NCBI GenBank assembly: GCA_002269645.1
Contig: NIVC01000168.1
Location: forward strand, 661,297 to 725,296
Length of the DNA stretch: 64,000 nt
Source: Macrostomum lignano
Taxonomy: Eukaryota
Reading direction: 5' to 3'
The notes beneath the pieces are model-generated. The model was not told the origin of the DNA. It saw only the letters and a program-made list of their open reading frames with translations, and did not search any database. A program made the translations under genes and the position numbers. Below are positions 1-64,000 of the stretch, in pieces (positions within the stretch are counted from its first letter, which is position 1; every line of letters starts with the position of its first letter).

Positions 1-623
1 AGATTTGAGTGCGAACCTGGGGCATCCTGTTGAAAACGTTACCGTGATAAGAATCGCTAGAGTCGTTGCAATCAGCTCACCAGTGACTAGCGACTCTGGT
101 GACTTTTTAACGACCTAAATGACTGCAATGCTGAAGTTTTTTGAGTTCCTGTCCATGGGAAATAGTCGATGTCTTGTGGATTCATCTTTGCTGCAGCATT
201 GCAAGCTGGGTTTTTTTAAGCGTCAGAATCACAATGCCATCTGGAATCCTGGGTCCAAATTCAGCATGCCAAGTTGAAAACGGGGATGCCAGATGGGCAT
301 CGGTCAAAGAAGTTCGAAATCAAATCAAATACCAACATCTCTACAATTTCCTTTACATCTCTAAGAAACAGAAACAGAAGTTTCACAAGTCTGCAGACTG
401 CATGTTAGTGTTTACAGATTACTCAATTTTGATCAATTGATATAAAAGTCTTGAAATCTCAGGAGTTACATAATAATTGCTACTTTAAATGAAGTATAAG
501 TTTTAGCTAAGTATGCGCTGAACTCGATTGAACTCGCCATCTAGCCTAAAAAACGTAGTGTCGTAGTGTGCCAAAATTAAGTCATGACACGCGCTATGAC
601 AGCCCCAGTGAGTCGCTTTTAAG

Positions 624-957
624 AGCTCGAATCTTCATAAGCTCGAATCTTCATAAGCTCGAATCTTAATAAGCTCGAATCTTAATAAGCTCGAATCCTC
701 ATAAGCTCGAATCTTCATAAGCTCGAATCTTCATTAACTCGAATCTTCATAAGCTCGAATCTTCATAAGCTCGAATCTTAATAAGCTCGAATCTTAATAA
801 GCTCGAATCCTCATAAGCTCGAATCTTCATAAGCTCGAATCTTCATTAACTCGAATCTTCATAAGCTCGAATCTTCATAAGCTCGAATCTTCATAAGCTC
901 GAATCTTCATAAGCTAGAATCCTCATAAGCTCGAATCTTCATAAGCTCGAATCTTAA
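624..957. repeat. 16-bp minisatellite (GCTCGAATCTTCATAA)n
   Basis: About 20 tandem copies with minor variants, read directly. Confidence 0.95.
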
Positions 958-2451
958 TGCCCCCAGCCCAGTGTTCAAGCCAAAGATCATCTGTATGCCT
1001 CTGTGCCAGTAAACTAGCTGGTATTTTCCATGATCAGCTATGATCTGCTCTCTTAGGTAGTTCAGCTTTAGGTAGCAAGCCGCCAGCAGAGCCTGTCTGA
1101 AGCATCTGCTAGGGGATGCGAGGAAGGTCAGGCACTGTGTGGGCGGGTTTATGCCTTTGTCCCAAGCTGGCAAACTGCCTGCAGTCTGGGCCCAACTTTG
1201 CCGCATAAGGATTTATGATGCAGCTGGCCTTAGTCCCTGTATATGCGTTCGCAGGCCCCCCCGCACACGCTCATCCAGTGTTTGCGCGCGCGTGTGTCAT
1301 CATTGCGGAAACTTCGGAAAGTCCTGGCCTATCTTCTTTTAGAAGCAGTACAATTGCAGTGAACCAGCAGAATTGTTTGCTTCAGCTTCTCGGGGAGGCA
1401 GCAGAAGCAGCAGCACTTCAAATATAGGGAATAATCGGCGGCGTCACATTCTGCCACCTTTCAGCCTCTCGGTCTGTCTGACCTTCTGTCTGAGGCTGAA
1501 GCAGCTGCCAACTTTCGGCAGCAAATATTTTAGGGAGGCCTCTCCGTTGATTACTTTAATTCAAATTCCTTTGGCTCTCTCTGCTTTTAGAAACAAAATA
1601 ATATGTTAGAAGCCAGGAATTTCGCATTATTTTATAGTTTTAATGGTTCAAATATGAGAAAAAAATTCCAATTGAAATTAGGTTAGGATAGGATGGAATA
1701 GAACAGCAGACTCTGTTCCTTCAGAGAAAAAGCATTTGTGCTGTTCTTTGTACTTTTTGTAGCTTTTCAGGCAAAGACGCTGTTAAAACTGAACTTGAAT
1801 TCGGGTGTTCGAGCTGAATGAAAAGTATGGTCTATTACAATATAGTGTTGGTTAGTTCAAAAGTGTAACCTGCACTTCTTACAGAGACGCTTTTTTCAAA
1901 TTCTTTCCTGTCTGGTCCGAAGTATTACTTCTGATTTCTATTTGAAGTGCCCGTTGCGCAGATGCTTGCAGTTTTTACTTTCATTGGATCCTTCTTAGTT
2001 TATAAGATTTTTATTAGTGCCTGTTTTTAGTTGAACATCGTCTGTTTATCGTCTATATATGGAATTTCTGCTTTAGTACCTGTCCCAGTCCATCACTGGC
2101 CTTTGCGAACCTGCTGTCCCTCGCTCTGTGGCCCAAAATCGTTCTATCGAAATTGCAATCTCCTGTATGCCGTATCACTGATTAGCTTCCGTCTGCCGTG
2201 ATTCCCGTGTTTTTTGGGTGCATTAACGAATCAGCCTTTTAAATTAGTTTATTGTTCTATGTAACTTCAGTAAGCTTTGTTTATCCAACTGGTTCCAGAA
2301 TGCCCCGATAAATTTAATTGATTTGTCATTTCAATGCGTCTTGCCGAGACATTTTATTAGTACATGTGCACTTTATTGTGAACTTGAAAACCTCACAATA
2401 GCCGCTGTTATCGAGCTGCCATCTTAGTAGCCAAACTTGTTTTATCATATA

Positions 2452-3079
2452 AGAAGCCTGAGAGCTGTCCTATCAGTAGCCTAAAGGCTGTCATATCAGT
2501 AGCCTGAGAGCTGTCATAAGTAGCCTGAGAGCTGTCATAAGTAGCCTGAGAGCTGTCATAAGTAGCCTGAGAGCTGTCATAAGTAGCCTGAGAGCTGTCC
2601 TATCAGTAGCCTGAGAGCTGTCATATCAGTAGCCTGAGAGCTGTCATAAGTAGCCTGAGAGCTGTCATAAGTAGCCTGAGAGCTGTCATATCAGTAGCCT
2701 GAGAGCTGTCATATCAGTAGCCTAAGAGCTGTCATATCAGTAGCCTAAAGGCTGTCATATCAGTAGCCTGAGAGCTGTCATAAGTAGCCTGAGAGCTGTC
2801 ATAAGTAGCCTGAGAGCTGTCCTATCAGTAGCCTGAGAGCTGTCATATCAGTAGCCTGAGAGCTGTCATAAGTAGCCTGAGAGCTGTCATAAGTAGCCTG
2901 AGAGCTGTCATATCAGTAGCCTGAGAGCTGTCATATCAGTAGCCTAAGAGCTGTCATATCAGTAGCCTAAAGGCTGTCCTATCAGTAGCCTAAGAGCTGT
3001 CATATCAGTAGCCTAAAGGCTGTCCTATCAGTAGCCTAAGAGCTGTCATATCAGTAGCCTAAGAGCTGTCATAAGTAGC
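2452..3079. repeat. 21/23-bp minisatellite (AGTAGCCTGAGAGCTGTCATA / ...CATATC)
   Basis: Tandem copies in two interspersed length variants. Confidence 0.95.
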
Positions 3080-3519
3080 CAACTGGTTGTATTGAATTAT
3101 CCAATAGTTGATGATCCGTTGTCCAGAAATAAGTAGTTAACTCGAATATTAGCTTTATTAAGGAGGTAGAAGTTCTATCAGCAATTTATTCTATTGTCTG
3201 ATTTGGCCTACTGCCTACCTTTTGTTCTATGATAAAGCAGACACCTGTAAGCGTGCTCTCAATGCCTTTTCCGAAATCGTTCTAGTATGCAAGTCACCTG
3301 AGGATTCTACTTTTCTAAGCTTTGTGAGTTACGAGTATATTGGCGCGATTCTACAGAAAGCTCAACAAGCAATGAAACTATTAATTTTGCTAGGCATGTA
3401 TAGTCAGAAATGAAGCTACTAAAATGTTCATAAAGCGCTGTTAAAACAGCCTGAGCGTCAATCATCAATGTTCGTTCTGCATGTAAAAACTTTAAAAAAC
3501 TCTATAGTTGTAAGCGGCT

Positions 3520-5190
3520 TTACAGTTCCGCGGTCAGTAGGGCGCCATCTCCTTGCATCTCGTCCGTTTCCTCATCCATCACAATCTTGACTCTGTCCGA
3601 AGCAGCAGCCGCTTGAGTTCCATTGCTGGTCTCCTTGAATTCGAAGACTCTCGAGTCGGTGTCCCCGGTCCTCGCCGTGTATCCGATCAGCCGGATCTGC
3701 TCCAGCTCGCCTCGCTCTATTCCCGCTCTTGCGGCCACTTGTCCCATTGCTGATGCCGCAGTTGCACTCTTACCGCTGCCCAGTTGCGGCGAAGCGGCCG
3801 GACATCCGGTTATGACCGCCGTGCCGGTCAGCTTTAAACGCGCCGCCGCGGCCATCCGCCGACGCGAATGACAGCAATAAGCGGCTATCAGGACTCCGCC
3901 TAGAAAAGCGCCTGCGGTTAGCAGCGTGGTGCCGATGACGCCCTGCCGATCCATGCCCGGACCGTTGACCTCGACAGTTTTACCTGTCATTTTTGTCAAA
4001 AGATTTTCGGTGTTGTCTCGTTGATTCGGCAGGATATGAGCTGTTGCATTCTTGCTGTTTGTAGGTGTAGTTGAAGCAATAGTCGATGGACTTGGCGATA
4101 TTTGTTTTTGAGATTGGCAGACATCGGCACAAACATTGTCCTGACTGTCATTGACTTGACTACACCGTTGTTCAGCCCGAGCAGTGTATTTAATGACAGC
4201 ATCGCCAACATCTGCGCAGAACTCTTCAGCGTAATCCATTGCTAGTTGATCAGCCACGAGATTGGCAATTGAAATGCCGTTCAGTTGCAAGTGGCCGCTG
4301 GGCCATACGGCGCACAGTGCCACTTGCTGCTTTAAGACAAGTCGCTGCACTACTGCCTCGACTGCCTCGCCAGGCGATGGCTGAACGCGCAGGCTAGTGA
4401 TGTTAGCGAGACTGATCAATGGTTGCCATAGAAATGCTAGACTGGAATCAATATCAAGGTAGCGCAATGAGGCGCCCACGCTGCAAAATATGACATCGGC
4501 ATTGCCTCCTAGCGTTGCTGGAGTTTGGGTTGGTAGTTCTAGCCGCACCAGTGCCGGCAGTTCGGACGCTCCGCCAAGTGACTTGAGGCGAGGGCTGCCA
4601 CTAATTCTTAGCTCGGTTAGTCCGACCAACTCATCCAACGCGCCCGTTTGAATGCAGACAAGATCAAAGTTGTCAGTCAGGCGTAGGCTGACGAGCTGGT
4701 TTGCTAAGCCCGAATCCGAAGACTCCATCCACGAAGGAGTGCTAAAGAGGCCGCGCTGCAGGCAGGTGGCATTGCTCTCTGCCAGCTCCAGCCTGTTCAG
4801 CTGGCGCAGCCGGTGCAACGCCGTCAAGTCCAGACTGTCTCGCTGGCGCAGGCGGCGCAATGACAGCGCGTCGACTTTGTCTGAGCTTTCGACTTGAAAG
4901 GCGTCAGGCGACAGATGGTTGATGGCCTCCTCCTTTGTCAGCGGCGGGCTGAGTGTCCACACCGGCCGGCCGTGCCAGGCGGTGGCGCCACTCACCGGGA
5001 TGAAGATTTTGCGCTGAACAGTGTACCCAGCGGCTGCGTAGGCTTCTACGGCGCTTGATGTTCGACAGTCCAGGATGCTTGCGTTATCTGGTCCGCGTTG
5101 GTAGAAGCCGCAGCCAAACGCGTCTGCGAATGGTGGAGCAATCGCTAACACGAGCAGCTGCGACGCAATGATAATTCCTAATTTCGGCAT
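3520..5190 (-). CDS. Single-exon leucine-rich-repeat type I transmembrane protein, 556 aa
   Basis: N-terminal signal peptide (MPKLGIIIASQLLVLAIAPPFADA). LRR-like segments (LRQLNRLELAES, LVSLRLTDNFDLVCIQTGALDELVGLTELRISGSPRLKSL, LRYLDIDS). S/T-rich stalk, then a TM helix GVIGTTLLTAGAFLGGVLIAAYCC followed by the basic stop-transfer SRRR, and a cytoplasmic tail of about 115 aa. Confidence 0.8.
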   Translation of the reverse strand: MPKLGIIIASQLLVLAIAPPFADAFGCGFYQRGPDNASILDCRTSSAVEAYAAAGYTVQRKIFIPVSGATAWHGRPVWTLSPPLTKEEAINHLSPDAFQVESSDKVDALSLRRLRQRDSLDLTALHRLRQLNRLELAESNATCLQRGLFSTPSWMESSDSGLANQLVSLRLTDNFDLVCIQTGALDELVGLTELRISGSPRLKSLGGASELPALVRLELPTQTPATLGGNADVIFCSVGASLRYLDIDSSLAFLWQPLISLANITSLRVQPSPGEAVEAVVQRLVLKQQVALCAVWPSGHLQLNGISIANLVADQLAMDYAEEFCADVGDAVIKYTARAEQRCSQVNDSQDNVCADVCQSQKQISPSPSTIASTTPTNSKNATAHILPNQRDNTENLLTKMTGKTVEVNGPGMDRQGVIGTTLLTAGAFLGGVLIAAYCCHSRRRMAAAARLKLTGTAVITGCPAASPQLGSGKSATAASAMGQVAARAGIERGELEQIRLIGYTARTGDTDSRVFEFKETSNGTQAAAASDRVKIVMDEETDEMQGDGALLTAEL

Positions 5191-5937
5191 TGCTGAATCC
5201 TTTCGTACTCGTTGATCAGTTGCTTTGTCAACAGTTGCTTAGCAGTTACTTTTCATTGTCGGTATTTCTCCTGAAAATGGGAAAAAGCAAATGGTTGTTT
5301 TCATTTGTTTTGGCTGTAATGGTGCAACACCAGAGTCATGCATACAGTGAATCTTTAGTATAGAAGCTTTCCTAGTCGTTACTATCCTGATCTCAGGAAT
5401 AGAATCAACTTTTGTTATGTCGCATTGGTTCGTGTGCACTATTAAATTCTTTTGGCTACGGCCTTGCCTTTTATTTCTTATACTTTCTCTGCAGAATGTG
5501 TTCTCGAGGAACTAAGTACAGACTCAAGTTTGCACAGCTGTAACCCTAGCTTTGTGTTCAAGTGCCAATCAATTTTGTGAATTTGTCGAGTAATTCTAGT
5601 TTAGTTAGGCCTTATATAACTATCGAGGCGTGTCTTGCTTACCGGCTTAATTGTTGTCAGAAGGCTTCGTTTATAATCCAAGGTAGAAAAGAATGAGGGC
5701 TGGACCTCTACCTTCAACTAAATAGAAGACTTTACAGTGGCTTCAGAATTCTGCCACTTAAATATGCGGCCATTGTTGAGTCTGCATGCCTGCACTCTGA
5801 TTGGGCCGACACTTTGCCGAGCCAATAGCCAAGTCGCATTTAACCCTCAAAGATTTCTCCGCTGGCAAGTTTTTTACCCTATGAAGAGGCTGGGAGATTT
5901 TGGTCAGCAAGCATCATAACTTGCGTGCTTGTCAGTC

Positions 5938-6512
5938 AGATTTTCATTATCCATTTTGCAGCTTCTGTCTGCTAAGTTCCCGTCAATCAATGTGCCAGCT
6001 GGGGGGGCATGCAACAGAAAATTGCAATTCTCCTGGCTCCAGTTGGCAACCACTATGGGAATTCTTTTGCTTTCATTATTGCTTGTAGCACCGATGTACT
6101 TTTAGTCTAAGAGTTTGCCAACTGGAGATAATGGAGATTTTCATTATCCATTTTGCAGCTTCTGTCTGCTAAGTTCCCGTCAATCAATGTGCCAGCTGGG
6201 GGGGCATGCAACAGAAAATTGCAATTCTCCTGGCTCCAGTTGGCAACCACTATGGGAATTCTTTTGCTTTCATTATTGCTTGTAGCACCGATGTACTTTT
6301 AGTCTAAGAGTTTGCCAACTGGAGATAATGGAGATTTTCATTATCCATTTTGCAGCTTCTGTCTGCTAAGTTCCCGTCAATCAATGTGCCAGCTGGGGGG
6401 GCATGCAACAGAAAATTGCAATTCTCCTGGCTCCAGTTGGCAACCACTATGGGAATTCTTTTGCTTTCATTATTGCTTGTAGCACCGATGTACTTTTAGT
6501 CTAAGAGTTTGC
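5938..6512. repeat. 197-bp tandem repeat, about 2.9 copies
   Basis: TTTTCATTATCCATTTTGCAGC recurs at 5941, 6138 and 6335. Confidence 0.95.
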
Positions 6513-6905
6513 CGTCTCGGATCGCAGCCGATGCGATGGACTCTAATCTGATTCATTCGCCGCCTTAATCAGCGTTTTTGGCTGTGAGACCGGGCCAAAG
6601 TTGCTCCTCTGGGTTTTTTGCCCCCCCCCGTCACTGCTGCTGAAAGATCCTTTGAGTCCGCGATTTGGCTTGCTTTGAGGATCGGCTCAGCGGGACTTTG
6701 CTGCACATCTCCGCTTGATTTGTCTTGTTCTGAGCCATGCATTTTTATTTATCACTATCCACCATCTCTGTGCTGTGCGCTCCACAATCAATGCTGCTCT
6801 CCATCATGCTCAGCTGCACTCTTGTGCTACTGAAGACTTTCAACTACCAGCTCTTCCGGCTTGCCTTCCCTTCTCTTGCTGCATTGGAGCTTAAAAATAG
6901 CTTAT

Positions 6906-7056
6906 GCCTGTCTGTCTGCCTGTCTGTCTGCCTGTCTGTCTGCCTGTCTGTCTGTCTATCTGTCTGCCTGCCTGTCTGTCTGTCTGCCTGCCTGTCTGTC
7001 TGTCTGTCTGTGTGTCTGTCTGTCTGTCTGCCTGTCTGTCTGTCTGTCTGCCTGCC

Positions 7057-7095
<39 letters not shown>

Positions 7096-7159
7096 GTGTG
7101 TGTGTGTGTCTGTCTGTGTGTGTGTGTGTGTGTGTCTGTCTGTCTGTCTGTCTGCCTGC

Positions 7160-7220
<61 letters not shown>

Positions 7221-7369
7221 GTCTGTCTGTCTGTCTGTCTGTTTATCTGTCTGCCTGCCTGCCTGCCTGCGTGTCTGCCTGTCTGTCTGTCTGTCTGTCT
7301 GTCTGTGTGTCTGTCTGTCTGTCTGTCTGTGTGTCTGTCTGTCTGTGTGTGTCTGTCTGAGTGTCTGTC

Positions 7370-7408
<39 letters not shown>

Positions 7409-7423
7409 GCCTTTCTGTCTGCC

Positions 7424-7466
<43 letters not shown>

Positions 7467-7511
7467 GTGTGTGTCTGTCTGTGTGTCTGTCTGTGTGTTT
7501 GTCTGTCTGCC
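6906..7511. repeat. (TCTG)n/(TG)n compound microsatellite
   Basis: Read directly; explains the overlapping CLSV/TDRQ ORFs. Confidence 0.97.
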
Positions 7512-8039
7512 TTTTCCATTCCCCGCTTTCAGGATGTAGCTACAAATTTCCCGCTTTAGCGATGAAAACTGAAATGATAGAGTTTATTCCGTCAATTTGA
7601 ATTTCGCGCAGACAGATCGCGCTACAGGCTAAATAAGTTTGTTGCGTGTTTTTTTACAAATAATCGCGCAACATTTTTTCCAGTTTTCCAAGCACCCGCA
7701 ACCGGGGGAAGGGCATTAATCTCCCTATCATTTATTTCAAGTCAAGCCCCGTTTGACCTCGCAGCCGGCAACTCATCTGTTCCTGCGCCAATTCTGTTCG
7801 CGCCTGCTTGCGCGTTACTTATTTTGATGCAGCACTTTTGCCGCCATGTCCATGGAGTGCCGGATAAAGAGTCTGTCTGGAGTGAAATACACTGTAGCTA
7901 GGTGATGCTTCTGATTAATGAATATTAATGGATTTCTCTTTCGCTCAATTAATTATTGTGCCGGGAACCCGCCTGACGGGCACTAAAAATGTATTTTTAT
8001 TTATGCGAAAATTTTTGCGAGTTTTTAATTGCTGTGTTT

Positions 8040-8108
<69 letters not shown>
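8040..8108. repeat. (CT)n microsatellite
   Basis: Read directly. Confidence 0.97.
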
Positions 8109-8111
<3 letters not shown>

Positions 8112-9335
8112 AGACCCGCCCTGTGCTCGCAGCTAAATGCAGCGCAATTCACTCAATGCCCACAACGCATGCGCAGTCGCACGCTTTCTTTCGGCCAAGC
8201 TCAGAGTACACCATGTCACTCTTAGTTGTTGAGAATTTTTTTGTTTGCTGTTCCGCCTGCTCAAGACAAATACAGGTCAGAACCGGTGAGTTGATACGAC
8301 AGAGTTGCTTACTTATGCTCATTGCTAATTGGCCAAGGACCGATCCTAGCACCAGGAAGTCCCGGGTTCGATCCTTACAAATTGATTAGAATACATGCAC
8401 TCAGAATATGCCTCATGATGAAGTTTTACTTGTGCTTAGAAGAAGCTGACCGCTGTATCGGCTCTATCGAAATTTATCGTATAATTTAATAAATAAATGC
8501 TCAATTTATTTGCAGATTGTAAAATTCAATTCGATAGTCTGTGAATAGCTCTTATATATCCTAAATATCTGGGATGCAATTAATTAATCTGGGGTGGGGG
8601 GGACTTGCCAGGAATGCAAGCATTCGCTCCATCCGGTTAATTCCGGTTTCGCTGCATCGCCAAGTCCTCTGGTTGCGGGTCAGATGAACAGGCGGATATC
8701 ATTTTTTCTTAGCGGCTGGCTTCGCTGAATTTTTCGGGTGTCAGTCTGCGGCTGAACGATGTGCCGATACACAGCTGATGTAGCTTGGAAGCTGCTGGAC
8801 ACAAGTGGAAAGGATTGTAAAGTGTTAAAAAAGGTAAAATGAGGGAAGTGTTGTTATCCCCGGCCTGGTGGTGCTGCCCGGGCGCTGTGCTGGCATTCCA
8901 CTCCCCTTCCCAGTTTCAAACAGCTGGCACTCAATCTTCTGCCTAATCTCCAGGCTTCATCCTGAAGCTGAGTGGCCCGACCTCTCCATTCACCCCAGGT
9001 ACCATTCAGTCTGGGGGTTGGGCAATCGATATGCACAGGTGTACGGGAGCAGACAGGGTGAATTGCAGTTTGTCTGGCATGCATTGTCCTGCTCTTACAC
9101 TCCCATCAACTCAATTAGTCTATTGTGCTCATCTACGGCAGTACTGCTGCATATTTGCGCCTCAATTTGCCTTCTCAGTGCTGTCCTCAGTTGCCCTCGC
9201 GTATTTTGCTGAGCTATTTGAGGTTGTCTGTCCATTGTTCAGCTTTAACTGTAAATTTTTGATACACTGCACTCGCTACTTGAAGTACTTATAGTTCAAG
9301 TAAACTCTTTCTACAATTCGATGTTTTTAATGCAG

Positions 9336-11259
9336 CATCGAGAACGCCGCAATTTCCTGGACCGTTCACCGCGCAGGACGAGCTGCAGCGGTCAGCTGAC
9401 TGCCAGCTGAACACCTCCGTCAGTGGAGCCGCAGTTCACGCCTCGTACACCTTTGCCGAGTTTGCTAGCTCAACTGCCGACTCGTCGGTAGCTGCGACCT
9501 CCACGACTACCGAACAGACGGAGAACAGCTTGGAAAGTTCTGTTAGGTCCGATACGGAATTGATGACCAGGAGTGAGTTCGAGTTTAGCGAATAGTTCAG
9601 TCTTCCGATATGTGTCGAAACTAGCTTCTCCCTCTACCCGATATGTATCGAAACTAGCTGTTCCTTCTATCCGATATGTATCGAAACTAGCTGTTCCTTC
9701 TATCCGATATGTATCGAAACTAGCTGTTCCTTCTATCCGATATGTGTCGAAACTAGCTGTTCCTTCTATCCGATATGTATCGAAACTAGCTATTCCTTCT
9801 ATCCGATATGTATCGAAACTAGCTATTCCTTCTATCCGATACGTATCGAAACTAGCTATTCCTTCTATCCGATATGTGTCGAAACTAGCTGTTCCTTCTA
9901 TCCGATATGTATCGAAACTAGCTATTCCTTCTATCCGATATGTGTCGAAACTAGCTGTTCCTTCTATCCGATATGTATCGAAACTAGCTGTTCCTTCTAT
10001 CCGATATGTATCGAAACTAGCTATTCCTTCTATCCGATATTTATCGAAACTAGCTGTTCCTTCTATCCGATATGTATCGAAACTAGCTATTCCTTCTATC
10101 CGATATGTATCGAAACTAGCTGTTCTTTCTATCCGATATGTATCAAAACTAGCTGTTCCTTCTATCCGATATGTATCGAAACTAGCTGTTCCTTCTATCC
10201 GATATGTATCGAAACTAGCTGTTCCTTCTATCCGATATGTATCGAAACTAGCTGTTCTTTCTACCCGATATGTATCGAAACTAGCTGTTCTTTCTACCCG
10301 ATGTGTATCGAAACTAGCTGTTCCTTCTATCCGATATGTATCTAAACTAGCTGTTCTTTCTACCCGATGTGTATCGAAACTAGCTGTTCCTTCTATCCGA
10401 TATGTATCGAAACTAGCTGTTCCTTCTATCCGATATGTATCGAAACTAGCTGTTCCTTCTATCCGATATGTATCAAAACTAGCTGTTCCTTCTATCCGAT
10501 ATGTATCAAAACTAGCTGTTCCTTCTATCCGATATGTATCGAAACTAGCTGTTCTTTCTACCCGATGTGTATCGAAACTAGCTGTTCCTTCTATCCGATA
10601 TGTATCGAAACTAGCTGTTCTTTCTACCCGATGTGTATCGAAACTAGCTGTTCCTTCTATCCGATATGTATCTAAACTAGCTGTTCTTTCTACCCGATAT
10701 GTATCTAAACTAGCTGTTCTTTCTACCCGATGTGTATCGAAACTAGCTGTTCCTTCTATCCGATATGTATCTAAACTAGCTGTTCTTTCTACCCGATGTG
10801 TATCGAAACTAGCTGTTCTTTCTACCCGATGTGTATCTAAACTAGCTGTTCTTTCTACCCGATGTGTATCGAAACTAGCTGTTCTTTCTACCCGATGTGT
10901 ATCGAAACTAGCTGTTCTTTCTACCCGATATGTATCGAAACTAGCTGTTCTTTCTACCCGATGTGTATCGAAACTAGCTTTACCTCTTACAAGTTCGTGA
11001 ACCAAAGGCGCTGTACTGTCATTTAACTTATTATTATACAGACGATTCATCGCGAAAGACGCCGCTGGCTCGAATCCGCGCCTCATTTCGAAGTTTCATG
11101 GGCGGCGCTGGAGGCGGCGGCAGACCGACGGCGGCATCCTCAGCGCCCCCCAAGCTGGCCCGCGATCAGTGGCACCGCCGGGCTTGTCGCAGGCGCCGGG
11201 TCAGAAACCGAAATGATGGGGACGGACTCTGCTGCGACTTGTATAACAATGAGCAATAA
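9336..11259 (+). CDS. Last two coding exons of an unknown Ser/Thr-rich protein (9336-9572, 11042-11259)
   Basis: Acceptor TTTTAATGCAG at 9335, open frame SRTPQFPGPF...ELMTR, donor A|GTGAGT at 9573 (phase 1). Acceptor TTATACAG at 11041 is phase-compatible and gives DSSRKTPLARIRASFRSFMGG...NNEQ then stop TAA at 11257-11259. Possible upstream exons (GCCGCCATG at 7846-7901, then 8114 onward) are not firmly resolved. Confidence 0.6.
9605..10980. repeat. 33-bp minisatellite (CCGATATGTATCGAAACTAGCTGTTCCTTCTAT)n, intronic
   Basis: About 41 tandem copies inside intron 9573-11041. Confidence 0.95.
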
Positions 11260-13648
11260 GTACTTGAAATGCTGTTTCCTAAATAGCCATAGCTCTGTCT
11301 AATCTGAATATTGCATTTTTATTTCCTTTATTAATATTTACAATATCTTCTTTTCGTCTACAGGTGAACTGCTTTTTTGATTGAAAAATTGCAGTTGAAT
11401 CCAGTTTTACGATTCCATTGTTTTTGTTTTTCGATTTTTACAAACCATTTTTCTCACAGAGAGCATATTGAAAATAATATAAAACTGCATTGTGGACGGT
11501 GTAGAACTTAAATAGAATAACAATCAATATTCGATTCTGTAGCCTCGAATCCCACATGTTTGTGCTTGTGATTTTCTTATTTTAAAGTGACGCAGTGACA
11601 GTTTTAAAGGACACTTCAAATCGAAAACTGCCATCAGGAAAAGCTCATGCATGTATTTATTTATGTATTTATAAAGCGCTTAGGTGTTGTAAAGTCAAGT
11701 TTTTTTAAATGACTAAATGCGCTTACATGTAACGAATAATTAATGTACTGCTTACAATAGTCTATATCTAATTAATACTATAAAAAGTGGTGCATGCCTA
11801 ATGTTCGTACACCGTACACGTGCTTGCACTGTATGAGCGCCAACGGTTAGAGGTTAAATCAAGATTGCCAAAAAAAGTCTGCCTAGCATTGCGATGAGTT
11901 TACATGTACACCTCAACCTTATGTCACAAACACAAATGACCGCGAAAGTAAACGCGATGAATATATGGACCAGGAAAAACTATATTACTGTTGCCAACAG
12001 AATCGGCCGTTGCGAGGATTCCGAACTTCGTTGAATATTTGTCTTCCGGAATTTTTAAGGTTAGCTTCGGCTTCAGTTCTTTTTTTATAAAACTCTCTAG
12101 CACATGTATCTACACGCTAAATTTTTTAAATTATTGCAGAAAAATTAAAATTGTAATGATTTGATTAATTGTTAGTATTGATTAGTTGCATTAAAATATT
12201 GCTTAAATCCAGATACAGATCCGGTAAAATAATAACTATGTATTATAGCAAAAAGTAGTAATAAATTGTCGCCCTTGTTATTTAAAAACTCTACAAGCTA
12301 TTTTGTGATTGCAAAAGGTAATTTTATTCTGTTTTTTATATTTAATTATCACAACTATATTTTATGTTTTTGTATTGATCCTATAATTTATTCTACAGAA
12401 ATAAGTACAATTTTAAGGGCATTCTAGAATAGAACTCTCCAAGGTTACTTTGGCTTTGTATCAAATTACATGGGTGTGGCAAATCGCTTCTTACTAAATT
12501 CTTTCTACTCGGTAAAATATCTTGTTTTCACATTTCCAGTGCTTTTAAATATCATTGTTCTAGTAACATTAATTTTAGATTTTTAAATTTTTTTTACTAC
12601 TTTGCTTTTAGGGTCAAATTGTAGCGATCTGTATTGTTTTCTCAAATGTAATTACAATAGTTTATAAACTTACTTGCTAAACATTGAAGAAAAAAGCAAA
12701 CTCGCGATTAACCTTAAAATGAAAAAGCAGCATCTGTAGAAGCAATTTTTAAATAGGAAATGCATTTTGACTTTTTTAATTGTTGTTTCTGTGTTCGAAT
12801 GGATTATTTCGTGTTAAACCTACAGAAATAAGATGCGTTTTTACCTTTATTAACAATAGATGTTAGAAATCACTGAACTAAAATAAATTGGTAAATTTAA
12901 TGTTGAATAGACTTATCAATATATCTACAGCTTATAATATTTCATACATAATATTTTATAATATGTAGAATTCAGTTAAATCCTCTATTTTATTGATATC
13001 ATTGATTTAATTTTTTGGGATGATGATACAGTATAGTTTATCTCATAATCTGTTATTATTAGAAAACTTCCAAATAAAGACAACAAAGAATAAACGAGAT
13101 GTCCTGTAAAGAAGGTTGATGCAGATAAAGAGCAAAGGCGGTGGTTCTGTGTTTGCTGAATGAAAAGAATCACTTAAAGAGTTGAAGTACATAGGTTACG
13201 TTTATTTATAGTACTGAACTGAGTATAACCGGAAATTTCTAGAAGTTTCGTTAGTTACAACAAAATTAAATATCTTAAATGCTATTATGCAACACTACCG
13301 TACAAATGCATTAGTAAATATGACAACAATAAATTTTATACTTAATATTAAGCAGTAAAACTAACATTTAATTAAACTAAAGGAAATTTCTGGAACAAAC
13401 TTTAACTTTGCACTAAAAAAGTAATTTCTCGAAAAATCTAATTCTAAAAATAAATCTAGCGTACATGTACTTTCTAAGATTGATACTTTACGCTACAGTC
13501 CAAGTCTTTGTAAGATAGTTTCTTTGGAAATTTGTGACCTAATTTAAAAATGAGCTGAAAAAATTCAACTGTCTTTTTCTATTTAATTTTTTACTAAATA
13601 AGCATCTAAACTTTTATTACAGACATCTAGAAGTGCACTTGACTGCCA

Positions 13649-16600
13649 ATGACTTCAGCATTTTATGATATCCAGCTTGAGCAGATTAATTTTGAAATTC
13701 AAGAATGTGAAAATGAGTAAGTCAATGTTTTTGTTGCTCTTTTGGCTAATGTGAAAATGGCTGAACACTTGTAGTGACGCTTAAAAACCGGCAGGATCCA
13801 GGAGGTGCTGGCAGGGCTGCTGGAACATGCTCAGGCCGAGCTGCCGACAGCCCGTCCCTCGGACAGCCTCCTGGCGGTGATGGAGTCCATGACGCTGCAG
13901 AACTCCGTGGAGAGGACGGCCTGTCACGACACCAACGCGCAGCGGGTCGGCGAGCTGCTGGAACAGCTGATTGGCGGGCTGGACCGGGGCGAGCTGACGC
14001 CTCTGCAGGTGGGGGCTTCGCTTCTTTTTTGTTTATTTAACACCGCTCTGCACTTTGTGCAAGATTCTAAAAAGCAGCGTTTGGAAGTTTACTCAAGTTT
14101 GTTAACATTAAACGCATCTGATACTAACAAAGTACTGTGAATAGTGCACTTTAGGGCTGCTGACTTCGTAACCTTGCCCGTTCATTGGCCAAAAAGTAGG
14201 GAATATTCATTCAAGATTTTGAGTTGGCCCGTCCGCGTGCTCTAGTTTTCAGCCGAAGCAGTGTTAAAGCACATAATAGATTCGAAGTTCGCTATAGAAC
14301 CAACCCGCAAATGTAGACACATGCTCAGAGTTCTGTTTAACGATCAACCCTACCGGTACGCAAAGAAAAGATCCGCTTCACATTTTTGTCTCGCTACTCG
14401 TTAGTAGTCAGTAAATATCTTGTTTGGCGATTCCCCCCTGCTCCAATAGGCGGCTCACGGCCTCATCTTCCTCACCGCCGAGCGCGGCGTCCTGCTGCCT
14501 TTCTCCACCGCCGTGAAGTCCACCTCGGCGGACTCGGACTCGCGCTCGGTGTCCACCGTGTCGCTCAACAGCGTCGAGGACAGCCTTGAACGGAGCAACG
14601 ACGCCCTGTGGAACAGCCTGGCTGGCAAGGTGACGCGGCACCTCATCACGGCGCTGAGCGCGGAGCCTCCGGCCGGCTCGAAGCTCGACGAATCTTTCAG
14701 CGAAGCCGCGGCCAGGCGGCTGCGGTTCCAGCAGGGCATCGAGGTGCTGCAGCTGTTCAACTCTGCGCAGCGGTCCTGGCAGGTAGGCCGGATTTCAACT
14801 GGGCCAATTGTATCAGTGGGTCAGCCAGCCGCATCCATTGCAGGGTGGTTCAGTTCAAGCACTTGAACTCGCGCCCTCCCGCAGGTGTTCAAGCAGATCC
14901 GCATGAGCCACCTGGAGCGGCTGATCGACCGGCTCTTCTACACGCAGCAGTCCGGCGGGCACAAGCGCCGCACCCTGTCCGAGGTGTCCGCGAATTTCCC
15001 CACCTTCGCCTCGGCGGCCGTGGCGATGATGCGCGAGGACTTCGACCTGATCCGGGCGGACTACTTCCCCACCATCGGCAACTCGCAGGACAGCGTCATC
15101 AACATCTACCTGGACTACGTGTGCCAGGAGCTCGCCGACTTTGCGCACACGCTGGAGCGGACGCTGACCGAGTCGTCCGCTAAGCAATCGGGTGGCGCTC
15201 GGGGCGGCGGCGGTGGCACAGTGCACTTCTTCTCCAACTTAGCTAACGATGCGCTGAGCTTGGAAACCCTGCTGCAGGTGTGTGCGGGTGAATGTGTGCA
15301 GAGGTGACCCTGCTGCAGGTGTGTGCGGGTGAATGTGTGCAGAGGTGACCCTGCTGCAGGTGTGTGCGGGTGAATGTGTGCAGAGGTGACCCTGCTGCAG
15401 GTGTGTGCGGGTGAATGTGTGCAGAGGTGACCCTGCTGCAGGTGTGAATGTGCTCAAGGCTAATGAACCTTACCACGAGGCGAAACCTGGAACCTAATGC
15501 CAGGACTCCCTGATCCCTTGAGTACGCTATTCCCCAACGCGCCATCCCAGATCACAGACCTGCTGGCCACCCTGGCGGGCCTCGAGCGCGACTTCGTGTC
15601 GGTGGCCAACGACTACTGGTCGGCCAGCACGCACGGGCTGGACCAGCTGCAGCTGAGCAGCCTGTCCTCCATCGGGGCGGAGAAGCCGCGCGGGGTGCTC
15701 AAACGGCGCCAGTCGAATCCGGCGATGCTCGGCGGCGACCGGCGGATGAGCATCGCCTCTGAGCAGGTGAGACTGGCCTCAGCTCAGCAACAATTTAGTT
15801 GAGAGTGACCGCTAAGTCCTTTTATTCGTTCTACTTTAAGAGGCAAGGTGTACATTTGAAGGTTACATTTTTCCCGCTCTCCCAACCAACTTGCAGGGCA
15901 TCCTTGTGGTCTCGCACGACGAGAGCAGCGTGGTGCTGGAGACGAGCAGCCAGCTGCAGCCTCTGCTGCAGTGGCAGGCCGAGCTCGAGCCTTACTTCCC
16001 CGTGCTGGCCCGCTCGCTGGAGCACCAGCTGCACCAGAGCTGGCAGCGGACCTACTCAGACCGGATCCGCTGCTCTGTGGACGAGTCGGTGCGGCAGGGC
16101 CGGTTGGATTTCCCGCAGCTGATCCACAAGTCGCTGCAGGACTACACCCAGCTGGTGCAGCGCCTCATGCGCCTCGCCGTGTTCTGCACCGACGGCGGCG
16201 GCTCCTCCGGCCTGCTGCTTAAGTCGCTGGTGGCCACCGTGCAGCTGCACTTCCACGCCATGGTCAGCGCGCACTCCGCCCTGCTAGACGGCAGCGGCGG
16301 AGGCGACGGCGGAGGCGGCGGCGGAGGCTCGCCGGCCCCGGCCGACGGCATCCCGGACGCCGAGTTCCCCATCCGCATCGGGGACGCCGCCTACGCCATG
16401 CACGTGTGCGGCCACCTGGCGCAGAGCCTGGCCGGCTGCCACGCCGAGTCCAGCAGCGCCATGTACGCCCTGCACAAGACCTTCTCGGCCCTGCTGCACC
16501 GGCTGACTGGGGAGGCCGAGCTGCGCTACTCGCAGAACTTTCTCACCTGCCTGCTGTTCGACGCCGGCTCCAACTACTGGGAGGACGGGCAGGAGTTTCA

Positions 16601-19600
16601 CGACGAGACCCGCGTGTCCTTCAGCGTGGAAAGGTGAGCTGGCGTAGCTGCAGTGCACTGTATGAGTGCATGGCTGCGCTGCTCCGGAGTCAGCTTGTCA
16701 CACTGTCACCTGGATTTTTGCAGCTGCTCAGGGGTCAGCTTGTCACACTGTCACCTGGATTTTTGCAGCTGCTCAGGGGTCAGCTTGTCACACTGTCACC
16801 TGGATTTTTGTAACTGCTCAGGGGTCAGCTTGTCACACTGTCACCTGGATTTTTGCAGCTGCTCAGGGGTCAGCTTGTCACACTGTCACCAGGATTTTTG
16901 CAGCTGCTCAGGGGTCAGCTTGTCACACTGTCACCAGGATTTTTGCAGCTGCTCAGGGGTCAGCTTGTCACACTGTCACCAGGATTTTTGCAGCTGCTCA
17001 GGGGTCAGCTTGTCACACTGTCACCAGGATTTTTGCAGCTGCTCAGGGGTCAGCTTGTCACACTGTCACCAGGATTTTTGCAGCTGCTCAGGGGTCAGCT
17101 TGTCACACTGTCACCTGGATTTTTGCAACTGCTCAAAACCCCCTGCAGCAAATTTACCCCAACCAACCATGCTGCTGCCAGGTGGTACCTGGAGCTGCGG
17201 CGCATCTGGCATTCGCTCAGCTCAACCTGCCCGCACGAGATCAGCCGCTGCGTGCTGCTGTCGCTGCTGGAGAAGACACTCGGCTTTCTGCTTCAGCGAT
17301 ACGCGCAGGCGACGCCCTCGCACAGGCGGGTGAACCAGTACAGAGCTGACATCACCGCGATCCTCATGATGACGGAGGACCTGCTGTACGCCGTGTGCGA
17401 GCACGCTGAGCAGGTAAAGTGGCTTTTGGCAGGGTCAGTTACCGATCCGCACCCTCTAACCCGAGCCCACAATTGTGCATCCACCTGCCTACTCAGGAAC
17501 CCCCAGCCCACAATTGTACACCCGCCTGCCTACCCAGGAATCCCAAGCCCACAATTGTACAGTCACACTTGAGCAGTCATAACTGCAGTCAGAAAATGCT
17601 TCCAGGTCACGAACCCGGACCAGCTGGAGGACGCGAGCATCTACTTTGTGCACAACTGCTGCAGCGGTTTGCTGGCCTGCTTGGCCGTCGTGTCCTCGCC
17701 GCTGGCGGACCTGCACCGCGCCTTCCGCAAAGGGCTCGGCGCCGCCGACGGCAAGTCCTCCTCGTCGAAGTCATCGGATCGGCAGACGGCGGCAGGCGGC
17801 GAATCCGTCAGCGGCTCGTGCACCTACTGGCTCAGCGTGGTCCGGCCTGAGATGTACTTGCCTGACGCTGTGACGTGAGTTGCTGACGATGCGAGCTTTT
17901 CTAAAACTACTCAAGCCTGAACTAAATTCAGGCAAGGCTGATAATAATAGCTCGTAATAATAATTGATTACACCTGCCCCAATTGGGCCAGATGTGCAAC
18001 CGACAGCTCAGCCGCAGCTATTGCGCGACGCATCTGAAGGCTGCGTACGGCTGTTCAGTCAAAGGACTGGGGAGGGGGGGGTCGCCACACCCAGCCTAAA
18101 TTACCCCAGCTAATGCTGCCACCCATTTTACAGCTGGGTGAACTAAGGCAATGCAGAGTTAGGTGTCTTGCTCAAGGACACAAATTGTTCCGAGTAGGTC
18201 GAAAATCGAACCCCCGACCTTCCAGTCCAACCCTTTAACCACTAGGCTAAAATCCCTATCTACGCTGCAAAACCTATAGAAAGCTGAGAAGAGTGCTCAA
18301 AGTGCTACTCTGGCTTCAACTCGCACTAAAGACACTTGTCGAATTCGAACTTCCAGCCTGGACGCCATGCCCTGCCAGGTGGCTCTGCTCATGCAGCTCC
18401 GGCTGCTGCAGGAGTCTCCAGCCGCCAGGCACGAGCACGTGCTCGCCGCCCTGCTCATGAAGCAGTTCGCCTTGTCCGTGCAGCTCGTCTCCCGCGCCTG
18501 CCTCTCCGCAAGTGGCAGCGACTCCGGCTGCGAGGCCACGCTGGCCTGCCTGCTGACCGTGCTGTCGCACTGCCGCGGCGCCCAGCTCGAGGGCCCGCTG
18601 CGCTGCCTGCTGCCCGTGCTGGACCGCGGCGGCGGTGGCGGCGGCGGCGGTCCCGACGATGAAGGCCAATGGGAGCATCTGGACAGGCGCCGGTTTCTCG
18701 GCTTGGCGAAGGCGTCCGACGCGCCGCTGTGGCTGCGCGCGCTGGGCCGCCTGCTGGAGCCGCACCTGGAGACGGCGCTTCGGGCTGCCGTGAGCGAGGC
18801 GGCGCAGAGGAAGGCAGCGGAGCTGCAGGTTAGGGACACCAGTAAACTGGTGAACTGGTACTAAATTTACAGCTGTTTTATCATTTTACTGCTAATCAGA
18901 GAAGTTTATTGGCTTTGTGGGGCTTTTGGTTCTATTGACTTTGGGGACTGTTGGTTTTATTGGCTTTGGGGGCTGTTGGTTTTTTTGATTTTGGGGGCTG
19001 TTGGTTTTATTGGCTTTGCGGGACTGTTGGTTTTATTGGCTTTGGGAGGGACTGTTGGTTTTATTGGCTTTGGGAGGGGCTGTTGGTTTTATTGGCTTTG
19101 GGAGGGACTGTTGGTTTTATTGGCTTTGGGAGGGGCTGTTGGTTTTATTGGCTTTGGGAGGGGCTGTTGGTTTTATTGGCTTTGGGAGGGACTGTTGGTT
19201 TTATTGGCTTTGGGAGGGGCTGTTGGTTTTATTGGCTTTGGGAGGGGCTGTTGGTTTTATTGGCTTTGGGAGGGACTGTTGGCTTTATTGGCTTTGGGAG
19301 GGGCTGTTGGTTTTATTGGCTTTGGGAGGGACTGTTGGTTTTATTGGCTTTGGGAGGGGCTGTTGGTTTTATTGGCTTTGGGAGGGGCTGTTGGTTTTAT
19401 TGGCTTTGGGAGGGGCTGTTGGTTTTATTGGCTTTGGGAGGGGCTGTTGGTTTTATTGGCTTTGGGAGGGGCTGTTGGTTTTATTGGCTTTGGGAGGGGC
19501 TGTTGGTTTTATTGGCTTTGGGAGGGACTGTTGGTTTTATTGGCTTTGGGAGGGGCTGTTGGTTTTATTGGCTTTGGGAGGGACTGTTGGTTTTATTGGC

Positions 19601-21321
19601 TTTGGGAGGGGCTGTTGGTTTTATTGGCTTTGGGAGGGGCTGTTGGTTTTATTGGCTTTGGGAGGGGCTGTTGGTTTTATTGGCTTTGGGAGGGGCTGTT
19701 GGTTTTATTGGCTTTGGGAGGGGCTGTTGGTTTTATTGGCTTTGGGAGGGGCTGTTGGTTTTATTGGCTTTGGGAGGGGCTGTTGGTTTTATTGGCTTTG
19801 GGAGGGGCTGTTGGTTTTATTGGCTTTGGGAGGGGCTGTTGGTTTTATTGGCTTAAGGTTTTGTTTTTATTACAATTTTTAATGCTTATTCTTGTACAAG
19901 CATTACAGGCATTACGTAACCTGATCCTGTTACGCATTTGTCTCCATGCTAACAACCACAGGTGCCAAGTCGGTCTGTCTGTCCCGCACTGCACGGCCCG
20001 CTGCCCTGCGGCTGCGCCGCCCCTGTCCCTGCCAGCCGCAGCAGCGCAGCGGCCGCTGGTTCCTCCGCGGCCGCCGCCGCCGACTCCCTGCTAGTAGCGC
20101 TGGCCGCCGAGTGGCCGCGCACCCCGCCAGCCGTGCAGTTCTGCCTGCGCGCCCTTGGCGACACCGCTGCGCGCCGCGGCGCCCGACCGATCGGAGACTG
20201 CGCCGGCCTGCACATCCTGGGCGCCTGCATGGCGCAGCACCTGCGCCGCCTGCGGCTCAAAGACAGCGCCAGCGATCTTGGCCTGGGCGCCGATCCGGAC
20301 GCCGTGCTGCAGCGGCTGGTCGAGGCGCTCACGGACGAGGTGCGTCGGCCAGCGTCTGTGCTGCGCATTGTGGAGGCCGTGAGTTCGCAGGTGAGCTGTC
20401 GCTGCTTATGGCAACAAAATATGGCTGAAAATTCGAACTATGAATTATGAATTTTTATGGAACAAGTTAAGCACAAACGGCCGAGGTTAGTATGCAAATT
20501 TGCGTTGGGCAGTTGACGCAAGTTGAAAATTCAGCTGAGCTGCCTCGCCTTTCCTCTTTCCTCGCCTTCCACAGTCGGCCTCCAGCATGCTGGCTCCTTT
20601 CATCGAAACGGTCAGCCCCGGCCCGCCGTCCGCACCGTCTGGCGGCAGCGGCGGCCAGTCAGGAGTCTCGGCCGCCTGGCAGGACCGGCGGCAGCTGGCC
20701 GCCATGCTGGCCGAGGTGGACGCGGCCGGCCACCTGCCTCACCTGGTTGGGCTCGGCCACCTGCTGCGCCGCAATGCGGAATGCCTGGCCGCCGGGCTCG
20801 GCGTGGCTGCCGCCGACGACGACGAAGTGGCAGCGGCGGCCGCCTCGGCCGGCTTCGTGTGCGACCTCGGCCCCATGGAGGCGGCGCCCTTCGACCCGCT
20901 GCGCGCCGCCCAGCGCATGGGCAGCGACCAGCGCCGTCGCTACTTCGACGCGGACGCCGACGGCGACGCAGCCGAGGTGGCGGACCTTCGGTACGACGAG
21001 GACGACGAAGAGGAAGACGGCAGTCCGGGCGACACCACCGAAGAGGACAGCGGAGGTCGGCGGCGACGTCGACGATCTTCGTCGAATCGAGGAAGTCGGC
21101 GAAAGAGGAGCCGCCAACGGCAGCAGAGGCGGCGCGGCAGGCGGCCGAGGTTCAACTGGCCGGAGCTGCTGGCGGGCGGCGGGGCGCGGCTCGGCCTCAG
21201 CCTGGTGAACTTCCGGTCTCTGCTGGGCCACCGCTGGGAGTTCGCGCGGCCGGAACTGCTGGAGGGCGACGCCGGCGCGCAGTCGATTGTGGAGGCGCTG
21301 GCGGCGAAGTTCGGCCTGTGA
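13649..21321 (+). CDS. KIAA0825: KIAA0825 orthologue, 11 exons, about 1369 aa
   Basis: Exons 13649-13716, 13795-14008, 14450-14782, 14885-15277, 15551-15766, 15897-16633, 17182-17413, 17606-17874, 18357-18828, 19962-20390, 20575-21321. All GT-AG and phase-consistent, 4110 nt total. Segment LLFDAGSNYWEDGQEFHDETRVSFSVERWY...LLEKTLGFLLQRYAQATPSHRRVNQYRADITAILMMTEDLLYAVC matches recalled human KIAA0825 ([30 protein letters not shown]...[44 protein letters not shown]). SLNSVED and IYLDYVCQELADF also match. Confidence 0.85.
15267..15447. repeat. 41-bp minisatellite spanning the exon-4 splice donor of KIAA0825
   Basis: CCCTGCTGCAGGTGTG recurs at 15267, 15308, 15349, 15390 and 15431. Confidence 0.92.
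16677..17135. repeat. 45-bp minisatellite in KIAA0825 intron 6
   Basis: CAGCTGCTCAGGGGTCAGCTTGTCACACTGTCACC(T/A)GGATTTTTG, about 10 copies. Confidence 0.95.
17945..18258 (-). mobile_element. tRNA-derived SINE (full copy) in KIAA0825 intron 8
   Basis: Minus strand has A-box-like TAGCCTAGTGG, B-box-like GGTTCGATT, the GTGTCCTTGAGCAAGACAC core seen in many metazoan SINE2 families, and a (TTA)n-like tail. The same sequence recurs at 21860-21999 and 26273-26487. Confidence 0.8.
18903..19853. repeat. 28-bp minisatellite (GGGCTGTTGGTTTTATTGGCTTTGGGAG)n in KIAA0825 intron 9
   Basis: About 33 copies, read directly. Confidence 0.96.
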
Positions 21322-21859
21322 GCTCAGCTGGTGGATCGAGCGCGGGACTTCACTGCGTTTGAGACTGCAGTCGCAGTTTAGTCTGTTTGAGCGATAATCT
21401 TCAGGACAAAGGTATAGAATGGATTGCTAATCTAGCCTACCTGCTTCTAGCCATAGATTAGCACATTCAAAGACCTGGAACCAGTGCTCACAGGCAGTTT
21501 ACGTAGCAGAATGCACAAGACATTCTTAGGCTTACATGTTACATGCAGCACAATATTTTCTTAATCAGTGACGAGTCCCCAGGCAATCAGCAGCGTTTAA
21601 CAGTTTAGTTAAGTAATAATTATTTGGAATCACTTTTGTTCCACATATTTTATTTTTCTGTTGTTATTGTGATATCAGATTCAACAGTTTATAGCTTTGA
21701 AATGCTATTTTTATCTCTATGTTGTATTTCTGTGTTAAAATCTTTTGTAGATTAAATAAACGCGTGAATCAATGTACAATTTTATCTTAACTTTAAAATG
21801 CTGGTCAATAACCACTGAGTTCCTAATATCAGAATATAAATATGAACTTCAATAATCAT

Positions 21860-21999
21860 AAATATAATAATTTATTACACCCGCCATAATGGCCAGATGT
21901 GCAACCGACAGCTCAGCCGCAGCTATTGCGCGGCGCATCTGAAGGCTGCGTACGGCTGTTCAGTCCAAGGGTCGCCACACACACACACACACACAATCA
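21860..21999 (-). mobile_element. 3' half of a SINE (same family as 17945-18258), split by a TIR element
   Basis: Near-identical to 17966-18090 (GGCCAGATGTGCAACCGACAGCTCAGCCGCAGCTATTGCGCG...GTCGCCACAC). Confidence 0.8.
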
Positions 22000-22001
22000 C
22001 G

Positions 22002-25000
22002 CACCGGGCACTTGTTGGTATGGTATACAATGGTGGGCACTTATTTTGCAATTTTTTTTGACACACGAAAACACACACATACACACAGTGCAATGACCTA
22101 TTAAGTATTTTTAGCATTTAAATGATGAAAAAAAGCATACATTGAAATAAAAAAGCACGTCCCATACTAATAGTATGATCTATTGAAAGTGAAGGAATAG
22201 CATATCATCGTGTAACTATATTGTCCTCAGTCCAGCGAATTCAGCATTACTTGAAATACAAAAGGCTTCGTTACAGCCAATCCACATGAAAAAAAAACTA
22301 GTTACAAGCAGTCTATTTACCTTTACCTTAACTAATACGCTATAATGCTGTACGCAATATGCCTGACTAATATGAATAAAAAATTCAATTACACTTGCGC
22401 TTAGAAAAAACCTAAAATTGACAGTGAAACTGAAAAACTGAAACGCAGAGATTAGTTAAGCAGATTAAACAAAAAATTCCGGTCGAGTGAGAAAACAGGA
22501 GTCTCGTTATTTAGAGCACTCTGGCATCCAGCATTACGCTCGTAGTCTATTAGCTGCTCTCCTGAGTTCGAAGCTGACAGGTCCGTTGCAGTCGGCATCG
22601 ATTGAGTCGACTGCCAATTTAGTCAATGGGTTTCGTTTCTTCTTTTCACTGGAACCTGTGGTGGGATTAGCAAAAGATCGATTTCGCATATCGATTTAGT
22701 GATTTCAAGGACGACAAAATCATTCTTCTCTGCATGTCAGCTCCAGAAGATGCTAGTTTGCTTGCAGCTTTCTGTAGGAGCATTCTACTTTAGTAAAGTG
22801 TACCCATTCTAAAATAAGCTGTTTTTAATATGTCCCAACAAGTCTCTGTGCAGTGTGTCATCCGTTTGCCCATCAATTTGTTCTGGAGCCCTTTATTAAT
22901 TGAGTTCTTTAGGTGACTTAACAAATGCGGAAAAAACTAGACACACACACAGTGGCCCAACACTTCGTGTCCCAATAATTGCTAGGAAAAATGCACTGCA
23001 GTGTTTAAGCATCTCCTCTGAGGGGCCCTTGCATGCATAGCTATAGAATCTGCTAAGACCCGATCTGAGAGTTAAAAGTACAAAAAGTTATAACGCTTCT
23101 AGACACGAAAACGAATGCAGCCACATCATGAACTAACCTTTCATTGAAGCTTCTGCTTAAGACTTTGATGCTGTGAAGCATTCTGGCATCTAGCATTACT
23201 CTCGTAGTCTATTAGCTGCTCTCCTGAGTTCGAAGCTGACAGGTCCGTTGCAGTCGGCATCGATTGAGTCGACTGCCAATTTAGTCAATGGGTTTCGTTT
23301 CTTCTTTTCACTGGAACCTGTGGTGGGATTAGCAAAAGATCGATTTCGCATATCGATTTAGTGATTTCAAGGACGACAAAATCATTCTTCTCTGCATGTC
23401 AGCTCCAGAAGATGCTAGTTTGCTTGCAGCTTTCTGTAGGAGCATTCTACTTTAGTAAAGTATACCCATTCTAAAATAAGCTGTTTTTAATATGTCCCAA
23501 CAAGTCTCTGTGCAGTGTGTCATCCGTTTGCCCATCAATTTGTTCTGGAGCCCTTTATTAATTGAGTTCTTTAGGTGACTTAACAAATGCGGAAAAAACT
23601 AGACACACACACACAGTGGCCCAACACTTCGTGTCCCAATAATTGCTAGGAAAAATGCACTGCAGTGTTTAAGCATCTCCTCTGAGGGGCCCTTGCATGC
23701 ATAGCTATAGAATCTGCTAAGACACGATCTGAGAGTTAAAAGTACAAAAAGTTATAACGCTTCTAGACACGAAAACGAATGCAGCAACAGCATGAACTAA
23801 CCTTTCATTGAAGCTTCTGCTTAAGACTTTGATGCTGTGAAGCATTCTGGCATCTAGCATTACTCTCGTAGTCTATTAGCTGCTCTCCTGAGTTCGAAGC
23901 TGACAGGTCCGTTGCAGTCGGCATCGATTGAGTCGACTGCCAATTTAGTCAATGGGTTTCGTTTCTTCTTTTCACTGGAACCTGTGGTGGGATTAGCAAA
24001 AGATCGATTTCGCATATCGATTTAGTGATTTCAAGGACGACAAAATCATTCTTCTCTGCATGTCAGCTCCAGAAGATGCTAGTTTGCTTGCAGCTTTCTG
24101 TAGGAGCATTCTACTTTAGTAAAGTGTACCCATTCTAAAATAAGCTGTTTTTAATATGTCCCAACAAGTCTCTGTGCAGTGTGTCATCCGTTTGCCATCA
24201 ATTTGTTCTGGAGCCCTTTATTAATTGAGTTCTTTAGGTGACTTAACAAATGCGGAAAAAACTAGACACACACACAGTGGCCCAACACTTTGTGTCCCAA
24301 TAATTGCTAGGAAAAATGCACTGCAGTGTTTAAGCATCTCCTCTGAGGGGCCCTTGCATGCATAGCTATAGAATCTGCTAAGACACGATCTGAGAGTTAA
24401 AAGTACAAAAAGTTATAACGCTTCTAGACACGAAAACGAATGCAGCAACAGCATGAACTAACCTTTCATTGAAGCTTCTGCTTAAGACTTTGATGCTGTG
24501 AAGCATTCTGGCATCTAGCATTACTCTCGTAGTCTATTAGCTGCTCTCCTGAGTTCGAAGCTGACAGGTCCGTTGCAGTCGGCATCGATTGAGTCGACTG
24601 CCAATTTAGTCAATGGGTTTCGTTTCTTCTTTTCACTGGAACCTGTGGTGGGATTAGCAAAAGATCGATTTCGCATATCGATTTAGTGATTTCAAGGACG
24701 ACAAAATCATTCTTCTCTGCATGTCAGCTCCAGAAGATGCTAGTTTGCTTGCAGCCTTCTGTAGGAGCATTCTACTTTAGTAAAGTATACCCATTCTAAA
24801 ATAAGCTGTTTTTAATATGTCCCAACAAGTCTCTGTGCAGTGTGTCATCCGTTTGCCCATCAATTTGTTCTGGAGCCCTTTATTAATTGAGTTCTTTAGG
24901 TGACTTAACAAATGCGGAAAAAACTAGACACACACACAGTGGCCCAACACTTCGTGTCCCAATAATTGCTAGGAAAAATGCACTGCAGTGTTTAAAGCAT

Positions 25001-26270
25001 CTCCTCTGAGGGGCCCTTGCATGCATAGCTATAGAATCTGCTAAGACCCAATCTGAGAGTTAAAAGTACAAAACTTATAATTTTTGTGGTTGGACACGTA
25101 GGCTATTGAATGTCAATGGATTCAGACGAAATGTCAAGTTTTACTCAAAGCTTTTACAGCTTACCGGTTAAAGTCGACGGATCCTTTGGCAATTGCGCCA
25201 CATGGCAGTTGAGCAAAGGTGATATACCTGAAGTAAAGGTAGGTACTGCTTAGCAGGAGCAGTCTTTTTTATAGCATTTAAATATAAATGCTTCTTGTTT
25301 CCGACAAAGTTTTTTAATACCACTTACATGTTTATCGCTGTGCCATTCCATGCTGTTCTTTCCATACCATGGTGACTCGGGTGCCATGGCAGAGGCAGAG
25401 TTGACCATTGATTTCAGCATGGCGAGTACATGCCAATTTAGTTTTATTGTACGTTTGCGGGGTGGCGTCAATAATAGACCAAAATAAATGTACACTTAAC
25501 TAGCAGGGGGGACTCTGGTAAATTGGAGCCATGTACACAGGGGGGGGTAGGGCTTAGTCCTAACATGTACGGGGTAAGTCCTAATATGAGTGGGCTTTTG
25601 TAAACGACACTCTAGCACACAGTTCCAACAATTTATAGAATATCGAATGCGCGCAGCAGTCAATAGCATGAGTCCTAACAAGAGTGGGCTGTTGTATTCA
25701 ACACTGCAACACTGTCCTAACAATTTAGTTCGTGTAGAGTACTGATGCCCATCACAGTCAGAAGTAAATTTAAGCCCTTGTCATTTCTTTAGGTTTATCT
25801 CCATCCAGAACCATCCTTTGACAATAAAATACCCTTAAAAGTGTTTTGCTATGCTTTGCTTTGTATGTATTTTAATGTATGCTATGTATTTACGTCTTGA
25901 AACAAAGACTGCAGCAAATGAATGCGCTTGAAATCTACTATTAGTAAAAATATGAGAAAAAACCAATAAAAATATGCTGGAGCAGATTAGCCATTTCAGT
26001 GTCCCAATAGTGATTTGGTCGAATTTTGTATCATTTTTCCTTATTGGGACGCAAGTTTTTGCTTATTTATTGACACAGCAAGTAAAATTATTAAAAATGA
26101 GTTGCACCATCAAAAAGAGGCTGTCGAGCTGAATCCATAGAGTATTTTTTTGAGCTGCTATTGTAACTTTTTTGGAAGTGTTGGACGGACTTGATGGGAC
26201 AGTCCCAACATTTTTTTGGCCCAACAGTGCGGGTCCCGTTGTACGCGTATGGCCCAACAAATGCCCCGTG
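22002..26270. mobile_element. Non-autonomous DNA transposon with CAC...GTG termini (CMC/Transib-like)
   Basis: Left end CACCGGGCACTTGTTGG versus reverse complement of right end CACGGGGCATTTGTTGG (15/17 match). CG flanks both ends. The element sits between two halves of one SINE. No intact transposase seen. Confidence 0.6.
22517..25080. repeat. About 662-bp tandem repeat, about 3.9 copies
   Basis: CCTGAGTTCGAAG recurs at 22561, 23223, 23887 and 24548. Confidence 0.95.
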
Positions 26271-26271
26271 C

Positions 26272-26272
<1 letters not shown>

Positions 26273-26320
<48 letters not shown>

Positions 26321-26487
26321 CAATTACCCCAGCTAATCCTGCTTCCCATTGTACAGCTCGGTGAACTGAAGCAATGCAGAGTTAATTGTCTTGCTCAAGG
26401 ACACAATTGTTCAGCGAGTGGGTCGAGAATCGAACCCCCGACCTTTCAGTCGTGAGTCCGACGCTCTGACCACTGGGCTGCAACCCC
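26273..26487 (-). mobile_element. 5' half of the split SINE, with a (CA)n tract and tRNA-like head
   Basis: AATTACCCCAGCTAAT...GTCTTGCTCAAGGACACAA...AATCGAACCCCCGACCTT matches 18100-18225. The minus-strand head is GGGGTTGCAGCCCAGTGGTCAGAGCGTCGGACTCACGA...GGTTCGATTC. Confidence 0.8.
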
Positions 26488-27914
26488 TACGCCTAAATGA
26501 GCATCAGAATTGCAAATGAATCAAGTGCTCGTCTTAGGTGTGCTCACAAGTTTGTCGAAGGTGGAAAAATTATTGCCGGAGATTCAGTTGAGTTTTCCAA
26601 ACGCATTGCATTCAGCGTGTGTGGCCGCTCCCCATGACGAAGGGCGGTACCCAACTGAATCCGCGCAGTTGTAGTCTTGCTCAACCCTACTTGTGGCTGC
26701 GAATGTGCACGAGAGCATGAACCCCCGACCGTCATGTGTGAGTCCTTTGCACAAGTCTTGACAATCAGCAAGGCGCTGGTAAAAATATATTGCCAGGCCA
26801 GAATAAAAAGCGTTTTCACAGCAACACATATGATTCACAGTCTTTGCTTGCTCACAAGTTCTGTCGCGCTAGCTGCCGGAGATTTTTGCATTGAGACAAA
26901 TTCGGTAGCTCCATATTACGCGAGTGCACCTTGAACTAGCCACGCACGCTGATGAGGGGGTTTTGCCATAGACAAATTCGGTAGCTCCATAAAGGTGCGA
27001 GTGCACCTTGAACGAAAGGCCACACTCATGAGAGCCAACCCCGCAAGGCACAGTGAACGATAATATAAAGTTAGGGCCGCTGTACACTCCTGTGTGAGTG
27101 TGTGCCTGCGTACGTATCCGCGCGCTTGTATGCCTGCTCAGGGGAGTCGGCGGAATGGGCAGTAATGCCTCTCGCCGGTTGTGTGCCAATGTCGCTTAAA
27201 GTGCGCCAGGGTGCACACAACCCCCCTGCCTCTAATAAAAAAACTCCGGGGGTTGATGTAGCCGATGGCCATAAAATGAATGAAAATCCAACAAAACCGC
27301 AAGAGATTTTGCAGCAAAATCAATCAGCTAGACAATCAGCATCTGCATGCATTATCATATATAATATATAATAATAATAACTACTAAGCAGGTCAGCCAC
27401 ATATAAAAGTGTATAGAAAAGTCGATGCCGTTAAATAATAAAGGCAAGTTAAATGATTACATATCATTTATAAATCAGTCTTTGTTCCGTGGTTAATACG
27501 TGCCGCTAATGATGGATTATGGAATTGGAAACTGCTACAGTGATGGAGAAGGCAAATTTGCTAGCATGGTAATCGAACTACGATATCCAAGTTAAAAAAA
27601 ATCAACTTCAATCAAATAAAATTATCGGTAAAAAATCACAAACATTTTATCACCTCCGTTTGAAAGACAGATGATCGGCTTCAGTCCTAGGGGGAGGGGG
27701 CGGTCTGTGAGAACCTGCGAGTTGCTGAGGAAGCGGAGCGGCTGGAAAATAAGCAGCCGACGCGAAAGGGCAAGAAGGAATTGCAGCTCAGAATCGGCGG
27801 CGTGTCTTAAAAAATTCTAAATGTTTAAATGGATTGAGCAGTGGAGTGTAACTAATTGATAGAGCTGACGGAATGACAAAACAATGTGCGCACCGTCTCC
27901 TAGGCAACCCCCTA

Positions 27915-28920
27915 TCTCAGTGTGCACCCGCTCCTGACCACCCCCCCCTATCCCAGTGCACCCGCTCCTGACCAACCCCGCCCCCTATCACAGTGTGCAT
28001 CCGCTCCTGACTAACCCCGCCCCCTATCCCAGTGCACCCGCTCCTGACCAACCCCGCCCCCTATCCCAGTGCACCCGCTCCTGACTAACCCCGCCCCCTA
28101 TCCCAGTGCACCCGCTCCTGACCAACCCCGCCCCCTATCACAGTGCACCCGCTCCTGACCAACCCCGCCCCCTATCACAGTGTGCACCCGCTCCTGACTA
28201 ACCCCGCCCCCTATCCCAGTGCACCCGCTCCTGACCAACCCCGCCCCTATCCCAGTGCACCCGCTCCTGACTAACCCGCCCCCTATCCCAGTGCACCCGC
28301 TCCTGACTAACCCCCCCCCCCTATCCAAGTGCACCCGCTCCTGACCAACCCCGCCCCCTATCCCAGTGCACCCGCTCCTGACCAACCCCGCCCCCTATCC
28401 CAGTGCACCCGCTCCTGACTAACCCACCCCCCTATCCCAGTACACCCGCTCCTGACTAACCCCGCCCCCTATCCCAGTGTGCACCCGCTCCTGACCAACC
28501 CCGCCCCCTATCCCAGTGTGCATCCGCTCCTGACCAACCCCTTCATCCCAGTGTGCACCCGCTCCTGACCAACCCCTTCATCCCAGTGTGCACCCGCTAC
28601 TGACCAACCCCTTCATCCCAGTGTGCACCCGCTCCTGACCAACCCCTTCATCCCAGTGTGCACCCGCTCCTGACCAACCCCTTCATCCCAGTGTGCACCC
28701 GCTCCTGACCAACCCCTTCATCCCAGTGTGCACCTGCTCCTGACCAACCCCTTCATCCCAGTGTGCACCCGCTACTGACCAACCCCTTCATCCCAGTGTG
28801 CACCCGCTCCTGACCAACCCCTTCATCCCAGTGTGCACCCGCTCCTGACCAACCCCTTCATCCCAGTGTGCACCCGCTCCTGACCAACCCCTTCATCCCA
28901 GTGTGCACCCGCTCCTGACC
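27915..28920. repeat. Bipartite C-rich minisatellite (about 36-39-bp units, then 35-bp units)
   Basis: Core GTGCACCCGCTCCTGACCAACCCC; the unit changes from ...GCCCCCTATCCCA to ...TTCATCCCAGT near 28530. Confidence 0.93.
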
Positions 28921-29389
28921 ACCGCCTATTTTATTACCTCGACAAAACTGGTTGGAAAACAAGAACAAAATGACCAATAGAAACACATGTAAAAGTTGCC
29001 TAACAATCAAAACAAATCAAAACTAACACAACAGACGACATATGCGCCTAAAAATTCTGGTTAAATCTGCTTATAAAAAGAATATAATAAAAAGGAATAT
29101 TTAATTTTTGTAAAAAGTTGAGTAAAAACTTCGTTGTAATCTAATGACACAATCTACACTTTTAATCAGAAAATTCCTATGTACACGGAACCGAATACAA
29201 AAGTACAAATATAAGAATAATCGGAACATTTCCGAGCAAGTATTGCGCTTTCTGAGTATTGCTTCTAGTTCGGTGCGAAAGGCTTAAAGTCCTCCGAATT
29301 CTTCAGTATTCGACAGGCAAAACTGCTTGGAGAGTCACCGTGGCATTTGTTGCCAAGGCTGATAAATGAGTCGCCAGTATGGAATCCGA

Positions 29390-29735
29390 CAGTTGCTAAG
29401 TAAATGGGATGGTTGCTAAGGTAATAGCGGGGTTTCTAAGGCGACATTGAGGTTGCTAAGGTCATCCTGTTGTTTCAAAGAAGAAAATGTGGTTACTAAG
29501 GTCATGGTGGTTGCTAAGGGGATAATGGTTGCTAAGGAGACGGTGGTTGCTAAGGGGATGATGGTTACTAAGGTTATTGTGGTTGCTAAAAAGACTATGG
29601 TTCCTAAGGAGATAGTGGTTGCTAAGGATAGGGTGGTTGCTAAGGGGATGTGGTTACCAAGGTTATGGTGGTTGCTAATGAAACAGTGGTTGCTAAGGGG
29701 ATGGCGGTTGCTAAGGAGATGGCGGTTGCTAAGCA
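29390..29735. repeat. Degenerate 18-bp repeat (GGTGGTTGCTAAGG core)
   Basis: GTTGCTAAG/GTTACTAAG recurs about every 18 bp. Confidence 0.85.
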
Positions 29736-29885
29736 GAATAAAACAGCCACAGTAGGGATGCAGGTGCCCGCATCAATAAAATCAATACTATCCCTACGTG
29801 ACCAAGCCGACCCACCTGCCTACTGAAGAATTCACACCTGACCGCCCCGACACCAAACCAGTTCAATGTAAAGCGAGACCAGAGC

Positions 29886-32800
29886 TCAGCCGGGCTCCGC
29901 AGCGTACTGCCCGCTGACCAGCCGGCGCCGGTCCATGGCCAGCCGGTAGGCGGCGCCCACGGCCGCAAACGAGCAGTCGGAGATGCAGCGGCCGTCAGCT
30001 TGGAAGCGCAGCCGCACCAGGCCGGGCGAGCTGGGGCCGGCGGTCAGGGAGAAGTTGGCCTGCAGCCGCACTGGCAGGCGGAGCTCCTCCCACTGCGCCG
30101 AGCTGCTGCCCGCCTGCCACCGGCCCGGCGGCTCCGAGCGCATTTCTGTGACACCCCCGGTGACCTCCGCCTGTTGGGACAGGTAGAGTCGGATGGGATC
30201 AAATTTAGGGTTCGGATCAGAGCCAGGATAGGATCATAGCTAGGATGGGATCAGAGCCAGGATAGGATCATAGCTAGGATGGGATCAGAGCCAGGATGGG
30301 ATCATAGCTAGGATGGGATCAGATCAGGATGGGATCAGATTAGGATGGGATCAGAGCCAGGATGGGATCAGATCAGGATGGGATCATAGCTAGGATGGGA
30401 TCAGAGCCAGGATGGGATCAGAGCCAGGATGGGATCAGATCAGGATGGGATTCAGGATGGGATCAGATCAGGATGGGATCAGAGCCAGGATGGGATCAGA
30501 GCCAGGATGGAATGAAAGCTTGAATGGCATTAAAGCTGCTCACGCTGATGGCCACAGTCTGGATGCTCAGCGGGCAGTTGGGCTGCAGTTCGGCTGTCAC
30601 GCGTAGCTCCGTGCTGTCCGGGCGGCAGCGCCAGACGGCGCCGAGCCTGACGGGCGCTTCGAAGCCGGCGGGCAGTGGCAGGTCGTAGGCCAGCAGTTCC
30701 AGGTTGAGAAACCGCGCACCCGGCTTCTCCCGGGCCAACCTGATCAGTTCGTCGGTCAGGGCGGCCGGGTCCGTCTCGAACCTCACCGAGCCGTCCGCCT
30801 GCGGCGCCTGCCTGCGGAGCGGCGGTGTGGGCTTCGGCGTCAGGGCAAAACCGGTTGGGTCTGGGGAGCTGGGTTGTGGGATGAGAGGTTGGCCTTAGCA
30901 ACTGAGAACCTGGGAGGTTGGCCTTAGCAACTGAGGACATGGGAGGTTGGCCTTAGCAACTGAGGACATGGGAGGTTGGCCTTAGCAACTGAGGACATGG
31001 GAGGTTGGTCTTAGCAACTGAGGATCTGGGAGGTTGGCCTTGGAAACTGAGGATCTGGGAGGTTGGCCTTGGCAACTGAGGATCTGGGAGGTTGGCCTTA
31101 GCAACTGAGGACCTGGGAGGTTGGCCTTAGCAACTGAAGATCTGGGAGGTTGGCCTTAGCAACTGAGGATCTGGGAGGTAGCAACTGGGGATCTGGGAGG
31201 CTGGCCCAGCAACTGAGGATCTGGGAGGCTGGCCCAGCAACTGAGGATCTGGGAGGCTGGCTCAGCAACTGAGGATCTGGGAGGTTGGCTCAGAATCTGA
31301 GGATCTGGGAGGCTGGCCTAGCAACTGAGGATCTGGGAGGCTGGCCTAGCAACTGGGGATCTGGAAGGCTGGCTCAGCAACTGAGGATCTGGGAGGTTGG
31401 CTCAGAATCTGAGGATCTGTGAGGCTGGCTCAGCAACTGAGGATCTGGGAGGCTGGCTCAGAATCTGAGGATCTGTGAGGCTGGCTCAGCAACTGAGGAT
31501 CTGGGAGGTTGGCTCAGAATCTGAGGATCTGGGAGGCTGGCCTAGCAACTGGGGATCTGGGAGGCTGACTCAGCAACTGAGGATCTGGGAGGTTGGCTCA
31601 GAATCTGAGGATCTGTGAGGCTGGCTCAGCAACTGAGGATCTGGGAGGTTGGCTCAGAATCTGAGGATCTGTGAGGCTGGCTCAGCAACTGAGGATCTGG
31701 GAGGCTGGCTCAGCAACTGAGGATCTGGGAGGTTGGCTCAGAATCTGAGGATCTGTGAGGCTGGCTCAGCAACTGAGGATCTGGGAGGCTGGCTCAGCAA
31801 CTGAGGATCTGGGAGGTTGGCTCAGCAACTGAGGATCTGGGAGGTTGGCTCAGAATCTGAGGATCTGTGAGGCTGGCTCAGCAACTGAGGATCTGGGAGG
31901 TTGGCTCAGAATCTGAGGATCTGTGAGGCTGGCTCAGCAACTGAGGATCTGGGAGGCTGGCTCAGCAACTGAGGATCTGTGAGGCTGGCCCAGCAACTGA
32001 GGATCTGTGAGGCTGGCTCAGCAACTGAGGATCTGGGAGGCTGGCCCAGCAACTGAGGATCTGGGAGGCTGGCCCAGCAACTGAGGATCTGTGAGGCTGG
32101 CCCAGCAACTGAGGATCTGGGAGGCTGGCTCAGCAACTGAGGATCTGGGAGGCTGGCCCAGCAACTGAGGATCTGGGAGGCTGGCCCAGCAACTGAGGAT
32201 CTGTGAGGCTGGCTCAGCAACTGAGGATCTGGGAGGCTGGCCCAGCAACTGAGGATCTGGGAGGCTGGCCCAGCAACTGAAGATCTGGCAGCCTCTCACT
32301 CCTTCACAAGCCGCTGCGCCCCCCTGGCGGGCCCCGGCAGGCCGGTGAGGCGAAACGCCAGCGCCGGCAGCTGCGATGGCGCCGTCGCCGAGCCGCGGCC
32401 GAGCGCCACAGAGGCCGGGAAAGACACCGTCAGGCTGCCCTGCGCTTTCAGCCGGCACGTCGATCCGCTGAGGCAGACGGCGTCTTCCGCCGACAGCGTC
32501 GAAGCCGAGGACGAGTCACCGTTGAGGTTGGAGCGGGCGGGCGACCAGCGGCAGTGCAGGCACTCGCTGATCAGGACGGCGAGCGGCACGGCAGAGGCTG
32601 CTTGAGAAGCCGCCCCAGCTGACGAAACCGCCGCCCAGTCTGGCGTCCCCGGTCGGCGGCCCGGCCGGCTGGACGGTCGCGGAGGCTGCGGCAGAGGCCC
32701 CATCGCGCTGGCAGGCCGCTGCCGTTGCGTCTGCGGCTGCGGCTGGGAGCTCGGACCGCTGCTGTCCCATTGAATGCTGGGCTGGAAGTCGTCCAGGGAC

Positions 32801-33049
32801 AGCAGGTCGCTGCCGCCGATGCCCCCGCATCCGCTGAGGCCCCCGCCAGCCTCTCCTCCGAGCGACAGCCTGCCGCGGCTGGGCGACGGCTGCAGAGCCG
32901 ATGACGACTGCGGCGGCGGCGACAGGACGAGCCGCGCCGAGGCGCTGAACAAATCGCTGGCGTTGGAGTCCGGGCGTTTCTGGTTGACAGGGTTGATGCG
33001 GACCTGCTGCGGGACATGATTGGGTCAGGCGGATGACAGACAGACAGAC

Positions 33050-33092
<43 letters not shown>

Positions 33093-33114
33093 GAGACAGA
33101 AAGAAAGACAGACC

Positions 33115-33211
<97 letters not shown>

Positions 33212-36200
33212 GGAGGACAGACAGACAGACAGAAGGACAGACAGACAGACAGAAGGACAGACAGACAGACAGACAGACCGACAGACTCACAATGCCGATC
33301 CCGCCAGCCGCCTGCTCCGTGTCCGAGTCGTCAGAGTCCGAGTCCGAGCTTTTCTCGCCGTTGCCGCTGAGCCCCCGGCGTCGCCGCCACTCCTCGTGGT
33401 CGCGCGCCTCGTCGCGTTCAATAAAGCCCTCAGCGTCAACCTTTGGCTCCGGGCTGGTCGGCGTTGTGGGAACGGCCGCCGGGGCGAGAGAGGCGCCTGA
33501 CGACTTCTCCTCTGCGGAATGTGGGGAATTTTATGCTCAAAAGCTTCGAATATGGGATTTCAGATAATAATAGGGGATTTCAAATATTAATATGGGATTT
33601 CACAGTCGAATAGTGGATTTTAGATTTCAAAATAGGGAAGTTCAGATTCAAATTGGGGAATTCAGATTCAAATCGGGGATTTCAGATTCAAATTGGGGAA
33701 TTCAGATTCAAATTGGGGAATTCAGATTCAAATCGGGGATTTCAGATTCAAATTGGGGAATTCAGATTCAAATTGGGGAATTCAGATTCAAATCGGGGAT
33801 TTCAGATTCAAATTGGGGATTTCAGATTCAAATTGGGGAATTCAGATTCAAATTGGGGAATTCAGATTCAAATCGGGGATTTCAGATTCAAATTGGGGAT
33901 TTCAGATTCAAATTGGGGATTTCAAACTCGAATAGGGGATTTCAAATTTGAAATAGGGAAAGAACTTCATATTCGAATAGATGATTTTACATTCGAATAA
34001 GGATTACACATCTCTAATCTCTAAGTGCTTTCAGGGAATTGTATAAATGCTTTCGTTGAAACCGAATCACAAATTCCAACCTTTTCCGGCCCGAGACAGC
34101 CGCCCGGGGATGAGGCTGGAGAAGATGTCCCGGACGCGGGTGCCGCCGCTGCCGCCCGAGCTGTCCGCCTGCTGCTGCAGCTGCTGACAGCCCGGAGTGG
34201 ACGGCGATGCCGGTGACAAAGCTGAGGAAGTGCCTGCAGATTTCTCCTCGAGAGACTGCTGGCTGTTCAGGCTGAACAGGTTGTTCAGTGACTGGTTGTC
34301 CGCGTTGGCTCCCGCGGCCGAGCCACCGAGGTCCATGAAGGCCGACAGGGACTCCTCAATCGGCTGGGGTACCTCGTCGCCGGTGCCGTTCCGCTGAACC
34401 CAGTCGGTCAGCAGGCGGTCAGCGGAGTTGTTCAGCATCTGCTCCTGGATGGGGGAGGGTGCTTGGGGTTTGAAGTACTTCCGACAAATCAGAAACCAGC
34501 TCACCAGTCTCACTCCGGACTACTGACCAATCAAAACTAGCTCATTAGTCTCCCTTCAAAGCACTGACCAATCAGAAACCAGCTCACCAGTCTCCCTCCG
34601 GTCTCTCCGGAGCACTGACCAATCAGAAACCTGTTCACCAGTCTCCCTCCGGAGTACTGACCAATCAGAAACCAGCTCAACAGTCTCTCTTCAAAGCACT
34701 GACCAATCAGAAACCAGCTCACCAGTCTCCCTCCGGAGTACTGACCAATCAGAAACCAGCTCACCAAGTCTTCATAAGGAGTACTAACCAATCAGAAACC
34801 AGCTCACCAGTCTCCCTCCGGAGTACTGACCAATCAGAAACCAGCTCACCAGTCTCCCTCCGGAGTACTGACCAATCAGAAACCAGCTCACCAGTCTCCC
34901 TCCGGAGTACTGACCAATCAGAAACCAGCTCACCAGTCTCCCTCCGGAGTACTGACCAATCAGAAACCAGCTCACCAGTCTCCCTCCGGAGTACTGACCA
35001 ATCAGAAACCAGCTCACCAGTCTCCCTCCGGAGACTGACCAATCAGAAACCAGCTCACCAGTCTCCCTCCGGAGTACTGACCAATCAGAAACCAGCTCAC
35101 CAGTCTCCCTCAGTACTGACCAATCAGAACCAGCTCACCAGTCTCCCTCCGGAGTACTGACCAATCAGAAACCAGCTCACCAGTCTCCCTCCAGAGCACT
35201 GACCAATCAGAAACCAGCTCACCAGTCTCCCTCCAGAGCACTGACCAATCAGAAACCAGCTCACCAGTCTCCCTCCAGAGCACTGACCAATCAGAAACCA
35301 GCTCACCAGTCTCCCTCCAGAGCATTGACCAATCAGAAACCAGCTCTTCAGTCTCCCTTCGGAGTACTGACCAATCAGAAACCAGCTCACCAGTGTCCCT
35401 CATACCTCGAGATTTTATTTTTTATACATTTTAAACTAAAAAAACAGGAAGTCAAACTACTAACAGTAGAAGCAACAAACCTGCAGCTGGCCTTTGGCTT
35501 CAACCAGGCGAGTCCCGGCAGAGGCGATGGGCTCCAGAAAACGGTCAACAAAGTCCAGCATCTTGGCGAGATGCTGAGTCTCCATCTCTTCGAAATAGGC
35601 GCAGGACTTCTTTGTATCCTTCAACAAAGGCGGACCTCACGCTGTTGTACTTCTCCACATTGAAGCCCAGCTCCTTCGCTGCCGACTCCAGCTTGGCCAC
35701 CGCCTTGCGCTTCTCCTTTTCAGAGGCCGCAGCGGCTGCCTCCGCCTGCTTGGCTTGGCAGGCCTGGCGCTTGGCCTGCACCTGTGCTGAGAATGTCTTG
35801 ATGGAGGCGCTGCTGGCCTGCGTCTTCTGGTGCTCGCTGTCCTGCTTTGGACTGTCAGACTGAGGGTCTAGCGGAATGGGCAGGACTGCCTCGGCTGGTT
35901 GTGGGACCATGTTGCCGAAGGCGCTGCGCCAGGGTGCCTGCAACCCTCCAGCGAATATATTTTTAGGGAGCCTTTGGAGACAGTAAAGGTTTGTGTGAGA
36001 ATTTGCGTTGCCAAATTGGATCCGAAATGTCGAAATGGAGGAGATAGCTGTTTTATTTGCATATTAAAAAATTAACTCGTCAGCAAGCTACCATAAAATA
36101 ATAGACGATTTATTGAAAAGTTTTCAAGTGGCAATGAGGTCATCAAGAATCTGTGCACCAATGCATCTCCTGCCCCTCTCCCCTCATGTGTAGAGCCCTT

Positions 36201-36755
36201 CACTTCACCAGGTCCAAGTTCAGTCACCTCGGGCCGGTTCTCTTTGAAGTTTTCAGGCCCGAGAGCATACCGCTGCTCGCCCAGTACCTCAGGGACACGG
36301 GACAAGCTGGTTACTTCCCCACTGCCAGTGAGGAGAACTTCACTGCAGACCAGACCGATGGATCCCCCTGAGCAGCATCCCTTCGATGGATTTTATTGGT
36401 CACCAGAGGCTATTGGAATGGGCAGTCCCCTCCAGTCTCCACGCTACATCCCGATGCACCTAAGTCAAGCAAGTTAAGCCTCATGCTGTCTGCGGGACAT
36501 TGTCACCAGACAGCAGGGCAACACACAGCTGGCACTTAAACCTACTTGTAACAACCAAAGTGTTTTAAATTAACTAAGAAAGAGTAAAACCTGTTAGGAA
36601 ATAATACAGAGTTAAGACACAATTTCTTGTACAAAAGCTTAATTATAGAGCAGCAGAGTTTAGTCTTACCTGTGCTTTTCACCCCAGAAACTGGCCAAGA
36701 ATGGCGACTGCTGCAGAGATGCTGGTGTTGGACTCAGTCCAGTTAAAGGAAACAT
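29886..36755 (-). CDS. FCHO: FCHO1/2-SGIP1 (muniscin) family F-BAR + mu-homology endocytic adaptor; 5' exons frameshifted
   Basis: Exon 1 36755-36670 (FLASFWGEKH, cf. YFVENFWGEKN). Degraded exons at about 35481-36340 (VEKYNSVRSAF, FEEMETQHL). Clean phase-consistent exons 34444-34081 (WVQRNGTG), 33511-33291 (VDAEGF), 33006/33003-32300 (VPLAV...CRLKAQGSLTVSFPAS), 30811-30544 (EKPGARFLNLELLAY...WRCRPDSTELR) and 30170-29886 (GGVTEM...RFQADG...AYRL...GQYAAEP, stop). All match recalled FCHO motifs. Confidence 0.85.
30190..30510. repeat. 16/17-bp minisatellite (AGGATGGGATCAGAGCC) in last FCHO intron
   Basis: Read directly. Confidence 0.92.
30880..32290. repeat. 28-bp minisatellite (CTGGCCCAGCAACTGAGGATCTGGGAGG) in FCHO intron
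   Basis: About 50 copies filling intron 30812-32299. Confidence 0.95.
33034..33286. repeat. (GACA)n microsatellite in FCHO intron
   Basis: Read directly. Confidence 0.96.
33570..33960. repeat. 20-bp minisatellite (TTCAGATTCAAATTGGGGAA) in FCHO intron
   Basis: Read directly. Confidence 0.94.
34487..35395. repeat. 42-bp minisatellite containing TGACCAATCAG in FCHO intron
   Basis: AGCTCACCAGTCTCCCTCCGGAGTACTGACCAATCAGAAACC, about 21 copies. Confidence 0.95.
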
Positions 36756-39700
36756 TTTTTGTGTTTTGTACTATTTTTTGCTTAAGTCAAACAGGCCCAA
36801 ATGCAGCAAGAAAGCTGGTTGCTAACGATGGATTGAGTTTCTAAAAGGTTTGGCTAGAGATTAGCATTTGAGCAGTGCAGTGCTTAGCATTTGCATGAAA
36901 TGTTAGATACAAAGAATTAGATAAGGAAAAAAGATAAAGATAAAATCATACATTTATATGCATCTTCTATTCAACTAAAAATTTGTACAAATAACTATTT
37001 ACTTTAGTCTATCTGGAACAAATTTTGAATACTTTGCTATTAGATATATCTACTTAATATGCTAGATTAAACAGAAATATCAGAGTATTATTACAAAAAT
37101 AAATGATAGAACATAGTTAAAAGTAGCATTTCAATAGCACTTTTGTTTAAATCAATAGCATCTTATGGCTTATCTTAAAAAAATATGAACCTAAAAAGAA
37201 TATTATAGTTGTGCATATATATTCAAGTGTGAAAATAGAAATAATAGAATTGAGGTCCTAAATTCTAAAAGCAATTATGAAATGTAAACATGAGCTTGAA
37301 GTTAGAGATTAAATGATAATAGTTTAGTTAAAGGAGTTGGAGACATAGTTTTACCTATGTAAAATAAGAATAATAGGCCTATCAAATTAAGAAATAGCCA
37401 TTAAGACCATGATCCAAAAAAGGATTAATATTATTTTTTAAATAAAAGAAACAAAAAATATTCTATTATGAAATTATTAGGCCCAGTTTCCCTTTGTAAA
37501 GAAAAGCAAAATGTTAAATAGAAAACTGAATTATAAAGGCATAAAAATTTGACAGTCATTTTTAATTTAATAAACTTTAATATTATAAATTGTAAGAACT
37601 ATGCAAGCTAGACTAGACTTGATTGTGACAAAATATTCAACATTTTGTTGAAATTTAAAATAAGATTATTGAGTAGATATTTCAAGATGGCTAATTTGCC
37701 TTTATTATTATTTAAATTTTATTATTAAAGTATATTATTTATTAAAACATGAATATAAAGGGCTAGGCCCTATGTGATGTTTTTTGAAGTAATGTTTCAG
37801 TGAATCAAAAAAGTAATATTTTGGCAAAGCATTATAATTTTTGGCAAATAGAATATTACTATATTCCACACTTAGGATGATGTCCTTTTGCCTAGAAAAT
37901 TCTGGCACACAGAAGCCTTTTCATTTTAATGCATCAGTGCATATGCCGTATGGTACAGGCAGCACAGTTGCAGCATAGCAATGCAATACAGAGCAGGCTG
38001 TATAGTGTTAGAAATGCAAGGTATCAAATATAAAAAAAAGAAAAATACATTTAAATTAAAAAAAATCTGACTAATTTTAGGGATAAAATATAAATATTAA
38101 AAATTTTTTATTCAAATGAATGCAAAATTTCTTTTAAATTCAAATATATTTTACTGTTAAAGTGTAAACATGACAACGGTTCGAGAAAATTTCTCGAACC
38201 ATATTCTAGAACCAGAACCATGTTCTGGAACTGATTCTGTTTTTCGAACCATCGATACGAAGAGCGTCGAACCAGTTCGGAACCGGTTCCGTTTTTCGAA
38301 CCGGCGATATGAAGAGGCTCACAGACTGATTTCTGGTTTGAGAAGAGCCAGCTGTTTCTAAGAATTGAAGCAAACTGAATATTTCAGATTTCAGAATATT
38401 TTGATGACGGAGCTATTAAAACAAAACACTGAACTTTACATTTTTGCTTTTACTACCTGATGTTTGCGATTGGTAATGGCTGTATAATATTGATTTAACT
38501 CTATATACGAGTACTATCTAGGAATCTATAGTGTGTGCATGTATGCTACAAGTGCTACATCTGCTGGCCGGGAAGTTGCGAAGGCCATAAAACGATTAGA
38601 TTTACGTAACTCAATCTCGAAATCTTAATCTCAAAAAGCTCAAGTTGCACTAGCCTGCAAATTTCCAAGCATGCAGGACTCGCTCATTGCAAATCAACAT
38701 TCTAAGTGTTGTGACTTTCGCACACTTTCGTGAATACCACTGTAAAATTAAATTAAATTACTGCAAATTTACATGTTCATTGAATACATCCTGGCAGTGT
38801 ACATGTGCATCCATGTTCATGTACTTCATGTAGAGTTTTACTGTGTGCTTTTGGGCGTATGACATCATAGTCACAAACTCGACAGGCCACAAATTAAGCT
38901 GCGATTACATTTGAACTTGTCCTGTTGTAGTGATGCGTGCATCAAAAACACGTTTACACGTACACGAGGTTGTTGTCAAGCTTCCTAAGATTAATATATT
39001 TTCTGCACTTATAGAGTACATGTTTCTCAATGTAATACATATATAAACGTATAACATACCTACATGTACATCTAGCTACATTTCAATATTTCACTTTCAA
39101 TTCCAGTACAGAATGCATGTACTGCTTCTCATGCGTACTGTACACTTGTGCATATGCAGCAGTACATGCGAATTCGATAGATAGATAAATCGAGAAAAAA
39201 ACATCGAAAATGAATGCAACAAGAACCGTCTTAAACAAACCGCGGTAGAATTGTTGGAATACAGTCGATATTAAGTGGAAGGAATGATTTAATCAGTTTA
39301 AAACAGTGCCATACATTTTGATATTGTGAAAAAATTGTATTCCATTGGTAATGTAAATTATGCAAATTGTAATGTAAATGTAAATGTATATAAATTTTGC
39401 ATGCAGCTGAACGCGTATACACAAAAGTACGAAAATACCAGTCTGCTACAGAAGAGGTTTGCTAAAGATCAATAATAGAAAATGTCAGCAAAAGAGTACA
39501 ATAGGAATCATGAGTTTCAGTTGAATCCAGCCTTACTTATATACCTGACTTAATACCGATCAAAAAGCATAATTAAAAACCCTAATCCTAACCCTAAAAC
39601 CATATCAACCATATCACTGTATCACTGCATAAAATTACAGAAAGCAGATCCAACTGAGGATTAAACTAAAAATTACCACTGAGCACACAAAAAGTCTGAA

Positions 39701-41023
39701 TAAACGAAAATTTAAATTTTTAAGTTAACTTTAAAAGTTTAATTTTAAAGTTAAACTTTAAGTTAAATTTAGGAACGCACGTAGACTCGTACAAAAGTAA
39801 CATGGTTAAAAAAATTGACCCTGATCTGTCCCCCTCTAAATTACAGCAGGTGGGTGGACGTGGTGGCGCAAGTCACCTTTTTGGACTGACAATTTTATCG
39901 ATTCTATCGGGTTCAGCAGCTGCTCACCTCACTCATGGACAGATCAACGACTACAGAAAGTTACCATTGTTAATTTTGAAATATTTTCGAGTGTTACGGT
40001 ATGATACAACGGTAACTTCTATAGTGGTACTTGGGACAGCTACAGAAGGACGATAATCGTCGAACTTTCTCTAGACGAAGGTTTTGGCTGCGAGATGCAT
40101 TGGATATTATTAAAGTTTCTGCTATTTTTTAACACTGAACTGCTGATATCTGACCTGCAAGATATAGAGATACAAATAGCACCATATAGAGTGTTAAATA
40201 GAAAATTCAAATGTCGTTAATGCTAATGCCTCTAAAGTGACCTTGTACAACTTGTGAGGTGTAGAGTCTTATTAAAATGCAGCTGGCCATGTGTTCACCA
40301 TTGGACTTCATTCCAGCGCCCACAAGAAAGTGAAAATCAATAGATACAACCGGCATAGTATCATGAGTTGTCAGGGCTCGTGATCTTTTCTAAACCCCAA
40401 TAATTACCACATGGCACGTGACTGACTTCAGTTAAAACGGTGGGGACCCTCCACAGAACGTCACTCAAGCAATGTTCATGAATAACTGAAGTACTTCATT
40501 AGCATGACCGAATACTTCATTTCATGAATTCCTTGCTTCAAAGCTCCGAATCAATCTTTAAGGTAGAAGTTTTCTAAGGAACATATCAGAAAGCTTTAAG
40601 AACATTTCTTTTGATGTTCCTATTGTTTGTACACTGACCAACCTGACCAAGGTTTGATTGGACATGACAAAGTATGACAGCAGGTTACGTGCAATTGTAA
40701 GTGATTAACCCATTCGGCTACTCTAATTAACATGATACGAAACATAAATTAAAAAAAACGAATATTTTTAATTTTTCGTGTAGAAACAAGGAAAATTTTG
40801 GTACCAATTCTAATGCGAGCTACCTGATCACTTTGCATAGCGTTTGATTACGAGCTAAATGAAACGAATTTTTGTCAAATGGTATAAAATTGAGTATATT
40901 ACATAGCAATAAAAATCAAAGTGAATATTTACGAAGCCTTCACGGAAATATGAACTTTTTAGTACAACAGTCAATCAAAAGTAGCCACTGCGTACAGCTT
41001 AATGAGTCGACGAAGAAACGTAC

Positions 41024-43271
41024 TTACGAGTTGGGCAGCAACCGGTCAATCTTCTGGAAGATTTCCACCACCTCCTCGTACCTGGTCACGTAAGACTCTC
41101 GCATTCTCTTGTGCGCGTACTGCAGCTGCTCCAGGTTGTTGCTGAACCTTGCGAACAGGTAGTACTCAAGGAAGTCGGCGCTCTGGTCTTCCTTCAGCTC
41201 ACTGAACCAGTCATCGATGCTCTGCAGGTCCGGCAGCAGCACCGCTCGCAGGCACTTCAGCAGACAGTCGAAGTTCATGTAGAAGGCCGTCTCATTCGGA
41301 GCCACCCTTGCAGGAAAATACTTGGCCAGGTCGAGAGTGTCGCCCTTCTCTCTTCTGAAATCCGACAGGAACTTCAGTTCCGGTCGCTTGTCGCTGTGGA
41401 AGCAGTGCTTCCAGGAATAGTCGTTCGTGTAGATCTCCGCCTTGATGTGCGACCGAGTGACATCACACTTCTGATCACTAGACAGCTCAGAGGGAAATGA
41501 TAGCCATCGCCTCACTCTGTGTTTAGCAGAGCTGCTCAAAATCTCTTTCGCTGAGTCAATATCGTTTCTGCTCAGTCTGTACAGCACTTTCAAGCCCTCA
41601 CGAACTGAGAAAGCATAGTCCGGCATCTTAGCAACGAAACCCTCCATCTCTTTGAAATTAGTACCGTGGGACATGTCAGTCAACGAATTCTCCATCAGTC
41701 TTTGAATGTCTGCGTAACTTTGCAGTGGTAAAGCTACAGAAGTCCTCAGTGGGTAGAAGTATGGCATGATCGTAAACGGATGGTAGTAGAATCTTTCCAG
41801 GTATTCTCGACGTTCGTCAGCGTTTCGCTTTATTTTCTTAAGGTAGTCATTTACGTGTTTATTTAGATTTTTAATGAGACTCTCGACGCTCTCGATGACC
41901 TTCTGTTTGTTTGCAGTGTCTCCTTTAAGATAAAGCTTTGCATCCTTGATGAAGAAGTGTGGCATGCACTCAAAGCCGCTCGCGCCTGTATCTTTCATTT
42001 TGATGAGCAAGAAAGAGAGCGACTCCTTTAGGAGATGAAACAGGTTGGATCCTTTCCATTGCTCTCTACTCGTCCGTTTGATCATAAAGAATAGAAGAGT
42101 TTTTGCATGGTAAGACTTCAAGCCTGGCGCTTCTCTTGACACGACTTCTCTTAGCAGATACTTGATCAGTATGAATAGCTGCCCTTGAACAGGGAGCAAT
42201 TGCTTCATGATTTCCCTTTCGAGGAAGCTTGTGCTGATTCGCAGCTCTTGCGCGACCGGCTTCGCCCTGTTAGAATTATCGGTCTCTTCAGATACAAAAG
42301 TTTCCTCGTGTTTTTGTTGAGCTCGGATAAGATGAAGGCTATAAGATAGTTTTTCATTGTCCGCAGGTAGAGAAATTGCTTTCCTTATACTGGGTCTGAG
42401 TTGTTCTCGTATTTTTAGTGTTTGCATCAGTGACTTTAACGGCTGTTCCGGAAGTCCCATCTCTAGTTCTCCTTCAAACAGTGACTTTCTCTGTTGCACG
42501 CTGTCCGTACGATTCATTTGTTCAATTCCGAAGCCCTCAGCGTAATTTCCACCCTCCAGCTTCTTCATTGCATTCAGCGTAGATTCGGAAAAGCAACCGG
42601 GATTTTCGAAGACGTCGATAACATGAATTGCACAGCAGCGAAAGGCAGTGCACTCGTCGATGGAGGGCCTGAGCTCGGATTTCATCGTTGTTTCCGCTGG
42701 GTTTGATTCTGAAAATGTTGAGTTTAATTACTTAAAAAGCATTAACATTATCTTTTTATCCTAAAGTGAGGAAAAAATTTACCATTGGCCTGATGTCTTT
42801 CTAAATACAGGTGTTGTAGGCTGCAGAAGTTTACAGAGTGCATCTACTCCAATTTTAGCGAATAGTAAAGTAAACCTACCAGTATTGCTGCATTTGATGT
42901 GCCCGGCAGAACATTCGTACTTCTTATCGATGCCCTTGCAGTCGCAGCCTTCAATGTGAAAAACTTCAGTCTTAACAATATGCGTGAAGTCAACATCCGA
43001 CACATCAAAAATGCCGTTGATGCAGTACAAGTTGGATCCCCAGCCGTCTGCGAAGCTGCCAGTTACTTCAATTTCGGTGTTCAGCTCTGCTATGAGCTTT
43101 CCATGCAGCTCGGCAACACAGCGCTGGAAAAATGCCCTTTGCAAGGTTATTCCAGCCTGCAGCATTGCCTGATGAAGTGTTTCATTACCAATAAATTCAC
43201 TGCGAGTGTCTTCAGAGTTCTCCATATTGCTAATGTCAGTGGAAGAGCCACCGTCTTGCCTTTCACCAGCA
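41024..43271 (-). CDS. cGLR/Mab-21-family nucleotidyltransferase exons plus C-terminal helical extension
   Basis: VTGSFADG...SDVDFT (GS and DxD motif) and [10 protein letters not shown] (third acidic residue). Mab-21 C-lobe motifs [34 protein letters not shown]...L, CMPHFFI. Confidence 0.85.
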
Positions 43272-46200
43272 CTGTAAAGTAATAATCACAGGGTCAATTC
43301 GATATTGGTAATTTTCTGATTGTCTTTGGGAAAAAGAATTTCTACTTTTGGTATTGATACTTTTTTGCCTGAGCGTGAAACATTTTCACCTGTCTTACTT
43401 CGCCTCCCAACTCTGCCCATATTAGAAAATTAAAGTAAAAAGAGATAAGGAAGATAAATCCATTAAATCAAATGAATAACAATTTGGCATACCTGTGAAA
43501 CTTATTCGGCTTAAGAGGGTCATCCAAGGGAAGCTGTTCAAGTAGAGAAGAGACGAATAAACGCTTGTGCTTTCTTGCCAGCAGTAATGCTTGGTGGATT
43601 GCACTTTCATTCGACTGATTTTTGATCGTTTCTCTTATTGCTTGAATCATTTCTGGACGCTCGAAAATCGTGATTAGTTTCAATAAGTCATATCCATTAT
43701 TATTTACTGCTTGCAATGATTCTTGGATGTTTCCAAGCCGTTTTAAAATGGGCAGCTGGCCAGAAATCACCGCATGCATTGCCGCAGTGTTTCCATTAGC
43801 TTCCTTGACATTTAGATCTGGCCTGAGTTTAAGTAGAGCGTCAACACAGCCGACATGGCCATATCGTACAGCCAGCATCAGTGCGGTCATTCCGCCATTG
43901 TTTTTCATGTCAATGTATCTTGGCTCTTTTGAAACTGGAGTATCACCTTTTTCGCCCAGCAGGCTCACAACTTTGGCATGGCCATTCTGAGCGGCAATCA
44001 TGAGCGGCGTCATTCCGTACTGGTCTTGCTGCTTCAGCTCAGCTTTGTACTCAATTAGCAGTCTTGCAGTGTTATAAAACCCTGAACACGAGGCCATGTA
44101 CAAAGCTGTCTGCTTGTCCGAATTCATTTCGTTGACATGCGCTCCAGCTTTCAGGAGAATAAAAGCGATTTTGTGGTTTCCTCTTCCACATGCGTCTATA
44201 AGTAGCGTGTTATTATTCTTGTCTCTGAAATTCGCCCGTTCTTCTGTATTGATGAACTTTTTTGCATATTGAATATCATTATCTGTCATTGACGTCGTTA
44301 ACAGCGAATAGTCTGATGGTGTTGCACCAGCCTGGCGCAGCAATTCTGCGATTCTTGATGCCGGGTCAACTACGCTCAGAGCTGACTGATCTGAATTATT
44401 TCGAGTGTCGACATTCGCACCCGCCCTGATCAGTCTCTGGACTATTTCTGTGCGCCTATTAAACGCAGCGGTAAAGATCGGGCAACAGCCATTTTTTCCA
44501 GCCAAGTTTATATTTGCTCCACAATCGATAATATGAGCTGCAATGGCTGTGTGACCTTTTTGACAGGCGATGTGTAGGGCTGCGGCTCCGTCAGATCTCT
44601 GTGCGTCCAGTTCTACTCCAGCGTCCACTAGGATTCGCGCTAGTCGCTCATTTTCATGAAAGCACCAAAAAGTCAGAGCCGTGTCTCCTTCTGTAGTTTG
44701 AGCACTTGTATCAGCTCCGCACACAATTAGAAAAATGGCAAGCTCAGTGTGTCCATTTGCTGTTGCTCTGTGGAGTGCCGTGGATCCTCCCTTTCCAACC
44801 TTATCGATATCATCACCGATATTCCAGAGAACTTCTACAATTTCCTTGTTCCCAAGCTGCGCAGCCAGATGCAATGCGGAATCTCCATCTTCATCTTGAA
44901 TTTCATAATCTGCCCCTGCGTTGATCAGTACCTTGAAAATTTCCAGCAGTCCGCGAAATGCTGCGTGTCCAAGTGCAGTAATTTCATTCTCATCTTTTTG
45001 GTCCAGCTCAATTTTCGCATTAACGAGTTCCTTCACGACTGCAACATTTCCTGAACTAACCGCTAGATGCAGGGCTGTGGACCTATCCTTCGTCTTCGCG
45101 GTCAGACAGGCACCGACGGAAATGAGCATCCGAACGACTGACAGGCTGCCATTGAGTGCCGCGAGAAGCAAAGGAGTTGAGTTATTTTTGCCAGGAAACT
45201 CTAAATTTGCCCCGGCGGAGATGAGTAACTTGGCAATTTCTGTATGCCCACACTGAGCAGCTAAGTGCAAGGCAGTCGCTCCATGACAGTCTCTGATATC
45301 AACATCAGTCCCAGCTTCGATTAATGTCTTAACAATCTTAAGGTGACCAAAGTATGCGGCCATAATTAAAGGCGTATCTCCGTCGCAATCCTGCACGCCT
45401 GTGTCAGCTTTTGCATCAACCAGATGATTTACAATTGAATCCGAACCCAGGGCAGCAGCAATGAGAATAGCAGTTTTTCCATCAACAGCTTGAGTATTTA
45501 CTAAGCAACCACTTTGAACTAGAAACCGCAAAATTTCTTCGTGCTTGTTAGCCGCAGCAAGAATGAGCGGTGTCGCCTGACCTTTGCCCTGTGAATCGAT
45601 TTCACAGGAGGATTTTACAAGCATCTTCACAATCTCTAGAAATCCGTTCTGAGCAGCCGAATGGAGTGCTGTTCCGTTATTCGAGTCTCTCACATTCTGA
45701 TCAGCGCCCACATCAAGCAGCAATCGAACAACGGCTTCCTTGCCAAAGTAGGCTGCCACTATGAGTGCCGAGTTGCCGTCGCTGTCCTGCTTGTCAACTG
45801 AGGCCGTTGAAGCCACCAGAAGTTGTACAATTTCAACATTGCCGTTCAATGCTGCAGCAATCAATGCAGTCTTACCCTGTACAGCCACAGAATCTACAGC
45901 AGCATTTTTATCAAGAAGAAGCCTCGCAACCAGTTGATGGCCATTTTGGGAGGCCAGAATCAGTGGTGTAGCCTGACCTTTTCCTTTGCTATCAATTTCA
46001 CTCCCAGCATCCAAAAGCATTTGGACGATTTCGTAGTGACCACTTTGAGCTGCCATGTGAAGTGCTGTGCTGCCGTGCTCATCTCGAATGTTGACACTCG
46101 AATCCGCGTTAAGAAGCATCTGGATTACTTCTGCATTGTTGATGAACGCAGCGGACATCAATGCTGTTCGCCCATCAAAAGCTTGAAGATCAGTATTCGC

Positions 46201-49200
46201 TTGCTTACTGAGCAATATTTTCAATACAAAAGCATGGCTATGCATTGCAGCCAGCATGAGTGCAGAATATCCATCATTATTCACCGCGTCAATCGAAGCA
46301 TTATTTTCCAACAGTAGCTGGGCCACGTCTCCACGTCCATTTAGAGAGGCCCGAATCAGAGGTGTTGTTCCATTCTTGCCAATGGCATTTACTTTGGCTC
46401 CATGTTCGAGCAGAAATCTAGCGATCTCAGCATGCCCATTTTGAGCAGCAACATGCAGAGCTGTGCATCCGTTTCGGTCTCCGTGATTGACATCAGTTTC
46501 ATCAGTAATGAGTAGCGAAATGATTGCAAAGTGTCCGGAGTACGCAGCTCCTATAAGCGGAGTGTCACCTTCGTGGTTTTTCAGACTGGGATTCGCTCCA
46601 TTTGAGATCAAGAGCTCAACAATTCTGTTGTAACCAAGCAGTGAGGCGTAGAACAAGGCCGTATTACCCATGAGATCCTGTTGATTCACATGGGCTCCAG
46701 CCAGCAGAAGCTGAACTGACTCATGGTGACCCATGCAGCTGGCAAGGATGATCGGAGTCGCATTTCCTTTCCCGATGCAGTTTATGTCAGCGCCTTTGCT
46801 GATGAGCCATTTTATCACGTCTGTGTGGCCCGCCTGGGCTGCGAGTAAAATCGGCGTCGCCCTCTCGTTGTCTGCGGCGTTAACATCTGCAGATTCACTG
46901 ACTAGCAGCTCAGCGATGTCTATTCTATTGAGTAGGGATGCTAGCAGAATGGGAGAATGGCCGTGCTTATTCTTTACATTCGGGTTCGCCCCCGCAGCCA
47001 GAAGTAGCCGTGCAATTTCGAGCGATGAGACGAATACTGCGTAGAAGAAGGCTGTGTTGCCCTTATTGTCAGGTAAGTCAACTTTGGCGTTTTTGGAAAG
47101 CAGCAGCTCTACGCAATCTTTATGCCTACAATATGTGGCGAGTAGCAACGGTGAATCTCCGTCATCGTCAACAATGTTTACATCAGCTTGACGCTCAATC
47201 AGAAGTTGCACAACCTCGAAGTGCCCACGAGTTGCTGCCAGCGTTATGGCGGCTGCACCGCCTTTACCTCTGGAGTTGATATCAGCGCCGGATTCTAAAA
47301 GCAGCTTCACAACTTCAACGTGACCATTTTGTGACGCACAGTGTAGTGAGTTGTGCTTTTCATTGGCGACAGCATGAATATTGGCCTGGCGCTTCAGAAG
47401 CAAACGGACGATTTCTACCTGACCATCGAATGCACTGCAAATCAACGGCGTCTCTCCAGCGTCATTTGGTAAGTTGGGATCAGCTTGGTTCTCCAGCAAG
47501 CACTCAATGACCTCAATATTTCCGACAGCTACAGCCGCCAGGAGCACAGACTGGTTGCCTAAACTTTTACTCTGCTGATTGACGTTGGCACCCATCGAAA
47601 CAAGCAGGTATGCAATATCCGGGAAATTCTTGAGTACAGCCAGATGCAAAGCACTCACTCCATTTTCATCTTGATGGTCGATGTATACAGTCTTAGCCAG
47701 TAGCATTTCGACTGCTTCAAAGCAACCAGAGTAGCTAGAAAAAATTAAAGCTGAGCTACTCTGAGAGTTCGTCAGATTCACGTCTGCACCGGAAGCTAAC
47801 AGCTTGTTCACCAGGTTAGGGTGTCGGTTCAGACATGCCAGCATGAGCGGTGTGCCTCCATTTTTCCCTTTTGAATTCACGTCTGCACCAGCTAGCACAA
47901 GTTGGCTCGCAATCTCAAGGCTGCCAACTTGAGCAGCACAATGCAATGGCTGAACTCCCTCTTTTGAGCAAATATGAACATTTGCACCCTTGTCAATCAG
48001 TAGTTTTACAGAGGCCGCCTGATTTGCCATTGAAGCGTACTGAAGCGCGGTGTCCCCATCCGAATCTTGTAGGTTTAGCTTTGCCCCTGCTTCAGCCAGC
48101 ATTTGAACAACGGTGATGTTTTTAGTCGTACTGGCCGCCATCAATGCAGTTTTTCCTTCCGGGTCTTGGTGATTCACTTCCGCTCCAGCACTGATGAGTA
48201 GCTCAACGATTTGAGAGACATCGTCGATGCTGCCTCTGGCACACACAGCAAACAGGCAGCTGAGTCCGTCAGCATTTCTAATATTGACATCCGCTCCGGA
48301 CTGCACAAGTAGCTTCAAAATTTCAAGCCTGTTGTGAATGCATGCAAGCAAAGCAGCTGTACACTTGTTCTTTCCAAAGGTGTTCACATCGACCATCGCG
48401 GCAGCAAGCATTTTCACTATGGGAAGGCAGCCCTGTTGAGTAGCACAATGGATTGCTCGACATCCTTCCTTATTTGGAATTTCCAAATCCGCTCCTGCGC
48501 CGATGAGCATCTCAGCGCATCTCACTCTGCTGAAGTAAGAAGCGCAGTTCAGTGCCGTGTCCCCATCCTGGTCTTGTTGATTAACGTTTACACCAGCATT
48601 AAGAAGCACTAAAACAATGTCATCGAAGCCCTGAACTGATGCCAAAATGAGGGGCGAATGCATATCTGAATCTAAAACGTTCGCATCAGCAGAGTACATC
48701 AGTAGTAATTGGACAATGTCGGTGAATCCTGCCATTGCTGCAACAGTCAATGGGAACTGACCAAACAATCCAGATTTATCTGGATCCGCCCCAAACGAAA
48801 GCAGCTTCAGAACTGCATCCGTGTTGTGCAGGGCACATGAAGTGAATAAAGCAGATAATCCAAAATCACTTGAGTGGTTAACGTCCACCCCTGACTCCAA
48901 GATCAGACTCAGTGTTTCGACTGACCCGCTGACAGCTGCCAAGGTCAAAGCGGAGTCGCCACTATCGTTTGTAGCGTGAGGGTCGGCACCCACAGACAGC
49001 AGCTCCTTGACTATGTCAGACCTTCCATGAAGGGACGCAATCGTAAGCGGAGTGTTTCCATTCTTTCCTCTGATTTCGAGCGCTGCTTCAGCAAGCAAAA
49101 GCAAAACGAGAACCTCGTAGTGACCATTCTGAGCCGCCATGTGCAGAGCAGTTGATCCATGACTGTCTCTGAGATTCGGATTGGCGCCAGCTGACAGAAG

Positions 49201-52200
49201 CAGCGCGGTCGCCATCAGCTGGCCCGTGTAGGCGGCCAGAATAAGGGCACTATGTCCATCCTCATCCTGGTAGTTCACGTCAGCACCAGCCAGCAGCAAG
49301 TCTGAAGCGATTTCAAAGTGGCCTTGAATGCTGGCTAAGATAAGCGGTGTTCCACCTCCCTTTCCGATCCAATTGACATCAGCTCCTGCATCAATCAGTA
49401 GAGAAACGATTTCTCTGCGGCCGTTCTGAGCAGCGAGAAGTAACGGAGTTGCGAGTGTGCCATCGACATAGTTCGGATTTGCGTCAGCTTCCAGCAACAG
49501 CTTGACAACAGCCAGGTGACCGGAGTAGGCAGAGTGGGTGAGGGCTGCTCTTCCCATGCAGTCGCATGCGTTAACATCAACACCCTTCTTGATGAGCAGG
49601 TTCAAAACATCGTCACGACCATTGCCAGCCGCAACAATGATTGGTGTGGCGTCACCCTTGCCCACATGCTCGGTGTCTGCTCCAGCCTCAATCAACTGCT
49701 CGGCAATACTCAAATAACCATTCTGAGCAGCGCAAGACAACGCTGAGCCTCCTTCGTTATCCGATGGGCTCACCAACGCCTGAGCCTTCAGTAGTGCGAC
49801 CACTATTCTCTCAAAGCCTAAGAAAGAAGAAATAATTAGTGGAGTATTTCCTTCGTCATCTCTTGTTTCAACATCTGCTTGCGATTTGAGCAGCAATTCA
49901 ACGACATCCGAGTGACCATTCTGAGCAGCAAGATACAACGGAGTTGCTCCTCCTCTACCCCTCGTTTCAATACAGGCTCCAGCATGCAGCAGGTCTCTGC
50001 AGAGCTCCACGTGTCCGATTTGAGCAGCCATTATGAGAGGCGTTGCGTTCTGATAGTCCGGCATATCGACATTGGCTCCGGCCTTGATCAGCACTGCTGC
50101 GGTGTCTCTGTGCCCGCTCTGAGCTGCGAGTCGCAATGGAGTTCCATCATTTCTGCCCTTCCAGTCTACATTCGCACCTGCACACAGCAGGGCATCGCAA
50201 ATCTGCGAGTAGCCGCTCTGAGCTGCGAAAATCAGCGGCGTCGCTCTTTGAAAGTCGGCTGCGTCCACCTCGGCTCCAGAGTGCAGGAGCAGCCGTGTGA
50301 CCTCCAAGTGACCCTCAGCTGCTGCGAAATGAAGAGCCGTCTTTCCCTCGATATTCGTTTTGTTGATCTCTTCCGGCTCGCTGCTCACGATAAACTCCAC
50401 ATCTTGCAGGTTTCCACTCCATGCAGCCTCCATCAGTTGAGTTCTCTGCATTCCTGAGAATAAGTTACTGAGCTGGGTTTGAAGCTCAGAAACCTTCTGC
50501 TTTGGCTCTTCAGCCTGAGGTCCGTACGGTCTGGACCTGAACTTTGGAGCCCGCAAATTGGCGTAAGTCTGCAGACTGACCAGAATCGCGCTGCTTCTGG
50601 TCTCAGCCGCCAAATCAAAAATCGAGTTTCCACTGCTGTCAAAGACGTCGGCCTCTGCTCCGGCCTCGAGCAGCTGCTTCACCACAGCCTCTCGACCTGC
50701 TTGCACAGCGAGCCACAGCGCCGTTCTCCCGAAGCCGTCCCGGTCTTCCAGCAGCTCCTTGGTATGCGCCAACTGGCTGACGATCTCCTCGTGTCCGAGC
50801 TGCGCGGCCATCATCAGCGGTGAGCAGCCGCCTTCGTTGGCGATCCTCGGGTCGGCACCGGCCCGCAGTAGATGAGCGGCGATCTCGCGGTGTCCCTCTT
50901 GACAGGCGAGCAGCAGCGGGCTTGTTGAGTCGTTCTGCAGCAGATTCACATCTGCACCGGCTTCAATCAGGTGAGCAACAACATTTCCGTGCCCGGTCTG
51001 AGCGGCTGCACTCAGAGGCGACGTCCCAAACTCGTCCTGGACGTTGATGCGAGCACCTCGATCCATCAGTAACTTCACGATTGCCTCGTGTCCATTTTGA
51101 GCAGCCATTATCAGAGGTGAAACAGGCTTTTCAGGAATCTCAAGATCTGATCGTTTGCTCATCATCAGAGTGAGCAGTTCCTCTCGGCCGAGCTCGCATG
51201 CTGTGATGACCTGCCAGGTCAGGTCTGCATCGCTTGGTGCGCACTGCAGCACCATCTGCATCAGCTCAAGCTCATCGTCTCTCAAAAATTTCTCCATCAG
51301 TTCGTCGAAGGTTTGCAAATCAAAGAAAGGCGAATCTGTCTTCTGAAGAATCAACCGCGCGACATTCACGTGACTTCCTCGGAGAGCCGCTAGTAGAGCC
51401 GTCTCTACCTGATCGTTCCTAACGTCCAGTGGAGCTGAGACATCAAGTAGAGTGCGCACTACATCTTCATGGCCAGCTCGGGCTGCCAGCACTAGTGGTG
51501 AGTCTCCATCTGCGTCGGTATCGTCAGGATCAAAACCCGCTTGAAGAAGTTGGCGCACTCGGTTCAAACGCCCGATGCTGCCCGCGACGTGCAGCTCCGT
51601 TTGGCCTTTGCTATTTCGTCGGGGCGTAGCCTTTGCTTCTAAAGTTGTAGATTTGTTGGAAATTACTAGTAAAGTACATGTAGCAGTACTTTGGACTCCA
51701 TCTCTTAGTATTATCTCTTCCTACCACCTCCCTATCCGTCCATATTCCCTTCTTCTCATCGCAGCCTTCATCCATTAGTTGTATATTTTCTTTTAATCTT
51801 TATCGAACGCTGCTTAATTAATCATCTGGTATTCCTGCACTTCCTGAATTTACGATACTAGAATATGCACTGCGTACCCGGGGCGCAACGCAGGTGGGAG
51901 TGCAAACAGTTTCGATTCGTCAATGTGAAAGTTTACACACGAGATGACAAATCTTCCCTTTTTTCTTAAGTTGCTTTTTCCCAACGCGTCTTAATTTGGT
52001 GCCAGGTATGTTAAAATTTAGCTTCTGATCAGCAATCTAGTGCCCCCTTCGGGGCGTGCCCAATAAGCAAGGAGCTAAAAATCTTACCAACCACTTTGGA
52101 AAACTTTGGAAAACTGCTTTTGCGGTGGGACGCTTCTATTCTTTATTCTGTACTAGCTGATTCTTCACACAAACGTACAAATTTACACAGAATGAGTTTT

Positions 52201-54810
52201 TTCTGGATGGATTTCACAGAGCTAGCTTCAATTTTCAAGACAGTACTCTGCATAAGTGTGAAACAATTCCTTTGCGTAGCTACTGCTGATAGTTTCCGGA
52301 AAAATCGAGCTTCTTAAACTTTCTTTACATTTATACTTAATAATATATCTAATTCTTATTACTTGCATTTTCTGTCAGTTGCAGAGAGCTATCGAAACTC
52401 GACGTACAGTTTTTGGCACGTTTATGGAGCCGAAAAAAGTCAATTGCCAGTCAAGGTAACTCGAGGCGTTTTCAAATCTTTCTGCCACCCACCCATTCTC
52501 TTAATCTTCAGGATGGAGAATTCATGAAAAACAAGCATCATTATAATCACTCATATAATCACGATACCCGCGAGTGTCAGCAGCCTCCCCTGCCCTCGCT
52601 CTCGAGCTGTTGTCTGTTGCTGGGCGCAGCTCCCCTTTTCCGTCTGCCTGCTCTGCGCTTGTGTGCAGTGTGCAACCCTGCCCCGCCTGCCCAGCCTGCC
52701 CCGCCTGCCCCGCCTGCCCCGCCTGCCCCGCCTGCCCCGCCTGCCCCGCCTGCCCCGCCTGCCCCGCCTGCCCCGCCTGCCCCGCCTGCCCCGCCTGCCC
52801 AGCATGTCCCGCCTGCCCCGCCTGCCTAGCATGTCCCGCCTGCCCCGCCTGCCTAGCATGTCCCGCCTGCCCCGTCTGACAAGTGGCTGATAAGATCGAC
52901 AATCGCTCTTTGTCGATCTTATCAGCCACTTGTTTGCAACCACTCGGCATCTTTGCCTGTGGCTTGCTCTTGGTTCACTCTTTGTCCAACGGTCACTGGT
53001 GTTTTCACTAGTAGCTCTTTGTTTCCCTTGTCACATGATCTTGTCGCATGCGGTCTGAGAGGAGGAAATGCAGCCCGAGAGGAGGGAATACAGCCTGAGG
53101 GGAGGGAATACAGTCCGAGAGGAGGGAATACAGTCTTATAGGAGGGAATACAGTCTGGGAGGAGGGAATACAGCCTGAGAGGAGGGAATACAGTCTGAGA
53201 GGAGGGAATACAGCCTGAGAGGAGGGAATACAGTCATATAGGAGGGAATACAGCCTGAGAGGAGGGAATACAGTCTTATAGGAGGGAATACAGCCTGAGA
53301 GGAGGGAATACAGCCTGAGAGGAGGGAATACAGTCTTATAGGAGGGAATACAGTCTTATAGGAGGGAATACAGTCTTATAGGAGGGAATACAGCCTGAGA
53401 GGAGGGAATACAGCCTGAGAGGAGGGAATACAGCCTGAGAGGAGGGAATACAGCCTGAGAGGAGGGAATACAGTCTTATAGGAGGGAATACAGCCTGAGA
53501 GGAGGGAATACAGTCTTATAGGAGGGAATACAGCCTGAGAGGAGGGAATACAGCCTGAGAGGAGGGAATACAGTCTTATAGGAGGGAATACAGCCTGAGA
53601 GGAGGGAATACAGCCTGAGAGGAGGGAATACAGTCTTATAAGAGGGAATACAGCCTGAGAGGAGGGAATACAGTCTGAGAGGAGGAAATACAGTCTTATA
53701 GGAGGGAATACAGCCTGAGAGGAGGGAATACAGCCTGAGAGGAGGGAATACAGCCTGAGAGGAGGGAATACAGTCTTATAGGAGGGAATACAGTCTGAGA
53801 GGAGGGAATACAGTCTGAGAGGAGGGAATACAGTTTGAGAGGAGGGAATACAGTCTGAGAGGAGGGAATACAGCCTGAGAGGAGGGAATACAGCCTGAGA
53901 GGAGGGAATACAGTCTGAGAGGAGGAAATACAGTCTTATAGGAGGGAATACAGCCTGAGAGGAGGGAATACAGCCTGAGAGGAGGGAATACAGCCTGAGA
54001 GGAGGGAATACAGTCTTAGAGGAGGGAATACAGTCTGAGAGGAGGGAATACAGTGAACAGGCAGTTGTAGAGTGTTCTACCTCCCGTTAAAAAAGGATAA
54101 AAGAAGATAATCGTATAATGCTACTATAAGTAAGTAAGTACACGCATGTGTGCCTAAGCTTTGAATGAATCACGCTACCAGGAAAAGATGTTACCAAAAT
54201 GATACGCCATGAGCCATTTTCCCCTTTTAGCGCAACACGTTGATTGTAATGATGCTATTTTGGATCAAAAAGTTGCCTATAAATACAAGCGGTCCGAAGC
54301 GGACCAGGAGCCAACTCCCGACTCCCGACGAGAGGAGAAGCTCCGAAGAGGAAGCCTTAGGAGGACTTCCTGATCAACCAAGTCAATTGAGATCTTAGGA
54401 GACTATCAGTGGTTTCCGGAGCCATACCTAGAGTGCATAGAGGCACTGCTAGAAGAAGGAGGCTTAATTTAGACCGCAGTTTGGCGCAGGGATCCCATTG
54501 TTAATTCGGAAGCTTCCCATTGGTCCGAGCGACAGAATCCGGCACATCACAGTTTAAGAGAACAGATGTACACAGCCAATGCTCAGATGCTCGTGACCTT
54601 GCGTTTCAAGGGCTTCAACTCTTCCTCCAAATTGAATTGGCACTCTATACTCGTACAAGTTGGCCTCAATACTCTTTGACGTAGACACATCTCATTAAGT
54701 AGCAGCCGCAACAGACTCACCTCGCTCCCCCGGGTCCGAATTCTCATCAGCCTCCATGCTGGAGGACGCCGCTGCCGAGGAGGTGGACTTTTCGTGCTGT
54801 TTCAGTTCTG
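41024..54810 (-). CDS. Giant ankyrin-repeat + cGAS-like receptor (cGLR/Mab-21 nucleotidyltransferase) fusion, about 3400 aa
   Basis: Exons 54810 (or ATG 54757)-54721, 51638-43493, 43271-42880, 42708-41024. Junctions: CGA G|GTGAGT...ACTTTAG|AA (phase 1); CAC AG|GTATGC...TTACTTTACAG|T GCT (phase 2, in frame with MENSED); ACT G|GTAGGT...CATTTTCAG|AA TCA (phase 1). From ATG 54757 the CDS is 10260 nt, or 3419 aa plus stop. The ankyrin-to-NTase junctions are well supported; the first exon is less certain. Confidence 0.8.
43493..51638 (-). CDS. 8.1-kb single exon encoding about 75-80 ankyrin repeats
   Basis: Continuous 33-aa G-x-T-[PA]-L-x-x-A-A-x-x-G-H...LL-x-x-GA-[DN]-V-N repeats over about 2700 aa. 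The frame extends upstream of the track's TTG start ([12 protein letters not shown]) to an acceptor at 51639. Confidence 0.93.
52678..52875. repeat. 9-bp GC-rich repeat (GCCCCGCCT)n
   Basis: Read directly. Confidence 0.93.
52879..52933. other. Perfect 24-bp inverted repeat with 7-nt loop
   Basis: ACAAGTGGCTGATAAGATCGACAA-TCGCTCT-TTGTCGATCTTATCAGCCACTTGT. Confidence 0.95.
53075..54053. repeat. 20-bp minisatellite (GGAGGGAATACAGCCTGAGA)n
   Basis: About 49 copies with CCTGAGA, TCTTATA and TCTGAGA variants. Confidence 0.96.
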
Positions 54811-55866
54811 CTAAAAAGCTGCAATCATTTTATAAAAAAAATTTCAGCTCGTATAAAATGACTTTTAGCAACATTTAATCAAAGTTTAAAACATGAAAAG
54901 ACTTACAGTTTCGGAGACTTTGCAATTTGTAAACTTCACAACCTGAAAAGACCTGAAAACTAAATAAAAATCAAGATGACAACTCAAAAATATCTACTTC
55001 AGCAAACCCAGGAATTGCCTGGCAACACGGTAGTAAGTTTGTCAGTGCAGTGTACACTGTACACTTTAGTGCTGCGTGTGCTAAAATTGTGCAGGGGCAG
55101 AGATATGCAAACTTTTGAGAAACATGTGCAGCATTGTGCAGTGTTTAGTATTGATTACCCAATGCACTGCGCCAGTCTTATCAACTAGATAGGTCATTAA
55201 ATGATTTTAGGGAGATGTAGTCGTGCCAAAATATTGCTGACAGGATTGAAAACATTGAAGGCACTATTGCGCCAGACCGATTGATATATCAGTGCATTAT
55301 ATTTTACAAACGTATAACTGCCTTGAGTTGACGACTTAGACGGGCTTTGAAGTCGATCCTTTAGCATAAAGTTTTGATATTATTAAAATCTTATTACGGC
55401 TGCGTGATTCAATCTGGTCATTTCTTAACATGGGCTCATATCAGCTCAGCAGCAGGGAAATTTAAAAGACTCTGAAACGCGTTTAAAACGGAAATATAAT
55501 TCTACATATTTGGATCTTATTGATCAGCAGTATCGATCATGATACAATGGTTGTTCAACCCAAAAGACAAAAAGGCAGATCAGCATATTTTGGCGCAAAT
55601 AGGCCGAGACAAAATCGGGCGAACTCCTTGCACATCGAATTGATTTTGGCAATACAAGAAAACTTCATAAAAAAGCCGAAAACGAAAAAGCGGCGGCGCC
55701 CAAATTGAAATAGACAGGGGTGTGGGGTGGGATAAGATAAAACAAATGCATGAGCGAGACCCTGGCCCACGCCAGGTGCACCTGTACCGGACGAATGAGC
55801 GAGACGCAGGTGAGGTTTTGAAAACCAGTTAGAGTCACTTACAACACTCAAACTTAGTAAATGACC

Positions 55867-57755
55867 TGTACATGTATGGACGACACAATGCGCTTTGGGC
55901 AGAAACAGAAACATGTAGTATCCATTGCCTTGAGAACTTAAGAATTTTTAAGACGCAAGATCTTCCTGGCCTGGAAAACAGGGAAAAAAAAATTACGAGC
56001 TACCCTTCCCCAAAATCATTACTTCATTCGATTTAGATACAGGCACGGATCAAACATAAATGAGTTACTTGAAACGTACAAGAGTTTTCTCTATGAATAA
56101 CCCGATCTTTTTGCCTTGGTTTTGTTATTCTATTCGAGAGAAGAATTAGTCATTTTTACGATCGATTCATACCTCGATGAGTATTTTTGATGCTTCACAA
56201 ATGCAAGAGACCCAGGTGCTTCAAGGAGTCCCTAAGTGAACACTTCATACAGTTTGTGAATTCGAACACTCGAACTCTGTTCACGCGACTTGGTTGAAGA
56301 GCGTAGAAAGCAACTGTTTCCGACGTTGTAAAATGCAATATGCTCCTTCCTCTGTAAGGCTAAGACTTCAGCACGATATGCAATGTTTCAACATATGCAT
56401 TAGAACGACACTGATAGTGTTTGCATTTCTGGTCTGCATTCTACCGCATGAAAATCTGATAGCCATCTGGTAGATGCTGTACATGTACCTATGTAAGCCC
56501 CAGAAGTTTCAAATGCATAAATGCAACTAGCCCTTAGCATAAGTAAGATTAAGACAAGCATAAATTAAATTCAAATAGTGCCCGTATAGATTAACTTTTT
56601 AAGAAAGTAACAGTACCTTATTTTAGAAATTATTTGTTTTCCTCAGCAACGGAATCAATTAGTTACCAATTGATGCTGCGATCAACATCTGCATCAGTTA
56701 AAATTAGACAGTGTTATTGTTGTGAGCCGCTAGTTGGTGTTAGGCGTCGCACTTGGTCAGCAGTTTCCCTCGCCCTCGCCCTCGCCCTGGGTCGCTGTCT
56801 GCCGCTGGTCAGCTTCCCGCCTTCCCTTTGCCTGCCTGTCTGCTGTCCCCCTTTAACCGTTTTCTGCGCTCTCGTTTGCAGCTACAGACTCCTCTGCGGT
56901 GGTCTGCTCTTGTTTCGCTCTAGTCCTGGGGTCACGCCAGCAGGTCACATGACAGATCTTGTTTCTTGGAATCCTAAAGTGCAGTAAATATGTTTACCGC
57001 ACTCGCTCGCCTGTGTTTACGGGGGAATCACGTGCCTAAGACCCTTCCCTTCTCTAAGGAGAGGGGTGACTCATGTTTCTAAAAATAGACACTGAGTCAC
57101 AGCCTAGTGCACTCTGCCTGGAGACCCCAGTGACGTCAGTTCTAAAAATAGAACAAAGTCACGAAGTCTTGTGCGTTGGGGCAGTGGTGAATCCCGCGCT
57201 ATAAATACAGGCCCCCACCCTTGTTTCCGTCAAGGAGTTTGCCAGTTTGCAGGTTTCCGAAGAGCAGTTTCAAGTTCCAGTGTCCAGTTTCCAGTTTCAG
57301 AGTTCTTCAGTTTAGCTTCACGCCCTGAGCGCCCGTTCTGTGTCTGCTTACACTTAACTCTCTGCTATTAATCTGACTGAGTCCCATCTAAAGCCAACTC
57401 CAAGCCAATAAGATGCTAACACAGCCTTCCCTACCACCCACCAAGCTCGGCAGGATCTGCGGACGAGACGCCTTGTACGTTAAGCTGCAAATCTTCACGT
57501 TGTGCTGAGTTCGCTCGTCTTAGTTATTTCGTCCCGACGGAAACTCACCTCACCGAAGGTGGAGACCCAACGGACTGGTGGCAGCACTACCGACGCTACT
57601 AAGAGCTACGAAGAAGGGTCCCGAGAGAAGAGGCTCGAGACTAAAGACCTACCAGGCCACCCCGAGACAACCACCCAAAAATACTTCATTATCTTCTGTC
57701 GTTTGGGGGGACCCTAGAAGGGGAAATCCCCGACAATCCGGGGGGGTCGTGTACA
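55867..57755 (+). mobile_element. Candidate solo LTR
   Basis: Begins and ends with TGTACA and is flanked by direct GACC (55863-55866, 57756-57759). Internal TATAAATA at 57200; 3' end GGGGGGTCGTGTACA. The left boundary is uncertain. Confidence 0.4.
57029..57207 (+). promoter_or_regulatory. E-box/AP-1/MEF2/CRE/TATA motif cluster
   Basis: CACGTG 57029, TGACTCA 57067, CTAAAAATAG 57079 and 57142, TGAGTCA 57093, TGACGTCA 57131, TATAAATA 57200. Confidence 0.6.
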
Positions 57756-58824
57756 GACCCTAATGCTGCGGTCACCCCAACCTACTCGCGTACGATGCAG
57801 AGTCGGCTGGGACCAGACTGCTCGAGTAGTTCCCGAATGTAGCTGGCACGCGTACGACACTGTTCCCGTTGAGGTGAGACGGACACACGACGCTCCAAAT
57901 CCCAGCTACATGTAGGTCCCAAGTTAGTCAACTCCCCACCAAAAAAACGGACAACGAGGCAACAACAGCTTGCGTGGCGTTGTGCAGCAGCGGAGAACAC
58001 TCGCTCGTATATAGGCGTATACTTTTGGCAGATTACGGCGGTGCAAGGGTAACGCAAGCGCAGAAGGGCAGCCGGGGATCGCCAATGAAACACGGGGTAG
58101 TGCGAACGGGGGGACAAGAGAGCAATCTGGAGCAGGCCGACAAGTTAAAGAAAGTGGCCTGCAGGGGGTCTCAATAGACGGAGCTGCCAGGCCGTGGTGC
58201 ACAGGGGAGGGAAATGAACAGGGGGTAAGAAAACTGGCACTTAGGTAGCCAAAGAACGGCCCAGCCAATCAAACCGAGTCAGATGACAGAATGGTCGAAC
58301 GCGACTCAACCCTTGGCATCCAATCACGCACGAGACGGGGGTAGAAAAGGTAACGCCAATACAACTAGACTGCATTTAGTAGCAGGCATAAGAAGTGTTG
58401 AGAAGTAAAAAATACTAATACACGTAAATAATGGAAATAAAGCCTCAGCTAAACAGGCACCGCGAGGCTGGGGTGCGTGACCAACAGTCTGGACCGGCGA
58501 AGAGAGAGAGAAGCGCAAAAAGGGGGTGACCATACAGCCAGACAGCGCTTAGGGGGTTGGGTGGGGACGACAGTACAGTGCAATTAAGCAGGGGTGGCTA
58601 GACGGAAAACTACAGGTGTGGGAGCATTCACCACACTTTATCTATGGGAATTAATAAATTGTGGAAGTGTAGCTCGCCTAACAAATAGTAGGAAAAATAA
58701 ACGTCAACAAAAACATAAAAAGTAAACTTTGTTTAATTCTAGCCAATGGCTTCTAGCCAATTCTAGCCAACATAATAAATGTTTTTGTTTTCATCTTATA
58801 ATTGGGTAAAATGATCAAATCTGA

Positions 58825-59070
58825 AATGCCAATGCGAGGGACTTCATCTGTGAATGCCCCGACTTTACTCAGGACAGGCTCACCCTAATCGGGCCGAAGC
58901 CGGACCTCTCCGAGGTTTTCAGGCCCTAAAATTTCTGCCAGCTCGTCCGTTACCTATAAGGCTACAGGGGGAGCGACCATCTACCGCCTGGTCTCTTTGG
59001 AGGAGGACTGTGCTGCGGACAATGGTACCATCGGATATCCCTGCTGTCCCTGGTGGCCAGGGGTTGGATG
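58825..59070 (+). mobile_element. Degenerate 3' end of a LINE ORF2 (zinc-knuckle region)
   Basis: Frame 58840 onward reads DFICECPDFTQDRLTLIGPKPDLSEVFRP*NFCQLVRYL*, resembling the H-x-x-x-x-CP-x-F...R C-terminus of non-LTR ORF2, with stops. Confidence 0.45.
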
Positions 59071-59079
59071 CGCTGCTAG

Positions 59080-60066
59080 ATGCGCGCACCGGCACAAGAG
59101 CGCAGCAGCACAAGAGTGCACTGGCAGAGGCGCGCACTTTTGACACGCTGTCAGACTTTGGCGCAAGAGCGCATTATTTACTCGCTAAGGCACGAGCGCG
59201 CACTTCATTTGGCGACTGACTTGATAGTGTAGAAAAATTTTAATCAAAGCTGTAGTGCACAAGGGGTGGTGGGTTAGGGTGTAAACAGAGGTACTTTAGG
59301 CACAGTTGGCACAATTGTAAGCATGTACACTAGTTGAATGGCATGCCATTCAAGCGTTCCGTGACGACTGCATTCGCAGTGAAGACGGTCGGCGCATCAG
59401 ACGGCGCACGAAGAAACAGTCACTGCTGCGATCAACGCGAATTTTTGATGCCTCTAACCTTCTGCGCATTGGTCGCACCGACGAGTTAGCATTTCTCACT
59501 TTGACGTCGCACATTGCTGATGGATTGCTGGATCATCATCAGCAGCCAGACCATGACTTGCAGCCAGACATGCCGGGACACGGCCTGCCCAGTCAGCAGC
59601 AACCAGACATGCCGGGACACGGCCTGCCCAGTCAGCAGCAACCAGGATTTCTGCAGGTGCTCTTTTTTCGACTGATTATTTTACATCTTTGTTCTAACAC
59701 AGGATTCCAGCAGCTGCTCTTTTCCTTTTGACAGCTTTTTATTTTAAATTTAATTTTAATTTTAATTTTTAATTTTAATTCGATTTCCTTCGTACAAATA
59801 CAATTGACTACTTTGTGACAGACGATGGAGCAACTTGACTGCTTTTATTTATTGCATTGCGCGCTTTTGCAACACAGAGCCAGAAGTGCGCGCTTGTGCC
59901 AAACTCTGACAGCGCGCTTATGCCAGCGCGGTCTTGTGATGGTGCGCGCTTATGCCAATGCTGAGCACTTTCTACCGCGCTCTTGTGAAAGTCAAAACGT
60001 GCGCGCTTATGCCTGTGCCAGACTTTGACATAAAATACACAGGCGCGCTTGTGCCGGTGCGCGCTT
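59080..60066. mobile_element. Non-autonomous element with long imperfect GCGC-rich inverted ends (MULE-like)
   Basis: GCGCGCACCGGCACAAGAGCGC near 59080 versus GCGCGCTTGTGCCGGTGCGCGC near 60045. A second inverted pair is CTGTCAGACTTTGGCGCAAG / CTTGTGCCAAACTCTGACAG. Internal open frame 59321-59650 (RRIRRR...DELAFLTLTSH). Confidence 0.45.
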
Positions 60067-61308
60067 ATGATGGCGACTCAATTGAGACACCGGCTCAGTC
60101 GGCCACCGCTTCCTTTTGAGATCATTAAGTTAACATAAAATCACCATTTTCCCATGTATCCTGTCTCAAGAAGCCCCCTTGGTGGATGGTCACTAGAGGC
60201 TTTTCTTTACTCTTTAGGATCCCAACAACCAGCTTTTACCTTAGCCTGTCGAGCTGGTTTAGCTATTTAACTAGTCGTTTCTTTTACAGAATCCCTAAAT
60301 CTTAAAATACATAACGCAAGCTTCGAGCTACTTACGAGTAGACAATGAAAACCCTCTGAACACTATTAGATACGTGCTGAGTGCGTCGAGATCCACGGCT
60401 TCCGTACAAATACCGTAGGGCCCATTCTACTGCAGTTTCTCCAACAGAACATTTTAGACCTCGGATCTGCATACACGAGTAAAAGTTATATGAGACACTC
60501 TATAAAATCCCTGCAAGAATCGGAAAAACCTGTACGAGCGCCATTTTAGGAGCCATGCAAAAAAATTAATTGAAGAAGGCAAAAGACATTGCAGTTATTT
60601 ATTACAAGAGCTTTTTACTTTGGGCTGGCTACTTGATTAAAGCTAAAAAAAGCGACTACGGTCGTTTTGATGCAAGTTTTACATGTACTTGTATTTTACA
60701 TGAACGAAAAACTATATTAGAAGAATTGAATAAAAACGAGAGACACTGTGGCGTTGTCAGTTGAGGAGGTGGCCCCGACAAGGGCCGTTTTAGCGAAAAC
60801 AGTGCCCTTCTATAATATTGCTAATTTGATGTCATTTTTCGCCATTTAGATGGTCTCGTACTCTAACGACTGCTTATAGTAATGCCCAAGGAATTTTAAA
60901 AAACATTGCGCGACGTTCGTAAAGCCTATGTACAATGCGATCGATAATTTCTGTTTTCAAGTTGGGCGCCCGGGGTTAGAGGTTTTCCGGCCCACGCTCT
61001 CTCTCTCCCTCCCCGCCACTGCCAAGTCAGGGACTTCTTAAGCTTGCACCGGGACACGCAAGGTATGGCCATGAGTCTCGGTTTCCCTGCAAGATGAGGC
61101 CGGTTTTTACAGAGGGCAGGGAGGAAATGCACAGACTTGCTTTGCTGCTTGCTTATATACTTCGAATAATAGAAGGAACTGGAGCTTCCTCCAAAGTTTT
61201 CAACAGCAAATTTTTCTCAGTCCTTCCTCGATCCGTATTTATTTTGCCCTTACAGAAATTATATTTTTAGTGAACTTATATTTGCATTAAAAAGTATTAA
61301 ATTTAAGC

Positions 61309-64000
61309 ATGGTCAACAAGTGCTCTGCAGTCGGCTGCAAAAGTGGATACACAAGTTTTGCAACTGCTGAAACTGTTACATTCCATTCTTTTCCACTGAG
61401 CGACCCAGACTTGCTAGAAAAGTGGAAGAAATCGATTCCCAATCAAAACTTGGAGCCAACGAAGTACATGCGAATTTGCTCATTGCACTTTTCGGAGCAA
61501 GATTTCGTTGAAACGTCTCGGGACTCCTTTGGCACCTGGCGCAAGAGGGACAGCAGCACGCTTAAAAAGCGATATCTGAAGCCCGATGCTGTGCCTACGA
61601 TTTTTCCGAATGCACCAAAGTATCTGTCAACGCCTCGACAACCGGCGCGAACTACGTGTGCAGCGACATCCTCTGCTCGACTCGACTTGGACAATATGCG
61701 TCTTCAGAGTGAGATCGAAGACTCAATTCTCGATCGCACACCCGTGGAGATTCAGGAGTTGCTCGATGCAGAGCAGAGCCGACCTGCTGGATTTCACACC
61801 AGCATCTGCGACGGCCAGTTGTGTATTTACATGCTGGATGTGAAGCCAGTCTGCCGGATTGCTTGTTCCATCTGCATTGACTCCGATCATAAAGTCTCTG
61901 TCGGTATCAACGGCTCCCCGCTGTCGAAGGACAAGGTGACCGATTTTGCTGGTACCGAAGGCGTGATTTCTATTATTAGTGCGCTGCTGAATCTTATGGC
62001 AAAGGTAAAGAACTGGAAGGAAAGCACTAATCTGTCTGAGTCGCCCGAGCAGGCTAACGGCTTCCTCGACTTGGCAGAGGATAGCCTAACAAATGTGCTC
62101 GAACGGAAAGAAGACAGATCTGTGGCATTTCTTCTGGAGCAGCTGCAGCTCAGTAGGACTAAAAAGGCAGCAAGAGTCTACTCTCAAGAGCTAATAGTTC
62201 TAAGCTATATGATTTGCTCCATCAGCACCTCCGCTTACAATGCTCTGCGTGAGCAAGAAGTTCTTCCCCTCCCGTCAGTGAGAACGCTGCAAAATGTCAC
62301 CAGACGAGTTGGACGGGATGGATTGAGTAGCCACGGCTACCTGCGCCTTCGAGCAAGTAAGCTGACTCAGATGGAGAAGGTGGTGCTGCTAATGGTGGAT
62401 GAGATTTACATAAGCCAACCGAATCCAATACTGCGCCGGGCAAGTACGCGGAGTCGATGAATGCGGAGCGATTGCTACAACGTACTGCTGCGTCATGATT
62501 AAGTCCATTGCTGGGAAGTACAAGGACATGGAGCAATGCATGCTGTGGCCAACTTAACAGCCAAGAAGCTTCACACTTGGTTTCAAGATGTGATGGAACT
62601 GCTGCGAGCTTTGCATTTTACTGTGATTGCCGTCTCACTTGACAATGCTGCAGTCAATCGTAAATTCGCCACTGACTACATCTGCGACGGAGAGCTCAAG
62701 ACCTCGGTCATAGACAAAACCCCGGGTCAGCCGATGTTCGTTTTCTTCGATCCTGTGCACAACCTCAAGAACATCTACAACAATTTCCAAGTCAGAAAAA
62801 ACTTCCAATGTCCCGCCTTTCCACCTGTTTTGCTGCGCACTTGTGAGGCACAGTTTCAGCAAATCACTGATCTGTAGAATATCGAAGCCTGCAAAACAGT
62901 GCGACTGTTTCACAAGTTGAGTCCAACTGTAATCAGCCCCCGAAGCATTGAAAAATCATCCGCGAAGTTGGCAGCGGCGGTTTTAGCGAGTCAACACGCG
63001 ACGCGCTCAAGTACTACTCCGATCACGAATGAAAGGACTGGACCGACACCGCAGAAAATTCATCGGCGCTGTGCTTAAGCTCTGGAAAATTCTTAATGTC
63101 AAGACGGTATCAAAAGGCCGGCGAAAGCGCGACATAAATCAGGATCCTGTGCGGTCATCTCTCGACTGGAAGCTTCAGTATCTGGAGGAATTCAGCGAAT
63201 TTCTTCAGGTGAGGAAAAGAAGAGAACATAAGTGTACTTACAGTACAACCAAAATAGGCCAAGTAGAGTAGAGTAGGGTATATATACTTATATAGTATAG
63301 TTTACTTTAAATAACGGACGTCTTAGTATAGTAAAAGTATATGACAAGAAAAAGAAAAGCCAGTTTAAAATTCTTTTTCATTTCACACACATAATTTCAG
63401 TCTTGGGTAACTTCCGGCAGCCGCGGCTTGTCCAGGTAGACCTTCCTGGCTTGTCGCCATACCTGCCGAGCTATCGCTGCCTTTGCGAGGCACCTTCTGG
63501 ACCGTGAAGACTTTTCCTACGTCCTACTCGGCGCCCTGCAGTCCGACAGCATCGAGCACAGATTTGGTTGGCTTCGCCAGATGTCTGGAGCGAACTATTT
63601 CATCTCGGCCAGGCAGCTCTCCGAGAGCAACCGAAAGATCGCAGCTATCAGTTGCTCAAGTTCTCGCAGTTTTCGCTCCACGATATTGACCGTGCAATCG
63701 CTGAGTCGACTTATTTTCCTGATGTTGAGTCCAACATGAAGAAACTGGCTCAGGAGATGGCAGCAAAAATGGAGATGACTTTTCAGCCCGGAGAATCCGA
63801 CTGCACTGTCATCTACTACATGAGCGGCTGCATCGCAAAGAAGCTTCTGCAGAACAGGCGTGGCTGCGAGTCCTGCCGGGAGCTTCTGCTTGAGTCAGAT
63901 GTTCTGCCTCCTCTTGAAGCAGATGCTCCGGTCCAGTCCGCTGCCTCCAATTTTATTGACGAGATCAATCGCGGCGGGTTGTCCAAGCCGGCTGCAATTG
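61309..64000 (+). pseudogene. Decayed THAP-domain P-element (THAP9-like) transposase, truncated by window end
   Basis: THAP domain (CSAVGC...FHSFP...W...ICSLHF...LKPDAVPTIF). Transposase motifs SAYNALR...LPSVRTL, LMVDEIYI, SLDNAAVN, FDPVHNLKNIYNN, LQSDSIEHRFGWLRQMSGAN, YYMSGCIAKK, INRGGLSKP. Frameshifts near 62420 and 62535, in-frame stops at 62875 and about 63437, and a GT-AG intron at 63209-63400. Confidence 0.88.

Follow-up and report, generated by a model that had tools for sequence, protein, structure and literature searches.

The ligand is still to be found for most animal cGLRs. We know of no cGLR fused to ankyrin repeats that has been characterised, nor of a ligand, product or function assigned to one. 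Such ANK-cGLR fusions are recognised as a minor architecture by Li et al. 2023 (bioRxiv 10.1101/2023.02.22.529553 / PMC9980059, Fig. 1C, S2A, Table S2), and Table S2 lists Macrostomum lignano proteins of the same family as the gene described here. For the biochemical screen of that study, constructs were made from two of these M. lignano proteins, PAA86972.1 and PAA45980.1, with the ankyrin parts left out; in the available tables neither is flagged as active, and the Note column, which marks active enzymes, is blank for PAA86972.1 (PMC9980059). The main text, which covers the active enzymes, does not mention Macrostomum, and the genus has no entry in the per-species table (supplement 5) in its available form (PMC9980059). 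In the parasitic flatworm Schistosoma mansoni, both cGAS and STING have been reported as lost (PMC4117786).

The gene analysed here lies on the minus strand of a 64,000-nt stretch of M. lignano DNA (the window). The original prediction for this locus had put forward the fusion of ankyrin repeats to a cGLR as a candidate new architecture, a claim that is not supported, as ANK-cGLR fusions, including the M. lignano family, are already in Li et al. 2023. The kind of fusion is known, and it is the size of the ankyrin part that stands out.

Gene model

The three minus-strand ORFs from which the fusion had been predicted are present, at 43468-51567 (2699 aa), 42779-43225 (148 aa), and 41024-42685 (553 aa), and when joined they give 10,152 nt with no internal stops. 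The two introns proposed between them have GT..AG ends and matching phases (AG|T at intron 2, G|AA at intron 3). With a predicted 5' exon the model comprises four phase-matched exons (Table 1), whose open frame of 10,260 nt contains no stops and encodes a predicted spliced product of 3,419 aa without interruption, in line with the single protein of ~3400 aa originally proposed. The 8.1-kb open frame is far above chance, because an ORF of length 2699 would arise by chance with a probability of (61/64)^2699, or ~1e-56, by simple arithmetic. Introns 2 and 3 are both 32% GC, whereas the adjoining exons are 47–50% GC.

The added 5' exon contributes 37 coding nucleotides (twelve residues plus a G) from an ATG at 54757, and its donor, G|GTGAGT after 54721, agrees in phase with the acceptor before 51638. 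It is preceded by an AG acceptor at 54812-54811, possibly a cis or a spliced-leader acceptor, and the outer limit originally given for the gene, 54810, is the base next to this acceptor. Intron 1 contains two tandem repeat tracts. All the joins, that of exon 1 above all, are predictions made from the sequence.

Table 1 Positions of the predicted gene features within the window
Feature	Position	Strand	Remarks
Predicted exon 1	54721..54810	minus	sequence inspection and script; phase 1, as at the exon 2 acceptor
Intron 1	51639..54720	minus	3,082 nt, 48% GC; least certain join of the gene model
Tandem repeat in intron 1, 20 bp x 50	53055..54053		
Tandem repeat in intron 1, 9 bp x 22	52677..52878		
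Exon 2	43493..51638	minus	single 8,146-nt exon, aa 13-2727; nearly all ankyrin repeats and start of linker
Unbroken 60-repeat ankyrin run	44398..50349	minus	aa 443-2426; HMM built from the protein's own repeats
Intron 2	43272..43492	minus	221 nt, GTATGC...TTACAG, phase 2; inside the ANK-to-NTase linker
Exon 3	42880..43271	minus	linker and NTase N-lobe; G-S motif 43060-43055, D-V-D catalytic pair 42997-42989
Intron 3	42709..42879	minus	171 nt, GTAGGT...TTTCAG, phase 1
Exon 4	41024..42708	minus	third catalytic Asp, insertion, Mab-21_C, C-terminal extension; stop 41026-41024
Third catalytic Asp (in RPSID)	42656..42658	minus	
Gene-specific insertion	42335..42622	minus	~95 aa, after the third catalytic Asp
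Mab-21_C (PF20266)	41882..42175	minus	
C-terminal extension	41027..41767	minus	~247 aa

A Macrostomum family of ANK-cGLR proteins

An HMM search returned 90 family representatives at E < 1e-30, and all 30 of the named strong matches that we sampled were from M. lignano. Family members share the motifs GSFAEGWGNSL, LRVS[FT]SFLE, GLK[ST]YHAKTL, CMPHFF, and FYFHPF, together with a tail of ~250 aa after Mab-21_C, and most of the members listed have ankyrin and Mab-21_C Pfam domains together in one product. The closest sequence to the predicted protein is a 114-aa M. lignano fragment, 96% identical to its C-terminus; this fragment excepted, identity to other family representatives is at most 34%. 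The representative P0064, whose cluster contains PAA45980.1, aligns with the 3,419-aa protein over 653 residues (E = 2e-56). Among the other paralogs are fusions with caspase, kinase, and RING/B-box domains, which, as judged from these domain assignments, may give the family an immune-like character. We found no paralogs elsewhere within the window, and for P0003 the encoding contig was not found on record.

The NTase is predicted to be a competent cGAS-like enzyme

The assignment of the NTase as a cGLR/Mab-21 domain in the original prediction was borne out, in that Pfam, profile-profile comparison, and Foldseek agree on a cGAS-like fold in which the catalytic residues are kept. Mab-21_C matched with E = 9e-8 and 32.6 bits, against a curated cut-off of 24.1. 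A profile search of PDB sequences ranked cGAS best (E = 5e-6), with Sp-cGLR1 at E = 4e-5 and MAB21L1 at E = 0.015, and in hhalign against a set of cGAS and cGLR sequences the probability was 97.6% (E = 3.9e-12), with 170 aligned columns that take in the third catalytic Asp. For structural comparison we used an AF2 model of 427 aa built from a 21-sequence alignment (pLDDT 74, pTM 0.79). It replaced an earlier model of 692 aa from an 8-sequence alignment (pLDDT 61), in which the N-lobe was disordered and for which Foldseek matched just 140–155 columns (E ~0.01). All 50 of the best Foldseek matches of the model used, searched against the PDB, were Mab21-family structures, among them mouse cGAS (E = 3.6e-5, full-length alignment), MAB21L1, and Cv-cGLR1 (TM 0.52, target-normalised), with TM-scores that are modest, at 0.4–0.5. 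In this model the NTase adopts a cGAS-like bilobal Mab21 fold, and the PDB profile ranking together with the tables of Li et al. places it probably nearer to cGAS and the cGLRs than to the MAB21L or MiD branches.

The catalytic set GS...DxD...D is intact, as a 15-residue stretch plus RPSID. hhalign pairs RPSID with the ISVD motif of cGAS, the Asp of which we take to be D319 in human cGAS numbering. Across 21 diverse family sequences, the G and S are conserved in 21 and 20, the Asp pair of DxD in 20 and 18, and the third Asp in 17. The N-lobe also contains a family-specific conserved H-x3-C-x-C...CC cluster. We considered whether the insertion of ~95 aa that is specific to this gene could be a missed intron and rejected this, as it has no canonical in-frame GT..AG candidate and its GC content is exon-like. 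The C-terminal extension of the original prediction is present, and is family-specific and helical; in the alignments the protein ends where its homologs end, that with P0002 stopping within 4 residues of the C-terminus. Searches of this extension against Pfam and PDB sequences gave no matches, and Foldseek gave only TPR/PPR-like matches of low probability.

An alternative that we find unlikely is that the gene is a single fusion whose Mab21 domain does not signal but, like that of MAB21L1 or MiD49/51, only binds nucleotides or serves a purely structural purpose. The large ankyrin scaffold around it would then work outside immunity, for instance in organising the cytoskeleton or membranes. The Foldseek scores for MAB21L1 and cGAS are about equal, and two of the catalytic Asp are lost from P0013, a paralog fused to a kinase (SDIGW, RSAQS), so the fold can persist without catalysis. 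Two paralogous NTase constructs were also not flagged as active in the available tables of Li et al. (PMC9980059); however, as described there, these constructs were without the ankyrin part and the ligand set was limited. Against this reading, the protein has the complete set of GS, the two Asp of DxD, and the third Asp, and the retention of these residues in 17–21 of 21 diverse paralogs argues for selection on catalysis. Furthermore, the profile fits cGAS and cGLR1 better than MAB21L1.

Linkage of the ankyrin and NTase parts

The ankyrin and cGLR parts are predicted from the sequence to belong to one polypeptide. The in-frame stop of the raw ankyrin ORF (43470-43468) falls within intron 2, and single BLASTP alignments with M. 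lignano homologs span the last ankyrin repeats, the linker, and both junctions. Because the linker is poorly conserved, alignment across the ANK-NTase junction is weak evidence on its own, and the same feature is compatible with two genes, in which the ankyrin ORF would end at the stop at 43468 and a Mab21 protein would start from the ATG at 43225 on a separate mRNA, produced by spliced-leader trans-splicing at the 43272 acceptor of an operon-like unit. In M. lignano, polycistronic precursors, each with several trans-splice sites, make up about 7% of the transcriptional units (PMC5730564), and as these are resolved by trans-splicing, an operon boundary at the ANK-to-NTase join is conceivable; the 148-aa ORF also starts with an ATG of its own, 46 nt beyond the acceptor. 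However, the donor at 43493/43492 (CAG|GTATGC) is canonical, phase and frame are preserved across the intron, and none of the 8 poly(A)-signal variants that we sought was found in the 221 nt of intron 2. The co-occurrence of ankyrin and Mab-21_C domains in single products of most listed family members argues in the same direction, as does the gene structure of the paralog P0004 (locus L001, NCBI GCA_002269645.1), in which a phase-2 intron interrupts the corresponding linker, matching intron 2, and a phase-1 intron lies at the position aligned with intron 3 (GHAQVAVGA|G-SQPA vs GHIKCSNT|E-SNPA). We take GCA_002269645.1 with its BOX15_Mlig locus tags to be Mlig_3_7, and thus the P0004 model to be transcript-derived. 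The Mlig_3_7 annotation derives from RNA-seq, with spliced-leader and poly(A) sites used as cutting points (PMC5730564). We therefore regard two separate genes as improbable.

The ankyrin array

The exceptional feature of the gene is the size of its ankyrin array. An HMM built from the protein's own repeats finds 74 in the whole protein, so that the giant array of the original prediction, estimated there at about 75–80 repeats, stands. The Pfam Ank families match the last 510 aa of exon 2 with E = 1e-77. Among 191 family matches the maximum is 18 repeats, which makes the 74 found here an outlier. We looked for other giant arrays among very long M. lignano family proteins, but P0054 (3379 aa), P0028 (2381 aa), and P0041 (2111 aa) each have a few repeats plus other domains.

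The repeats are on average ~34% identical in pairwise comparisons (maximum 77%), with a weak 4-repeat periodicity in the C-terminal half of the 60-repeat run. Because they have diverged, the array is neither a recent amplification nor an assembly collapse. When the N-terminal 470 aa were searched against the protein database, all matches were to generic ankyrin proteins, with ~30% identity; the ankyrin part thus appears to be absent from the database, and there is therefore no independent gene model for it. This absence, and a window rich in mini- and microsatellites, might suggest that the gene is decaying into a pseudogene or that the array was inflated in assembly, but with 10.26 kb of open frame, intact catalytic and structural motifs, and repeats too dissimilar to be one unit collapsed or duplicated in assembly, we consider this very improbable.

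Proposed function

We think it probable that the gene belongs to a Macrostomum-specific ANK-cGLR expansion, in which it is divergent and unusually large, and that its cytosolic product combines a 74-repeat ankyrin solenoid, a catalytically competent cGLR NTase, and a helical C-terminal domain restricted to this family. Once activated, the NTase would make a nucleotide second messenger, by analogy with characterised cGLRs. The protein-protein contacts that control when the NTase fires would come from the ankyrin array, which might capture a ligand, serve as a scaffold, or be autoinhibitory, and the signal might then be read by a STING-like or other receptor. In the original prediction, too, the solenoid was a possible sensor, guard/decoy, or autoinhibitory scaffold. 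If ankyrin contacts decide activation, a protein or an assembly would be a likelier trigger than naked nucleic acid. The pI of the NTase core, which is near neutral (6.7–7.3, compared with 9.07 for the human cGAS catalytic domain), gives only a hint that the trigger is something other than nucleic acid.

A more speculative extension, which we hold to be doubtful, is that the 74-repeat solenoid is the true sensor, capturing or being restrained by a protein or polymeric ligand, possibly pathogen-derived or cytoskeletal, and in this way gating the attached cGLR. The gene would then be one arm of a Macrostomum-specific family that mixes a Mab21 core with ankyrin arrays of varied length and with caspase, kinase, or RING effectors, possibly independently of STING. 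If this were true, such sensor-solenoid proteins would be a cGLR-based counterpart of the modular immune receptors of the NLR type.

The gene is an extreme case of the ankyrin-fused cGLR architecture. RNAi is in use in Macrostomum. Transgenesis has been established in M. lignano (PMC5730564). An extreme architecture in an animal with both tools therefore offers a workable start for studying how fused repeat domains contribute to signalling by cGLRs. Given the loss reported for Schistosoma mansoni, the gene could also show whether a free-living flatworm has any cGLR pathway, and the size of the family and its caspase and kinase fusions may be of wider interest than the single gene.

Comparison with known systems

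The catalogued ANK-cGLRs (PAA86972.1, PAA45980.1, PAA58690.1, and others from M. lignano, and those of Stylophora pistillata) have the same order as the protein described here, with N-terminal ankyrin repeats followed by a Mab21/cGLR NTase. The P0064 cluster also has in common with it the GSFA[ED]GWG...SD[IV]D...RPxxD motifs and the C-terminal extension. Differences from the catalogued proteins lie in the length of the array and in the extra insertion of ~95 aa.

The protein resembles cGAS and the cGLRs (mouse and human cGAS, Sp-cGLR1, Cv-cGLR1) in its predicted Mab21 fold and its GS / [DE]x[DE] / D active site, and the WRLSFS-like, SYH.KT, and FIP-like motifs are conserved in both. However, it is ~10 times larger, with ~13% identity in structural alignments, and its NTase core is near-neutral rather than basic. 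The zinc-thumb arrangement of cGAS is missing, and the H-x3-C-x-C...CC cluster is found in the N-lobe instead. MAB21L1 and MB21D2 match in fold and were both among the top Foldseek matches, but compared with MAB21L1 the flatworm profile fits cGAS better, and its catalytic residues are all kept. In MiD49/51, to our knowledge, the catalytic set is incomplete and second-messenger synthesis is not known. For none of MAB21L1, MB21D2, and MiD49/51 do we know of a demonstrated part in cyclic-dinucleotide signalling.

Long ankyrin solenoids provide the remaining comparison. Ankyrin-R/B/G have 24 repeats and NOMPC has 29, and like the flatworm protein they have canonical 33-residue repeats in long unbroken runs, which by analogy would be expected to form a superhelical spring or scaffold here as well. 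With 60 contiguous and 74 total repeats, the flatworm array exceeds them two- to threefold in length, and its partner domain is an NTase, in contrast to the channel or spectrin-binding module of these proteins.

Gene model

The original prediction had assembled three minus-strand ORFs within 41024-54810 into one protein. All three were found (2699, 148 and 553 aa), and they do join in phase, through two introns whose junctions we read base by base, into 10,152 nt without a stop. Ankyrin (ANK) repeats fill nearly the whole length of the 2699-aa ORF, the 148-aa ORF carries a nucleotidyltransferase (NTase) signature ([10 protein letters not shown]…SDVDF), and the 553-aa ORF matches Pfam Mab-21_C above its curated cut-off, at E = 1.9e-7 on its own and 9e-8 once spliced. 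The ankyrin frame is open to 51720, upstream of its first start codon, and no ATG was found in this upstream stretch. A predicted exon 1, which starts at 54810, the outer coordinate of the original prediction, directly after an AG, gives a full predicted model of 3,419 aa. Because sequence signals are its sole basis, exon 1 is the weakest piece of the model.

Features of the window, with coordinates on the forward strand
Feature	Position	Strand	Details
Predicted exon 1	ATG 54757; donor after 54721	minus	donor G|GTGAGT; pairs with phase-1 acceptor before 51638
Repeat array in intron 1	53055-54053		20-bp unit x 50, 90% matches
Repeat array in intron 1	52677-52878		GC-rich 9-bp unit x 22
Unbroken ankyrin run	50349-44398	minus	
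Intron	43492-43272	minus	GTATGC…TTACAG, phase 2, codon AG|T split
H-x3-C-x-C cluster	42955-42970	minus	H88, C92, C94 of 427-aa core
Intron	42879-42709	minus	GTAGGT…TTTCAG, phase 1, codon G|AA split
CC pair	42634-42639	minus	C138-C139 of 427-aa core
THAP ORF	61309-62460	plus	383 aa, N-terminal THAP zinc-finger domain, E = 8.8e-18
LRR-like ORF	3520-5190	minus	556 aa, signal-peptide-like start, probable transmembrane segment
GC-rich stretch	14000-22000	plus	54-61% GC, several long ORFs
Long mini-/microsatellite arrays	6737-7560, 9470-11086, 16653-17572, 18951-20094, 32571-33500		

The ankyrin ORF and the NTase might instead be two genes, the NTase mRNA being trans-spliced, and about 7% of M. lignano transcriptional units are polycistronic (PMC5730564). 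Several observations support the joined model, and the two-gene arrangement is unlikely. Eight poly(A)-signal variants were looked for in the 221-nt gap that follows the ankyrin stop, and none occurs there. The GC content of the two short introns is 32%, compared with 47-50% in the exons. BLASTP against M. lignano proteins returned single HSPs that extend collinearly from the final ankyrin repeats into exon 4, covering the linker and both junctions; that of the family protein P0003 spans query positions 38-448 (E = 9e-40), with the junctions at 292 and 423. Furthermore, the gene of the paralog P0004 (locus L001, NCBI GCA_002269645.1) has introns that match those of the window in phase: a GC-AG, phase-2 intron lies within its ANK-to-NTase linker, and a phase-1 intron at GHAQVAVGA|G-SQPA falls on the position aligned with the window junction GHIKCSNT|E-SNPA. 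We therefore favor, as the best-supported reading of the sequence, a single gene predicted to encode a giant ANK-cGLR of a Macrostomum-specific family, and these data establish the anatomy of the window gene as a predicted model.

The accession and BOX15_Mlig locus tags of L001 are presumably those of the Mlig_3_7 assembly. Gene models of Mlig_3_7 derive from transcripts that were assembled from RNA-seq and cut at spliced-leader and poly(A) sites mapped by experiment (PMC5730564). If the L001 annotation is that of Mlig_3_7, the ANK-Mab21 fusion in paralogs has transcript support. The P0004 linker exon also contains an 81-nt in-frame intron (L001 4018-4098), whose retained sequence is similar to the matching stretch of the family protein P0008, a sign of either alternative retention or allelic gene models.

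Fold and active site of the NTase

The assignment of the NTase to the cGLR/Mab-21 group was borne out by Pfam Mab-21_C, by cGAS/cGLR profile matches and by Foldseek. Among PDB sequences, the best matches to a profile made from the window protein and seven homologs were cGAS (E = 5e-6) and coral Sp-cGLR1 (E = 4e-5), ahead of MAB21L1 (E = 0.015), and a 21-sequence family profile aligned to a small cGAS/cGLR alignment over 170 columns (97.6% probability, E = 3.9e-12). In this profile alignment RPSID falls on the cGAS ISVD motif, the Asp of which we take to be D319 in human cGAS numbering, and the other pairs are HLIRA on [15 protein letters not shown] on WRLSFSHIE, SYHAKT/SYHVKT and PHFF/NYFIP. 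A first AF2 model of the region was poor; a second, of 427 aa (pLDDT 74, pTM 0.79), gave full-length Foldseek matches, and the top 50 were all Mab21-family structures, among them mouse, pig and human cGAS, MAB21L1, Cv-cGLR1, MB21D2 and MiD51 (best E-value 3.6e-5, TM-scores up to 0.52). The G-S, D-x-D and third Asp are all present in the window protein, and the G, S, Asp, Asp and third Asp positions are kept in 21/21, 20/21, 20/21, 18/21 and 17/21 diverse family members. Together these results establish the Mab21 fold and the conservation of the active site in the window protein.

At 6.7-7.3 the pI of the NTase core is close to neutral, while the catalytic domain of human cGAS has a pI of 9.07; a high pI has been tied to nucleic-acid-sensing cGLRs (Li et al. 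2023, PMC9980059). This is a weak hint that the trigger might be something other than nucleic acid. A helical region of ~250 aa, conserved family-wide, follows Mab-21_C, and no Pfam or PDB match was found for it. An H-x3-C-x-C cluster in the N-lobe is likewise conserved family-wide and, with a CC pair that follows the third catalytic Asp at seven residues, may make up a putative zinc site, at a position other than that of the cGAS zinc thumb.

In our proposed mechanism, the NTase would make a nucleotide messenger, the ankyrin solenoid would supply a regulatory or ligand-binding surface, and a receptor for the messenger would exist. Loss of cGAS and STING has been reported in Schistosoma mansoni (PMC4117786).

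The ankyrin array

We counted 74 ankyrin repeats with an HMM for which repeats of the protein itself served as seed, so that the giant array stands as predicted while its size falls just below the ~75-80 proposed. An unbroken run holds 60 of the 74 (aa 443-2426). Pairwise identity between repeats averages ~34%, with a maximum of 77%, and a faint 4-repeat periodicity is seen in the C-terminal half. Because the repeats have diverged, the array is old and maintained; the same divergence rules out recent amplification, and also an assembly artefact, as its source. In 191 sequences matching the NTase core of the family, repeat counts reach 18 at most, which makes the window array, at ~4x the size of that in any examined relative, a notable one. 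Where other M. lignano family proteins are very long, further domains and not ankyrin repeats account for the length. A protein database search with the N-terminal 470 aa did not find the ankyrin part.

The Macrostomum family

The named strong matches are all from M. lignano, and weaker relatives include an annelid sequence. An exhaustive HMM search returned 753 representatives at E ≤ 1e-3, 90 of them with E < 1e-30, indicating a large lineage-specific expansion. The C-terminal 109 residues of the window protein have 96% identity to a 114-aa M. lignano fragment (UniRef A0A1I8J5X5), and the window protein shares at most 34% identity with any other family representative. Duplicated blocks at ≥95% identity are known in the published M. 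lignano assembly (PMC5730564), and we take the window to be from M. lignano or a very close relative.

Several family members carry further domains. P0029 (PAA59752.1), P0325 (PAA80948.1) and P0041 (PAA93319.1) combine a cGLR-like core and ankyrin repeats with a C-terminal caspase (Peptidase_C14, E about 1e-25 in the NCBI M. lignano gene models), and if these models are real an NTase sensor would be physically coupled to a cell-death protease. P0013, fused to a protein kinase, has lost two catalytic Asp (SDIGW, RSAQS) and probably retains its Mab21 domain as a pseudo-enzyme. RING/B-box/Tudor (P0025, P0028), WSC+RING or AAA_33/Zeta-toxin-like domains are found among P0025, P0028 and P0333. With its caspase, kinase and RING/B-box/Tudor fusions, the family resembles a repertoire of modular receptors for immunity or cell death, although some of these fusion models could be uncut polycistronic units.

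Other features of the window

GC content in the window ranges from 32% to 61%. Several reading frames of both strands are open across its satellite arrays, yielding spurious ORFs; examples are (SVCL)n/(DRQT)n and ~45 copies of a 10-aa unit. The THAP ORF is probably transposase-derived. The 556-aa ORF has a weak leucine-rich-repeat match, under the Pfam cut-off, and may encode an LRR surface protein. The GC-rich stretch, in which one ORF matches DUF4495 weakly (E = 0.0012, under the cut-off), is probably a multi-exon gene broken up by minisatellites.

Comparison with known cGLRs

Single-domain proteins make up 87% of cGLRs, some cGLRs have TPR or ankyrin repeats as added modules (Fig. 1C, S2A, Table S2), and those of S. 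pistillata include fusions to ankyrin repeats and death domains (Li et al. 2023, PMC9980059). The interpretation as a cGLR fusion protein holds, but the claim of a new architecture does not, since ANK-cGLR fusions, including the M. lignano family, are already in the tables of this survey. Among the entries of its Table S2 are M. lignano proteins with Ank_2 (PAA86972.1, PAA45980.1, PAA58690.1, PAA68676.1, PAA68216.1 and others) and RefSeq proteins with ankyrin matches past residue 2,000, e.g. XP_027209269.1, so very large ANK-containing cGLR entries have been catalogued as well. PAA86972.1 and PAA45980.1 were cloned as samples 89 and 90, in NTase + C-terminal constructs; the active-enzyme Note column is blank for PAA86972.1, and Macrostomum is absent from the main text, which describes active enzymes (PMC9980059). 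The family protein P0064, whose cluster holds PAA45980.1, aligns to the window protein over 653 aa. The architecture and the M. lignano family were therefore already catalogued, without functional explanation, and the M. lignano ANK-cGLRs of Li et al. are like the window protein both in their Ank + cGLR architecture and in their family.
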